NCBI GenBank assembly: GCA_963735775.1
Contig: CAVTMG010000002.1
Coordinates: forward strand, 459,904 to 523,903
DNA length: 64,000 nt
Source: an uncultured Gammaproteobacteria bacterium
GTDB taxonomy: Bacteria; Pseudomonadota; Gammaproteobacteria; Steroidobacterales; Steroidobacteraceae
Direction: 5' to 3'
Shown here: in pieces, positions 1-64,000 of the stretch
Layout: each line of letters opens with the position of its first letter
Position numbering within the stretch: position 1 is the stretch's first letter
Position numbers and translations under genes: made by a program
The notes under the pieces: generated by a model
The model's input: only the letters and a program-made list of their open reading frames with translations
Database searches by the model: none
What the model was told of the DNA's origin: nothing

Positions 1-3244
<3,244 letters not shown>

Positions 3245-3384
3245 GGGCGAGGAATGATGCCGCGAAGCGCCTTGCCGCCGGTCATGCTTTGTCACGCCGG
3301 GCGTGTCGCCCATCACGCTTCGTGCGGCCTGGCCTTAAGCTCATAAGCCAAAAGCATGAGGCCAGCGCCCAGAATCGGCCGGTG

Positions 3385-4119
3385 ATGGTACACGCAGCCG
3401 CAGCTCCCGCCTGTATTGACGCGACGCTGGCATCCAAGATCGATGCCACGGTGGCGCTGCTGCGCCGGGCGGTGAAGGAGTTCGGCCGCGTGGTCTACGC
3501 CAACAGCCTCGGTGCCGAGGCCATGGTACTGACCGACCTTATCTGCACCCAGGTCCCGGAAATCGACATGTTCAGCATCGATACCGGCCGCCTTCCGGAA
3601 GAGACCCTGTCGTTGCTCGAGCGGCTCGAACGGCGCTATCACCGGCGCCTGCCGCTCTACTATCCCGATGCGCAGGCGGTTGCGCGTTACGTTCGCGAGC
3701 ACGGCATCAATGGCTTTTACAATGGCCTGGGCGAGCGCCTGAGTTGCTGCCAGATTCGCAAGGTCGAGCCTTTCAGGCGCGCGATCGCCGGGTACCAGGC
3801 GTGGGTGACTGGCGTGCGCCACGAGCAGTCCGAGTTGCGCGCCGCGGCGCAGCCCATTGCGCGCGACGAGCAGCACGGCCTGGCGAAGGTCAGTCCGTTG
3901 CTGGAGTGGACCGACGCAGATATCTGGACCTATATTCGCGTCAAGCAGTTGCATTACAACCCGTTGCATGATCGCGGCTATCCGAGCATCGGCTGCGCGC
4001 CTTGCTCGCGTGCCACCACGGTGGGCGAGAGCCACCGTGCCGGGCGCTGGTGGTGGGAGCACTCCGAGTCGCGCGAATGCGGTCTGCATCCGCGCCAGCG
4101 GCCGGCCGCAGTCGGCTGA
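3385..4119 (+). CDS. cysH: adenylylsulfate/phosphoadenylylsulfate reductase (thioredoxin-dependent, Fe-S type C-terminus)
   Basis: Contains [21 protein letters not shown] and the C-terminal ..GCAPC..ECGLH motif. The ATG at 3385 was chosen inside the 276-aa track ORF. Confidence 0.85.
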
Positions 4120-4158
4120 ATTTCCGCCGCCGCGCAGTTCGCGCCGCGGGTTTCACGA

Positions 4159-5557
4159 CATGGACTATCTGCCGGTATTTCTCGATCTGCGCGAGCGCCT
4201 GACGCTGGTGGTCGGCGGCGGTGCGGTGGCCGCGCGCAAGGTCGAGCTGCTGCTCAAGAGCGGCGCACGCGTGCTGCGTGGTGGCACCCAAGCTGCATCC
4301 CGAACTGGCGCTGTACCGCGATGCCGGTCGAATCACTCACCATGGCTTGCGCTTCGAGCCCGCGCATTTCGAGGGCGTGGCCCTGGCTATCGCCGCCACC
4401 GATAGTCCCGAGGTCAACCGCGCCGTGGCGGCCGCCGGCGCGGCGCGCAGCATATTCGTCAACGTGGTCGATGACGGCGGCGCTTCCTCCTGCATCATGC
4501 CGGCGATCGTGGATCGCTCGCCGGTAATCGTGGCGATCGGCAGCTCGGGCCAGTCGCCGACGCTGGCGCGGCGGGTGCGCGCTCAGCTCGAGGCGCTGTT
4601 GCCGGAGCGGCTGGGGGAGCTGGCGCGCCTGGCCGGCCGCGCACGCGAGCGCGTACAGCGGGCACTGCCCGACCTCCAGCAACGCCGGCGCTTCTGGGAT
4701 CGGCTGTTTGCGGGCAGCATCGCCTCAAAAGTGTATGCCGGACGCATGGCGGAGGCCGAGGCGCTGCTCGAGGCGCAGTTGCAAGTCCCCGAGGCGCCAC
4801 TTCGCGGCGAGGTCTATCTGATCGGCGCGGGGCCCGGTGATCCGGACCTGCTGACGCTGCGCGCATTGCAGTTGCTGCAGCAGTGCGATGTCGTACTGTA
4901 CGACCGGCTGGTCGGCGAGGCGGTGCTGGCGCGCGCGCGGCGCGACGCCGAGCGGGTATTCGTCGGCAAGGAGTCCGGCAAGCATCGCGTCACGCAGCAG
5001 CGCATCCATGCGCTGATGCTCGAGTACGCCGGACGCGGCTTGCGGGTGGCGCGGCTCAAGGGCGGCGATCCCTTCATCTTCGGCCGCGGCGGCGAGGAGA
5101 TCGATGCACTGCGGCGCGCCGGCATCCCGGTGATCGTGGTGCCCGGCATCACCGCGGCGCTGGGTGCGGCGGCGGCTACCGCTCTGCCGCTGACGCAGCG
5201 CGGCGTGGCGCAGTCGGTGACGCTGGTCACTGCCATGGGCGAGGCGCCGAAGGCCTGGACTGGCGCGCGCTGGCCGCCCCGCTGCAGACAGTGGTGTTCT
5301 ACATGGGGATCGCGCAATTGCCGCGCATCGTCGGGCATCTGCTCGCGCAAGGCGCACCGTGCCAGCGTCCCGCGGCTATCATCGAGCGTGCCACGCTGCC
5401 CGAGCAGCGTGTGCTGGCAGGCTGCCTGGACAACATCGCGCAGCGCGCGCAGCAGGCCGGCATCGAGGCGCCGGCATTGTTGATCGTCGGAGAGGTGGCC
5501 GCGCGCGCTGCGAGCGCCGCGGCTTGGATCGAATCCGTGGGGATAAAACACGCATGA
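4159..5557 (+). pseudogene. cysG: siroheme synthase (precorrin-2 dehydrogenase / ferrochelatase / uroporphyrinogen-III methyltransferase), 2 frameshifts
   Basis: [32 protein letters not shown] is in one frame, the central 420-aa ORF (GEVYLIGAGPGDPDLLTLRA..GGDPFIFGRGGEE) in a second, and the C-terminus LQTVVFYMG..ALLIVGEV in a third. Shifts are near 4270 and 5250. Confidence 0.85.
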
Positions 5558-6594
5558 CTATCGTCCAGGACTTTCTCGATGCCATCGGCCATACGCCGCT
5601 GATCCGCCTGCGGCGCGTCAGCGAAGAGACCGGCTGCGAGATCTCGGCAAGGCGGAGTTCATGAATCCAGGCGGTTCGGTCAAGGACCGCGCGGCGCGCG
5701 CCATCGTGCTCGATGCCGAGCGGCGCGGTGTGCTGAAGAAAGCCGGCACGGTGGTGGAGGGCACGGCCGGCAATACCGGCATCGGCCTGGCGCACGTCTG
5801 CAATGCGCGCGGCTATCGCTGCGTCATCGTGATGCCCGATAACCAGTCGCCGGAGAAGTACGCGCTTGATCGAGGCGCTCGGCGCGGAAGTGCGGCGCGT
5901 GAAGACCGTGCCGTACAGCGATCCGAATCACTACCAGAAAGTGGCCGGGCGCCTGGCCGAGGAGCTGCCGGACGCGATCTGGGCCAATCAGTTCGACAAC
6001 ACCGCCAACCGCCGGGCGCACGTGGAGACCACCGGTCCGGAAATCTGGCAGCAGACCGAGGGCAGCATCGATGCCTTCGTCGCCGCCAGCGGCACCGGCG
6101 GCACGATCGCCGGGGTGTCCGAATACCTGAAGTCGCGCGACGCCGGCGTGCGCACGGTGCTGGCCGATCCGCCGGGCAGCTCGTTGTATGAATACATCCG
6201 CAACGGCGTGGTGAAGGCCACCGGCAGCGGCTCGATCACCGAGGGCATCGGCATCGGCCGCGTCACGGCCAATATGCAGGGCGCGCCGATCGATGATGCC
6301 GTGCACATCGAGGATCGCGAGACGGTGCGCTACGTCTATCGGCTGCTGCGCGAGGAGGGGCTGTTCGTCAGCAGCACCAGCGGCATCAACGTGGCCGCGG
6401 CCGTGCGCGTGGCGCGCGAGCTGGGGCCCGGGCATACCGTCGTCACGGTGCTGTGCGACACCGGCTCGAAGTATCTCTCGCGGCTGTTCAATCGCGAATG
6501 GCTGGCGCAGAAGGGCTTGCTCGAGGCGGCCGGCCTATCCGCGGACGCATCGACATGGCGTCGCTCCGCGCGCTGCTGCTGGCTAGCCTGCTGA
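5554..6594 (+). pseudogene. PLP-dependent cysteine synthase / CBS-like enzyme, 2 frameshifts
   Basis: [19 protein letters not shown].., ..[24 protein letters not shown].. and ..[17 protein letters not shown].. lie in three frames. The start overlaps the cysG stop (ATGA). Confidence 0.8.
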
Positions 6595-7603
6595 TCGCCG
6601 CCGCGTGCAGCGCAACCGCCGGCGCAGCCTGCTGGCCGCTCCGCGCCGCGCAGCGGCTGGGTGTCGCGCAGCGTCGACGGCATCATGGGCACGCGCATCT
6701 TCGTGGAGCTGTGGGCCGAGGATAAGGACAAGCAGCGCGGCGAGCAGGCGATCGATGCGGTCATGGCCGAGATGCGGCACATCGACGACTCCATGAGCAC
6801 CTACAAGCCCACCAGCGAGGTCTCGAAGGTCAATGACCTGGCGGCCAAGCAGCCGGTGGTGATCAGCCCCGAGCTGTTCAATCTGCTGCAGACGGCGCTC
6901 GAGTATTCGCGCATCACCCATGGCGCGTTCGACATCACCTACGCCAGCGTCGGCTACCTGTACGACTTTCGCCACGCAAGCGGCCGACCGAGCAGCAGAT
7001 CCAGGCGGCGCTGCCGGCGGTGGGCTATCAGCACATGTTGCTCGACCCCAGGCGCACAGCACGGTGCGCTTCTCGCAGCCCGGCGTGCGCATCGACCTCG
7101 GCGGCATCGCCAAGGGCTACTCGGTCGATCGCGGCATCGAGATCCTGCAGGCCCGCGGCATCACAAACGCCCTGGTCAATGCCGGCGGCGACAGCCGCGT
7201 GATCGGCGACCGGCGCGGCCGGCCATGGATGGTCGGCATTCAGCATCCGGATCACGCCGATCAGGTGGTCACGCGCGTGCCATTGACCGACCGCGCGTTT
7301 TCGACCTCGGGCGACTACGAGCGCTATTTCGATGAAGACGGCGTGCGCTACCACCACATCATCGATCCGCACACCGGCGACTCAGCCCGCAAGGTACGCA
7401 GCGCCACGGTGATCGCCTCGACCGCCACCCGCACCGATGGCCTGTCGAAGACCGCCTTCGTCCTCGGCCCGGACGAGGCGATGAAGATCTACAACCAGCT
7501 CGATGACGTGGATGCCATCCTGGTTACGCCCGACGGGCGCATCCTTTATTCGAAGGGGCTGGAGCCCGCGGGGCCGAACGTGTCAAACCCGCCAGCACAC
7601 TAG
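6555..7603 (+). pseudogene. apbE: FAD:protein FMN transferase ApbE (lipoprotein signal), several frameshifts
   Basis: Has the signal/lipobox MASLRALLLASLLIAAAC, then MGTRIFVELW..MSTYKPTSEVSKVN..GAFDIT and ..IDLGGIAKGYSVD..VNAGGD..STSGDYERYF..HHIIDPHTG. Fragments lie in at least 3 frames. Confidence 0.8.
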
Positions 7604-7623
7604 CTGCCGGCGATAGGACCAAC

Positions 7624-8386
7624 ATGATCCTGAAGTACTATCACGCCGAACCGGTCGCCAATTCACTCAAGTCAATGGTGCCGCTGCTCGAGAAGCGACT
7701 CGCCTTCGAGAGCGTGTACGTGGACTTGCACAAATTCGAGCAACATTCGGCCTGGTTCGTGGCCATAAATCCGGAAGGGCCAGGTGCCGGTACTCGACCA
7801 TGACGGCGCCATCATCACGCACAGCAGCGTGATCAACGAATATCTGGAGGACGTATTTCCGGAAACGCCGCTGCGTCCGCGCGATCCGCAGGGTGCGGCG
7901 CGCATGCGCTACTGGAACAAGTTCGTCGACGAGCAGGTCATGAATCACGTATCGATGCACGGCTGGCATCGGCTGGTCGGCATCATCGCCCGCAAGGTCG
8001 AGAGTGGCGAATTCGAGAAGCTGATGGAGCGATGCCGCTGCCGGATCAGCGCAAGAAATGGACCACGGCGCGCTCGGGCTTCAGCGAGGCGGATCTCGCC
8101 AATGCCACCGACAAGATCATCTACGCGGTCGACAAGGTGGAGGCGCAGCTCAGCCGCACCCAGTGGCTTGCGGGCGATGACTATAGCCTCGCCGACATCA
8201 ACTTCTACTCCATGTGCGGCATGATGGTGGAGCGCATGTTTCCGGAGTTGCAGATAGGCCAAGCGCTGTCCGCGCCTGGTGCAGTGGCGGGAGAAGATGA
8301 CCGCGCGACCGGCAATAGCCAGGGCGCTCGCCGGCGAGGACCGCACCGCGCCGGGATTGCGCACCTGGACCGGCCACGCCCGCTGA
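7624..8386 (+). pseudogene. glutathione S-transferase family protein, about 3 frameshifts
   Basis: MILKYYHAEPVANSLK..NPEG(Q)VPVLDHDGAIITHSSVINEYLED, then ..WLAGDDYSLADINFY.., then the end ..RCPRLVQWREKMTARPAIARAL. One indel is an extra C at 7780-7781. Confidence 0.75.
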
Positions 8387-8408
8387 AGCCGGCTGCACGC
8401 AGGTGCCT

Positions 8409-9300
8409 TCAGGCCCTTCGTTGTCGCTGTAGCTTTCGCGGCGCAGTCTTCTCGAACCCGATGCGCTGTTCGTGTCCGGCATCGGCAGGAAAATCGCGGA
8501 AATCCGCGAGAACCTCATCGAACAACTGCCCGCAGCTCCTCCTTGAACTCCGGGTGCGTGAAGATGTGGAAGCGATTTTCGCGCATCGCCTCGAGCACGC
8601 GCGCGGCGACCACGTCCGGCTCCATGCCGAATTCATGGACGTCCGCAAGCCGCTTGCACGTCTTCTGGTCCACCGGCTTGGCGCCGCCCTTGAGCCGTCC
8701 GGCCGGATCTCGTCGCTGGCATAGATATAGGATTTGACCAGACCCGGGCACAGCACCGAGACGCCGATGCCATGCGGCGCGAGGCTGGCGCGCAGCGATT
8801 CGGACATGCCGCGCACGGCGAATTTGGTGGTGTTGTAGATGCCCGGCACGCCGGCGGCGAGGAAGGCGGCCATCGAAGCGGTATTGACGACGTAGCCGCC
8901 GGCACCAGAGGCGATCATGCGCGGCACAAACGTCATGACGCCATTGATCGGGCCCGTGAAGATTAACTCCCATGACCCAATCCCAGTCGTCGATAGCTCG
9001 AGTCCTCGATCGTCTGGAACAGATTGATGCCGGCATTATTGAACAGCAGGCTCACCGGCCCGAACTTCGCCTCCACCGCATCGGCAGCCTCGCGTCATGG
9101 CCTCGCGCGAGCTGACACATCGAGCTGCACGCCCATGACCATCGGATTGTTGAGCGACTGCAGCGCCGCGTCGATGGCGTCCTTGCGGATGTCGGCGATG
9201 CGCAACCTTGCAGCCTTGGCAAGCAGCGCGCGCACCAGTCCGATACCGATGCCGTGGGCGCTCCGGTCACGAATGCGGTGCGGCCTGCAAAATCCTTCAT
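8409..9300 (-). pseudogene. short-chain dehydrogenase/reductase (SDR), multiple frameshifts
   Basis: MKDFAGRTAFVTGA..HGIGIGL (TGxxxGIG), ..NTASMAAF..YNTTKFAVRGMSE (YxxxK) and the C-terminus FHIFTHPEFKEELR.. lie in different frames. It is a paralogue of the adjacent SDR. Confidence 0.7.
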
Positions 9301-10209
9301 GACTTGGATCCTCTGTGGCGCGCGGTTTCCGCGGCGTGGATGGGGTTGCGAAACAGCACAGCTGAAAGTGCGCTTGTACTCGTCGTTTTCGGGCAGATCG
9401 GGCACCGCCGCGCACATCGCCTGCGCGCGATCGTCGACACCCTGCCGGAATTCGCTGTGGGTCAGGATGTAGAGCTCATCATTGAGGATGCCCTGCAGCA
9501 CGCGCTCGCCGACCTGCTCCTTGGTCCATGAACAGATGGAAGAAGTGGCCGCCCTGCTGACGGCGCTTGTCGGCCTCGGCGTAGCCGGTTTCAGCCAGCT
9601 CGGCCGGGCGCGTCTTGGCCTGCCTCGGCAATGTTCGATTGCACGGCGCCGGGGCAAAAGGCCGAGCAGATGATGCCCTGCGGCTCGAGTTCGGCGCGCA
9701 TGCATTCGATCATGTGCACCACGGCACCCTTGGAGGTGCCGTAGATGGTCGCGCCAGGATGCGGCATCAGTCCCGACATGGAAGCGGTATTGACGATATG
9801 GCCGCCTTCGCCGTGCCGCTTGGATGCGCGGCAGGATGGTGACGATGCCGTTGATGCGTCCTCCGAGGTTCACCCCCATCACCCAGTCCCAGTCGGCGAA
9901 GGTCGCCAGCTGCGTCGGCCCGACGACCGCGACGCCGGCGTTGTTGCAGAGCAGATGAATCTTGCCGAAGCGCGCTTCCGCCGCGTCGGCGGCGCGCGCG
10001 TAGTGCGGCCCGGTCGGTCACGTCGAGCTTGAGCGCCAGAGTGTGCTGCGGGCGAGCCCAGCTCGGCCTGCGGCGGCCTGCAGATGATCATCGCGAATAT
10101 CGGCGATGACTACGTTCATGCCCGCGCCGAGCAGCGCCTTGGCGATGCCGAGTCCGATGCCACTCGCCCCGCCGGTCACGAACGCGGTCTTGCCTGGCAG
10201 ATTCTGCAT
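9297..10209 (-). pseudogene. short-chain dehydrogenase/reductase (SDR), multiple frameshifts; tandem paralogue
   Basis: MQNLPGKTAFVTGGASGIGLGIAKAL, ..YGTSKGAVVHMIECMRAEL.. and ..LYILTHSEFRQGVDDRA.. lie in different frames. Its stop overlaps the start of the downstream SDR (ATGA). Confidence 0.7.
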
Positions 10210-10322
10210 GCGCTCTCGCCCCTGGAGTCAGCGGGTTAACGAAGGGCTGGACAGGCCAACGCGATTGCTATTGTATCTGACACCGACAAAGCCTAGCAGG
10301 GCAACGGGGGAACAAAGCGATC

Positions 10323-11701
10323 ATGAGTGCAATCACGCCTTTGGTCGAGCCGCAGCCGCAGCCGCAGCCGCAGTCGCAGTCGGGGCCCAAGCCCTGGCCG
10401 TCGCGTCGTGCCGCCTATTACGCGCTGGCCGTCATCATTCTCGCCACCATGTTGAATTTCTTCGATGCGCAGGTGTTCGGGATGATGGCGCAGCGGATCA
10501 AGGTCGATCTGCATCTGAGCGATGAGCAGCTCGGCTTTCTGATCGGGCCCGCCAACATCATCTTCTACGTGGTGGTCGGCATACCGATGGCGCGCCTGGT
10601 GGATATCTATTCCGCGCAATATCGTGCTGGCGTGCGGAATCGCCGCCATCGGCGGCATCACCGCGCTCGGCGGCCTGGCGCAGAGCTTCTGGCAACTGTT
10701 CTGCAGCCGCATGCTGGTGGGTGCCGGCGGCTCGGCGCATGCACCGGGCGCCTATTCGATGCTGGCCGACTACTTCCCGCCGGCACGGCTGCCGCGCGCC
10801 ATCGGCATACTGCAACTGGGATTCATCGGCGGCAATTCACTCGGGATATTTCTGGGCGGGCACCTCACCAGCTGGGCGGCCGCGTGGCCGATCAGCCATT
10901 GGATGGGGCTTAGCATGCACGGCTGGCAGCTGGATCCTGATGATGGTGGGGGCGCCGGGGCTATTGATCAGCGTGCTGCTGTTGCTGGCAAAGGAGCCAC
11001 CGCGGCGCGGCACCGCCATGCAGGGCAAGGCAATGCCGGTCATGGTCGTGGTGCGCGAGATCTGGTTGCGCAGGGCGATCTACCTGCCGCTGTTCCTCGG
11101 ACTGGCTCTCATCGCCACGCAGACGATGGGCATTCAGCCCTGGCGCGCGCCATTCCTGATCCGGACCTATGGCTGGAGCGAAGCGCGCATCGGCAGCTGG
11201 TATGGGGCGATATTCCTGGTGGCGTCGCTGATCGGCGCGACCTTCGGCACGCTGCTGGTGGAATGGCTCAGCAAGCGCTACAAGGATGCGAACGTGCGCG
11301 CCTCGACCATCCTGTTTGCGGTGGCGGCGCCGTTCGAGATCATCGCCCCGCTGATGCCCACCGGCGAGCTGTCGCTGCTGTGCATCGGTGTGGCACTGGT
11401 TTGCGGAATCGCTTCGGCGGTGCCGCAAAACGCCGCGATCCAGCGCATCACGCCCAACGAGATGCGCGGCCAGGTGACCGCCATCTACCTGTTCATGTTC
11501 ATCGTCTTTGGCGCCCTCGGCAGCCAGTTGATCGGCTCCATCACGCAAAGAGTTTTTCATTCGGACGCGGACCTGTGGAAAACCATCGTCTTGACGGCGT
11601 CGGTGCTGATGCCGCTGGCGGCGCTCACGATCTCGCGTGGCATCAAACCCTATGGCCGCGAGATCCAGCGTCTCGAGGCGCTCGAGAATCGCGCAGCCTG
11701 A
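10323..11701 (+). pseudogene. MFS transporter, 2 frameshifts
   Basis: Three collinear hydrophobic fragments are present (..YYALAVIILATMLNFFD.., ..LACGIAAIGGITALGG..RMLVGAGGS.., ..LLISVLLLLAKEPP...). Shifts are near 10615 and 10930. Confidence 0.75.
10350..10383 (+). repeat. hexanucleotide tandem repeat (CCGCAG)x4 + (TCGCAG)x2 encoding PQPQPQPQSQS in the MFS N-terminus
   Basis: Read directly from the sequence: gagccgcagccgcagccgcagccgcagtcgcagtcg. Confidence 0.9.
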
Positions 11702-11708
11702 CAGCAAC

Positions 11709-12521
11709 ATGACTGGCGAGCCCAGGAGCACGCGCGCGCCGATCGCCTACGTCGGACGCGGGGTCGCGCGGCCGCGCTACTATGCCAACGATCACAGCCG
11801 CGACCTGCTCGAGATCGCGCCGGTGGAAATGCCGATCGCCGACACCCGGGGCTGCCACGCCGCGCTTGATGCCGACGGCTTCACGCTGCTCGAACATCGC
11901 AGCGCCATCACCGACTTCACCGACCGCGCGTCGCTCGAAGCCGTTTACCGGGTTGAGGTGGTCGAGCTTATCAGCTCGCTCACCGGCGCCGATCTGGTCG
12001 TGGTCAACAGTCCCGGGGTACTGCGCTTCAGCGAGAAGTCGGCAAACTCGGGCGCGCTGGACAACTCCCGCCCGGCGCGCTTTGCCCATGTCGACATCAG
12101 CGATGCGACCGCCGGCGCCTTTGCGCAACGGGTCGCGCCCGCAGGCCGGACACTGGCGCGGTCCGCTCATTTCAACATCTGGCGCGCCATCTCGGAGCCG
12201 CCGCAGGACGTACCGCTCGCGCTCTGCAATGCGCGCAGCGTTTCCGGGCGCGAGTTATTGCTTGCCGATGCCATATTCGATACCCCCGGCAAGCCGGAAT
12301 GGTCGTTTGAAGGGCTGGTGGTCGCACACGATGCCGCACACCGCTGGCATTGGTTCTCGGAGATGACGCGGGATGAGGCACTGGTGTTCAAAACCCACGA
12401 CAGCGATCCGCTGCGCGCACACTGCGTGCCGCACGTGGCATTCGACAACCCGCATTGCGGCTCGCACACAGCGCCGCGCGCGAGCATCGAGATGCGTGCC
12501 ATCGCGCTGTGGTTCGGCTGA
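11709..12521 (+). CDS. CmcJ/NvfI-family (Fe(II)/2OG-oxygenase-like) protein
   Basis: 270 aa and intact. Contains ..ARFAHVDISD.., ..FNIWRAI..PQD.PLALC.., ..HRWHWFSEMTRDEALVFKTHDSD.. and PHVAF. It is a paralogue of 12547..13392. Confidence 0.65.
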   Translation: MTGEPRSTRAPIAYVGRGVARPRYYANDHSRDLLEIAPVEMPIADTRGCHAALDADGFTLLEHRSAITDFTDRASLEAVYRVEVVELISSLTGADLVVVNSPGVLRFSEKSANSGALDNSRPARFAHVDISDATAGAFAQRVAPAGRTLARSAHFNIWRAISEPPQDVPLALCNARSVSGRELLLADAIFDTPGKPEWSFEGLVVAHDAAHRWHWFSEMTRDEALVFKTHDSDPLRAHCVPHVAFDNPHCGSHTAPRASIEMRAIALWFG

Positions 12522-12546
12522 AGCCGCGCCGGGGCCGCGAGCGCCC

Positions 12547-13392
12547 TCAGTGGTTGGAGAAGTAGGCCATGCCGCGAAATTCCATGGAGCGGCGCCGCTG
12601 CGCATCAGGCCGGCTGTGATCGCGAAAAGCGGTGTGCGGGCAACGCCATGCGGTACTGTGATCGGAATCATAAAACTTGATGAGCACCACCTCATCGGGC
12701 GTCATGTCCGGGAAGTACCACCAGCGATGGTTGGGAGAGTGGCGAAAGATGGTCGCGGCGGTCATGTCCGCCTCGCCTTCGATGGGCGCGAATAAGGCAT
12801 CGCCGGTCGGGATCTCATCGACGTCGATCTTGGTGTTGTGCGTGCCTTCATCGTCGGACACCGAGCGGCCCTCGCAAAGCGCCAGGGGCGTGTCCTGCGG
12901 CGGCGCAGACAGCGCGCGCCAGAGGCTGAAGGCCAGGAAACGGCGATAGCCGCCGCCGTCGGGCCGGTCGCGGCGATAGAGCCGGTTTGCTATGCGCTCG
13001 GCGGATCGCTGCGTGAAGTCCACGTGCGCTTCGGCCGCGGGAGGCTGCACCGTGTCGCTGGTCTGGACCGAGTCGCGCATCATTCCGCCCATGGGGATGA
13101 CCATGTCGGCCCCGGTCAGGCGCTTGACCACTTCGCGGACCTCAGCGGCATAAGCACTGTCTGCGGAGTAATTCTGCGGCCATGCGCTAACCTGCGTGAC
13201 GTGCCGCGACAGACAAAAGCCGTGCTCATCCAGCGAGAAAGGCCCGGCAAGGCGCGCGTTACGGATGGTGACCTCGTACGGGGCATAGACGCCGGTATTC
13301 AATTCCTTGCCCGGGGCCCAGAAGCGGCGATTGATGCGCGAGCTCGGCAACAGATAATCGATCTTGGCCTTTACGGCTGCAATTTGACTCAT
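12547..13392 (-). CDS. CmcJ/NvfI-family (Fe(II)/2OG-oxygenase-like) protein
   Basis: 281 aa and intact. Contains ..AEAHVDFTQ.., ..FSLWRAL..PQDTPLALC.., ..HRWWYFPDMTPDEVVLIKFYDSD.. and PHTAF. It is the last gene of the minus-strand operon and starts 3 nt after the upstream stop. Confidence 0.65.
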   Translation of the reverse strand: MSQIAAVKAKIDYLLPSSRINRRFWAPGKELNTGVYAPYEVTIRNARLAGPFSLDEHGFCLSRHVTQVSAWPQNYSADSAYAAEVREVVKRLTGADMVIPMGGMMRDSVQTSDTVQPPAAEAHVDFTQRSAERIANRLYRRDRPDGGGYRRFLAFSLWRALSAPPQDTPLALCEGRSVSDDEGTHNTKIDVDEIPTGDALFAPIEGEADMTAATIFRHSPNHRWWYFPDMTPDEVVLIKFYDSDHSTAWRCPHTAFRDHSRPDAQRRRSMEFRGMAYFSNH

Positions 13393-13395
13393 GGC

Positions 13396-13860
13396 TCAGC
13401 TCGACGCGGCGGCGACGAAGTCGAGACTGCCCCGGCGTTCAAGAAAACGCCAGCCCTCGGCGGTGTGGCGCAATTCGTCCCTATAGCTGCCAACCAGCGG
13501 CGGCTGCGCTGATTGCACCGGCGGCCCCTCGTGCGCCGCGGCGTGACCGGTAAACAGCAGGATCTGGCTGGTAGCGCTGGCACGCGCCGTGCCCTCGAGC
13601 GCCACCAGCACATTGGCCACGATGTGCCGGGCGATGCGGTGCGGCCGGGATCGGAATGCCTTGAGAATCGCCGTGCGTCCTTCGATGAATTCCTGCGGCG
13701 TGCTCGGCCGGTTCATTCGGCCATCCTCGGTGAACAGTGCCGCCACAGCCTCCCAATCTTCGGCATCGGTGAGCGCGGCATAGCGTGTGATGAGTTCGGC
13801 GATTTCGGCCTTGAGCATCCAGGCGCGGGCCGCGTCCCCGTTCACCGCACCTTCAGCCAT
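13396..13860 (-). CDS. NTF2/SnoaL-like domain protein (short form)
   Basis: MAEGAV..AEIAELITRYAALTDAEDWEAVAALFTEDG.. shows the typical SnoaL_4-type N-terminus. The ATG at 13860 overlaps the end of the upstream gene. Confidence 0.65.
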   Translation of the reverse strand: MAEGAVNGDAARAWMLKAEIAELITRYAALTDAEDWEAVAALFTEDGRMNRPSTPQEFIEGRTAILKAFRSRPHRIARHIVANVLVALEGTARASATSQILLFTGHAAAHEGPPVQSAQPPLVGSYRDELRHTAEGWRFLERRGSLDFVAAASS

Positions 13861-14566
13861 TCGCAAACCCTTCGCGCGCGCGCGAATTGTCGAGCGCGAT
13901 CGGCTTGCCGGTCACCGGGTGCGGGTAGTGGAAAGCTACCGTGTCGGTCGCCGGCCACAGCCGCGGCGGCGGATCGATCAGCTCGTCGGGACCGAGCGGG
14001 TCCTTGGGAAAGCGCGTGGTCGCCATCGGTATGAAGTCGATCGGCGTCTTCGCCCAGCCCTCGTCGAAGCTGCCGTGCCAGAACGGAAAATAGCGCAGGA
14101 CCTTGATTTTCCAGACGCCGTTTTCGCGCACATAGTCGTTCTCGTAGATGCCGCCCTCGAACCAGGCACGCTGGGTGCCCTTGGCGCTCTCGTGCAGGCC
14201 GGCCTGCATCATCGAGCGGCCGCGCACCTTGGCGCTGGCACGGTCCGGGGCGACGTCGATGACCATCTGCAATTGCGGATGTTCGAGCAGCCAGCCGTAG
14301 CGTGGCCCGTTGTGGCCCTGGGTGAATTGGGTCTGAAAGCGCTCGATGTACAGACGCCTCACCCCGGCCTTGCCCTTGTATATTCCGCCCAGGAACCAGA
14401 CATCGCCGGTATCGGAAAACAGATCGACCACCTCGTTGTACTGCGACTTGTCTATGAAGTAGCCGTAGGTGTATTGAATGCTGCGGATCTGGTGAATGTC
14501 TTGCTGGATGCCGAGTTCGTGTTCGAGTTTCCGGATCCGCGCCTCGAGGGCGGCGATGTCGGTCAT
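13853..14566 (-). CDS. NTF2/SnoaL-like domain protein (long form, ~237 aa)
   Basis: The ATG at 14566 is preceded by AGGAGAA. Contains MTDIAALEARIRKLEHELGIQQDIHQIRSIQYTYGYFID..GGIYENDYVRENGVWKIKVL. It is a paralogue of 15214..15900. Confidence 0.65.
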   Translation of the reverse strand: MTDIAALEARIRKLEHELGIQQDIHQIRSIQYTYGYFIDKSQYNEVVDLFSDTGDVWFLGGIYKGKAGVRRLYIERFQTQFTQGHNGPRYGWLLEHPQLQMVIDVAPDRASAKVRGRSMMQAGLHESAKGTQRAWFEGGIYENDYVRENGVWKIKVLRYFPFWHGSFDEGWAKTPIDFIPMATTRFPKDPLGPDELIDPPPRLWPATDTVAFHYPHPVTGKPIALDNSRAREGFANG

Positions 14567-14629
14567 GGCATTCTCCTGTTGCTGCCGTCGGCGCGGTCGT
14601 GCCGCGAGTTTCAGTCCTATCATAGCAAG

Positions 14630-14643
14630 CTAACAATTGTTAG
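14630..14643. promoter_or_regulatory. perfect 14-bp palindrome CTAACAATTGTTAG; candidate MarR operator in a divergent promoter
   Basis: Lies 64 bp upstream of the ATG at 14566 (minus) and 32 bp upstream of the ATG at 14675 (plus). Related copies are at 15167 and 16461. Confidence 0.55.
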
Positions 14644-14674
14644 AGTAAAACACTGATTCGAAGGGGAAAAACCT

Positions 14675-15139
14675 ATGCACGTGCGCGTCCTTTCCGCCCT
14701 CCTGCCGGTCCTCCTGGCCGCGACCCTGGCTGTGGCGCCCAAGTTCGCCGACGCCGCCTCCTGCCGCCTCACGCCCAAGCAGGTCGTGACGCACTTCATG
14801 ACCACGCTCTATGTCGACAAGCAAGTGCGTGCGGCATTCGAGACCTGGGTCGCTCCGGGGTACATCCAGCACAATCCGCTCGCGCAGACCGGGCGCCAGG
14901 CCGCGATTGATTTCCTGGAGCCGTTCTTTGCGCAGCACCCGGATATCAATTACTCAATCAAACGCATCATCGCCGAAGGCAATCTGGTCGCGGTGCATTC
15001 CCACGGCGTATTCACCGCCGGTGACCCCGGCATCGCCGTGGTCGACATTCTGCGGGTCGAAGGCTGCCGCGTGGTCGAGCACTGGGACGTGGCACAGCCG
15101 GTGTCGGCAAAATCGGCCAATACCAATGGTATGTTCTGA
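14675..15139 (+). CDS. secreted NTF2/SnoaL-like protein (signal peptide)
   Basis: Has the signal MHVRVLSALLPVLLAATLAVAPKFADA, then ..YIQHNP..NLVAVHSH..DILRVEGCRVVEHWDV, a SnoaL-like pattern. Confidence 0.65.
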   Translation: MHVRVLSALLPVLLAATLAVAPKFADAASCRLTPKQVVTHFMTTLYVDKQVRAAFETWVAPGYIQHNPLAQTGRQAAIDFLEPFFAQHPDINYSIKRIIAEGNLVAVHSHGVFTAGDPGIAVVDILRVEGCRVVEHWDVAQPVSAKSANTNGMF

Positions 15140-15166
15140 TCACAGGCCGCGCGCTCGCTTTGTTTC

Positions 15167-15180
15167 CTAACATTTGTTAG
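15167..15180. promoter_or_regulatory. CTAACATTTGTTAG; second copy of the candidate operator
   Basis: Lies 34 bp upstream of the ATG at 15214. With flanks it matches the reverse complement of site 1 at 15 of 16 positions (AGCTAACAAATGTTAG versus AGCTAACAATTGTTAG). Confidence 0.5.
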
Positions 15181-15213
15181 CTTGAGTTTCGAAAAGAACG
15201 ATTGGGGGCTGGT

Positions 15214-15900
15214 ATGTCTGACACCGAGGCGCGGCTTGCCGCCTTGGAGCATCGCGTGGGCGAGCTCGAGGACATCAACGCCATTCGCCGTCTGCACTGG
15301 GCCTATGGCTACTACATCGACTTCAACCGCGCCGAGGACGTGGTGCAGTTATTCGCCCGCGACGGGGCGGTGGTGTTCCTCTCGGGGGAGTACCGCGGGC
15401 ATGAGGGCGTGCGCAGGCTCTACGGCACCTGGTTCCAGAACTATTTCACCCGCGGCGCCAACGGCCCGGTCTATGGCTTGCTGCTCGATCATTTTCAGAT
15501 GCAGGACATCATAACGATCGCGCCGGATCGGCAGACGGCCAAGGGACGATTCCGGGGACTGCTCATGGGGGGAAGCCACGAAACCCGGGATTACAAGCCC
15601 GAGGGTCTGCCGTTGCAGTTCTATGAAGCCGGCATTTATGAAAACGACTATGTCCGTGACGGCGGGGTTTGGAAGATCAGGCGCCTGGATTACATGATGC
15701 AATGGCAGGCCGATTATGAGCGCGGCTGGTCGAAGACCATTGCGCACCTGCAGCCGGCCACGCTGACCTTTCCCGAGAACCCGCTGGGGCCGGACGCGTT
15801 GCTGCCGCCGGACGAGGTTCGCCGGACCTGGCCGCATCGCCAGGACGTGCCGATGCATTTCGCGCATCCGCGCTTCGGCGCATTGCTGGCAGGCACTTGA
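15214..15900 (+). CDS. NTF2/SnoaL-like domain protein (long form, ~228 aa)
   Basis: MSDTEARLAALEHRVGELEDINAIRRLHWAYGYYID..AGIYENDYVRDGGVWKIRRL. It is a paralogue of 13853..14566. Confidence 0.65.
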   Translation: MSDTEARLAALEHRVGELEDINAIRRLHWAYGYYIDFNRAEDVVQLFARDGAVVFLSGEYRGHEGVRRLYGTWFQNYFTRGANGPVYGLLLDHFQMQDIITIAPDRQTAKGRFRGLLMGGSHETRDYKPEGLPLQFYEAGIYENDYVRDGGVWKIRRLDYMMQWQADYERGWSKTIAHLQPATLTFPENPLGPDALLPPDEVRRTWPHRQDVPMHFAHPRFGALLAGT

Positions 15901-15922
15901 ACCGCGGTGCTGCCCTCAGCCA

Positions 15923-16414
15923 TCACGCCCGCGGGACATGCGGGCGCCGTTCACTGGGCTGCCATTGCAGTACCCGCTCATCCAGTCTTGCCAGAAGCCG
16001 TCTCAGGCTGGCGCGCTCGCGGGTGGTCAGGATGCCGAATAGGAAACGCGCGATCTGCGCGATGTTGGGCTTCATCGCCAGGTACGTCCTGGCGCCACGG
16101 GCGCTGATGCGGTACGGCTTGCGGCGGCGGTTGCCGGAATTGGTTGCCGGCTCGACCAATTTCATGGCGTGCAGCGAGGCCAGGGCGCGGCTGACGTTCA
16201 TGGCCTGCATGCCCATCAGTTCGGCCAGGTCGTGTCCGGCTGATTCGCCCTCGTCGGCAAGCGCCATCAGGATGCGCAGCTCGTTCGAGCTGCAGCCCGC
16301 GAGGTCGGCGACGCCATCGCGCATTGGGCGGCTGATCAGCGAGGCGAATCGCAGCATGGCCACCAATAGGCCGATCTCGCGGTCCATTCGAATCGATTTC
16401 TTCCGCCTGGTCAT
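15923..16414 (-). CDS. MarR-family transcriptional regulator
   Basis: 163 aa from the ATG at 16414 (MTRRKKSIRMDREIG..). The winged-HTH region is ..SNELRILMALADEGESAGHDLAELMGMQAMNVSRALASLHAMKLVE..RRRKPYRISARG. The upstream extension of the track ORF is not protein-like. Confidence 0.8.
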   Translation of the reverse strand: MTRRKKSIRMDREIGLLVAMLRFASLISRPMRDGVADLAGCSSNELRILMALADEGESAGHDLAELMGMQAMNVSRALASLHAMKLVEPATNSGNRRRKPYRISARGARTYLAMKPNIAQIARFLFGILTTRERASLRRLLARLDERVLQWQPSERRPHVPRA

Positions 16415-16460
16415 TATGGTCAAGCGCCTGTCGTCGCCGAAGAACTCCCTGGGAGCAAAC

Positions 16461-16476
16461 GTTAACATTTGTTTGG
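16461..16476. promoter_or_regulatory. GTTAACATTTGTTTGG; third, degenerate copy of the candidate operator
   Basis: Lies 47 bp upstream of the marR ATG in the marR / TonB-receptor divergent region. It matches site 2 at 12 of 14 positions. Confidence 0.4.
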
Positions 16477-16808
16477 GTCTTGAATGGGCTGATTGCGTTT
16501 GATTTACTTGCAAAAAAGCCCGCGCCTGGGGATTCGTCTCATGGGCCGCAAGCCAGTCAGCCCAATGAGCCTGTCGCGCGCGATGGCCGGCCATGGCCGG
16601 GTGTGGTTTTTTTGGCCTCGCTTTATCGGCGTGGCGCGATTTTTTGTTCACCATTGGGAGAGTTTGACGCCCGAAAACACAGCTAGACTCGTGCATTCGA
16701 AAAATGCCGCGAGTGGCAACGGCGTGGGCGTGCGCGAAACGCATCATTTCGTGACAAGGCGTCTGAAAGCCTGGATACGCATAATCGGTCAAATGGGGGG
16801 CGATTCTC

Positions 16809-19214
16809 ATGAGCTCGACAGTTCAAGCTAGCGTAAATCGATTGCTGAAGTATGGGCTGCTGCCGGCCTTGGCCGCGGCGCTGCTCGCGGGACAGGCGGC
16901 GGCCGCCGATCAGACGGCCACCAGCACAGCCACCACTGCAACCTCCAATACGGCTCCCGGCACGGATAACGGCGCGCTGGAGGAAATCGTCGTCACCGCG
17001 CAGTTCCGCCAGCAGAATCTGCAGGACACGCCGGTAGCCATCACCGCGGTCAATGCCGAAATGATGGAAGAGCGCGGCCAGACGACGCTGCACGAACTGG
17101 GCCAGCACGCGCCGAATGTGGAGCTGGTTGAAACCGGCGGTGCATTTGGTCCGGGCATGACCGCCACGATCCGCGGCATCGGCCAGGCTGACTTCGACCC
17201 GGCGTTCGCGCCCGGCGTCGGTATCTACATCGACGATGTCTACTACACCAGCCTGACCGGCTCGAACTTCGCGCTGCTGGACCTGGACCGCGTCGAGATC
17301 CTTCGCGGCCCGCAGGGCACGTTGTCGGGGGCCAATTCCGAGGGCGGCTCGATCAAGCTGTACACGGTCAAGCCGCAGGGCGATGACAGCGGCTCGTTCA
17401 AGGCCAGCTACGGTGAGCGTAACCTGATCGACCTGCAGGCGATGGGGGACGTGTCGCTGATCAAGGACACGCTGTTCCTGCGTCTGTCTGGCGTATCGCA
17501 CCAGCAGGACGGCTATGTGACCCGCGTCGACTACGGCTGCGCGTTTCCCAATTCCGGCATCCCGGCGGTCGGTGGCCTGATGGGCGATTGCGTTGCCGGC
17601 CACGAAGGCGGCAAGGACTATCATGCCGGGCGCGCGGCACTGCGCTGGTTGCCGGCCGACAACTTCGAGGCGAACCTCACGGCTGACGTGACCATCGATA
17701 ATTCCCAGTCCGCCGCCGTTACGCTGCTAGCGGCGAATCCGGTCTTAGGGGTTCCCACGGCTTTCAATTCGGGCTTCCCGCCGGGCAACGCAAAGGGCGT
17801 GGCCTATGACGATCGTTTCGTCCCCAGCAATCCGTACGTGAGCTACGCCTCGTTCTGCGGCGTGGGCATCGCCGGCAACACCTACTGCTTCTCGCCGGAC
17901 ACCCACAGCAAACAATGGGGTACGAATCTGACGCTGGACTGGAAACTCGCGCCGGACCTGGCCGTGAAATCCATCACCGCCTACCGCGCGTTCGACACCC
18001 AGTGGACCGAGGACAACGACGTGTCGCCGTTGTCCGGATCCCTCGGTGCGGAACACCTGATCAACCATACCTTCACGCAGGAACTGCGACTGAATGGCAA
18101 GGTCGGCAGCGTGCTCGACTACACGATCGGTGGTTTTTTCCTGGATCAGGTCACGACCTATCCGACGCACCAGATCCTGGACTACATCGCCCCGACGCTT
18201 GATTTCGAGTTCCTGGGTGATGACCCGATCAGGGAACAGGATTACGCCGCCTTTGGCGACGCCACCTGGCACATTACCGATGCGCTGAGTCTCAATGGCG
18301 GCGTGCGCTACACGCACCAGCAGAAGAACTACACCTACGAGCGCGAGAATCCGCCCACCATTGGTGGCGGCGACAGCGTTTTCTTTCCGCCGGGCTTTTC
18401 GAACACCGTGGGCAAGTTCTCCGGTGGCAAGACCGACTACCGCGCCAACCTGGAATATCGATGGACGCCGGATGTGATGACCTACGCCAGCGTGTCGACC
18501 GGCTTCAAGGGCGGTGGCACCAACCCGCGTCCGTTCAATGCCGCGCAGGTGCAGCCATTCGGACCGGAGTCCCTGACCGCTTACGAAATCGGCGCCAAGA
18601 CCGACTGGTTCGATCATAGCCTGCGTCTGAACGTTTCCGGCTTCTACAACAAGTACAAGGACATCCAGGTGGTGCTGCTGAGCTGTCCGCAATTCGGTGG
18701 CCCCGGCCCGTGCGCCGCACCGGTCAATGGCGGTGACGCGAACGTCTACGGTGCCGAGTTGGAAGCCGAGTATCGCTTCGGTGGCCTGTCCATCGACGGC
18801 AGCGTCAGCCGCCAGCACTTCACATACACGTCGATTGACCCACTGTCGGGTATCACGCTTGGCTCCCAGGAAGCAGGGTTCCAGCCGGACAAGTGGAGCG
18901 TCGGCGCACAGTATGAGGCCCGGATCCCGAATGGTGGCTCGATCACGCCGCGCCTGGACTACGTCTACGAGGCCGGCGCTCAGACCATCACCATTCCGGA
19001 TGCATTCAGCTACCTGCCGGGCTATCACGAGCTGAACAGCCGCATCACTTACAGGCCGGAAGGCGGCAGGTGGGAGCTGTCCGTGGTCGGGACGAACCTG
19101 GCCAACAAGCTCTGGTACATATCGGAATTCGATCTTTACGAACAATCGGGAGCGGATTACGGCACCCCGGCGCCGCCGCGAACAATCTGGCTGGAGTTCA
19201 AAACGAAGTTGTGA
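16809..19214 (+). CDS. TonB-dependent outer-membrane receptor
   Basis: 801 aa and intact. It has a signal peptide and a plug region (EEIVVTAQFRQQNLQDTPVAITAV..IRGIG..GVGIYIDDV..LDLDRVEILRGPQGTL), followed by a long beta-barrel with aromatic-rich repeats. Confidence 0.9.
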   Translation: MSSTVQASVNRLLKYGLLPALAAALLAGQAAAADQTATSTATTATSNTAPGTDNGALEEIVVTAQFRQQNLQDTPVAITAVNAEMMEERGQTTLHELGQHAPNVELVETGGAFGPGMTATIRGIGQADFDPAFAPGVGIYIDDVYYTSLTGSNFALLDLDRVEILRGPQGTLSGANSEGGSIKLYTVKPQGDDSGSFKASYGERNLIDLQAMGDVSLIKDTLFLRLSGVSHQQDGYVTRVDYGCAFPNSGIPAVGGLMGDCVAGHEGGKDYHAGRAALRWLPADNFEANLTADVTIDNSQSAAVTLLAANPVLGVPTAFNSGFPPGNAKGVAYDDRFVPSNPYVSYASFCGVGIAGNTYCFSPDTHSKQWGTNLTLDWKLAPDLAVKSITAYRAFDTQWTEDNDVSPLSGSLGAEHLINHTFTQELRLNGKVGSVLDYTIGGFFLDQVTTYPTHQILDYIAPTLDFEFLGDDPIREQDYAAFGDATWHITDALSLNGGVRYTHQQKNYTYERENPPTIGGGDSVFFPPGFSNTVGKFSGGKTDYRANLEYRWTPDVMTYASVSTGFKGGGTNPRPFNAAQVQPFGPESLTAYEIGAKTDWFDHSLRLNVSGFYNKYKDIQVVLLSCPQFGGPGPCAAPVNGGDANVYGAELEAEYRFGGLSIDGSVSRQHFTYTSIDPLSGITLGSQEAGFQPDKWSVGAQYEARIPNGGSITPRLDYVYEAGAQTITIPDAFSYLPGYHELNSRITYRPEGGRWELSVVGTNLANKLWYISEFDLYEQSGADYGTPAPPRTIWLEFKTKL

Positions 19215-19224
19215 TCGGACAGCG

Positions 19225-19254
19225 GCCTCGCGTCGCGGTAACGCGGCGCGAGGC
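19225..19254. terminator. GC-rich stem-loop between convergent genes (possible bidirectional terminator)
   Basis: GCCTCGCG-T-CGCG-GTAA-CGCG-G-CGCGAGGC lies directly after the TonB-receptor stop. No clear U-tract follows. Confidence 0.4.
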
Positions 19255-19283
19255 ATGCGGCCCCGCACCGGGTAGCGAAAACC

Positions 19284-19403
19284 TCAAGAGAGTATGCGCG
19301 CGAACAGCCAGCGCAACAGGGCGGCGACTATCAGGGTGGCCGTGACGCTCGCGGCCCACAGGCCGAAGAACCACAGCAGCCGTTGTGTGCGCGTACCGGT
19401 CAA
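19284..19403 (-). CDS. candidate 39-aa single-TM peptide downstream of cioB (DUF2474/CydX-like position); not in the ORF track
   Basis: A TTG start overlaps the cioB stop (cat TGA / a TTG a). The product is (M)TGTRTQRLLWFFGLWAASVTATLIVAALLRWLFARILS*. Confidence 0.45.
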   Translation of the reverse strand: MTGTRTQRLLWFFGLWAASVTATLIVAALLRWLFARILS

Positions 19404-20413
19404 TGGTAACCCTCGGTACTACCGACCTTGCCGCGAAACACCCAGTAGGCGTGGGCGGTGTACGCCACAATGATAGGAATAAGTATCACCGTCCCCACGA
19501 GCATGAATCGCTGGCTGGAGGCGGGTGCCGATGCCGCCGCGATCGTGATGGTCTCGGGTACCAGGTAGGGATAGACGCTGACACCCAGCCCCACGTAGCT
19601 GAGCGTGAACAAACCCAGGGTCAGGAAAAAGGGCGCTCGCTCCCAGTGGTGTTTGAGTGCGAAGAAAAACAGCACCGCCGCAATGAGCACCAGCAGCGGC
19701 ACCTGTGCGCTCAGCAGCACATTCGGCCACTGAAACCAGCGGCGGGCATATTCAGAATGCAGCATCGGCGTGGCCAGACTCACCGCGGCGATGCCTATGA
19801 CCAGCGCCAGACCGCAGCGGAGCGCGAGGCCATAGGCGCGCTGCTGCAGATCATTTTCGGTCTTGAGGATGATCCAGCTTGCACCCAGAGTCGCGTAGCC
19901 GGCCACGAGCGCAGCGCCGGTCAGCAGGCTGAACGGCGACAGCCAATCCCACCACCCACCGGCATAGTGCCGGCCCTGCACATGAATGCCCTGGAGGATG
20001 GCGCCCAACGCCACGCCCTGCATGAATGCGGCCAGCGTCGAGCCGGCGAAGAAGGCGCCGTCCCAGAAGCGGCGGCCACGCTGTGTGCGCCAGCGAAACT
20101 CGAAGGCCACGCCGCGGAAGATCAAACCCAGCAGCATGGCGATCACCGGTGTGTACAGCGCCGGCATCAGAATGGCGTAGGCCAGCGGGAATGCGGCCAT
20201 CAGGCCGCCGCCGCCGAGAATCAGCCAGGTCTCGTTGCCATCCCATACCGGGGCAATCGTATTCATGACTGTGCCGCGTTCACGCTCGCCACGGAACAAT
20301 GGAAATAAAATGCCTATGCCCAGGTCGAAGCCGTCCATGACGATGTAGGCGAATACCGCCAGCGCCACGATCAGCGCCCAGACATAGCCCAATGTCGCAT
20401 CGGCGACCATCAC
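19400..20413 (-). CDS. cydB: cytochrome bd-type ubiquinol oxidase subunit II
   Basis: 337 aa, polytopic (MMVADATLGYVWALIVALAVFAYIVMDGFDLGIGILFP..). Overlaps the subunit I stop. Confidence 0.9.
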   Translation of the reverse strand: MMVADATLGYVWALIVALAVFAYIVMDGFDLGIGILFPLFRGERERGTVMNTIAPVWDGNETWLILGGGGLMAAFPLAYAILMPALYTPVIAMLLGLIFRGVAFEFRWRTQRGRRFWDGAFFAGSTLAAFMQGVALGAILQGIHVQGRHYAGGWWDWLSPFSLLTGAALVAGYATLGASWIILKTENDLQQRAYGLALRCGLALVIGIAAVSLATPMLHSEYARRWFQWPNVLLSAQVPLLVLIAAVLFFFALKHHWERAPFFLTLGLFTLSYVGLGVSVYPYLVPETITIAAASAPASSQRFMLVGTVILIPIIVAYTAHAYWVFRGKVGSTEGYH

Positions 20414-21828
20414 ACCAGGCCCCGCGGTACGATCCCGGCGCTGCGTTGTGGTACCGGCTCGGGAGTGGCCGCTTCGCCGCCGTGCGGTGGTGCGCGCATG
20501 AGCCGCAGTATGTAGAACGCGCCGGCGCCGAACACGGTGAAGTAGACGAGCGCGAATGCGGCCAGCGAGGCGGCGACCGCCGGCGCCGCCAGCGGCGAGG
20601 CAGAATCGACGGTACGCAGCACATGATAGATGGTGAATGGCTGCCGGCCGACTTCGGTGGTGAACCAGCCAGCGATCACCGCCAGGATGCCGGCGGGCCC
20701 CATGAGCAGCGCCGCGCGTTGCAGAAAGCGGCTGTCAAACAGGCGACCGCGTGCGCGCGCCACCAGGCTCGTGATGCCGAGCGCGAATATGGCCAACCCC
20801 AATCCCACCATGATGCGGAAGGTCCAGAAAATCACCGCCACCGGCGGCCAGTCGGCGCGCGGTACGCTGTTGAGGCCGGCCATGGGTGCATGCAGATCGT
20901 GCTTGAGCACCAGCGAGGACAGCAGCGGAATCTCGATGGCCGCACGTACTCGTCCCGCGGCCTGATCAGGCAGCCCGAAGAGAATCAACGGTGCGCCGTT
21001 CGGGCTGTCTTCAAAGTGACCTTCCAGCGCCATGATCTTGACCGGCTGATGCTCGAGGGTATTCAGGCCATGCATGTCGCCGGCGATGATCTGGATGGGC
21101 GCCACGATCGCCGCCATCCACATGGCCATGGAGAACATGCGTCTTACCTCGGGCGGGTCGTGCCGGCGCAGAAGATGAAACGCGGCTACGGAACCTACGA
21201 TCAGCGCGGTACTCAAATAGGCGGCCAGGACCATGTGCACCAGCCGGTAGGGAAACGAGGGATTGAAGATGATCTCGAGCCAGGATAGCGGGATGAACTG
21301 CCCGGCGGCATTGGTCCCGAAGCCCGCGGGCGTCTGCATCCAGCTGTTGGCTGCAAGAATCCAAAATGCCGAGGCCAGTGTGCCGCCGGCCACCGCCAGC
21401 GTGGCAATGTAATGCAATGTCCTGCCGACGCGTGTCAGTCCGAACAGCATGATGCCGAGAAAGCCGGCTTCGAGAAAGAACGCGGTCAGCACTTCGTAGG
21501 CCATGAGCGGCCCGATGATGGGTCCGGCGCGATCGGCGAACGTGGACCAGTTACTGCCGAATTGGTAGGACATGACCAGCCCGGATACCACGCCCATGCC
21601 GAATACCGTGGCGAAGATCCGGACCCAGTATTTGTACAGGTTGAGGTAGGTGTCGCGCGCGCTCACCAGCCACAGGCCCTCGAGCACGGCCAGGTAGCTT
21701 GCAAGTCCGATCGAGATCGCCGGAAATACGATGTGGAAGGCCATCGTAAAGGCGAATTGAGCACGGGCAAGCAGGATGGCGGCGGGCACGGTGGGGCACT
21801 TTGGCGGCAAGGCGCTGCCAGGCATCAT
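20410..21828 (-). CDS. cydA: cytochrome bd-type ubiquinol oxidase subunit I (short, CioA-like length)
   Basis: 472 aa. Contains ..LARAQFAFTMAFHIVFPAISIGL.. and ..GWFTTEVGRQPF.., conserved CydA motifs. The length is consistent with the short Q-loop (cyanide-insensitive) subgroup. Confidence 0.9.
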   Translation of the reverse strand: MMPGSALPPKCPTVPAAILLARAQFAFTMAFHIVFPAISIGLASYLAVLEGLWLVSARDTYLNLYKYWVRIFATVFGMGVVSGLVMSYQFGSNWSTFADRAGPIIGPLMAYEVLTAFFLEAGFLGIMLFGLTRVGRTLHYIATLAVAGGTLASAFWILAANSWMQTPAGFGTNAAGQFIPLSWLEIIFNPSFPYRLVHMVLAAYLSTALIVGSVAAFHLLRRHDPPEVRRMFSMAMWMAAIVAPIQIIAGDMHGLNTLEHQPVKIMALEGHFEDSPNGAPLILFGLPDQAAGRVRAAIEIPLLSSLVLKHDLHAPMAGLNSVPRADWPPVAVIFWTFRIMVGLGLAIFALGITSLVARARGRLFDSRFLQRAALLMGPAGILAVIAGWFTTEVGRQPFTIYHVLRTVDSASPLAAPAVAASLAAFALVYFTVFGAGAFYILRLMRAPPHGGEAATPEPVPQRSAGIVPRGLV

Positions 21829-21864
21829 AGCAGGCTATATCATGGCTTTTTTCCGGAGAGGATT

Positions 21865-22593
21865 ATGCGAGTACAACTGGGTTTGGTTGGCATTGCGCTG
21901 AGTCTCGGGCTTTGCGCGGCGGCTCAATCGGCGGACTGGCAGGCCGGAGTGAATTATATTGTTCTCGATCCGCCGCAGCCCACTGCCGTGGCGCCGGGCA
22001 AAATCGAAGTCACCGAGGTGTTTTCCTACGCCTGCCCGGCGTGCAATGCCTTCTATCCTGTGGTCGACCGAATCAAGGCCAGCCTGCCGGCCAATGCCGT
22101 GCTCGACTTCGTGCCCGCGGCATTTCGCCCGGACGAGGACTGGCCCATGTTTCAACGAGCGTTCTACGCCGCGCAGATTCTGGGAGTCGACAAGCGCACG
22201 CACGATGCCATGTTCGATGCGGTTTGGAAAACCGGCGAGCTGGCGACCGAGGACCCGCGCACGCAGCGCCTGAAAGTGCCGCCACCCAGTATCCAGGACG
22301 CGGCGGCGTTTTATGCCCACACCGCGGGCGTCAAGGCCGAAACCTTCCTCGCCACCGCCAATTCCTTTGCAGTCGATACGCGCATGCGGCAGGCCGACCA
22401 GATGGTCAAGGACTATCGCGTGGAAGGCACGCCCACGATCATCGTCAACGGCAAGTATCGCCTCGACGTGCAGTCAGCCGGCGGTCCCGACCGGGTGGTC
22501 GATCTGGTGAAATGGCTGGTGGCCAAGGAAAGTGCCGGCACCGCCAAGCCCGCGGCGCAAAGTGCCGGCACCGCCAGGCCCGCGGCGCATTGA
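21865..22593 (+). CDS. dsbA: thiol:disulfide interchange protein DsbA
   Basis: The ATG at 21865 is followed by the signal peptide MRVQLGLVGIALSLGLCAAAQSA. It has the FSYACPACNAF active site (CPAC) and ..VEGTPTIIVNGKY. The upstream part of the track ORF is antisense to cydA. Confidence 0.9.
   Translation: MRVQLGLVGIALSLGLCAAAQSADWQAGVNYIVLDPPQPTAVAPGKIEVTEVFSYACPACNAFYPVVDRIKASLPANAVLDFVPAAFRPDEDWPMFQRAFYAAQILGVDKRTHDAMFDAVWKTGELATEDPRTQRLKVPPPSIQDAAAFYAHTAGVKAETFLATANSFAVDTRMRQADQMVKDYRVEGTPTIIVNGKYRLDVQSAGGPDRVVDLVKWLVAKESAGTAKPAAQSAGTARPAAH
22531..22589 (+). repeat. 30-bp tandem duplication at the 3' end of dsbA (SAGTAKPAAQ / SAGTARPAAH)
   Basis: agtgccggcaccgccaagcccgcggcgcaa is followed by agtgccggcaccgccaggcccgcggcgca. 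Confidence 0.9.
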
Positions 22594-22596
22594 CAA

Positions 22597-22947
22597 TCAG
22601 TGCGGGGGATTCGCGGCGTTGTAGGCCTTGAGCTCGGTGTTGAATTTCTCGGCTAGCAGCTGCGCCCTCTCGACCTGGGTATCGTTGAGCGTCGCGTATT
22701 CCTGCGGTAGCTTGCTCACATCGTCGCCCGCTGCGATTTTATCGGTCAGTTTCTGTGCCAGGCAGTCGGAATAGGCTTTGACCGCGGCATCGAACGCCAC
22801 CACTGCCTTGTGTGCGGTGATCATTTCTTCCTTGGTGGCCGTGGCACCGTCCGGAATCACCACGGTGCCGTCGGGCACCACGCAATCGGCATGAATCGGG
22901 CCGCTCGCGACTAGCGCCAGCAGGTAAACAGCCAGCATGGTTTTCAT
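22597..22947 (-). CDS. hypothetical periplasmic protein (signal peptide)
   Basis: The ATG at 22947 is preceded by GAGGA. The product is MKTMLAVYLLALVASGPIHADC.. followed by a helical, charged C-terminus. No family recognised. Confidence 0.55.
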   Translation of the reverse strand: MKTMLAVYLLALVASGPIHADCVVPDGTVVIPDGATATKEEMITAHKAVVAFDAAVKAYSDCLAQKLTDKIAAGDDVSKLPQEYATLNDTQVERAQLLAEKFNTELKAYNAANPPH

Positions 22948-23013
22948 CGGTGAGTCCTCGGCCGTGCCAGCTCGTATGATGGCGTCCCGCGATCTGGATT
23001 TCAAAGGATCCGA

Positions 23014-23550
23014 ATGAGCATCAGGCGCGTATTGCGCATGGGCGATCCTCAGTTGCTGCGAGTCAGCGAAGCGGTGCGCGTGACCGACAACCCGGAATTG
23101 CTGGCGCTGCTGGTGGACATGCGCGATACCATGGCCGCACTCAGCGGCGCGGGTCTCGCAGCGCCACAGATCGGCGTCCCGTGGCGAGTCGTGATCTTCG
23201 GCACCGGCGCGCACAATCCCCGCTACCCGCAGGCGGAAATCGTGCCTGCCACAGTCCTGATCAATCCGCAGTTGCAGCCGCTGGGCGAGCAGATGCAGCT
23301 GGATTGGGAGGGCTGCCTGTCAGTGCCGGGCATGCGCGGGCTGGTGCCGCGCCATGAGCACCTGCATTACCGCGGCCAGGATGAACACGGGCAAGCCATC
23401 GATCGGCGCGTGAGCGGATTTCACGCCCGTGTCGTGCAGCACGAAGTCGATCACCTGGACGGGATTCTCTATCCCATGCGCATGACCGACATGAGCCAAT
23501 TCGGTTTCAACGAGGAGCTGTTCCCGGGGCAGACATTGGAAGAGGATTGA
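23014..23550 (+). CDS. def: peptide deformylase
   Basis: Contains GAGLAAPQIG, EGCLSVPG and HEVDHLDG motifs. Confidence 0.92.
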   Translation: MSIRRVLRMGDPQLLRVSEAVRVTDNPELLALLVDMRDTMAALSGAGLAAPQIGVPWRVVIFGTGAHNPRYPQAEIVPATVLINPQLQPLGEQMQLDWEGCLSVPGMRGLVPRHEHLHYRGQDEHGQAIDRRVSGFHARVVQHEVDHLDGILYPMRMTDMSQFGFNEELFPGQTLEED

Positions 23551-23557
23551 ACTCGGG

Positions 23558-23881
23558 TCAATCGCTGCGGCGCGCCGCAAGGCCGCAGAATGCACCGGCA
23601 GTGTCGACTTCGAGGTTCAGTTCAATGGGCTGGCAGCAGACCTGGCAGTCCTCGATGTAACTGGCCGAGCCGCCCGAGAGATCGGCCAGAGTCTCGAAAC
23701 TCTCGCCGCAATAGGGGCACTGAATCGGCACGAACTGCGAGCCCTGTGCGCCGGCGGTCTCCCCGGCGGGCGCTTGTCCTGGTTCGAACACCGGATCCAG
23801 ACCATAGCGTGCATCAATCGCCTGCGCTTGTGATTGGGTTTGCTGGGTCGCTGCCGGCTTGCGCGGGCGCTGTGCACTCAT
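23558..23881 (-). CDS. CPXCG-motif cysteine-rich protein
   Basis: ..IQCPYCGESFE..YIEDCQVCCQPIEL.. is preceded by a Q/A-rich N-terminal tail. Confidence 0.7.
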   Translation of the reverse strand: MSAQRPRKPAATQQTQSQAQAIDARYGLDPVFEPGQAPAGETAGAQGSQFVPIQCPYCGESFETLADLSGGSASYIEDCQVCCQPIELNLEVDTAGAFCGLAARRSD

Positions 23882-23928
23882 GCGCTTACCCTAACAAAGG
23901 CTGCGCTTGATCGCGTAAGATTCTGTGC

Positions 23929-24219
23929 ATGGCTGACGACGAGCACAATCCTCTGAGGCAATCGCTCATGCAGTTGCGCTCGGAACTCGCGCGCGCGCCG
24001 CGCCTTGATGACAACGCCAGGCAGCGCTTGCGTTCCGCCCTGGCGGATATCGAGCACAGGATCCATCAGCGTGGCGAGACGCCTGTTGCGGGCGGTGAGC
24101 CTTCCGGGACCTCACCGCACCCGCTCGAGGCGCTCGCGGTCGGCTTCGAGACCGACCACCCGACTTTGGCCGCTGGCGTGCGTCAGCTCATCGATCTGCT
24201 GGGCCAGGCGGGCCTTTAG
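23929..24219 (+). CDS. DUF4404-like small helical protein
   Basis: MADDEHNPLRQSLMQLRSELARAP..LRSALADIEHRI....HPTLAAGVRQLIDLLGQAGL matches the pattern I recall for DUF4404. Confidence 0.55.
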   Translation: MADDEHNPLRQSLMQLRSELARAPRLDDNARQRLRSALADIEHRIHQRGETPVAGGEPSGTSPHPLEALAVGFETDHPTLAAGVRQLIDLLGQAGL

Positions 24220-24799
24220 GTCCTGGCGGGTGCTGCGCCATCCTGGCTTTCCAGGCCGCCATGGACTTTGACAGCTGAGCCTTCTGATCCGGCGTCAGAA
24301 CGTTGTACAGCTGCAGCTTGAGATCGCTCATGCGCTGGATGCGATCGGCTGCGCGCTTCTTGGCGGCTTGCACCGCCGCGCCATAGTTCGGATCGCCGGG
24401 ATTCATCATTGCCGCCATGTCCGGTGCGCCCGAGGCGCGCTGGGTCGCGAACTGCTGACGCGCAGTGGAGAGAATTCCATGCAGCTGCTGCTGCTGCGCG
24501 GGAGTCAGGTTGAGTTCGTGAAAACTGCGCATCAGTCCCATTCCAGCCCCCCAATGCTGGTGGTGGCGCCAGTGATGGTGATGATGGTGGTGGTGATGGT
24601 GATGACCATCCCGGTCTTCGCCCCAGCGTCCGTCCCCGTCACCGTCGCCGCGGCCATCCATGTGCATGGGGTGCGGATGCATGGCTGGCGGACCGCCGGG
24701 GCCGGCGCCCCCGGAATCCGGCGCATTTTGCGCCAGCGCGGCGCCGGCGATGGCGGTGATCGCCACGGCCAAAATCAATTGACGCAATCTGTTTGACAT
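24188..24799 (-). CDS. periplasmic Spy/CpxP/ZraP-family protein with an 11-residue poly-His tract
   Basis: Has the signal MSNRLRQLILAVAITAIAGAALA, then GDGDGDGRWGEDRDGHHHHHHHHHHHWRHHQHW, and two LTPxQ motifs (LNLTPAQQQQL, VLTPDQKAQL). Confidence 0.75.
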   Translation of the reverse strand: MSNRLRQLILAVAITAIAGAALAQNAPDSGGAGPGGPPAMHPHPMHMDGRGDGDGDGRWGEDRDGHHHHHHHHHHHWRHHQHWGAGMGLMRSFHELNLTPAQQQQLHGILSTARQQFATQRASGAPDMAAMMNPGDPNYGAAVQAAKKRAADRIQRMSDLKLQLYNVLTPDQKAQLSKSMAAWKARMAQHPPGPKGPPGPADR

Positions 24800-24924
24800 A
24801 CCATCGCCTCGTTTGTCCCGTGTAACTATTAGGGACAACATTCAAACGCGACAGTGCCATGGCAGTGCACGGGCCGGCGCCAGTACCGAGTTAAGTTGCG
24901 TCAATTCTCGTCAAGCCGCCCGGA

Positions 24925-26748
<1,824 letters not shown>

Positions 26749-26830
26749 GGGATTGGCGGTCAGCCCGGACAGAAAAAGGGCGCCGAGGGTAGCAGAACGC
26801 CGGGGCAGCTGCTAAGCTATTTCCAGATTC

Positions 26831-26846
26831 ATAAAGATATCGTTAT
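26831..26846. promoter_or_regulatory. imperfect palindrome ATAAAGATATCGTTAT abutting the regulator start; candidate ArsR/SahR-type operator
   Basis: 14 of 16 positions are self-complementary around a central GATATC, in the typA / regulator divergent region. Confidence 0.4.
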
Positions 26847-27821
26847 ATGTTTAAAGGGTCGGTGGCGAGTCAGGATCTTGGGGAGGTGGTGCGAGCGCTG
26901 AAGAGCGCCGCGGAGCCCACCCGCCTGCGCCTGCTGGTGCTGCTCAGCCATGGAGAGCTCACGGTCGGGGAACTGTGCTGCGTGCTCGGGCAGAGCCAGC
27001 CGCGCATTTCGCGGCATCTGCGGGTGCTTACCGAGGCCGGGTTCCTGGATCACTTCCGAGAGCAGCAGTGCGTCTATTACCGGGCGCCAGTGGGTGGCCG
27101 GAGTCTGGAGTGGTCGCGGCAATTGCTGTCCATGGTCGATCCCGACGCTCGCCTGCTCAAGCATGATCGCGAGAACGCAGCCAGCGTCGTCATGCAGCGC
27201 GCGGATGTTGCGACACGGCAATTGAGTGGTAGCCAACCTGGGAGCTCCGAGACCGGATCGCGCGAGGACCTGACCAGCGTGCTGCTGGAGGAGCTCGGGC
27301 CCTCCAGCATCGGTGAGCTGCTCGACATCGGCACCGGCGCCGGACTGATGCTGGAGATACTGGGCCCGCGGGCCGAGCACGCCGTCGGCATCGATATTTC
27401 GGCGCCGGCACTGCGCCTGGCGCGTACCCGCGTCCACGGGGCCGGGCCTGAGCACTGCGAGTTCCGGCGCGGGGACATGTACGCGCTTGCCGTTCGAGGA
27501 CGGAGCTTCGATACCGTCACCATAGATCGCGTGCTGACGCTGGCCGAGCGGCCGGCTGGCGGCTCTAGCCGAGGCCGCACGCGCCCTCGGCCTGGTGGCC
27601 GGCTCGTGGTGATCGAGGACTTCGAGCAATTGGCGGCTCGTGCCGACGACAATCCGTTCGCGCAACTGCGACGCTGGCTCGCCGGTGGCGGTCTGGTTGC
27701 CGGCCGCCTGCGTCCCTGCGACCTGGCCGAGCGGCACTACCTGGTGGCGCTTGCGCGCCATGCCTCACAGAACGCGGGCGCCGTCCCGGCTAGTCTTCAC
27801 CGCAACATGGTATCCGCATGA
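26847..27821 (+). CDS. ArsR-type HTH fused to a SAM-methyltransferase-like domain (SahR-like regulator of methionine-cycle genes); contains compensating indels
   Basis: The HTH is ..LKSAAEPTRLRLLVLLSHGELTVGELCCVLGQSQPRISRHLRVLTEAGF.. and the MTase motif I is LLDIGTGAGLM. The stretch MYALAVRGRSFDTV..AERPAGGSSRGRTRPRPGGRLVVIE reads as out-of-frame versions of ..LPFEDGSFDTV.. and ..AAALAEAARALRPGGRLVV. The gene is coupled to metF by ATGA. Confidence 0.75.
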   Translation: MFKGSVASQDLGEVVRALKSAAEPTRLRLLVLLSHGELTVGELCCVLGQSQPRISRHLRVLTEAGFLDHFREQQCVYYRAPVGGRSLEWSRQLLSMVDPDARLLKHDRENAASVVMQRADVATRQLSGSQPGSSETGSREDLTSVLLEELGPSSIGELLDIGTGAGLMLEILGPRAEHAVGIDISAPALRLARTRVHGAGPEHCEFRRGDMYALAVRGRSFDTVTIDRVLTLAERPAGGSSRGRTRPRPGGRLVVIEDFEQLAARADDNPFAQLRRWLAGGGLVAGRLRPCDLAERHYLVALARHASQNAGAVPASLHRNMVSA

Positions 27822-28735
27822 ACGCCACCCGGCTGAGCCGCCGCATCGTGCCGGTGCAAGATCTCATTCGAGTTCTTTCCGCCCGGCGACGAGAAAATGG
27901 AGCAGACGCTGTGGCAGGCGATCCAGCGTCTGGCGCCGCTGGCGCCGCGCTTTGTCTCGGTCACCTACGGTGCCGACGGCTCGACGCGCGAACGTACCCA
28001 TCAGGTGGTGATCGCGCGTGCTGCACGAGACGCCGCTGACGCCGGCGCCGCATCTGACCTGCGTCGGTACGACCGCGGGCAGATTCTGGATATAGCGCGC
28101 GGCTACTGGCACGCAGGCGTGCGTCATATCGTCGCATTGCGTGGCGATCCGCCGCAGTCCAGCGAGGGCTATCGTCCGCATCCAGGGGGCTTTCCCTACG
28201 CGGTGGATCTGGTGCGCGGCCTCAAGAGCGTCGCGGATTTCGAGATCTCGGTGGCGGCATATCCCGAAGGGCATCCGGAAGCGCCGAGCGCCGGCCGTTC
28301 GATCTGGACAATCTCAAGACCAAGCTCGATGCCGGCGCTGATCGCGCCATCACGCAGTTCTTTTTCGACACCGAGGTATTCCTGCGCTTTCCGCGATCGC
28401 TGCGCCGCTGCCGGTATTACGCGCCAGCCTGGTACCGGGCATTCTGCCGATCACGCGCTTCCCGCAGATGCTGCGCTTTGCCGACGCGCTGTGGCACGCA
28501 GCGTGCCCGACTGGCTGTGCCAGCGCTTCGAGGGGCTGGAGGAGGATGCCGATACGCGCCGCATGATCGCGGCGGCAGTCGCCATCGCCCAGGTCGAGCA
28601 GCTGGCCCGCGAGGGCGTGGAGGAATTTCATTTCTATACGCTCAATCGCGTCGAGCTGACCTACGCCATCTGTCATGCGCTGGGTGTTCGTGCGGCCGCA
28701 GAGCGACGCGCGCGGCCTGTGCGCAGCAGCCGGCC

Positions 28736-28739
<4 letters not shown>
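27818..28739 (+). pseudogene. metF: 5,10-methylenetetrahydrofolate reductase, many frameshifts
   Basis: Fragments include ..FEFFPP..EKMEQTLWQAIQRLAPLAPRFVSVTYGADGSTRERT.., ..HIVALRGDPP.., ..FEISVAAYPEGHPEA.. and ..EGVEEFHFYTLNRVELTYAICHALGV. They lie in alternating frames. Confidence 0.85.
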
Positions 28740-32473
<3,734 letters not shown>

Positions 32474-32477
<4 letters not shown>

Positions 32478-34327
32478 CCAACGCAGTGCGGCCGCCTGCA
32501 CACGCCGCGGCGCCGCCGGGCGGCAGCCCGGAGGTGTTGCGCGGATTCTTCGGTGTGTTCCGCTACAGCCGTCGCGCGATCGGACTGGTGTGGAGCACCA
32601 ACCGCGCCTTGCTCGCGGCGCTGGCACTTCTGACCATCATCGCCGGATTGCTGCCGGCGGGCGTGGCCTATATCGGCGCGCAAATCGTCGATGCCGTGGT
32701 GGCGGCACGCAACCTGCCGGCGCTGGGGGCCGCGCGCGTGCTGCGCCTGGTGCTGATCGAGGGCGTGCTGGTTGCCGCTCTGGCCGGCGCCCAGCGCGGG
32801 CTGTCGCTGTGCCAGGCGCTGCTGCGCGCGCAACTGGGCCAGCGTGTCAACGTCATGATCCTCGAGAAAGCCCTGACGCTCGAGCTGCAGCAATTCGAAG
32901 ACTCTGAGTTCTATGACAAGCTCACGCGCGCGCGGCGCGAAGCCTCGAGCCGGCCGCTGAGTCTGGTGATGCGCACTTTCGGCCTGGCGCAGAATGCCAT
33001 TTCGCTATTGAGCTACGCCGCGCTGCTGGTGCGATTCTCACCGTGGACGGTGTTGATCCTGCTGCTGGCAGGCCTGCCGGCCTTCCTCGCCGAAGCGAAG
33101 TTTTCCGGCGATGCCTTTCGCCTGTTCCGCTGGCGTTCACCGGAAACGCGCATGCAGACCTACCTGGAGACCGTGCTGGCGCGCGAAGACCACGCCAAGG
33201 AGGTCAAGCTGTTCGGGCTTGGCCCGCGCCTGCTGCAACGCTATCGCGATATTTTCACGCGCCTGTACCGCGAAGATCGCGCGCTGTCGATTCGCCGCGA
33301 TGGCTGGGGTTTTGCGCTGGGTCTGCTCGCCACCACGACTCTGTACGGCGCCTATGCCTGGATTGCGCTGTCGACCGTTCGCGCCCTGATCAGCCTCGGG
33401 CAGATGACCATGTACCTGCTGCTGTTTCGCCAGGGCCAGGCCGCGGTCACCGCCATCCTGTCTTCGGTCGGCGGCATGTACGAGGACAATCTCTACCTGT
33501 CGACCTTGTACGAATACCTCGAGACCGAAGTGACACGCGTGCCGGGTAGTGCGCTGCGCGGGCCCGATCCCGCCGATGGCGTGCGCTTTGAGCGGGTGAA
33601 TTTTACCTATCCCGGGGCAGCAGCCCCGGCGTTGATCGATATCGATCTGCACCTGCCGCCGGGCGCGAGCCTTGCGCTCGTGGGCGAGAATGGTTCGGGC
33701 AAGACCACGCTGATCAAGCTGTTGACGCGCCTTTACAACCCGGATTCAGGGCGCATCCTGCTGGATGGACTGCCATTGCCTGAATGGCAGGACCAGGCCC
33801 TCAAGGCGCGCATCGGCGTGATCTTTCAGGACTTCACGCGCTACCAGATGCTGGTGGGGGAGAACGTGGGTGCCGGCGATGAACGCTACTTCGAGGACGA
33901 ACAGCGCTGGCGCGATGCCGCGGCCAAGGGGCGTGCGGCGGAATTCATCGAGCAACTGCCCGGCGGCTATCAGACACAGCTGGGCAAGTGGTTCCGCGAC
34001 GGCCAGGAGCTTTCCGGCGGCCAGTGGCAGAAAGTAGCGCTGGCGCGTGCCTTCATGCGCACCCAGGCCGACGTGCTGGTACTGGATGAGCCCACGGCGG
34101 CGATGGATGCACGCGCGGAAGCGGAGATTTTCGAGCACTTTCGTACTCTGGCTCGCGATCGCATCACGATCCTGATTTCGCACCGTTTCTCCACCGTGCG
34201 CATGGCCGACCAGATCGCCGTGCTGGATCGTGGCCGCATCATCGAGAAGGGCAGCCACGAAGCGCTGATGGCGCTGGGCGGACATTATGCGCAATTGTTT
34301 TCGCTGCAGGCGCGCGGCTACCGTTGA
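32474..34327 (+). CDS. ABC exporter, fused permease + ATPase
   Basis: A GTG at 32474 overlaps the metH stop (GTGA). It has an N-terminal 6-TM region, Walker A GENGSGKTT, signature LSGGQWQKVALARA and Walker B VLVLDEPT. Confidence 0.85.
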
Positions 34328-34647
34328 ATCGGTACAATGCGACACTTATGGACGAAGCCGCCGACACTTTCGATTCCGCGTTTTCCAAGGCGGTAGATCT
34401 GGGCAATCGTCTGGCCGGCAAGGACAAGGAAGCCGACCTTTGGGACATTGCCGACGGGCTGTTAGCCGGTGCGATTCAATACTGGCTATACACGCGTCAG
34501 CCCTGCGGGGATCCGCACTGCGAAGACTGCGTGCCGATCAGCACCGCCGAGGCGCGCATGGCTGAGCTCAAACGCCTGATGGATCAACTCGCCTCAGAGA
34601 GCGAGTACTTCCACGCGCCCACCGACGCCAACGCCGGACGCGCCTGA
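34324..34647 (+). CDS. small hypothetical protein (possibly DUF3144-like)
   Basis: 107-aa ORF whose ATG overlaps the ABC stop; an alternative ATG is at 34348 (MDEAADTF..). Contains ..LLAGAIQYWLY..CGDPHCEDC... The family assignment is tentative. Confidence 0.45.
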   Translation: MNRYNATLMDEAADTFDSAFSKAVDLGNRLAGKDKEADLWDIADGLLAGAIQYWLYTRQPCGDPHCEDCVPISTAEARMAELKRLMDQLASESEYFHAPTDANAGRA

Positions 34648-34657
34648 GCTGAAACGC

Positions 34658-35959
34658 CTAGCTGGCGGCCGCCATACGCGCGGCGATCACGTCCATCAGG
34701 GCCGCTTCCAGCAGATCGAGGCCTTCGCCGAGCAGTGCATCGCTGATGGTCAATGGCGCCAGCAGCCGGATCACATTGCCGTTTACGCCGCAGGAGAGCA
34801 GCACCAGGCCGCGTGCGGCCGCGGCCTGCACCAGCGCGCGCGTGAGTTCGGCATCGGGCTGATCCGGGCGCCGGTTCTTGACCAACTCCATGGCCACCAT
34901 GGAACCCAGGCCGCGAACTTCGCCAATGGCCGGGCACTTGGCCTGCAGAGTCTTCAGGCGCGTCATGATCTGTGCGCCCAGAGCGCCGGAGCGTTCGACC
35001 AGATGCTCCTCGGCAATGATGTCGAGCACCGCGAGCGCCGCGGCGCAGGCCAGCGGTGAACCGGCGTAGGTGCCGCCGAGTCCGCCGGGGAGCGGCGCGT
35101 CCATGATCTGCGCCTTGCCGACTACCGCCGACAGCGGCAGGCCGCCAGCGATGCTTTTGGCGACGGTCATCAGGTCCGGCTCGACGCCGGAATGCTCGCA
35201 CGCGAACATGCGTCCGGTGCGCGCAAAGCCCGACTGAATCTCATCGGCCACCAGCACTATGCCGTGCTGGTCGCACAGGGTGCGCAGGCTCCTGAGGAAC
35301 TCGGGCGGGGCAATGTAAAAGCCGCCTTCACCCTGCACCGGCTCGATGATCAGCGCCGCGGCACGCGCCGGGTCCAGGTCGGTCTTGAACAGTTGCTCGA
35401 TTGCGGCCAGTGACTGCTGCGGCGTGACACCGTGGTAGCTGGAAGGAAACGGTACATGAAACACCTCGGGCAGCAGCACACCGAATCCGGACTTATAGGG
35501 CTGCACCTTGCCGGTCAGCGTCATGGCGGCGAGCGTGCGGCCGTGGAAGGCGCCGCTGAAGGCGATCACGCCCGATCGGCGGGTGTGATAGCGCGCAATT
35601 TTCAAGGCGTTTTCCACCGCTTCGGCGCCGGTTGAGAACAGAATCGATTTCTTCGGCGTCGAGCCCGGGGCGAGCGCATTGAGGCGCTCGGCCAGGGCGA
35701 CATAACTCTCGTATGGGGTCACCTGGAAGCAGGCATGGCTCAACTGGGTCAGCTGCGCCTGTACCGCCGCGACCACGCGCGCGTGCAGATGCCCGGTGTT
35801 GAGCACGGCGATGCCGCTGGCGAAGTCGACGTAGCGGCGGCCCTCCACGTCCCAGAGCTCAGCATTGTGGGCCCGCTGCGCATAAATACCGAGCGAACTG
35901 GCCACGCCGCGGGCCACCGCGGCGCCCCGACGGCGATGCAATTCGGCGTTACTTGCCAT
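34658..35959 (-). CDS. class-III aminotransferase (4-aminobutyrate / omega-amino acid transaminase-like)
   Basis: 433 aa. Contains ..DVEGRRYVDFASGIAVLNTGH.., ..ADEIQSGFARTG.. and ..MTVAKSIAGGLPLSAV. Confidence 0.85.
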   Translation of the reverse strand: MASNAELHRRRGAAVARGVASSLGIYAQRAHNAELWDVEGRRYVDFASGIAVLNTGHLHARVVAAVQAQLTQLSHACFQVTPYESYVALAERLNALAPGSTPKKSILFSTGAEAVENALKIARYHTRRSGVIAFSGAFHGRTLAAMTLTGKVQPYKSGFGVLLPEVFHVPFPSSYHGVTPQQSLAAIEQLFKTDLDPARAAALIIEPVQGEGGFYIAPPEFLRSLRTLCDQHGIVLVADEIQSGFARTGRMFACEHSGVEPDLMTVAKSIAGGLPLSAVVGKAQIMDAPLPGGLGGTYAGSPLACAAALAVLDIIAEEHLVERSGALGAQIMTRLKTLQAKCPAIGEVRGLGSMVAMELVKNRRPDQPDAELTRALVQAAAARGLVLLSCGVNGNVIRLLAPLTISDALLGEGLDLLEAALMDVIAARMAAAS

Positions 35960-36091
35960 GGAGCCTCCGGAACGGACCTGAATGAACTATAAGCCTAACG
36001 GCATAAGCTCAAAACCGGATTCGTTTGCCCGCCGCGGGGCCGCATCGCTAGAATCCCGCGCCCTTACTCCTGTACAGCAAACGGTAATTAC

Positions 36092-37129
36092 TTGAACGAC
36101 ACCAGCATCACCACGGAAGTGGTCGTTATCGGCGCAGGACCGGCAGGGCTCTTCCAGGTCTTCGAACTCGGCCTGTTAGGCATCAAGGCTCATATTCTCG
36201 ATACATTGCGCCAGCCTGGAGGGCAGTGCACGGAGCTGTATCCGGATAAGCCGATCTACGATATTCCGGCGCTGCCCTACTGCGGCGCCCAGGAACTGGT
36301 GGATCGACTGCTGCAGCAGATCAAGCCCTTTGGCGCTGAATTTCACCTGGGCGAGGAGGCGGTGGAACTCAAGCGCCAGGAAGACGGCCGGTTTCGCCTG
36401 GTCACGAGCCTGGGCACGGTGTTCGATGCCGGTGCCGTGGTGATCGCTGCCGGAGTGGGCTCGTTTCAGCCGCGCCGGCTCAGCATCGAGACCGCCGAGC
36501 AGTTCGAGGGCTCCCACATCCACTACCGGGTCAAGACCGCCGGCGATTTTCATGGCCGCAAGCTGGTGATCTTCGGCGGCGGGGACTCGGCGCTCGATTG
36601 GGCGCTGGATCTGGCGCCCAAGGCTGCCAGCCTGGCACTGGTGCACCGCCGGCCGGAATTCCGCGGTGCGCCGGCCACGCTGGCGCGCCTGCGGGAACTG
36701 GCGGCGGCCGGCAAACTGCGCTTCGTCGAGGGACTCGCACATTCATTGCACAGCGATGCCGGTGCGATCAAGGGCGTGCAGGTCAAGAAAGCGGGTGGCG
36801 AACTGGAGCTGCTCGAAGCCGAGCAGTTGCTGGTGTTCTTTGGTCTGGCGCCTAAGCTTGGGCCCATCGCCGACTGGGGGCTGGAGATCGACAAGCGCGC
36901 CATCAAGGTGGACACGGAGAAGTTTGAGTCCAACATTCCCGGTGTGTTCGCCATCGGCGACATCAACACTTATCCGGGCAAGAAGAAGCTGATCCTGTCC
37001 GGTTTTCACGAGGCCGCGCTGGCCTCGTTCGCGATCCAGCACTACCTATACCCGGCCAAGAAGCAGTTTCTGCAATACACCACCACCAGTCCGGCGATGC
37101 AGAAACGTCTGGGTGTTGCGACCGCCTGA
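36092..37129 (+). CDS. ferredoxin-NADP+ reductase, thioredoxin-reductase-like type
   Basis: TTG start. Contains VVVIGAGPAGLF, ..VIFGGGDSALDWA.. and ..AIGDINTYPGKKKLILSGFHEAA. Confidence 0.8.
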   Translation: MNDTSITTEVVVIGAGPAGLFQVFELGLLGIKAHILDTLRQPGGQCTELYPDKPIYDIPALPYCGAQELVDRLLQQIKPFGAEFHLGEEAVELKRQEDGRFRLVTSLGTVFDAGAVVIAAGVGSFQPRRLSIETAEQFEGSHIHYRVKTAGDFHGRKLVIFGGGDSALDWALDLAPKAASLALVHRRPEFRGAPATLARLRELAAAGKLRFVEGLAHSLHSDAGAIKGVQVKKAGGELELLEAEQLLVFFGLAPKLGPIADWGLEIDKRAIKVDTEKFESNIPGVFAIGDINTYPGKKKLILSGFHEAALASFAIQHYLYPAKKQFLQYTTTSPAMQKRLGVATA

Positions 37130-38001
37130 TGGACCAACGCCTGGCGGCATTGGTGCGCCTGCTCGAGCTGGAACGGCTCGAGGTCAATCTGTTTCGCGGT
37201 GCCAGCCGCGATATCGGCAGTCCGCAGGTGTTCGGCGGGCAAGTGCTCGGCCAGGCGCTGAAAGCTGCCTATGGCACGGTCGAGACGGGACGCGTGGCGC
37301 ATTCGCTGCACGCGTATTTCCTCAAGCGTGGCGATTTCAACGCGCCGATCGTGTACTTCGTTGATCGCAGCCGTGACGGCCAGAGCTTTACCAGCCGGCG
37401 CGTGACAGCGCTGCAGCACGGCGAGCAGATTTTTCACATGTCAGCCTCGTTCCAGCTGCCGCAACCCGGCGTTGAGCACCAGATTGCGATGCCGGCGGTG
37501 CCCGATCCGGAAAGTTTGCCGGACTCGGGACTGCCCACCCGCAGACTCATTCAGCTGCCCGAGAAGATGCGCCAGTTCTACGCCCAGGTGCACCCGTTCG
37601 AATTTCGCAGCACCGATCCGATCGATCCGCTACGGCCGCGCAATGCCGCACCGGCACAGCACATCTGGATCCGCGCGATTGATCGCCTGCCCGACGACGA
37701 TGTATTGCACCATTGCCTGTTTGCATACGTGTCGGACTTTCATCTGCTCGGCACCGCCGTGCGCCCGCACGCACTGGCATTCGCCAGCGGCAACCTCATG
37801 CTCGCCAGCATCGATCACGCCATGTGGTTCCACCGTCCGGTGCGTATCGACGAATGGCTGCTGTGCGCCATGGACAGTCCCAGCGCCTCGGGCTCGCGCG
37901 GCTTCGCCCGCGCCAGCGTGTTCACGCGCGCGGGCGTGCTGGTGGGCAGCACGGCGCAGGAAGGGCTGCTGCGACTGATCGAGCCGCTGCCTAACCGGTA
38001 G
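37129..38001 (+). CDS. tesB: acyl-CoA thioesterase II
   Basis: LLELERLEVNLFRG....VFGGQVLGQAL..HSLHAYFL..GD...PI.Y.VDR.RDG.SF..RRV.A.Q.G shows the double hot-dog pattern. Confidence 0.85.
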   Translation: MDQRLAALVRLLELERLEVNLFRGASRDIGSPQVFGGQVLGQALKAAYGTVETGRVAHSLHAYFLKRGDFNAPIVYFVDRSRDGQSFTSRRVTALQHGEQIFHMSASFQLPQPGVEHQIAMPAVPDPESLPDSGLPTRRLIQLPEKMRQFYAQVHPFEFRSTDPIDPLRPRNAAPAQHIWIRAIDRLPDDDVLHHCLFAYVSDFHLLGTAVRPHALAFASGNLMLASIDHAMWFHRPVRIDEWLLCAMDSPSASGSRGFARASVFTRAGVLVGSTAQEGLLRLIEPLPNR

Positions 38002-38872
38002 CGGCGACCCCGCCGAAGCGGCCGCTGCGATAATCCTCCACGGCCTGCTCGATTTCCGCGCGGGTATTCATGACGAACGGTCCATATTGAACCACCGGCT
38101 CACGCAGCGCGCGCGCGGCGAGCAGCAGCGCGCGCGCACCCGCAGCGCCAGCCTGCATGACGACGCTGCCGCCCTCGGACAACACCCCCGCAGCCCGGTG
38201 GGGCAGCGCCGTGGCGGCGCCATCCGGTCCGATGCGCAGATCGCCTTCGTACAGATAAAGGAACGCGTTGTGATCGTGCGGTAGCGGGATCTCGACCCGC
38301 TCGTTGGCGCCGAGCTGAACGTCCAGGTACAGCGGGTCGGTGCGCAGGCGCGCGGCCGTGCCATTGACCGGGCCGCTTACCTGCTGAGCGTCCAGGCTGA
38401 CGCTGCCGGCAATCACTTTCACCTTGCCGCCACCGCCCAGGGCCAGGGTCGGGATCTCGCCCGCGGGAATGTCGCGATAATGTGCCGGCTTCATCTTTTC
38501 GTCCGCGGGCAGATTGAGCCAGAGCTGAAAGCCGCGCATGCGCCCTTGCGATTGCTGCGGCATTTCCGAATGGATGATGCCGCCGGCCGCACTCATCCAT
38601 TGCACGTCGCCGGGGCCGAGATCGCCACGATTGCCGAGATGATCCTCGTGGCGCATGTGCCCATCGAGCATGTAGGTGACGGTCTCGAAGCCGCGATGCG
38701 GGTGCGACGGAAAGCCGGCGAGGTAGTCGCGCGGATCGTCGGAATAGAACTCATCGAGCATCAGGAACGGGTCCACGTACAGCCCGCGCTCGCTGCCGAT
38801 GCTGCGCCGAAGTTTGACCCCGGCACCGTCGGCGGTTGCCACCGATTCAATGATCCGGGTCAGGGTACGCAT
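37991..38872 (-). CDS. pirin-family protein
   Basis: Contains ..DPFLMLDEF....GFPSHPHRGFETVTYML.G...HED..GN.G.L.PGDVQWM.AG.GI.HSE. Confidence 0.9.
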   Translation of the reverse strand: MRTLTRIIESVATADGAGVKLRRSIGSERGLYVDPFLMLDEFYSDDPRDYLAGFPSHPHRGFETVTYMLDGHMRHEDHLGNRGDLGPGDVQWMSAAGGIIHSEMPQQSQGRMRGFQLWLNLPADEKMKPAHYRDIPAGEIPTLALGGGGKVKVIAGSVSLDAQQVSGPVNGTAARLRTDPLYLDVQLGANERVEIPLPHDHNAFLYLYEGDLRIGPDGAATALPHRAAGVLSEGGSVVMQAGAAGARALLLAARALREPVVQYGPFVMNTRAEIEQAVEDYRSGRFGGVAATG

Positions 38873-38881
38873 GTAAGTCTC

Positions 38882-39499
38882 CTAGGCCGCGATCGGTTGC
38901 GCCAACAGATGGTCGATCTTCGCCCGTGCGCCGCTCAGCGACGACTCTCTGCTTTCGGCGCCGATGGCCAGCCCTTCGGCATAGACGAACTCCACGTCCG
39001 AGATGCCGACGAAGCGCAGGAAGTCGCGCACGTACTGTGTCTGTGTATCAAGCGAGGTGCCGGTGTACAAGCCACCCCTGGCCGCGAACACGTAGGCCTT
39101 CTTGCCGGTGAGCAAACCGACCGGGCCCGCGGCCGTGTAGCGGAAAGTCAGGCCGGCGCGCGCAATGTGATCGAAATAGGCCTTGAGCTGCGACGGTACG
39201 CCAAAGTTGTACATCGGCAGGCCCAGGACCACCACGTCGGCCTGTTTGAGCTCCTCAATCAGGGTTGCGGAATACTCGGCCACCGCGCGCTGTTCGGCGT
39301 CACGCTGCTCGGGCGCAGCAGCGAACGCGGCAAAGCGTGCGGCGCTCAGGTGCGGTACCGGCGCGAGTGCCAGGTCGCGCTGGATGAGCTGCGCACGCGG
39401 ATTGCGCGCGCGCCATGTGGCCACGAAACGGGCCGCGAGCTGGGTGGATTGACCCTGCTCGCCGTAAATGCTGGCGTTGATCTGCAATAGCGTGCTCAT
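38882..39499 (-). CDS. azoR: FMN-dependent NADH-azoreductase
   Basis: MSTLLQINASIYGEQGQST.L......W.......L..RDL, then ..ADVVVLGLPMYNFGVPSQLKAYFDHI. Confidence 0.85.
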   Translation of the reverse strand: MSTLLQINASIYGEQGQSTQLAARFVATWRARNPRAQLIQRDLALAPVPHLSAARFAAFAAAPEQRDAEQRAVAEYSATLIEELKQADVVVLGLPMYNFGVPSQLKAYFDHIARAGLTFRYTAAGPVGLLTGKKAYVFAARGGLYTGTSLDTQTQYVRDFLRFVGISDVEFVYAEGLAIGAESRESSLSGARAKIDHLLAQPIAA

Positions 39500-39586
39500 G
39501 TTCAGTCTCCGTCTGTCGGCTGGGTTTGCTGCCGCGGAGTAGTTAACTATCAATCAGATTCATATAAAAGTACAATAAATCGCTAC

Positions 39587-39601
39587 ATTCAATCAGTTAA
39601 T
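39587..39601. promoter_or_regulatory. ATTCAATCAGTTAAT (ATT-N9-AAT, T-N11-A type); candidate LysR box
   Basis: Lies in the AT-rich azoR / lysR divergent region. A related TCAATCAGAT copy is at 39550-39559. Confidence 0.35.
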
Positions 39602-39611
39602 TGGATATGTC

Positions 39612-40517
39612 ATGGCTGCGTCCCCGCGTATTTCCCTCGAGCAATGGCGCGCGCTGCAGGCGGTGGTGAACGCGGGCGGTTATGCGCAGGCCGCAGCGGT
39701 GCTGCATAAAAGCCAATCCGCAGTGACCTATGCGGTGCAAAAGATCGAGCGTCAGCTGCAGCTCAAGTTGTTCGAAATTCACGGGCGCAAAGCCTCGCTG
39801 ACCCAGGCCGGCACAGTGCTGTACCGGCGCGCGCAGTCGTTGCTCGAGGAAGCCGGTGCGGTGGAAGATGCGGCCCACACGCTCGCGGCCGGCTGGGAGA
39901 GCGAAATCTCGCTGGCGGTAGAGATCATTTTCCCCACCTGGCTGCTATTGCAGTGCTTCGCGCGTTTCGCGCTCGAACGCCCGCAAATCCGCATCGAGCT
40001 GTACGAGACCGTGCTCAGCGGTACGGACGAGGCGCTGGCGCAGCGGCGGGTGCAATTCGCGATCGGCTCCCAGGTGCCACCCGGATTCGTCGGCGATGCA
40101 CTGATGCCGGTGCGTTTCGTGGCCGCCGCGCACCCGCAGCATCCGTTACACCAGCTGGCTCGGGAGCTCACGCCACGCGATTTAAAGCAATACCGTCAGC
40201 TCGTGGTTCGCGACTCCGGATCCAGGCGCAGCCGCAGCGCCCCGTGGCTGGGTGCCGAGCAACGCTGGACCTTCAGCAACAAGGCCACCTCGATCCGCGC
40301 GGCGCTGTCCGGGCTCGGATTCGCATGGTTCGCGGAGGACACCATTCGCACTGAACTGGACCAGGGGCTGCTCAAGCCTTTGCGCCTGCGTGAGGGCGGC
40401 GAGCAATGGGTACAGCTGTACCTGATCTATGCCGATCGCGACCAGACCGGCCCGGGAGCTACGCGTCTTGCCGAGATCATCCGCCTCGAAGTCAAAGCAG
40501 CTTGCCGGGGTTCATGA
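39612..40517 (+). CDS. LysR-family transcriptional regulator
   Basis: Has the N-terminal HTH ..LEQWRALQAVVNAGGYAQAAAVLHKSQSAVTYAVQKIERQLQLKLF and a C-terminal substrate-binding fold of LysR length (301 aa). Confidence 0.85.
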   Translation: MAASPRISLEQWRALQAVVNAGGYAQAAAVLHKSQSAVTYAVQKIERQLQLKLFEIHGRKASLTQAGTVLYRRAQSLLEEAGAVEDAAHTLAAGWESEISLAVEIIFPTWLLLQCFARFALERPQIRIELYETVLSGTDEALAQRRVQFAIGSQVPPGFVGDALMPVRFVAAAHPQHPLHQLARELTPRDLKQYRQLVVRDSGSRRSRSAPWLGAEQRWTFSNKATSIRAALSGLGFAWFAEDTIRTELDQGLLKPLRLREGGEQWVQLYLIYADRDQTGPGATRLAEIIRLEVKAACRGS

Positions 40518-41914
40518 TGCCGTTGGGGTCGAGCGCCTGTTTGATGGCGCGCATGGCGGCGAGCGCTACCGGTGTCGCATAGCGTTGCAGTTCCTCGCGC
40601 TTGAGATGGCCGATGCCGTGCTCGGCGCTGATGCTGCCGTGATAGCGCGCCACCAGATCGTGAATGGCCCGGCGTATCGCCGGCTCGCGTGCCAGGAACG
40701 CCTCATCGGCGGCGCCGTCGATACGATTGATGTTGAAGTGCAGGTTGCCGTCACCGGCATGACCGTAGCAAACCAGCACGCCCTCGGGAACCCGCTCACT
40801 CACCCACTGCGAAGCCTCGCTGATGAATTGCGGCAGCGAGGCCACCGGCACCGAGATGTCGTGTTTGAGGCTTACTCCGGCGCGCCGCTGCGCGTCCGGT
40901 ACGTGCTCGCGCAGGTGCCAGAAAGCTGCGCGCACGCGCTCGCTGTTGGCCAGCGCGGCATCGAGTACCAGCGAGCGCTCGCTCGCGCGCGGCGAGCGTC
41001 TGCTGCAGCAGCTCGTCGAGATCTTCCTCGGCACTGGAAGTGAGCTCGCACAGGATGTACCACGGGTAGGGCTGATCGAGCGGATCCCGGACGCCGTCAA
41101 TGAAGCGCGCGGTGAGCTCGATCGCGATGCGCGGCAGCAGCTCGAAGGAGCTCAGCCGCTCGCCGCCTGCTGCCCGCAACATCGCCAGCAGCTCCAGCGC
41201 GTCGGCCGGCGTCGCCAGGCCCACCAGCGCGGTCGCGGTGCTGCGCATTCTCGGCCACAGCTTGAGCGTCGCCGCGGTAATCACCGCCAGCGTGCCTTCG
41301 GAACCGATCAACAGCGATTTAAGATCGTAGCCGGTATTGTCCTTGCGCAGCGATTTGAGTCCATGCAACACGCTGCCGTCGGCCAGCACCGCCTCGATGC
41401 CCAGTACCAGATCGCGCGTCATGCCATAGCGCACCACATTGAGACCACCAGCGTTGGTGCCCAGATTGCCGCCAATCTGGCAGCTACCTTCGGCGCCCAG
41501 GCTCAAAGGGAAAAAACGCTCGGCCGCCGCCGCCGCCTGCTGCACGTTCGCCAGCACGCAGCCGGCCTCCACGGTCATGGAAAAATTGGCGGCGTCGACG
41601 GCGCGTATGCGATTGAGGCGGCGCAGGCTCAGCACCACCTGCTGCCCGGATTCATCGGGAGTCGCCGCGCCGCAGTAGCCGGTGTTGCCGCCCTGCGGCA
41701 CCAGGCCGACGCGGCGCTGGTTGCACCAGGCGGTCACGGCAGCGACCTGCTCGACAGTTCGCGGCAGCAGCACCGCCAACGCCCGGCCGCGATACAGGCG
41801 CCGCTGATCGATCTCAAAGCTTTCGGTGTCTTCCGGCCGGGTCAATACCGCCTCGGCACCCAGCAATGCGCGAAGCTCCTCGTGCCACGACTGCGCTGAA
41901 GGCTGGAGGCTCAA
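40492..41914 (-). pseudogene. FAD-binding (FAD_binding_4 / GlcD-like) oxidoreductase, 1 frameshift near 41000
   Basis: The N-terminal ORF has ..VLLPRTVEQVAAVTAWCNQRRVGLVPQGGNTGYCG..GTLAVIT. The C-terminal ORF has ..HAGDGNLHFNI..ISAEHGIG..LDPNGIMNPGKLL. Its start overlaps the stop of the upstream methyltransferase (ATGA). Confidence 0.8.
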
Positions 41915-43188
41915 TGGAGCGGTGCGCGGCGACAGTTCGGCTTGGTCAGCAATATCTGCACATCGCCCAGCTGGCGTTCAGCGAATCCGCCTTCGCTATA
42001 GCACAGATAGAATTCCCATAGCCGCACGAAGCTGTCGCTGTAGCCCAGGCGGCGCACTTCGGGCAGGTGCGCGAAGAAATTCCGGCGCCATTCGGCCAGC
42101 GTGCGCGCGTAGTGCGGACCGATGTCCTCGAGATGAAAGATCTTGAGATCGCTGGCGCGGGAGATGGCCGCCGACAGGGCCGTGATCGAAGGAATGAAAC
42201 TGCCGGGGAAGACGAAGCGCTGGATGTAGTCGACCGAACGCAGCGCCTGGGCGTACAGCTGATCCTGTATCGTAATCGCCTGCAGCAGCATGGCGCCGTC
42301 GTTTGCCAGCAGCGCGCTGCACTGGCGGAAATAGCCTTCGAGATAGCCGGCGCCGACCGCCTCGATCATCTCGATGGAGACCAGCTTGTCATAGCGGCCT
42401 GTCAGTTCGCGATAATCCTGCAGCAACAGTGTCACCCGGTGCTGCAGGCCGGCAGCTGCGATGCGCGCGCGTGCATACTGGTATTGTGCCTGGGAGATGG
42501 TGGTGGTGGTCACGTGACAGCCATACTGTTGTGCGGCGTGAATTGCAAGTCCGCCCCAGCCGGTACCGATCTCCAGCAGATGATCCGAGGGCGTGAGCGC
42601 GAGCTTTCGGCAGGCGGCATCGAATTTCGCGCGTGAGGCTTGCTGCAGTGTTGCCTGTTCACGCTCGAAAATGGCGCACGAGTACGCCATGGTTTCATCG
42701 AGCATGAGAGCGTAAAGGTCGTTGCCCAGATCGTAGTGCGCGGAGATGTTGCGCGCACTGCCGTGCCTGCTGTTGCGATGGAGATAGTGATATAGCTTGT
42801 ACAGCGGCCGGCTCAGGCGCGCCAAGCCGCTCTCGAGCCCGCTCAGCGCCGCGCGATTGCGTACCATGATGCGCATCAATGCCGTCAGATCATCGCAGCT
42901 CCACAGGCCGCGAATATAAGCCTCGCCTGCGCCGATGCTGCCGCCAAAGGCGGTATCGAGATAGAACCGCGGATCCGCGATGCGCAGCGTCGCGCTCAGG
43001 CTGCAGGCGGCGCTCTTGCGCCCGTATCGGCACTCGCCGTCTTCATCGATCAGGCGCAGCTCGCCGAACTCCAGCTGCTGGAGGGCGCGGCGCACAGCCG
43101 TGCGCGCCAGTCGCAGCAGCGGCGAGACCGGCGCGGCGCTGCCGGCGCTGGCGCGCGCACCGGCAACCGGGATGATGCTGGTCTTCAT
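41911..43188 (-). CDS. cyclopropane-fatty-acyl-phospholipid synthase-family SAM-dependent lipid methyltransferase
   Basis: Contains ..NISAHYDLGNDLYALMLDETMAYSCAIF.., LLEIGTGWGGLAIHAA, ..VSIEMIEAVG.. and ..LWEFYLCYSEGGF. The ATG at 43188 overlaps the desaturase stop. Confidence 0.8.
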   Translation of the reverse strand: MKTSIIPVAGARASAGSAAPVSPLLRLARTAVRRALQQLEFGELRLIDEDGECRYGRKSAACSLSATLRIADPRFYLDTAFGGSIGAGEAYIRGLWSCDDLTALMRIMVRNRAALSGLESGLARLSRPLYKLYHYLHRNSRHGSARNISAHYDLGNDLYALMLDETMAYSCAIFEREQATLQQASRAKFDAACRKLALTPSDHLLEIGTGWGGLAIHAAQQYGCHVTTTTISQAQYQYARARIAAAGLQHRVTLLLQDYRELTGRYDKLVSIEMIEAVGAGYLEGYFRQCSALLANDGAMLLQAITIQDQLYAQALRSVDYIQRFVFPGSFIPSITALSAAISRASDLKIFHLEDIGPHYARTLAEWRRNFFAHLPEVRRLGYSDSFVRLWEFYLCYSEGGFAERQLGDVQILLTKPNCRRAPLH

Positions 43189-44156
43189 GCCAGCCGGCGC
43201 CGCGGATTGTCGCGCACCGGCACCGGTATGGTCTTCAGATCCCAGATCAGACCCAGACAGGACATGAACTTGAGCAGGTAGTAAGTCAGGTCGTATTCCC
43301 ACCAGTAAAAGCCCTGACGCGCCGCGCTCGGGTAGTAATGATGATTATTGTGCCAGCCTTCACCGAGGGTGAGGATGGCGAGCAGCCAGTTGTTGCGACT
43401 GCTGTCGCCGGTACGGTATCGCTGGCGGCCAAACAGGTGCGAGAGGGAATTGATGGTGTAGGTGGCGTGCCAGCACACCACGGTCGAGACGAAGAATCCC
43501 CAGACCAGCATTTGCGCGGCGCTGGTTTGCAGATAAGGCGCGGAATGCGCCAGTGCGCGTCCGAGTCCGAACATGCCGAAGGCAAAGGCCACCGGCACCA
43601 GGATATCGTAGCGGTCGAGCCAGCGCAGTTCGGGAAATCTCAGCCAGTCGCGCGCCAGGCGCAGATCAGGCGCGAATCCCCTGATGGTCAGGAACCAGCC
43701 CATGTGGGCGCGCAGGAAGCCGTGCTGTGAGGGCGAGTGCAGGTCTGAGCGGTTGTCGGAGTTCGCGTGATGATGCCGGTGGTGCGCGGCCCACCACACC
43801 GGCCCGCGTTGCACGGCGGCGGCGCCCAGCAGGCCGAAGACAAACTGAGCGGCGCGTGAGGTCTTGAATGAGCGATGCGAGAAATAGCGATGGTAGAAGC
43901 CCGTGATCGCGAACATGCGTACCAGGTAGGCGGTAAATGCCGCCAGCACCGCGCTCGGGCTGACGCCCACCCAGAAGACTCCCAGGCAGGCCAGGTGCAT
44001 GAGCACGAACGGCAGGATTCTGGCCCAGTCGATGCGATCGGGCGGGTTATCGGGCGCGCTGAGCGCGTAGCCGCGGCCGCTGTCGAACCAGCGCACGAAG
44101 CTGCCGACGAGGCTGCCGGGCAGGTCGGTCGCCGCACGAGGGGTGGAATGGATCAT
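43185..44156 (-). CDS. membrane acyl-CoA/acyl-lipid (delta-9 type) fatty-acid desaturase
   Basis: Has His boxes HRYFSH, HHRHHH and HNNHH, with 4 predicted TM segments. Confidence 0.85.
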   Translation of the reverse strand: MIHSTPRAATDLPGSLVGSFVRWFDSGRGYALSAPDNPPDRIDWARILPFVLMHLACLGVFWVGVSPSAVLAAFTAYLVRMFAITGFYHRYFSHRSFKTSRAAQFVFGLLGAAAVQRGPVWWAAHHRHHHANSDNRSDLHSPSQHGFLRAHMGWFLTIRGFAPDLRLARDWLRFPELRWLDRYDILVPVAFAFGMFGLGRALAHSAPYLQTSAAQMLVWGFFVSTVVCWHATYTINSLSHLFGRQRYRTGDSSRNNWLLAILTLGEGWHNNHHYYPSAARQGFYWWEYDLTYYLLKFMSCLGLIWDLKTIPVPVRDNPRRRLA

Positions 44157-44180
44157 CTACCCAATAATCGTCTGATGGCC

Positions 44181-45059
44181 TCAAACGGATGCACTGCGCA
44201 GTGCGGCAATGCGTTGCGCGATGGGTGGATGGCTCGAGAACAGGCGCTGCCAGCTCGCGGCCTCGCCGCCGGAGATGCCAAAGGCGCTCAAATTTGACGG
44301 CAGGGGCTCATCGTGCGCCTGTTGCAGGCGCTCGAGCGCGCCGATCATTTGCTCGCGGCCGGCCAGCCGGGCACCGCCCGCGTCGGCGCGAAACTCGCGC
44401 TGCCGCGAGAACCACATCACGATCATGCTGGCCAATATCCCGAGTAGCAGCTGCGTGACCAGCACGGTGACGAAATAAGCCGGCCCCTGGCCCTGGTTGT
44501 CGCGCGACATCGAACGATCGACGATATTGCCGACGATGCGCGACAGGAAAATGACGAAGGTGTTGACCACGCCCGAGATCAGCGTCAGCGTGACCATGTC
44601 GCCGTTGGCGACGTGGGTAATCTCATGACCGAGCACAGCTTCTATTTCGCTGCGATTCATCGATGCCAGCAGGCCTGAGCTGACCGCCACCAGCGCATGA
44701 TCGCGCCGGGGCCCGGTGGCGAAGGCGTTCGGTTGCGCAGACTCGAAGATCCCCACTTCCGGCATGCCGATTCCTGAGCGCTGCGCCAGCGCGCGCACGG
44801 TCTCGATCAGCCACTGCTCACCGGCAGTAGCCGGCGCGTCGATGACACGCAGACCCGTGGCGCGCTTGGCCAGCCACTTGGACAGACCCAGGGACACGAA
44901 CGCACCCGAAAAACCAAAGAACGCGGCAAACACCAGCAACGCGCCCAGGCTGCTGCCCTCGCGGGCAAGCCAGGCATCCAGCCCGGTGAGCTGCGCCACG
45001 ATCGACAGCACCAGCAAGATGGCCAGATTGGTCAGTATGAAAAGGGCTATGCGCTTCAT
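44181..45059 (-). CDS. htpX: zinc metalloprotease HtpX
   Basis: Has N-terminal TM helices, a HEITHVANGD zinc site and a C-terminal ..FSSHPPIAQRIAAL. Confidence 0.9.
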   Translation of the reverse strand: MKRIALFILTNLAILLVLSIVAQLTGLDAWLAREGSSLGALLVFAAFFGFSGAFVSLGLSKWLAKRATGLRVIDAPATAGEQWLIETVRALAQRSGIGMPEVGIFESAQPNAFATGPRRDHALVAVSSGLLASMNRSEIEAVLGHEITHVANGDMVTLTLISGVVNTFVIFLSRIVGNIVDRSMSRDNQGQGPAYFVTVLVTQLLLGILASMIVMWFSRQREFRADAGGARLAGREQMIGALERLQQAHDEPLPSNLSAFGISGGEAASWQRLFSSHPPIAQRIAALRSASV

Positions 45060-45184
45060 AGACTGAAGGTGGTGGCGAAGACCGGAAACTCAATTGCCGG
45101 CGAGAGGCCGGGGGATGTTAATCCCCCTTGGCAATTCCCCCCTTATAATTCAAATACTAAGCTGCTATCCGGAGTCGCGGCAGC

Positions 45185-45523
45185 TCAGTAGCTTTCGTTT
45201 TCTTCCTCGTCCTCATCCAGGTCCTCATCGTCGTCCTCGTCTTCGTCCTCGTCCCAGGTTTCTTCGAGTTCTTCCTTTTCTTTTTTCTCGTCGTCCTCTT
45301 CCTCTTCTTCGGCCCCGGACCAGCCCTCCGGCTCGTCGATCTTTTCCAGGTCGAGTTCCTGCCAGGTATCAAGGTCGAGTTCCTCGATATCGCCGTCCAG
45401 ATACTCGATCTCGATCAGTTCGGAGTCCTCATCGATCGATAGCACGCGGAAGCTGTCATTCTCTTCGGCGTTTTCGTACCACTGACCCGCAACGGGTTCA
45501 TATTCTCTGGCCACCGGATGCAA
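45185..45523 (-). CDS. hyper-acidic small protein (function unknown)
   Basis: 112 aa. The C-terminal half is almost entirely D/E (..EEEEEDDEKKEKEELEETWDEDEDEDDDEDLDEDEEENESY). Confidence 0.55.
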   Translation of the reverse strand: MHPVAREYEPVAGQWYENAEENDSFRVLSIDEDSELIEIEYLDGDIEELDLDTWQELDLEKIDEPEGWSGAEEEEEDDEKKEKEELEETWDEDEDEDDDEDLDEDEEENESY

Positions 45524-45631
45524 TCCTCAAAGCTGTGTTGGGCGAACTAGGCGCGCCGCAGAGATATTAGGGCGGCGGCCGCGGTCAGGCAATCGCCTGC
45601 GCGCACTTGCCCTACAATAGCGATGGTGCTC

Positions 45632-46804
45632 ATGAGCGCACGAAAAACAACAGCCCTATCGACGCCTCTGACACAGGCGCGCCGTGTCGTGGTCAAGGTG
45701 GGATCCACGCTGCTGGTCGACGGCCGGACCGGGCGTCTCAATCGTTCCTGGCTCAAGACCCTGATCGAGGATCTGTTGCGCCTGCAGCGGCGTGGCCAGC
45801 AGGTGATTCTGGTGTCCTCCGGTGCGATCGCGCTGGGACGACGGCAATTGCAGCTCCCGGCCGGTGCGCTGCGCCTGGAGGAAAGTCAGGCCGCCGCCGC
45901 CGTGGGCCAGATCCGGCTCGCGCATGCCTACAAGGAACTGCTCGAGGACGGCGGCGTCCATGTGGCGCAAGTGCTGTTGACCCTGGAAGACAGCGAGCAG
46001 CGCACTCGCTACCTGAACGCCCGGGCCACCCTGGAAGCTCTGCTGTCACTGAAGGTCATTCCGGTCATCAACGAGAACGATACGGTCGCGACCGCGGAGA
46101 TCCGTTACGGTGATAACGATCGCCTGGCCGCGCGCGTGGCGCAGATGGCGAGCGCCGATTGCCTGGTACTGCTGTCGGACGTCGACGGGCTGTATACCTC
46201 CGACCCCAATCGCGATCCGAGCGCGCGTTTCATCGAGCGCGTGCTGCGCATCACTCCGGAGATCGAGGCCATGGCCGGCCGCTCGATGTCCGATCTGGGT
46301 TCGGGCGGCATGGCCACCAAGATCATGGCCGCGCGCATCGCGGTAAACGCCGGCTGCCATATGTGCATCGCCCTCGGACAGCCGCGCCATCCGATCCGGC
46401 GTATAGAAAACGGCGCGCGCTGCAGCTGGTTCGTGCCTACCTCCACGCCGCTGGCCGCACGCAAGCAATGGATTGCCGGCACCTTGCGGCCGGCAGGGGC
46501 GATCCACATCGACGCTGGCGCCATGCGCGCGCTGCACAGTGGCAAGAGTCTGCTGCCCGCCGGGGTCACCGGTACGGTAGGCCGTTTCGATTCGGGCGAT
46601 ACCGTCAGCGTGCTGGCACCGGGCGGCGCCGAAATCGCGCGCGGCATTGCCGCCTATTCCGACATCGATGCCGCGCGCATCATGGGCCGCCAGAGCAGCG
46701 AGATTGCGACCTTGCTGGGGTTTCGCGGTCGCGACGAATTGATCCACCGTGATGACATGGTCATTTTGCAGCACGATCATGGGCCGGCGCAGGACAAGGC
46801 ATGA
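45632..46804 (+). CDS. proB: glutamate 5-kinase
   Basis: Contains ..[12 protein letters not shown].., ..[12 protein letters not shown].., ..[21 protein letters not shown] and a C-terminal PUA domain. An alternative ATG is at 45623. Confidence 0.92.
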
Positions 46805-48078
46805 GCAGCGCCGTCAAGTCCTATGTGCACGATCTCATGCAGGGGATCGGACGCGCGGCCGCGGCCGCGGCCGAGCAGTTGGCGCTGGTCCCGGGCGCGA
46901 CCAAGAATGAGGCGCTCGGCGCGGCCGCGGCGGCAGTGCGCGACCAGGCCGGCGCGATCCTGGCCGCCAACGCCGAGGACTTGCGCCAGGCGCAGGCCGC
47001 CGGCCTCGGCCAGGCAATGCTCGATCGTCTGCGGCTCGATGCACAGCGGGTCGACGCCATGGCGCGCGGCCTCGAAGACATCCTCGCCCTGAGCGATCCC
47101 ATCGGCGTCGAAACAGCCGCCTGGACCCGGCCCAATGGACTGCGGATCGCGCGCGTACGCGTGCCCCTGGGCGTAATCGGCATCATTTACGAAAGCCGGC
47201 CCAACGTCACCGCCGACGCCGGCGCGCTGTGCCTGAAATCCGGCAATGCCGCGATCTTGCGCGCCGGCTCGGACAGCCGGCACTCCAGTGCGGCCATACA
47301 CGCCTGCCTGCTGCATGGGCTGCGGGCGGCTGGCCTGCCGCCGGCGGCCATACAGTTGGTGCCGGTCAGCGATCGGGCGGCGGTGGGCGAGATGCTCGGC
47401 GGCATGCAGGAGTTCATCGATGTGCTGGTGCCGAGGGGTGGCAAGAGCCTGGTGGCGCGGGTACAGGCCGAGGCGCGGGTGCCGGTGATCGGCCACCTGG
47501 AAGGCAACTGTCATGTCTATGTCGATCGCGATGCCGATCTCACCATGGCGCGCCAGATCACGCTCAATGCCAAGATGCGGCGCACCGGCGTCTGCGGCGC
47601 GGTGGAAACGCTGCTGGTGGATCGCGCCTGCGCGGCCACGCACTTGCAGCCGTTGATTGCCGAGCTACTGGCGGCGGGCTGCGAAGTGCGCGGGGATGCC
47701 GCAGCCCTGGCCAGCGATGCGCGCGTCAAGCCGGCCAGCGAGATCGACTGGTGCACCGAATATCTCGATGCCATCATTGCGGTGCGGGTGGTGGACGGCG
47801 TCGATGAGGCCATCGCGCACATTGCACGTTACGGCTCCTCGCACACCGACGCCATCGTGACCGCGAATGCTGCCACCGCCGAGCGCTTTCTCACGCGCGT
47901 GGACAGCGCCATCGTGCTGCACAATGCCTCCACTCAGTTCGCCGACGGCGCGGAATTCGGCATGGGCGCGGAGATCGGCATCTCCACCGACCGCTTTCAT
48001 GCGCGCGGCCCCGTGGGAGTCGAACAGCTCACGAGCTACAAGTATCGCGTGCAGGGCAGCGGCCAGATACGGCCCTGA
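46801..48078 (+). CDS. proA: glutamate-5-semialdehyde dehydrogenase
   Basis: Contains ..[28 protein letters not shown].., ..CNA.ETLLV.. and ..HI..YGS.HTD.I. Overlaps the proB stop. Confidence 0.92.
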
Positions 48079-48090
48079 GGCCAGTGACGA

Positions 48091-48552
48091 TCACCCGTGA
48101 CTGTGACCGTGCTCGCGCGCAGGCGCGCCGGCACAATGTTCGCAGTTGACCCAACCGGAATCGCCGTCCTCGTAGTATTCCTTCTTCCAGATCGGGACGC
48201 GCTGCTTCACATGATCGATGATGTAGCGACAGGCGTCGAAGGCTTCGCCGCGGTGCGCGGCCGCGACGCCGACCCAGACCGCGAGCTCGCCGATCTGCAG
48301 GCTGCCGGTTCGGTGGGCACAGCAGGCGTGCTCGAGGCCAAAACGCTCACAGGCTTCGGTCAGGATGCGCTCGCCCTCGCGTAGCGCAAGTGGTGCAAAC
48401 GCCTCGTACTCGAGCTTGCGCACCGTGCGGCCTTCATTGTGGTCACGCACCGCGCCCGCAAAGGTGACGTAGCCGCCACAGTCCGGGTGACGCAGGCTCT
48501 CCAGCAGACGCTGCGGTTCCAACGCCAGCTCGTGCAGGCTGAAGCGATTCAT
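48091..48552 (-). CDS. moaE: molybdopterin synthase catalytic subunit
   Basis: Contains ..GGYVTFAGAVRDHNEGR.V..LEYEAF..LA......I........VAAAHR.EAF.AC.YIID.VK..VPIWKKE. Confidence 0.85.
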   Translation of the reverse strand: MNRFSLHELALEPQRLLESLRHPDCGGYVTFAGAVRDHNEGRTVRKLEYEAFAPLALREGERILTEACERFGLEHACCAHRTGSLQIGELAVWVGVAAAHRGEAFDACRYIIDHVKQRVPIWKKEYYEDGDSGWVNCEHCAGAPAREHGHSHG

Positions 48553-49391
48553 CCGCCGGCTACCGGCGGCAGGAAAGCGATGGTGTCGCCGTCGGCCAGC
48601 GGCTGCTGCCAATCGCCGAATTCATCGTTGATCGCTACTCGCAGGAATTGCGGTGCCAGCGTCAGGCCGCGTTCACGCTGCAATTGCTGATACAGTTCCT
48701 GCGGCGTGCGAGCCTGGGTTTGCAGCGCCTCGGCGCCGCGGCCGGCCTGCTCACGCAGCAGCGCGAAGTAGCGCACGTTGATGCGCCGCCCCGGCCCGGG
48801 CAGCGAGCCGACGATAGCGCTGGCCGCCGCGTATTCCTCGGCGGAATTGACGTTGTCGAGCGCGCGCGGCTCGGGCAGATCCAGCAGTTCAACATCGTGG
48901 CGCGCCAGCCAGCCGCGCGGACAACGCTCGCCCTGCTCGATCCAGCCCTCGATCGCCGTGCGGCTTGCCGGCTCATAGATCGCGCACAGCGGTTCGGGCA
49001 AACCATCGAACTGGCTGCGATAGGCGGTGGCAAGGCGGCCGGGCGCGCGCCGGGCGATGAGGTGCTGCAAGGTGTTATCGCCCAGGAACGGCAGATCGCA
49101 CGCCAGTACCAGCCAGGCATGGTCGGGATGGGCGCGCAGCGCGGCCTGAATGCCCGCCAACGGACCCAGATCCGGCTGCAGATCCGCGATCGTGTCGTAG
49201 GCGGCGCGATGCCGATCGTGCTGCTGATCGGGACGCACCGAGACGAACGCCCGCGTGACCAGCGGCGAGATGAGTGCCATGGCGCGCGCAAGCTGCGGTT
49301 TGCCGGCGTACTCGAGGATGGCCTTGTCGCGTTTCATGCGCGTGCTGCGCCCCCCCGCGAGCACCAGGCCGTATAGCGGCGCCGCGCTCAT
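48549..49391 (-). CDS. MobA-like NTP-transferase domain fused in frame to a C-terminal MoaD sulfur-carrier domain
   Basis: The N-terminal ~195 aa has [27 protein letters not shown] linker LPGPGRR follows, then [14 protein letters not shown]....[14 protein letters not shown] (MoaD-type C-terminal GG). There is no stop between the domains. Confidence 0.7.
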
Positions 49392-49891
49392 GGGTACGGC
49401 TTGCGGCGGGTACCCCCGCTCTTGGATACCAGCCGCACGCGCTCGATGCGGATGTCGTGCGACAGCGCCTTGCACATATCGTAAATCGTCAAGGCGGCAA
49501 TGCTAGCGCCGGTCAATGCCTCCATTTCCACACCGGTCTTGTGGTGCACCTCGACGCGGCAGCGCACAATCACCAGCGCCCCGGATTTGGCGGGTTGCAG
49601 CCGGATGTCGAGCTGGCACTGCTCGAGCGCGAGCGGATGGCAGAACGGAATCAGCTCCGAGGTGCGCTTGGCGGCCATGACGCCGGCCAGGATCGCGGTG
49701 TCGAACACGGGACCTTTCTTGGTGCGATGACCAGTGCGCTGCAACGCCCTGGCTACCAGCGCCGGCAGGCGCACACGCGCCTCGGCTTCGGCGATGCGAT
49801 GGGTAACAGCCTTGGCGCCGACGTCGACCATGGTGGGACGAGAGCGTGCATCCAGGTGCGTGAGCCGTGGGGCGCGGGACGAGCGGGCCAT
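49388..49891 (-). CDS. moaC: cyclic pyranopterin monophosphate synthase
   Basis: Contains ..LTHLD....P.MVDVG.K..T.R.A.A.., ..IPFCHPL.. and ..[19 protein letters not shown]. Confidence 0.9.
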
Positions 49892-49896
49892 TGAGC

Positions 49897-50946
49897 TCAG
49901 CCGCCGACGTGATTCATTTCGACGTGCTGCACGCGCCGCGCGCGCAGCTGGTCGCGTATTTCGCTGTAGCGATCGGCACGGCGCTCCCAGATGGCGCGCA
50001 TCAGCGCGCTCAATTCTTCATCGGTGGCGCCGCCACGCAGCGGCGCCCGCAGGTCCGCGCCCTCAGCCGCGAACAGACAGGTGTAGAACTTGCCGTCGGA
50101 GGACAAGCGCGCGCGCGTACAGTTGCCGCAGAAGGGCTGCGTCACCGAGGCGATGAAGCCGATCTCGCCGGCACCGTCGTTGAAGGCGTAGCGGCGTGCG
50201 ACCTCGCCGGTGTAGGCGGGCTCGAGTGCCGTGAGCGGCCAGCGCGCGCTGATGCGCCCGAGCAGTTCCTGCGCCGGCACCACGCGGGCGCGCTCCCACT
50301 CGTTGCGATTGCCGACATCCATGTATTCGATGAAGCGCACGATGATGCCGGTGCCGCGAAAACGCTCGAGCAGATCGAGCGCGGTGTGATCGTTGAGGCC
50401 GCGCTCGATGACGGTATTGAGTTTGATCGGCGACAGTCCGGAGCGCTGCGCCGCCGCGATGCCGTTCAATACGTCATCGACGCTGCCCAGCTCGCCAGAC
50501 ATGGCCTTGAACACGCCCGGATCGAGACTGTCCAGGCTTACGGTCACGCGCTTGAGCCCGGCAGCGCTCAACGCTGCCGCCTGCTGCGCCAGCAATACAC
50601 CGTTGGTGGTCAATGCCACGTCCTCGATGCCCGGCAGCGAGCTCAGGTCGCCAATCAGATCCGCCAGCCCGGGGCGCAGTAAGGGCTCACCGCCGGTAAT
50701 GCGCAGCTTCACCACCCCCAGGTCGAGGAACAGCCGCGTCAGCCGCAGGATTTCATCGAAATTCAGCCGTTCACTGGATTTGAGAAAGCGGTATTGCTCG
50801 TGGAAACGCTCGCGCGGCATGCAGTAGGGGCAGCGAAAATTGCAGCGATCGATCACCGACAGCCGCAGATCCCGCAATGGGCGGCTGAAGCTGTCCTGCA
50901 CCCGGCGGCGGCGCGGCACAAGGGGGTATACGGGAGCGCTGCTCAT
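49897..50946 (-). CDS. moaA: GTP 3',8-cyclase (radical SAM)
   Basis: Contains ..[19 protein letters not shown] (CxxxCxxC), ..[11 protein letters not shown].. and the C-terminal ..[21 protein letters not shown]. The ATG at 50946 was chosen downstream of the moeA stop. Confidence 0.9.
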
Positions 50947-50974
50947 ACTGCCAAGGCTAGCAGATTGCGCTCGC

Positions 50975-52174
50975 TTACCAGCGATACAGCCGCGCAACAT
51001 ACCCCTTGGCAAAGTCGGCCGGGCCCGGGGGCAGTTCGATGAAGCCATCGGTCAAGGCCAGGGAGGCGAAATCCCCGGAGCCGTTGGTCGGGCACGGCGT
51101 TGCCCAAGGGCGCGCCCACTCGTCGTGGGCCAGGCGCACGGGTACGAAGCCGGTCAGCGCCGTCGACCACTGGAGAGGTTCGGCCAGGGCCACACGCTCG
51201 CCCGTCGATGGCGGCATGCCCATGGCCCGGTACAGCGCCGGGATCACATAACGCACCAGGCACACCAGGGTCGAGACCGGGTTGCCCGGCAATGCAAACA
51301 CCGAGTGACCGTCGCCGGAGGTGCCGTACCACATGGGCCTGCCCGGACGTTGCGCAACCCCGTGCAGCACACAGCGCACGCCGATGTTTTCAAGCGCCTT
51401 GGGCACCAGGTCGAAGCGTCCCATCGACACGCCTCCAGACAGGATCAGAACCTCATGGGTATTCAGATGCAGGCGCAGCCGGTCGTGCATTTGTGCGGCA
51501 TCGTCAGCCACATGATCGTCGGCAACCCGGTGAAAACCGCGCTGACGAAGTGCCGCCGCTACCGCGTAAGCGTTCGAGCGGCGAATCTGGTGCGGTTCGA
51601 TCGGATCACCCGGCTCGATCAGTTCATTGCCGGTGGAGATCACGGCGATCGCCGGCTGGCTGCTGACGCGCACGCGCGCCATGCCGGCCGAGGCGGCCAC
51701 TGCAATCTCGGGAGCGCGCAGGACACTGCCCGCGGCCAGCAGCAGGGCTCCCTGGCTGCGATCGCTGGCGCGTCGGTGCACATTGCCCCAGGGTGCCGGA
51801 GTCAAGCCGGTCTCGAGCTCTACCTGGCCGTCGGCGCTGCGCAGCCGTTCAACCGGCACCACACTGTCGCAGCCGCCGGGTAGTACCGCCCCGGTCATCA
51901 CCTCGATGCAATGCTCGCCCGAGGCCAGTACGGTGGGCAGGTCACCGGCAGCCTGCGTGGTTTGAACCCGGAAGCGGCGCCGCCCGCGGGCGGCGGCACT
52001 GGAGGCGAGCGCGACCCCGTCCATGGTTACACGGTCGAATGGCGGCTGGTCGCGTTCGGCGTAGACGTTCTCGCGCAGCACGGCCCCGGCACATTGCCCC
52101 ACCGGCAACGATTCAATCGGCAGGCAGGCCAGGTGGGCGCTGATGAGCTTTTCTGCGGCTTGCGGATCGAGCAT
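50975..52174 (-). CDS. moeA: molybdopterin molybdotransferase
   Basis: 399 aa. Contains ..PPFDRVTMDGVA.., ..ISTGNELIEPG.., ..SGGVSMGRFD.. and ..ALPGNPVS. Confidence 0.88.
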   Translation of the reverse strand: MLDPQAAEKLISAHLACLPIESLPVGQCAGAVLRENVYAERDQPPFDRVTMDGVALASSAAARGRRRFRVQTTQAAGDLPTVLASGEHCIEVMTGAVLPGGCDSVVPVERLRSADGQVELETGLTPAPWGNVHRRASDRSQGALLLAAGSVLRAPEIAVAASAGMARVRVSSQPAIAVISTGNELIEPGDPIEPHQIRRSNAYAVAAALRQRGFHRVADDHVADDAAQMHDRLRLHLNTHEVLILSGGVSMGRFDLVPKALENIGVRCVLHGVAQRPGRPMWYGTSGDGHSVFALPGNPVSTLVCLVRYVIPALYRAMGMPPSTGERVALAEPLQWSTALTGFVPVRLAHDEWARPWATPCPTNGSGDFASLALTDGFIELPPGPADFAKGYVARLYRW

Positions 52175-52198
52175 TAGCGCATGTTACGCTCAAGGCAT

Positions 52199-52272
52199 GC
52201 GCCCGTAGCTCAGTTGGATAGAGCATCAGGCTTCGAACCTGAGGGTCGGGAGTTCGAATCTCTCCGGGCGCG
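52199..52272 (+). tRNA. tRNA-Arg (anticodon UCG)
   Basis: Hand-folded cloverleaf: acceptor GCGCCCG/CGGGCGC, D arm GCTC-AGTTGGATA-GAGC, anticodon arm TCAGG-CTTCGAA-CCTGA and T arm GGGAG-TTCGAAT-CTCTC. It is 74 nt and the CCA is not encoded. Confidence 0.85.
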
Positions 52273-52578
52273 CAAATAGATCAATTACTTGCCGCTGATC
52301 GGCAACGCTTTCCATAAGCGAGCATTGGGGCCGATGCCGTGGAATGGAATCAAGTCCTTGGGAGACAGACTTTCGAGCTGTTCCACACGACCATTTGAGG
52401 GCGAAATGGGAACCCTCCCTAGTCCGCCATTTACCTGGAGTCGCCGGTCCCAAGTGTCTGCTATTGGGCAGCCTGTTGAGCGAGCGCGCCGCGCGCAAGC
52501 GCGTCCACGGTTCGCTGCAGCGCGAACCCAGGTGGCACCGTCGCCCCACCTGACTCTTGAACCGTCGTCATTCGCCTA

Positions 52579-52887
52579 CTATCGTAGCGCTTTCATGGAA
52601 ACTGCGATCACCGTCAGAGCGGCGCTGACAATGGCGCCGTAGGCATTCGCTCTAAGCGACTCATAATGCCTAAGAACTCGCAGATTGGTTGCTACTTCCG
52701 CCGGAGGAACAGCTGGAGGCAGAAGGTAGGCCCTTTTCAGCACGTAGCCAGGTCGGCTACGTCGTGGTTGAAAAAGCACCTGCAGTGTTGGAGTTCCCTG
52801 CACACGGCGAAGCAGGTAAAACACGCAGGCAATATAGCCTACGGCAAAGCAGAGCGTGGCAATGGCAAAGAGAAGCGTAACGCTCAA
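52579..52887 (-). CDS. hypothetical membrane protein (two hydrophobic segments)
   Basis: 102-aa ORF with a TTG start overlapping the upstream stop (TTGA). It begins MSVTLLFAIATLCFAVGYIACVFYLL and ends ..YGAIVSAALTVIAVSM. No family recognised. Confidence 0.35.
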   Translation of the reverse strand: MSVTLLFAIATLCFAVGYIACVFYLLRRVQGTPTLQVLFQPRRSRPGYVLKRAYLLPPAVPPAEVATNLRVLRHYESLRANAYGAIVSAALTVIAVSMKALR

Positions 52888-53153
52888 GTGCCACCTAACA
52901 GTATCAAGGAAACCAACATAGGGAGTAGTTCCCAGTGACGAGCGAGTAAACGCGCAACAGCGTTAGAAAGAGCCTCTGCGACACCGCCGTCGTCGCAAGG
53001 TGCGAATTGCATTCTCGCTCGGGCCACCTTCTTCCAGGTATTCAAATGATCCGTAGCGGTCTCTGCGATGAACCCGTCCTGCTGCGAACACTTATCGGCA
53101 CAAGCCCTGGGGCCGCAGCAAAATTCTGCGAGCAGGATGATGCCAATAGCCAT
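52884..53153 (-). CDS. hypothetical Cys-containing small protein
   Basis: ATG at 53153: MAIGIILLAEFCCGPRACADKCSQQDG..WKKVARARMQFAPCDDGG... No family recognised. Confidence 0.3.
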   Translation of the reverse strand: MAIGIILLAEFCCGPRACADKCSQQDGFIAETATDHLNTWKKVARARMQFAPCDDGGVAEALSNAVARLLARHWELLPMLVSLILLGGT

Positions 53154-53372
53154 TGAGTACCTTTGACATCTTCCTGGCTTATCCGAACCCACCAATGGCC
53201 GCTTTGTGGGCGTCATTCCGAAATTGCCAGCGACCGGTTCTGGACGGCTGCCGCCGGATAACTCGCGCGTTGAACATGCCCTTTAAAAGCGGAAATAGGA
53301 AGGTCGTGAAGCAGCCACTGGTTCGGATGGTCTCCACCTGGGATGGTCGAATGGGCATCTGCACTTTTGCGC

Positions 53373-53654
53373 CTATGCAGCTTTTCGTACCTTTATGTCG
53401 ACGCGCAGGCCCGCCGCTGCCGCCATATTGACGAGAGCATCCAGACCAAACAGGTCGATTTTTCCACGCATGAGGTCGGATACGCGCGGCTGCGTAACAC
53501 CGAACAGCTTGGCGATCTGGGCCTGGCTGAGGTCGGCGCGGGCTAGATGCGCTTTCAGAGCCATCATCAGGGCCGAGCGCAGCTTCATATTGTCAGCTTC
53601 CTCGTGCGTACCCTCGATGGCGTCCCACACGCTAACAAATCGATTTTTGCTCAT
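53373..53654 (-). CDS. XRE-family HTH antitoxin (HigA-like)
   Basis: 93 aa. Contains ..LRSALMMALKAHLARADLSQAQIAKLFGVTQPRVSDLMRGKIDLFGLDALVNMAAAAG. The start overlaps the toxin stop (TAATG). Confidence 0.75.
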   Translation of the reverse strand: MSKNRFVSVWDAIEGTHEEADNMKLRSALMMALKAHLARADLSQAQIAKLFGVTQPRVSDLMRGKIDLFGLDALVNMAAAAGLRVDIKVRKAA

Positions 53655-53964
53655 TACCCTAGCTCCTTCATCAAATCGCGGTAGCGTTTCTCGGCCAGGG
53701 CCACATCCGTCTTGCTCGTCTTTTGTGTCTTCTTCTTGAAACAGTGAAGCACATAGACAGCATCGGCAAATTTAGCTACGTAGATGACGCGGTACGCTCC
53801 AGCGGCGTCCCGAATCCGGATTTCCTGAACCCCGGAGCCAATCCTGGGCATGGGCTTCCAGTCATCCGGCTCCTGGCCTTGTTGTACCTGATCGAGTTGA
53901 TGCCCCGCTTCACGCCGTGCCGATTCAGGAAATGCCCTAAGGTCATCGAGAGGCCGTTTTCGAA
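53654..53964 (-). pseudogene. RelE/HigB (Gp49-like) toxin lacking its first ~8-10 codons and any canonical start
   Basis: ..RPLDDLRAFPESARREAGHQLDQVQQGQEPDDWKPMPRIGSGVQEIRIRDAAGAYRVIYVAKFADAVYVLHCFKKKTQKTSKTDVALAEKRYRDLMKELG*. Homology begins exactly where the tRNA-derived repeat ends. Confidence 0.65.
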
Positions 53965-54002
53965 CCTGAGGGTCGGTAGTTCGAATTTCCCCGGGCGCGC
54001 CA
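53959..54002 (+). repeat. direct repeat of the 3' half of tRNA-Arg (att-like), ending in CCA
   Basis: ttcgaacctgagggtcggTagttcgaatTtcCccgggcgcgcCa compared with tRNA positions 52232-52272 plus flank gives 39 of 43 matches by hand alignment. Confidence 0.85.
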
Positions 54003-54180
54003 AACGGCACTATATCGTTGCCAAACAAGCCTGTCGCCAATCGTGTAGGACAAACACTGACGGAAAATTTTTCATAGTCCCACGAGCGCTTAGGTCGCGA
54101 CCGCTGCTGGCGATTGACCGTCGTTGTTACAAAGGGTGGTAGGTTTTTCCATTCGGCCTTCCCGACAGCGGAGAGCAGGA

Positions 54181-55154
54181 ATGACTGATATGTCAAATTG
54201 CATGGTCGGCCGCTCCAGTGCCATGCAGGCGGTGCGTGACCTGGTGGCCAAGGTTGCGCCAACCGATGCCACCGTCCTGATCTCCGGCGAGAGCGGCTCC
54301 GGCAAGGAACTGGTCGCGCAAGCCATCCATGCCCGCAGTGCCCGGGTGAGCGGACCGTTCCTGGGTATCAACTGCGGGGCGCTGGCGCCGAGCTTGATCG
54401 AGTCGGAGCTATTCGGCTTTGAGCGCGGCAGCTTCACCGGTGCTTCGCGCAGTCACGCCGGCATGGTCGAACGTGCCTCGGGCGGCACCCTGTTCCTCGA
54501 TGAAGTCACCGAGATGAGCGCCGATATGCAGACGCGATTGCTGCGTTTCCTCGAGACCCAGCGTTTCTATCGCGTCGGCGGTTCACAGGAGCTGCGCACG
54601 GACGTACGGGTCGTGGCCGCGACCAATCGCTCGCCCGTGCAGGCAGTTCGTGACGGCGCGATGCGCGAGGATCTGCTATATCGCCTGGCGGTGTTTCCGA
54701 TCCGGCTGGCGCCGCTGCGCGAACGCGGCGATGACGTGGTGCTGCTGGCCGAGCATTTTCTCAGCGAACTGAACTCGCGCCACGGCACTGTCAAGACATT
54801 CAGTAACGCCGCGCGGCAGACACTGCGCGATTATCACTGGCCCGGCAATGTGCGCGAATTCAAGAACGCGATCGAGCGCGCCTACATATTGTGCGAGCGC
54901 GACCTCGAATTGCAGCCCATGAATATTCATTCCGCGCAGCGGCGAGCCTGCGCACGCAGCCAGCAGCGACGGCGGGATCCAGGTACCGATCGGCTCTTCC
55001 CTGGCACAGGCCGAACGCTGGTTGATTGAAGCCACACTGGCCCATTGGGCCGGGAATAAAAATCGGGCCGCGAGGACTGCTGGGATGCAGCTTGAAAACC
55101 CTGTATAACAAGCTCGCGGCCTACGAACGCCAGGGAATGGGAGCAGGGGCGTGA
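54181..55154 (+). pseudogene. sigma54-dependent transcriptional activator consisting only of AAA+ and Fis-type HTH domains (PspF-like architecture), ~2 frameshifts near the 3' end
   Basis: MVGRSSAMQAVRDLVAKVAPTDATVLISGESGSGKELVA.., ..ESELFGFERGSFTGA.., ..GTLFLDEV.. and ..WPGNVREF.. are in one frame. The C-terminal ..AARLLGCSLKTLYNKLAAYE is in another frame. Confidence 0.8.
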
Positions 55155-55197
55155 TCCAGATTGCCAGCCGTAATCCGCGACCGGGGAGATAGAACAC

Positions 55198-55830
55198 ATG
55201 TCCAAAATTCTAATAGCCGATGACCATGCGATGGTTCGGGCTGGCCTGCGCCAGTTTCTTACCGAGGATCGCAGCATCACCGAAATCGGTGAAGCCGCTT
55301 CCGGTAACGAGACCCTCGATCAGTTGCGCTCGGGCAGCTGGGATCTGGTGATCCTGGACATCAACATGCCCGATCGCAGCGGGCTGGATATCCTGCGCTA
55401 CGTGCGCGCCAGCTATCCCGATACCAAGGTGCTGGTGCTGAGCGGGTTTCCGGAGCGACAGTACGCGATCAACGTGCTCAAAGCCGGCGCCGGCGGATAC
55501 CTGCCCAAGGAATGTGCGCCCGAGGAACTGCTCAAGGCCACCCGCGCGGTGATGCAGGGGCGCCGCTACGTCAGCGCAAATCTGGCCGAGCTGCTGCTAT
55601 CGGATCTCGATGGTGACAACGATCAGCCGCTGCACCGCCGCCTGTCCGAGCGCGAGTTCCAGATTTTCTGCAAGCTTGCGGCTGGGCGCGCGGTCTCGTC
55701 GATCGCCGATGAGCTGTGCCTGTCGGTCAAGACGGTCAGTACCTATCGAACCCGCATCCTGGAAAAAATGAGCCTGACGACCAATGCGGACATAACGACG
55801 TATGCATTGAGAAATGGAATCATCCAGTGA
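55198..55830 (+). CDS. NarL/LuxR-family response regulator
   Basis: REC domain MSKILIADDHAMVRAGL..DLVILDINMPDRSG, plus the C-terminal LuxR HTH ..LSEREFQIFCKLAAGRAVSSIADELCLSVKTVSTYRTRILEKM. Confidence 0.9.
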   Translation: MSKILIADDHAMVRAGLRQFLTEDRSITEIGEAASGNETLDQLRSGSWDLVILDINMPDRSGLDILRYVRASYPDTKVLVLSGFPERQYAINVLKAGAGGYLPKECAPEELLKATRAVMQGRRYVSANLAELLLSDLDGDNDQPLHRRLSEREFQIFCKLAAGRAVSSIADELCLSVKTVSTYRTRILEKMSLTTNADITTYALRNGIIQ

Positions 55831-55960
55831 CGACGCAGTGCGGGACGCTGTAGGCTGAGTCCGAGTGAAGTCGTGCGACGTTCACAGCTTTACTCGGGAT
55901 TTTCCCTGCTCGTATTCTCCAACCATGAATGCGGTCGGCTTACATGAACAACGGTCAGAG

Positions 55961-56371
55961 ATGAGTGCTCGTAATCTCTCGGTCCTTTTGGTCGAAGACT
56001 CGCGGGTGCTGGCGGAGCGGCTGCGGGAAACATTGCTCGGCGTGCCGGGCGTGGAACTTGCCGGTACCGTCGACAGTGAGGCCGAGGCAGTTGCCGCATT
56101 GCAGCGCCGGCCCGTAGACGTCGTGCTGCTGGATTTGCACCTGCGGCAGGGCACGGGCTTCGGCGTACTGCGTGCCATTCCCACCGACCGTGCGCAGAAA
56201 ACCGTGGTCATCGTCCTGACCAACTATGATCTGGCCGAATATCGGCGTGCCGCTGCGGCTCTGGGCGCCCGCCACTTCCTCGACAAGTTGCGCGATTTCG
56301 ATCGCCTGCCGACGCTACTGCAGCAGATCGGTGCGGAATTGCCCGATACCCCGGAAGAGCCGCTGAACTAG
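55961..56371 (+). CDS. single-domain response regulator (receiver only)
   Basis: ..LSVLLVEDSRVLAERL..VDVVLLDLHLRQGTG..VIVLTNY....A..LGA..FLDK. The start is uncertain (55925 or 55961). Confidence 0.75.
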   Translation: MSARNLSVLLVEDSRVLAERLRETLLGVPGVELAGTVDSEAEAVAALQRRPVDVVLLDLHLRQGTGFGVLRAIPTDRAQKTVVIVLTNYDLAEYRRAAAALGARHFLDKLRDFDRLPTLLQQIGAELPDTPEEPLN

Positions 56372-56381
56372 CTGCTCGTGC

Positions 56382-57818
56382 TCAGCCGTGTGCGCTCGCT
56401 GGCACTGGCACTGGCGCGGCGAGCGCCTCCTGCGGTGCTCGCATGACCAGGCTCAATGGCAGGCGCGCGCGTACGCGCGTGCCGTGCAGCGGCGATGAAT
56501 CGATATCGAGGGTGCCGCCAAAGCTGCGCACGCGGTGGCGCATGGTGGCGAGGCCATGAGAACCGACCGCCTCGCGCCGGTCATTGGCGATGCCTATGCC
56601 GTTGTCGGCGATCAGCACGGTGAATTCGGTATCGGTCAAAGCGATCTCCACCGTGACTTCGGTGGCCTGCGCATGCTTGACGATATTGATCAGCGATTCC
56701 TGCACCAGACGGAACACCATGATGGCCGCCTCATCGGCCAGCACCGGCTCGGGATCCGGATACACTTCGGCGTAATGCAGGCCGGCTCGGTTGCAGGTTT
56801 CCTCGGTAACCCAGCGCACCGCCGGCAGCAGGCCCATATTGTCCAGCAATGTCGGGCGCAGGTTTTCAACGATGCGGCGCTTGAAGTCGACGCCGTCATC
56901 GAGCACCTTGAGTACACGCGTCCAGCGCGTCTGTATATCCGGATCCAGGGCGACCGGCCAGCGTTTCTGCAGCCATGAGACATCCATCTTGACCGCGATC
57001 AGCAGGCCTCCGAGCTCATCGTGCAATTCGCGCGCAAGCCCGGCTTTTTCCTTTTCCGACAATTCCTGCAGATGACTCGAGAGCGCCGACAGCTCGGCCG
57101 TGCGCCGGCGCACGTGGCGCTCGAGCTCCTCGTTCTCGTTGGCGAGCTGCTCGGTCAGTTCGGCACGGCGCCGTGCCTGGCGCGCGAGCAGCGCCGCGGC
57201 GACGATCAACAGGATGATGTTGAGCAGCACCACACCGCCCATGAGTGCACGTGATATCAGCCGCAGCCGCTCGGCGCGCGCGATCTCGGCGTCCACTTCG
57301 TTGCGCTCGGCCTCACGCAGGGTCGATGCTGCGGCGCGAATCTCGTTCATGGCGCTGCTGCCCAGATCGGTGCGCACCAGCGCCGTGGCCTGTTCCGGGC
57401 CCTCGGACTTGTACAGCTCGAGCGATGCGGCCAATTCCGCCAGCCTGGCCCCCACCAACACGCGCATATGCCTCAGGGTGTTGCGTTGCTCGTCGCTGAC
57501 GGGCGGGCGACCGTCGCCATCGCGCACCAGGTTGCCAAATTGATCAAGTGTGGGTTCGATGCGGTCGCGCGCGGTGACATAGGGCTGCAGATACTTGGCG
57601 TCGCTGGTCAGCAGATAGCCGCGCTGTCCCGCCTCGGCCTGCGACAGCTGCTCGAGCAGTTGCGCCAGCAGGATCTGCCGCCTTTGCGACAGCCCGATGC
57701 GTCCGTCAATTTCCTTCTGACCGCTCTGGCCGATCTCCGCGATCACCACCAGCGCCGCCAGCAATAGGAAGGCGATCGACAGGTAGATGGCAGGTGAGAA
57801 ACGATTGCGGCGAATCAT
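56382..57818 (-). CDS. sensor histidine kinase: CHASE3-like periplasmic domain + HisKA_3 + HATPase
   Basis: Has an N-terminal TM, then ..AEAGQRGYLLTSDAKYLQPY.. (CHASE3-like) and a second TM. The H-box is ARELHDELGGLL and the ATPase motifs are ..IADNGIGI.. and ..HGLATMRHRV..GG.L. Confidence 0.85.
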   Translation of the reverse strand: MIRRNRFSPAIYLSIAFLLLAALVVIAEIGQSGQKEIDGRIGLSQRRQILLAQLLEQLSQAEAGQRGYLLTSDAKYLQPYVTARDRIEPTLDQFGNLVRDGDGRPPVSDEQRNTLRHMRVLVGARLAELAASLELYKSEGPEQATALVRTDLGSSAMNEIRAAASTLREAERNEVDAEIARAERLRLISRALMGGVVLLNIILLIVAAALLARQARRRAELTEQLANENEELERHVRRRTAELSALSSHLQELSEKEKAGLARELHDELGGLLIAVKMDVSWLQKRWPVALDPDIQTRWTRVLKVLDDGVDFKRRIVENLRPTLLDNMGLLPAVRWVTEETCNRAGLHYAEVYPDPEPVLADEAAIMVFRLVQESLINIVKHAQATEVTVEIALTDTEFTVLIADNGIGIANDRREAVGSHGLATMRHRVRSFGGTLDIDSSPLHGTRVRARLPLSLVMRAPQEALAAPVPVPASAHG

Positions 57819-57937
57819 GATTGACTGCTGTGAGCTTCATCCTACAGCGCTTGTGGCGCCGAGCGGACAATATAGCCCAATACACAGTGGCATGCTCGCT
57901 TCGCAGGCTGTGCGACAGGATCTGCGAGGAGTAAAAA

Positions 57938-58030
57938 ATGCTCTACTACGCAGCGGTATTTTTTAATCATCGCAATCATTGCTACTGGTCGGCGCAATCG
58001 TGCGCGCTGAGCACGCCTGCGCGAAGTTGA
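57938..58030 (+). CDS. candidate 30-aa ORF with a strong SD (AGGAG-N6-ATG); possibly an indel-damaged small membrane protein
   Basis: As read, MLYYAAVFFNHRNHCYWSAQSCALSTPARS*. Removing one base in the T6/AA run at 57959-57966 gives MLYYAAVFFIIAIIA.., resembling N-termini of DUF1328/YtjA-type peptides (from memory). Confidence 0.3.
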   Translation: MLYYAAVFFNHRNHCYWSAQSCALSTPARS

Positions 58031-58063
58031 ATGAACTGAACGAATATTTCGGAGTAAGAGATT

Positions 58064-58453
58064 ATGAACGCGAATGCGAACGATACAGCTGAGAGTCTGC
58101 ACCGCGCCGGCAAGGAAGCGGCCAGCGACCTGCGCCGCCGGGCCGGCAATGTAAAGGACTATGCCGGTGACGAGATGCGCGCATTTCTGGCCGATGTCGA
58201 GGACCTGGTGAAACGGGTGGGCAACGTATCGGATGCCGATGTCGCGCGTGCGCGTGCCAAGGTGGCCGGTGCCATGGGCGAAGTACGCCGATTGACCGGC
58301 GAAACCACGGATACGCTGCGCGCACGAGCCAGCGCCGCGGCCGAGCAGGCCGACGAGTACGTGCACGATCGGCCATGGACCGCCATCGGGCTGGCCGCGG
58401 CAGTCGGGCTGATAGTGGGAGTCGGCGTCACGGCCATATCCTCGCGCCGCTAA
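58064..58453 (+). CDS. DUF883/YqjD-ElaB-family membrane-anchored stress protein
   Basis: Has a helical charged N-terminus, then ..EYVHDRPWTAIGLAAAVGLIVGV.. as a C-terminal TM anchor. Confidence 0.8.
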   Translation: MNANANDTAESLHRAGKEAASDLRRRAGNVKDYAGDEMRAFLADVEDLVKRVGNVSDADVARARAKVAGAMGEVRRLTGETTDTLRARASAAAEQADEYVHDRPWTAIGLAAAVGLIVGVGVTAISSRR

Positions 58454-58470
58454 TCGCGCCACAGCGATCA

Positions 58471-58896
58471 GTGGTGCTCGAACTGCTCTCCCGGCTGCTG
58501 TCGGCGCTGATCAGGCATTTCGCAGCCTATGCCGATCTGTTGTCCGACGAGGCCGGCGATGCGCTGCGGCTGTTGCGACGCCAGATACTGGGGCTGGCAG
58601 TGGTACTGGTGGCGGGAATCGTGGCGCTGCTCATGGGATGCGCCTGGGTGATTGCGGCGTCCTGGAATGGTCCCTATCGGCTGGACGCGATTGCCGCGCT
58701 ATGTATCGGCTTTCTGCTCATCGCACTTGGCGGCGTGTGGTATGCCAGTACCGGCATCGCCCCGGGCGCGCCGCGACCGTTCGAGCGCCTGCGCGCCGAA
58801 TGGCACGAGGATCTGCAGGAGCTGGTGGCGGTGGCGCCATCGGTAACGGCGACGCCGCAGTCGGCGGCGACCGCGGGAGAGCTACATGTCGACTAG
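58471..58896 (+). CDS. YqjE-like / phage-holin-family membrane protein
   Basis: GTG start: VVLELLSRLLSALIRHFAAYADLLSDEAGDALRLLRRQILGLAVVLVAGIVALLMG... It has two TM segments and sits in the typical position after a yqjD-like gene. Confidence 0.65.
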   Translation: MVLELLSRLLSALIRHFAAYADLLSDEAGDALRLLRRQILGLAVVLVAGIVALLMGCAWVIAASWNGPYRLDAIAALCIGFLLIALGGVWYASTGIAPGAPRPFERLRAEWHEDLQELVAVAPSVTATPQSAATAGELHVD

Positions 58897-59193
58897 GCAG
58901 CGCAACGATTCGATAACACAGACTCGAGCGCGCCTCAGGCAATCGCGCGCCGAGATTTTCTCTCTGGCGAAAGAGCTGAGGGTGGAGTCGGGCCCACGCA
59001 GCACGCAGTTTCCGCGCAGCCTCATTATGCAAATACTCATGAGTCAGGGCGGACGCGCAGTGCTGGGTGGGCGGCCCTGGGCCTGGGATTAATGCGTCCG
59101 CGATTGCTTACGACGCTGTGGCGACTCGGGCCGCTGGCAGCGCTGCTGCGTGCGGCCCTAAACCGCTACTTGGTGCGCAGAATTTTTCGCTAA
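58886..59193 (+). pseudogene. YqjK-like small protein, 1 frameshift near 59070
   Basis: MSTRQRNDSITQTRARLRQSRAEIFSLAKEL..FPRSLIMQILMSQGGRAVLG continues in another frame as ..LGLGLMRPRLLTTLWRLGPLAALLRAALNRYLVRRIFR*. Confidence 0.5.
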
Positions 59194-59309
59194 CTGCTGG
59201 TAATAGTTACAGGAATAACCGTGTGTGGGGTGCCGGGCTATGTCAGCTAATCTCAACAGTCCCGAGCTGGACAGGAGCATGTATCCGATTTCTGAGCGAG
59301 GTGGCCGAG

Positions 59310-59858
59310 ATGCGCCGCCGTGCGCGCCAGCATATTCAGGACGGCGCCGCCTGCGACCAGGGCGCCGACCAGGCCACGGTGCTGCGGCTGCTCAACGAGG
59401 CGCTTGCCACCGAAGTGGTGTGCGTGCTGCGCTATCGACGCCATTCTGCTCTCGCCGGTGGCGCCGTCGCCGACAGCGCCAGGGATGAGTTCCTCAAATA
59501 CGCGGCAGAAGAGCAGGGTCACGCCGAGCAGATTGCCGAGCGCATCGTGCAGCTCGGTGGCGAGGCAAACCTGAGTTCGTTGCGCGCGCCCGATGCGCGT
59601 GACTGCGAGGTCATTGAAGCCGAGGCGCTGGCCGATCTGCTGGAAGAGGATTTGATTGCCGAGCGCATCGCCATCAACAGTTATCGCGAGATCGTTCAGT
59701 TTCTGGGCACCAGCGATCCGACCACGCGAGAATTGCTGGAATCCATACTGGCGGTAGAGTCCGGACACGCGGAAGAACTTGCCGGCATGCGCTCGGAGCT
59801 GCTGCGCCGGGACCGAGCCGGCGCCACCAGCGCGCGCCTGCCAGTGCTCGAAGTCTAG
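59310..59858 (+). CDS. ferritin-like (bacterioferritin/Dps-superfamily) domain protein
   Basis: Contains ..VLRLLNEALATEVVCVLRYRRH......EF...A.EEQGHAEQIAERIVQLGG....L.EDLIAERIAI.SYREI.......T..LLE.IL..E..HAEEL. Confidence 0.7.
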   Translation: MRRRARQHIQDGAACDQGADQATVLRLLNEALATEVVCVLRYRRHSALAGGAVADSARDEFLKYAAEEQGHAEQIAERIVQLGGEANLSSLRAPDARDCEVIEAEALADLLEEDLIAERIAINSYREIVQFLGTSDPTTRELLESILAVESGHAEELAGMRSELLRRDRAGATSARLPVLEV

Positions 59859-59875
59859 TTGGTCGCGCTTCGTCT

Positions 59876-60163
59876 TTAGGTTTCAGCGTCCGGTTTCCGG
59901 CCCGGATACATCGCCGCGACATCGGCGGAATCATCGCCCTTTGAGCGATTGCGCGCGCTCTCCTCCGCCAGCGCCAGCTCGCGCGCTTCCAGAGCCGAAT
60001 GCGGCGCGGCACCCTTGGCCACCTGCTCCACGTCGTTATGAGCGAGGAACTCACTGACCTCCTCGCGATAGCGCCGGGCTGCCTTGTAGTCGCCCTCGCC
60101 CTGCAGCTGTTCGCCGTCTGGTGGCGGTGCGTCGTCCGACTGGGGCTGGTTTTTTTTGCTCAT
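59876..60163 (-). CDS. small hydrophilic conserved-hypothetical protein
   Basis: The ATG at 60163 is preceded by GGAGAAACAGGT. The product is MSKKNQPQSDDAPPPDGEQLQGEGDYKAARRYREEVSEFLA..EARELALAEESARNRSKGDD. Confidence 0.55.
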   Translation of the reverse strand: MSKKNQPQSDDAPPPDGEQLQGEGDYKAARRYREEVSEFLAHNDVEQVAKGAAPHSALEARELALAEESARNRSKGDDSADVAAMYPGRKPDAET

Positions 60164-60689
60164 ACCTGTTTCTCCGCGGTGGTGCTTCAGAAGGCGGGCA
60201 GCATAGTGCGAACCCTGAGCGCGCGACCCGTCACGCCTGCCGATATGGGGGTCAGCATGCGCCGACCTGATCTCCTCGACCTGATCCCTGCGATGGTGCA
60301 CAGCGGCGTGCTGCTGCGCCGTTGCGGGTCAACACGGCCCGCAGAGGCGCCCATCGCCGGATGTTCGACTCGGGGCAAACAAGCTGAGCGCGCGGCTGCA
60401 CAAGCCGATTCAAGCCCTTATTGAGTAAAGAGAAATTTCGATCGCCGGCGCGATGCCAGGCCGATTGAGGGGCGCGCACTTTGCGGCTGGCATAGCCGTT
60501 GCATTCATACACGGTACAGACGATTTCGTCTGCGACTGCGGCCTTTTTATTGGGCCAACGGCAACGCTGCCGGCAATAGCGCTTACCTCACACCCCCCGC
60601 GGTGAGCGCCGAATGTCGGCAGCGTTTTTTTGTGCCGCTGACCGGGCAGCCCCGGGTGCTACAGTAATTGTTTTGCTCAGCAGGGCAGA

Positions 60690-62167
60690 CTGGATGCACA
60701 CGCGCACGCGCTGGGCACGCGCTTCATCGAGGTCGAGCTTCACGGCGCGCGACTCAAGCTCGGCGGCCGCGCGGTATTGCGCGGCATTGATTGGCGTATC
60801 AGACCTGGGCAGCGCTGGGTTCTCATGGGCGCCAACGGTGCCGGCAAAACGCAGTTACTGAAGATGTTCGCGGGTGATGTCTGGCCGAGCCCGGGCGGCG
60901 GCTCGCGGCGCTATCGGCATGGACGCGAGAGTTTTGATGATCCCTATGGCATCAGGGACGAGCTGAGTTACCTGGGGGCGGAGCGTCAGGACCGCTACGA
61001 GCACTACCAGTGGAATCATCGCGTGGAACTCATTGTCGCGACCGGCCTGCATCGCACCGACATACCGCTCGCGCCGGTGAGCGCCGAAGATCGGCCGCGG
61101 ATCAGCCGCGTACTCTCGCAGCTGCGCATCCAGGCGCTGGCGCGCCGACGTTTTCTGACGCTCTCCTACGGCGAGCGGCGGCTGGTGCTGTTGGCACGCG
61201 CGCTGGCCTGGCGCCCGAAGCTGTTGCTGCTCGATGAGTTGTTCACGGGACTGGACCCGGAGAATCGTGAGCGCGTCATGCAGGCACTGCGTCGGCTCAG
61301 CCGCTCGGCACTGCCCTGGGTGCTCTCGACCCATCGGCTGGCAGACGTGCCAGCCTTTGCGACGCATCTGTGCCGCATCGAGGCCGGCAAAATCATCAGT
61401 CAGCAGCGACTCACGGCCAAGTGGCTGCGCACAAACGCGATCGGCAATACGCGCCGCCGGCGGCGGCGCGCGCCCAGCCGAGGGCCGGCGCTGATTACGC
61501 TGCGGCGGGCGAGCGTCTGGCGCGAGGGCGCCGCGGTCTTGCGCAATCTCTCGCTCGAAGTGCGTCGCGGCGACTGCTGGCTGGTGCATGGCGCGAACGG
61601 CAGCGGCAAATCGAGCCTTCTGCAGATGCTCTACGGCGATTTGAGTCGCGCGCGGCGGCAGCATCGTGCGCGCCGGGATTGAAGCGGGCGTGCCGCTACA
61701 CAGTTCAAGCGGCGGGTAGGTTTGATTCGCCGGAATTGCAGGCCATCTATCCGCGCTATCTGCCGGTGGCGGAAGTGGTCGCCTCCGGCTTGCATGCCAG
61801 CATCGGTCTCAACGATAGCCTGAGCGCCTCTGAGCGCCGGCGGGTATCGGCTGCCTTGCGCCGCGCCGGCGCCGCGGCGCTGGGCGGCGCGCGCAATGCG
61901 CACTCTGTCGTATGGCCAACAGCGCCAGGTACTGTTCGCGCGCGCGCTGGTGCCAGAGCCTGATATCCTGCTGCTCGATGAGCCCTATGCCGGCCTCGAT
62001 GCCCATACACGCCAGGCGCTGCGCTCGTTGGTAGAGCAGGCGATCGCTGCCGGCGTGACCGCGGTAATGACCACCACCACAGAGACGAGTGGCCGGTGGC
62101 GCGACCCATGAACTCGAGCTCGCGCGCGGCCGCGTGGTCCGGTGCGGACCGCTCATGCGGCTCATGA
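60690..62167 (+). pseudogene. ModF-like soluble ABC ATPase with two nucleotide-binding domains, about 3-4 frameshifts (ends approximate)
   Basis: NBD1 has GANGAGKTQLL, LSYGERRLVLLARAL and LLLLDE. NBD2 has [26 protein letters not shown] and ILLLDEP. The fragments lie in different frames. Confidence 0.7.
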
Positions 62168-63115
62168 TGACGCGCCAGGCTGCGCTATTGACTCGCCGGC
62201 GTGGCGCTGCTGGCGCTGATCCTGTTCGGCGCCTGCAGATGCGCCCGCGCGCACCCTCGGCCCGCGCGTCGCGGTCGCCGGCGGCGATGGCGGCGGCTTG
62301 CCGCGGCGCCACCGGTGGATGAGCATTTCGATGCCGCGGCCCTGGGGCGGGGCCGGGCGATCCGGCGGCCGTGACCTCGTCGCTCTGATCGTCGTGCGTG
62401 ACGATCACATCGTGTTCGAGCGCTACCAGCGCGGACTCACGGCGACAGCGTGGTCGATTCGGGCCATTCGCGCAGGTTCTGCTGGCGCTCGTGGCGGGTG
62501 TGGCGGTGAAACAGGGGGCCGTGCCACCGCAGGCGCTGCGCTCCTTTGACCCCAATGCGCTGCGAGCGGCCATCGAAGCCGGCACGCACGAGCCTTACGC
62601 GCTTTATCTGTCGCGGCAATTGTGGAGCCGCCTCAACGCCTCGGCCGCCTGGATCGCACTGCCGATGAGCGGCGCGGCCACGCCGGCGGATTGCTGCTTT
62701 CACGCGCGCGTTGCTCGACTGGATGCGCGTCGCCAGTCTGCTGGTGCAGGACGGGCGGTTCGAAGGCACGAGAGTGGTGCCGGCCGGTTGGGTGCAGCGC
62801 ATGTCGCTGCCCTATTCCGCCGACAGCTTGCAGGGTTTCGGCGTGCAACTGGCCGGCGCGGCGCACGGGGCCGAGCCGTTTGCCGCCGACGGAGTGCTGT
62901 TTCTGCGCGGACCGGGCCGGTGGCGACTGTGGATGGTGCCGTCGTTGAAGCTGGCGGTGTTGTTCGGCGCTGAGGCGCAAGCGGCCGGGGGCTCGGGCGC
63001 CGAGGCGCCGTGGGATGAGACGCGCTTGCCCAATCTCATCATTCGGGCGCTCTCGGACCGGCCGCCGCAGCGTGGTGACATCACCGATCTGCAGCGCCTG
63101 GTTCCGGCTCATTGA
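62155..63115 (+). pseudogene. beta-lactamase-fold / serine-hydrolase-like exported protein, several frameshifts (family call tentative)
   Basis: Fragments: MRLMMTRQAALL.. followed by signal-like LAGVALLALILFGAC, then ..LIVVRDDHIVFERY.., then ..WMRVASLLVQDGRFEGTRVVPAGWVQRM..GFGVQL..LFLRGPGRWRLWMVPSLKLAVLF. Confidence 0.45.
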
Positions 63116-64000
63116 GCAGCGCAACGGAGTCTGACCGCGTTGCCCGCCCTGTTCCTCGTCTGTGTAATCGATGTACTGGGATTCGGGATTCTGATTCCGT
63201 TGATCCCTTACATGGCGACCAGGTTTGGCGCCACACCGGCTGTGATCACGCCGATTCTGGGCATCTACTCGCTGTTCCAGTTGTTGGCGGCACCGGTGTG
63301 GGGGGCGCTGAGCGATCGCTACGGACGCCGGCCGATTTTGATCACGAGCATGGCCGGCGCCTGTGCGTCATATCTGCTGTTGGCCGCGACCGCCTCGGTG
63401 CCCATGCTGTTCCTCGCCCGCGCACTGGCCGGTGTGATGGCCGGCAACATCGCGGCCGCGATGGCCTATGCCTCCGACATCAGCTCGAATGCCAATCGTG
63501 CCCGCAGCTTAGGCATGGTGGGCGCCGCCATTGGTGTCGGGTTCATGCTCGGGCCGGCAATCGGCGGCGCGCTGGCCGGCGAGCATCTGGAAACCGCGAA
63601 TTTTCTGCGCCCGGCACTGGTGTCAGCCGCGCTGAGCGTGGTGGCGATGTTGCTGGTGCTGCTGTGGCTGCCGGAAAGCCGCAGCCCCGAGCAGCGGCAT
63701 GCGCACGCGCTCGCGGATCGTCCCTCCCGCTTTGCCCTGCTGCGTCAACGGCCGGTGCTGCGCTGGCTCACTTTCGGCACCTTGCTGGTGACCTTTTCGC
63801 AGTCCACCTTGGACTCGACCTTCGCGATCTGGGCCATGAATCGTTATCACGTCGGGCCGCGCTCGGTCGGTCTGGCGCTGCTGGCACTGGCCATGGTCGC
63901 TATCGGCATGCAGACGCTTGGCGTGCGACGGCTGGTGCCGCGCCTGGGCGAATACCGCCTGGCGTGGCTTGGCATCGCCTGCTGGGTCTGTGGCATGTCG
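63112..64000 (+). CDS. MFS transporter (Tet/TCR-like), 3' end outside the window
   Basis: Open frame from a TTG at 63112 (overlapping the upstream stop) to the window end. It is not in the track because no stop is reached. Contains ..LFLVCVIDVLGFGILIPLIPYM.. and ..GALSDRYGRRPILI.. (MFS motif A). Confidence 0.8.
   Translation, partial: MSSATESDRVARPVPRLCNRCTGIRDSDSVDPLHGDQVWRHTGCDHADSGHLLAVPVVGGTGVGGAERSLRTPADFDHEHGRRLCVISAVGRDRLGAHAVPRPRTGRCDGRQHRGRDGLCLRHQLECQSCPQLRHGGRRHWCRVHARAGNRRRAGRRASGNREFSAPGTGVSRAERGGDVAGAAVAAGKPQPRAAACARARGSSLPLCPAASTAGAALAHFRHLAGDLFAVHLGLDLRDLGHESLSRRAALGRSGAAGTGHGRYRHADAWRATAGAAPGRIPPGVAWHRLLGLWHV

Follow-up and report, generated by a model that had tools for sequence, protein, structure and literature searches.

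An accessory island in an uncultured gammaproteobacterium that probably imports and cleaves lignin-derived aromatic dimers

Extent and gene content of the island

The 64-kb stretch of DNA analyzed here (the window), from a gammaproteobacterial host that is probably Steroidobacteraceae-like, contains an 11.6-kb accessory island (positions 7624-19214), with housekeeping genes on both flanks, that probably serves to import and cleave aromatic dimers derived from lignin. Judging from sequence comparisons, most of its parts match characterized enzymes of lignin-dimer catabolism in sphingomonads, and the view in an earlier note on this DNA that no characterized pathway could be recognized is therefore abandoned. 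The interest expressed there is partly justified by a long NTF2-type protein of a third clade and by two CmcJ/NvfI-type oxygenases; one widely conserved operon combines this new LdpA/PcfL relative with an Fe/2OG oxygenase unstudied in such a context.

The earlier note placed the start of the cluster at 8409, where only a spurious ORF fragment begins; the left boundary is a LigF-like glutathione S-transferase (GST) gene (7624-8386, plus strand) that it had missed. Every family that it named stands in profile searches, including four NTF2-type genes, which Pfam assigns to SnoaL_4 (three) and SnoaL_2 (one, with a signal peptide). Synteny was surveyed in 80 loci of Gamma-, Alpha- and Betaproteobacteria, with some counts taken over 79 or 62 loci. 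Genes that recur in these loci encode RPE65 proteins of the lignostilbene-dioxygenase type (42/80), DUF3237 proteins of the PhcF/G/PinX family (29/80), NmrA-like proteins (26/80) and LigM-type GCV_T proteins (24/80), while LdpA, the TonB-dependent receptor (TBDR) and MarR occur in 25, 24 and 22 of 62 loci, respectively.

An LdpA orthologue and its predicted chemistry

The strongest functional assignment is for one of the two long NTF2-type proteins, long-B (15214-15900, plus strand, 228 aa, SnoaL_4). It is 74% identical to NaLdpA, which was crystallized as PDB 8ABT, matches PDB entries 8ABT, 8ABU and 8ABV with E-values of 3e-116 to 6e-108, retains all nine of the active-site residues checked (9/9) and is placed in the LdpA clade of the tree. 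LdpA is a diarylpropane lyase that cleaves a lignin beta-1 dimer, and its function and mechanism have been described (PMC9942872). Long-B is thus predicted to be a diarylpropane gamma-formaldehyde lyase that would convert erythro-DGPD (erythro-1,2-diguaiacylpropane-1,3-diol) to lignostilbene and formaldehyde without a cofactor, presumably via a quinone methide and with a His/Asp dyad and a Glu-Tyr-Gln triad. The long NTF2 form (~230 aa), to which the earlier note could attach no function, belongs to the LdpA/PcfL family, whose members are gamma-formaldehyde lyases that need no cofactor (PMC9942872, PMC11323797); the GIYENDYVR..GVWKI core that it had pointed out is present in both long proteins.

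Two absences argue against a lignin-dimer island. Lignostilbene strongly inhibits LdpA as its product (PMC9942872), yet a lignostilbene dioxygenase was not found by tblastn anywhere in the 64-kb window, and the island has no downstream genes for vanillin or vanillate. Two RPE65 genes lie inside the cluster in relatives L006 and L007, and none in the window strain or L005.

A candidate third-clade lyase and its operon

The second long protein, long-A (13853-14566, minus strand, 237 aa, SnoaL_4), is encoded by the first gene of a tight minus-strand operon running from 14566 to 12547. As the earlier note had described, spacing is minimal, with an 8-nt overlap between the first two genes followed by a 3-nt gap. 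The middle gene encodes a short SnoaL_4 protein (13396-13860, minus strand, 154 aa, 76.6 bits), whose sole PDB relative is the uncharacterized protein 2RFR; 28 of 79 loci have a homologue of it in the corresponding place. The last gene encodes a CmcJ/NvfI-type oxygenase (type B, CmcJ-B); in 52 of 79 related loci, from Gamma-, Alpha- and Betaproteobacteria, such a gene lies directly downstream of that for the clade-A lyase.

Long-A is 44% identical to NaLdpA and has orthologues in 80 loci at 74-94% identity. Its clade is monophyletic and separate from both the LdpA clade and the clade found in PcfL context (clade C). Catalytic residues Y35, D40, Y74, H97, E143, Y147 and Y165 are kept, with Q170 replaced by H and H183 by D. 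We consider long-A a candidate stilbene-forming gamma-formaldehyde lyase of a third LdpA/PcfL clade, most likely performing quinone-methide deformylation of a different dimer to yield a stilbene-type product. The operon of long-A, the short SnoaL_4 protein and the oxygenase would then form a second module, with another such oxygenase encoded after the MFS transporter gene.

It is possible, although we do not favor it, that long-A is an isofunctional PcfL, the gamma-formaldehyde lyase (PMC11323797) that acts on phenylcoumaran (beta-5) dimers, and that the CmcJ proteins are accessory; the island would then serve beta-1, beta-5 and beta-O-4 catabolism and the lyase would not be new. Clade A is nearest to the PcfL-context clade (median identity 52%, maximum 57%), both carry H in place of Q170 and an acidic residue in place of H183, and RPE65 and DUF3237, which take part in beta-5 catabolism, are frequent among the neighbors of clade A. 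Moreover, the PcfL paper counts proteins with >50% identity as PcfL homologues (PMC11323797). However, each of the clades A and C is monophyletic, with minimum internal identities of 63-69%, and a Parasphingorhabdus MAG has both on a single contig, ~35 kb apart, where only the clade-C copy has the pcfL-ALDH-Amidohydro_2-MFS-RPE65-MarR layout of Saro_0796-0803 (clade C is equated with PcfL solely through this synteny). In clade A, position 183 is always D, a loop is shorter by 5 residues, and an ALDH gene lies within 3 kb in 0 of 80 loci.

Candidate uptake genes

The TBDR (16809-19214, plus strand, 801 aa) is divergent from the MarR gene. Plug and TonB_dep_Rec_b-barrel domains were detected, as anticipated by the earlier note, while siderophore, B12 and heme models all scored below cutoff in the profile search. 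In relatives, this position is taken by orthologues with 65-73% identity, and a TBDR, ddvT, that takes up a lignin dimer has been described (PMC8599685). We regard the island TBDR as a candidate for dimer uptake; together with the MFS transporter it could carry dimers over both membranes. A signal-peptide protein (14675-15139, plus strand, 154 aa, SnoaL_2 and SnoaL), probably periplasmic, accompanies LdpA in 23 of 62 loci, and also in L001; its PDB relative, 3G0K, is of unknown function.

Probable shared regulation and synteny

A MarR-family regulator, recognized as such in the earlier note, is the product of a minus-strand gene (15923-16468, giving 181 aa with the start called in L085; 15923-16417, giving 164 aa with an alternative start at 16417). 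It scores 33.4 bits against Pfam MarR_2 (cutoff 27) and 20.6 bits against the Saro_0803 family, far below the cutoff of 200; orthologues in L005-L007 are 83-90% identical. A MarR-type regulator, PhcR, has been described (PMC12447483).

A conserved palindrome, CTAACAWTTGTTAG, is shared by three promoter regions: that of LdpA, that of the long-A operon and that of MarR/TBDR. The perfect copy CTAACAATTGTTAG (14630-14643), a candidate MarR operator, lies between the divergent long-A and periplasmic SnoaL genes, in their promoter region, and recurs upstream of long-A in L005, L006, L007, L018 and L035. The second copy, CTAACATTTGTTAG (15167-15180), precedes the LdpA start codon by 34 nt, and at least 10 related loci, one of them from Novosphingobium, have a counterpart at the matching position. 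A weaker copy with 2 mismatches, TTAACATTTGTTTG (16462-16475), is located between the MarR and TBDR genes, at the start of MarR; comparable sites adjoin the MarR start in L008, L009, L016, L018, L034 and L049. Three of the four sites in the 64-kb window fall within island promoter regions. There were 8 matches to the palindrome where 1.17 were expected, a number reached in 0 of 100 shuffles, and the 1.49 Mb of related loci contained 52 matches, located at orthologous positions in promoters. This distribution points to shared regulation, and from the position of the sites we infer that MarR is the binder. MarR would repress the island through CTAACAWTTGTTAG, with a pathway compound presumably releasing the repressor. 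Since gene order is kept across bacterial classes in many genomes and the operator-like palindrome is common to three promoter regions, the grouping is more than chance and the adjacency of the cluster genes is not accidental, consistent with the cluster proposed in the earlier note.

The palindrome has no copy in the half of the island that carries GST, the two short-chain dehydrogenases (SDRs), MFS and the type-A oxygenase (CmcJ-A), including the SDR/MFS and GST promoter regions, and the two halves may thus be separately regulated. They could even be unrelated modules that happen to abut (GST-SDR-SDR/MFS-CmcJ-A and MarR-LdpA-long-A-TBDR), with different substrates and regulators: Parasphingorhabdus attaches the tandem SDRs and MFS to a PcfL-type cluster instead, and L006 and L007 insert more genes between the halves. 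We think this rather unlikely, as the same halves are adjacent in L005, L006, L007 and L085, CmcJ-A occurs with the clade-A lyase (always on the opposite strand) in 34 of 62 related loci, and all parts come from lignin-dimer enzyme families.

Dehydrogenases, glutathione S-transferase and MFS transporter

The GST, a candidate beta-etherase, has an intact 253-aa orthologue in L085, whose best PDB match over the full length is LigF (4XT0, E = 1.3e-54; next best, 1e-15); the ANSLK serine is retained. It is followed by the minus-strand genes for SDR299 (8393-9300), which resembles Lig-type C-alpha-dehydrogenases, and its tandem paralogue SDR301 (9297-10209), ~40% identical to each other as judged from the L006 orthologues. 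SDR299 matches 3IOY (2e-134), LigO (4YA6, 3.5e-64), LigD (2.6e-59) and LigL (3.4e-55), and SDR301 matches LigO (6e-65), LigL (4e-58) and LigD (2e-54); PDB codes were matched to Lig enzymes using PMC4858972. Divergent from the SDRs is the MFS gene (10323-11701, plus strand), a candidate for inner-membrane uptake with weak similarity to aromatic-acid/H+ symporters.

The two SDRs may oxidize or reduce the C-alpha position of the dimer, either for stereo-inversion (as LigD/LigL with LdpB/LdpC) or in preparation of a beta-aryl ether, which the GST would cleave using glutathione. Stereo-inversion by SDRs adjoining ldpA has been described (bioRxiv 10.1101/2023.01.24.525472); the island SDRs share no more than 38-43% identity with the SDR adjoining ldpA in Novosphingobium, and can therefore be regarded only as possible counterparts of LdpB/LdpC.

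The earlier note was right about the families of the MFS and SDR genes, but they are not open reading frames in the window. Relative to L085 (96.4% identical), there are 29 frame-breaking indels: 3 in GST, 17 in SDR299, 7 in SDR301 and two 1-nt insertions in MFS (~10609 and ~10933). L085 has intact SDRs of 299 and 301 aa and an intact 460-aa MFS protein with an MFS_1 domain; all of its cluster genes and cysG, cysK and apbE are intact, and it ends short of metH. In the window, these three housekeeping genes are broken within the same 2.5-11 kb stretch and metH is broken elsewhere. Because the four genes are intact in L085 and housekeeping genes of the stretch are also broken, the frame breaks are an assembly error rather than gene decay. 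That GST, both SDRs and MFS are a decaying remnant in the window strain, with only the right half functional, is highly improbable: although the eight genes to the right have no indels, mismatches also increase in the 2.5-11 kb stretch, the in-frame pieces retain SDR motifs without in-frame stops, and the pattern suits a long-read assembly that was poorly polished in this region.

Oxygenases and comparison with known systems

The convergent pair of CmcJ/NvfI-type Fe(II)/2-oxoglutarate oxygenases reported in the earlier note is real, with the AHVD and PH(V/T)AF motifs present. Type A (11709-12521, plus strand) starts 8 nt past the MFS stop codon and is separated by 25 nt from type B (12547-13392, minus strand); they score 252 and 259 bits, respectively, against NCBIfam NF041278 (cutoff 80). 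H123, D125 and H253 are invariant across 98 CmcJ/NvfI-type orthologues, as is R267-x-S269 in type B, and 39 type-A sequences keep the HxD...H triad and the RxS motif without exception. An AF2 model of type B (pLDDT 77.8) resembles NvfI and CTB9 (E-values 5e-18 to 1e-16, TM ~0.7). No link of CmcJ/NvfI oxygenases to lignin was found in the literature searched.

The earlier note allowed for either catabolism or secondary-metabolite tailoring of a hydrophobic small molecule that crosses both membranes; uptake and catabolism are retained here, and tailoring is not, as core biosynthetic genes are absent. Decoration of a polyketide or terpenoid by the oxygenases and SnoaL cyclases would liken the island to the fungal and actinomycete pathways in which the CmcJ/NvfI and SnoaL families were first described. 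All characterized CmcJ/NvfI/CTB9 members are biosynthetic (PMC8292354, PMC6004482) and, going by Pfam names, polyketide cyclases are among the SnoaL folds, but we discount this reading as exceedingly improbable given that neither the island nor the 64-kb window contains a PKS, NRPS, terpene synthase or any other gene for a scaffold, that the island encodes a TonB receptor together with an MFS transporter resembling an importer, that the product of one NTF2 gene is orthologous to a catabolic lyase at 74% identity, and that catabolic families (RPE65, LigM-like, DUF3237, ALDH) adjoin in the 80 loci.

In the lignin-dimer island that we favor, both oxygenases would most likely oxidize a C-H bond of the dimer used by long-A, possibly at a benzylic or side-chain carbon. 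CTB9 is known to oxidize an aryl methoxy group adjacent to a phenol (PMC6004482, PMC9808054), and an aryl O-methyl group could be the analogous target of the island enzymes.

Gene content of the island

Housekeeping genes lie on both sides of positions 7624-19214 (hemL, hemB, cysH, cysG, cysK and apbE to the left; cydBA, dsbA, def, bipA and metH, then proBA and molybdopterin genes, to the right), which marks this stretch as an 11.6-kb accessory island. With a G+C content of ~65%, the window yields many spurious frames in ORF lists; the gene map draws on G+C by codon position, on profile searches and on a relative that is nearly identical, L085 (a 760-kb metagenome contig found via the protein CmcJ-B).

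Profile searches (Pfam and NCBIfam) bore out all of the gene families named in the earlier note. Three of the four NTF2/SnoaL-like paralogues are SnoaL_4 proteins in Pfam: a short one (13396-13860, minus strand), long-A (13853-14566, minus strand) and long-B (15214-15900, plus strand). The fourth, which carries a signal peptide (14675-15139, plus strand), is a SnoaL_2 protein. The genes for long-A, the short SnoaL_4 protein and a CmcJ/NvfI-type protein of type B (CmcJ-B; 12547-13392, minus strand) form a tight minus-strand operon (14566 to 12547), as had been noticed, with an 8-nt overlap followed by a 3-nt gap. The view that the cluster belongs to no characterised pathway did not survive: most of the island is explained by known enzymes, and it is less mysterious than was first held.

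A search of a plasmid collection with the 12.4-kb region returned only two short 73% matches, and thus points to neither a plasmid origin nor an annotated relative. Promoter and terminator consensus matches in 7.4-19.5 kb were at chance level. Farther along the window, at 52000-54300, G+C falls to 0.57 and ~2 kb have no clear coding frame; this patch could be non-coding, foreign DNA or a further error-rich patch.

Frame-breaking indels probably reflect assembly error

The MFS transporter gene (10323-11701, plus strand) and the two tandem SDR genes (SDR299, 8393-9300, and SDR301, 9297-10209, both minus strand) belong to the families claimed for them, but their frames are not intact in the window, and the neighbouring GST gene (7624-8386, plus strand) is broken too. 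L085 is 96.4% identical to the window over positions 2492-23391, with the same gene order and every gene intact. Relative to L085, the window has 51 frame-breaking indels, all within 2.5-10.95 kb, where mismatches are also elevated, and none between 11 and 21.7 kb. They affect housekeeping genes (cysG, 4; cysK, 2; apbE, 11) as well as island genes (GST, 3; SDR299, 17; SDR301, 7; MFS, 2), and the in-frame SDR pieces carry normal SDR motifs and no stop codons. Because housekeeping genes are broken too, the SDR pieces are free of stops and the L085 genes are intact, we take 2.5-11 kb to be an insufficiently polished part of a long-read assembly; a pseudogene reading of the SDR and MFS genes was rejected on the strength of the L085 comparison and the housekeeping-gene control. 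Elsewhere, hemB is fragmented, with one fragment fused into an ORF at 990-2651, and metH lies in three or more pieces; 1-nt indels are also dense at about 28700-32500. Gene calls within 2500-11000 and about 28700-32500 of the window are unreliable, and the GST, SDR299, SDR301 and MFS genes were analysed through their L085 orthologues as proxies.

A predicted LdpA orthologue

The earlier note knew of no function for the long NTF2 form. Long-B, however, matches LdpA structures (PDB 8ABT, 8ABU and 8ABV) with E-values of 3e-116 to 6e-108 and is 74% identical to LdpA of Novosphingobium aromaticivorans (NaLdpA), at the same length and with the C-terminal arm region aligned. NaLdpA and the LdpA of Sphingobium sp. 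SYK-6 (SpLdpA) are 81% identical (PMC9942872). The enzyme, formerly LsdE (Saro_2805 in N. aromaticivorans, SLG_12650 in SYK-6; PDB 8ABT/8ABU/8ABV/8ABW), is a homotrimer that converts erythro-1,2-diguaiacylpropane-1,3-diol (hereafter erythro-DGPD), a beta-1 lignin dimer in ring-opened form, to lignostilbene and formaldehyde via a quinone methide and free of cofactors (PMC9942872). Tyr35, Asp40, His97, Glu143 and Tyr147 of LdpA are essential by mutagenesis, while Tyr74 and His183 contribute to activity, the latter serving the beta-ring phenol (PMC9942872). Motif I comprises the His97-Asp40 dyad and the oxyanion tyrosines Tyr35/Tyr147, and motif II, described as LdpA-exclusive, is the Glu143-Tyr165-Gln170 triad (PMC9942872). 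Long-B keeps Y35, D40, Y74, H97, E143, Y147, Y165, Q170 and H183, so that the motif II triad (E, Y, Q) is complete. In a neighbour-joining tree of 142 sequences, it falls within the monophyletic LdpA clade (clade B), in which Q170 is invariant (24/24 sequences). Judged by its sequence, long-B is an LdpA orthologue.

A tblastn search found no lignostilbene dioxygenase in the 64-kb window, nor were vanillin/vanillate genes, which would act on the downstream monomer, found there. Two RPE65 (lignostilbene-dioxygenase-type) genes are present in the related locus L006 (11540-13000 and 13986-15461), and likewise in L007, one between the CmcJ genes and the other between CmcJ-A and the MFS gene. Both are missing from the window, L085 and the related locus L005, where the CmcJ genes are only 25 nt apart; in L005 an Amidohydro_2-like gene takes the place of RPE65 between CmcJ-A and the MFS gene.

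LdpA-like domains with 30-38% identity to long-A occur in tandem, two or three per protein, in many public sequences 450-1000 aa long (P0122, P0124, P0125, P0130 and others). Since LdpA is a homotrimer, these may be covalently fused pseudo-trimers.

A third clade of the LdpA/PcfL family

Long-A is a SnoaL_4 protein (Pfam, 80 bits) that aligns with 8ABT over residues 1-225 (E 6.6e-52) and is 44% identical to LdpA. PcfL (Saro_0796), the phenylcoumaran (beta-5) gamma-formaldehyde lyase of N. aromaticivorans, is likewise 44% identical to LdpA (PMC11323797), and long-A was therefore tested for PcfL identity. In the Novosphingobium locus L002, a SnoaL_4 gene lies within the gene order published for PcfL, pcfL-ferD(ALDH)-ligW(Amidohydro_2)-...-lsdD(RPE65)-MarR. 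A search with its fragment brought up proteins of 65-85% identity that make up a large clade (clade C), which is equated with PcfL by gene neighbourhood (in L002 and in L086, a Parasphingorhabdus contig) and not by the Saro_0796 sequence.

The tree resolves three monophyletic groups: clade A (long-A and 80 orthologues), clade B (LdpA) and clade C (PcfL-context proteins), with minimum internal identities of 69%, 61% and 63%, respectively. Median identity between clades is 44% for A-B, 52% for A-C (range 45-57%) and 41% for B-C. The catalytic His/Asp dyad, Glu143 and four tyrosines (35/74/147/165) are common to the three clades, and His replaces Gln170 in clades A and C. In clade A, these seven residues are invariant, Q170 is H and H183 is D in 81/81 sequences, and a loop is 5 residues shorter. 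Long-A thus departs from LdpA at motif II and at His183, and has the features of the LdpA/PcfL family at large (SnoaL_4 fold, C-terminal extension, seven catalytic residues). That long-A is a PcfL orthologue is not supported, given its separate clade, its different neighbours and the presence of both clades on one contig, L086, where a clade-A gene lies ~35 kb from a clade-C gene that has the PcfL arrangement around it. On sequence grounds, long-A belongs to the LdpA/PcfL family, broadly defined, and represents a third clade.

A 2026 review names only LdpA and PcfL (PMC12997858), and Kato et al. have unexplained extra "ldpA orthologues" in one Novosphingobium; no characterisation of the third clade was found in the literature searched. 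Several PcfL-context NTF2 proteins (P0276, P0300, P0305, P0312 and others) bear the JGI label "carotenoid cleavage dioxygenase", which looks like a carry-over from the neighbouring RPE65 gene.

Conserved neighbourhood of the clade-A lyase

When one genome was scanned for each species, clade-A genes (74-94% identity) turned up in MAGs of Steroidobacteraceae and other Gammaproteobacteria, in many Sphingomonadales, and in Hyphococcus, Marinicaulis, Parvularcula, a Hydrogenophaga MAG and a Woeseiaceae MAG; the best match to long-A (94%) is from a Steroidobacteraceae MAG, which points to that family as the probable source of the window. Cultured strains with the clade-A/CmcJ-B operon include Sphingosinicella terrae KCTC 52780, Chakrabartia godavariana PRB40, Hyphococcus aureus KCTC 62394 and Novosphingobium sp. 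FSW06-99. Neighbours were counted by tblastn over 80 loci (79 or 62 for some families), with families confirmed by Pfam. A CmcJ-B-type gene lies directly downstream of the clade-A lyase on the same strand in 52/79 loci, and a short SnoaL_4 gene sits between the two in 28/79. The pairing of long-A with CmcJ-B thus recurs across bacterial classes, and the gene neighbourhood that the earlier note had proposed to check is conserved. The operon of clade-A lyase, short SnoaL_4 and a CmcJ/NvfI-type oxygenase occurs in soil and freshwater Steroidobacteraceae, Sphingomonadales, relatives of Hyphococcus and Parvularcula, and a Hydrogenophaga MAG.

CmcJ-A-type genes (34/62 loci) are always on the strand opposite to the lyase. 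Also near it are genes for RPE65 proteins of the lignostilbene-dioxygenase type (42/80 loci, 31 of them within 3 kb), Meth_synt_2-like proteins (40/80), SDR301-type proteins (39/80), DUF3237 proteins, the family of PhcF/PhcG/PinX (29/80), NmrA-like proteins (26/80), LdpA (25/62), TonB-dependent receptors (TBDR; 24/62) and MarR proteins (22/62), while LigM-type GCV_T genes are found directly upstream in 24/80. These neighbours are the gene vocabulary of lignin-dimer catabolism, and the frequent RPE65 gene fits the lyase-then-stilbene-dioxygenase order described for LdpA and PcfL (PMC11323797). That CmcJ-B substitutes for the LigM-type O-demethylase or another neighbour was considered and rejected, there being no anticorrelation among loci; the sole signal was a weak positive association of CmcJ-B with RPE65 (p = 0.03, uncorrected and across phylogenetically non-independent loci).

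CmcJ/NvfI-type oxygenases and small SnoaL proteins

CmcJ-A (11709-12521, plus strand) and CmcJ-B score 252.4 and 259 bits against NF041278, over threefold its cutoff of 80, in agreement with the two CmcJ/NvfI-like oxygenases proposed at the outset. This assignment was decided by NCBIfam; the Pfam-A copy used has no model for the family, which a public collection labels PF27522. H123, D125, H253 and R267-x-S269 are invariant in all 98 orthologues of both types. The metal triad aligns with the HCD...H motif of NvfI (PMC8292354), and by analogy R267 and S269 (RxS) may form the 2OG-binding motif. An AF2 model of CmcJ-B (pLDDT 77.8, pTM 0.78) matched NvfI (E 4.8e-18; TM 0.70-0.73) and CTB9 (1e-16) in Foldseek, with no other strong match, and predicts a double-stranded beta-helix fold like that of NvfI and CTB9. 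The substrate group of CTB9 is an aryl methoxy adjacent to a phenol, which it oxidises to close the methylenedioxy bridge of cercosporin (PMC6004482, PMC9808054); chemistry of this type would bear on guaiacyl units. Literature searches combining CmcJ or NvfI with lignin or sphingomonads returned nothing relevant. For the short SnoaL_4 and periplasmic SnoaL_2 proteins, the only solved relatives are uncharacterised.

SDRs and GST

For SDR299 and SDR301 (as L085 orthologues), the top PDB matches include LigO, LigL and LigD (E 1e-54 to 1e-65), and SDR299 also matches the structural-genomics entry 3IOY (2e-134). Identity of the pair to the SDR beside ldpA in Novosphingobium (loci L002 and L001) is no more than 38-43%, and the pair does not adjoin ldpA in the island; at this identity neither protein can be called LdpB or LdpC. 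The GST aligns with LigF (4XT0) over residues 2-232 (E 1.3e-54, moderate identity), while other GSTs match at 1e-15 or worse, and it keeps the N-terminal ANSLK serine, which we take to be the catalytic residue. No specific NCBIfam family reached its cutoff for the SDRs, GST, MFS or MarR.

In L086, two tandem ~300-aa SDR genes divergent from an MFS gene (4588-7964) lie directly upstream of the PcfL-type gene, an arrangement comparable to 8393-11701 of the window. The L086 module resembles Saro_0793-0795 beside pcfL, which are strongly induced by a beta-5 dimer in a published RNA-seq table. From these layouts, the tandem-SDR/MFS module seems to move between different lyase clusters.

Regulation and uptake

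The MarR gene (15923-16468, minus strand) exceeds the Pfam threshold (MarR_2, 33.4 bits vs. a cutoff of 27) and lies outside the Saro_0803 family (20.6 bits vs. a cutoff of 200). Its frame is open for 295 codons (15923-16810 region), up to the TBDR start; the gene starts at 16468 according to the L085 gene call and at 16417 according to the alignment with L007. The TBDR (16809-19214, plus strand) has the Plug (PF07715, 60.8 bits) and barrel (PF00593, 144 bits) domains of its family, and none of the substrate-specific NCBIfam models reached its cutoff.

The island carries three copies of a 14-nt palindrome, CTAACAWTTGTTAG: at 14630, between long-A and the periplasmic SnoaL gene; at 15167, 34 nt before LdpA; and, with two mismatches, at 16462, where MarR starts, in the intergenic region that separates it from the TBDR. 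Because this weak copy overlaps the longer MarR start, the true start and the operator geometry are uncertain. Over both strands of the 64 kb there are 8 matches vs. 1.17 expected, a number reached in 0/100 shuffles. The fourth and last site of the window, CGAACAATTGTTCG at 2231-2244 (2 mismatches), falls within the error-rich stretch around hemB/hemL and has probably arisen by chance. Across 1.49 Mb of related loci, there are 52 matches with at most 1 mismatch, in 32 loci (rough expectation, ~1), at orthologous positions: upstream of LdpA (in Novosphingobium too), upstream of long-A and next to MarR. In related loci, the palindrome is also found upstream of the RPE65 gene between two CmcJ genes; no copy precedes the GST, SDR or MFS genes.

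The recurrence of these sites gives good support to a single regulon made up of LdpA, the long-A operon and MarR/TBDR, and from its position we infer that MarR is the protein that binds the palindrome. The operator motif was not traced in the literature.

Proposed route and significance

We propose that the island would take up and convert lignin-derived dimers under MarR control. The TBDR would carry them across the outer membrane and the MFS transporter across the inner membrane, in parallel to the DdvT system of SYK-6 (PMC8599685). In the beta-1 branch, the best-supported step, LdpA would cleave the dimer. The SDR pair may adjust both oxidation state and stereochemistry at C-alpha, and beta-ethers may be cleaved by the LigF-like GST. 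A further dimer would be acted on by the clade-A lyase and the CmcJ-type oxygenases; the division of labour that we favour, as speculation, has the oxygenase attack a C-H bond oxidatively, at a benzylic, side-chain or O-methyl position, while the quinone-methide deformylation falls to the lyase.

Tentatively, and with more doubt than confidence, we suggest that the operon of clade-A lyase, short SnoaL_4 and CmcJ/NvfI oxygenase is a new cleavage route for lignin-derived dimers or lignans that have no assigned bacterial enzymes. Fe(II)/2OG-dependent oxidation of a side-chain or O-methyl C-H would be followed by expulsion of formaldehyde via a quinone methide by the cofactor-free NTF2 lyase, giving a stilbene-type product, with MarR recognising CTAACAWTTGTTAG and co-regulating the operon with LdpA. 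If so, bacterial catabolism of lignin dimers would gain its first 2OG-dependent oxygenase.

Chemical depolymerisation leaves carbon-carbon-linked lignin dimers as its residue. To our knowledge, very few bacterial enzymes have been found to cleave such dimers, and almost all of these come from two strains of sphingomonads. Three features of the present locus are new: an LdpA-centred island in Gammaproteobacteria, an operon in which a lyase of a third clade is joined by an oxygenase of the CmcJ/NvfI type (whose family has no lignin link in the literature searched), and an operator palindrome conserved across related loci. A published survey places ldpA orthologues in Alphaproteobacteria only; the complete PcfL pathway was found to be nearly confined to Sphingomonadales (PMC11323797). 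An LdpA system with transporters and regulator in uncultured gammaproteobacteria, which are frequent in soil metagenomes, widens the set of supposed beta-1-dimer consumers. The third lyase clade, 74-94% identical across bacterial classes, and the CmcJ/NvfI-type oxygenase make a defined candidate pair, and with 62 NTF2-superfamily homologues of unknown role in SYK-6 alone (PMC12997858), their operon is a concrete starting point among such homologues. The conserved operator could serve biosensors or controlled expression.

Comparison with known systems

Long-B resembles LdpA of sphingomonads in its length and its nine conserved residues, and relatives often have a MarR gene and an SDR close by. 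The host here, however, is a gammaproteobacterium, outside the class to which the published survey confines ldpA; the gene upstream of long-B encodes the periplasmic SnoaL_2 protein rather than an ldpB-type SDR, and no lignostilbene dioxygenase is nearby in the island.

Among the SYK-6 beta-aryl-ether pathway enzymes (LigD/LigL/LigN/LigO, LigF, LdpB/LdpC), LigO, LigL and LigD are the best characterised solved relatives of the SDRs and LigF matches the GST, and the tandem, diverged SDR pair recalls the enantiocomplementary pairs of such pathways. The island has no LigE or LigG partner, however, and the likeness is one of similarity, not of orthology to one Lig/Ldp enzyme. Dimer uptake in SYK-6 has DdvK as its MFS partner. 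A TBDR, an MFS transporter and a MarR gene beside catabolic genes recall this system and the MarR-type repressors PhcR and DesR, a likeness of gene layout and not of compared sequences; DdvT is a TonB-dependent lignin-dimer transporter (PMC8599685).

Long-A matches PcfL in family and length, lies about as far from LdpA (44%) and keeps the catalytic dyad and tyrosines; with the PcfL-context clade it shares H170 and an acidic residue 183. It differs in being ~52% identical to that clade vs. at least 69% within its own, in coexisting with a PcfL-type gene in one genome, and in its conserved neighbours, a CmcJ-type oxygenase and a short SnoaL_4 gene rather than ferD and ligW.

Finally, the CmcJ-type proteins keep the metal triad and RxS of CmcJ/NvfI/CTB9 (PDB 7DE2, 7EUS), the CmcJ-B model superposes at a TM of ~0.7, and the aryl methoxy next to a phenol on which CTB9 acts is a guaiacyl-like motif. 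They are only 23-27% identical to the solved members, and whereas known members are biosynthetic and fungal or actinomycete, those described here belong to catabolic, transporter-linked operons of Proteobacteria.
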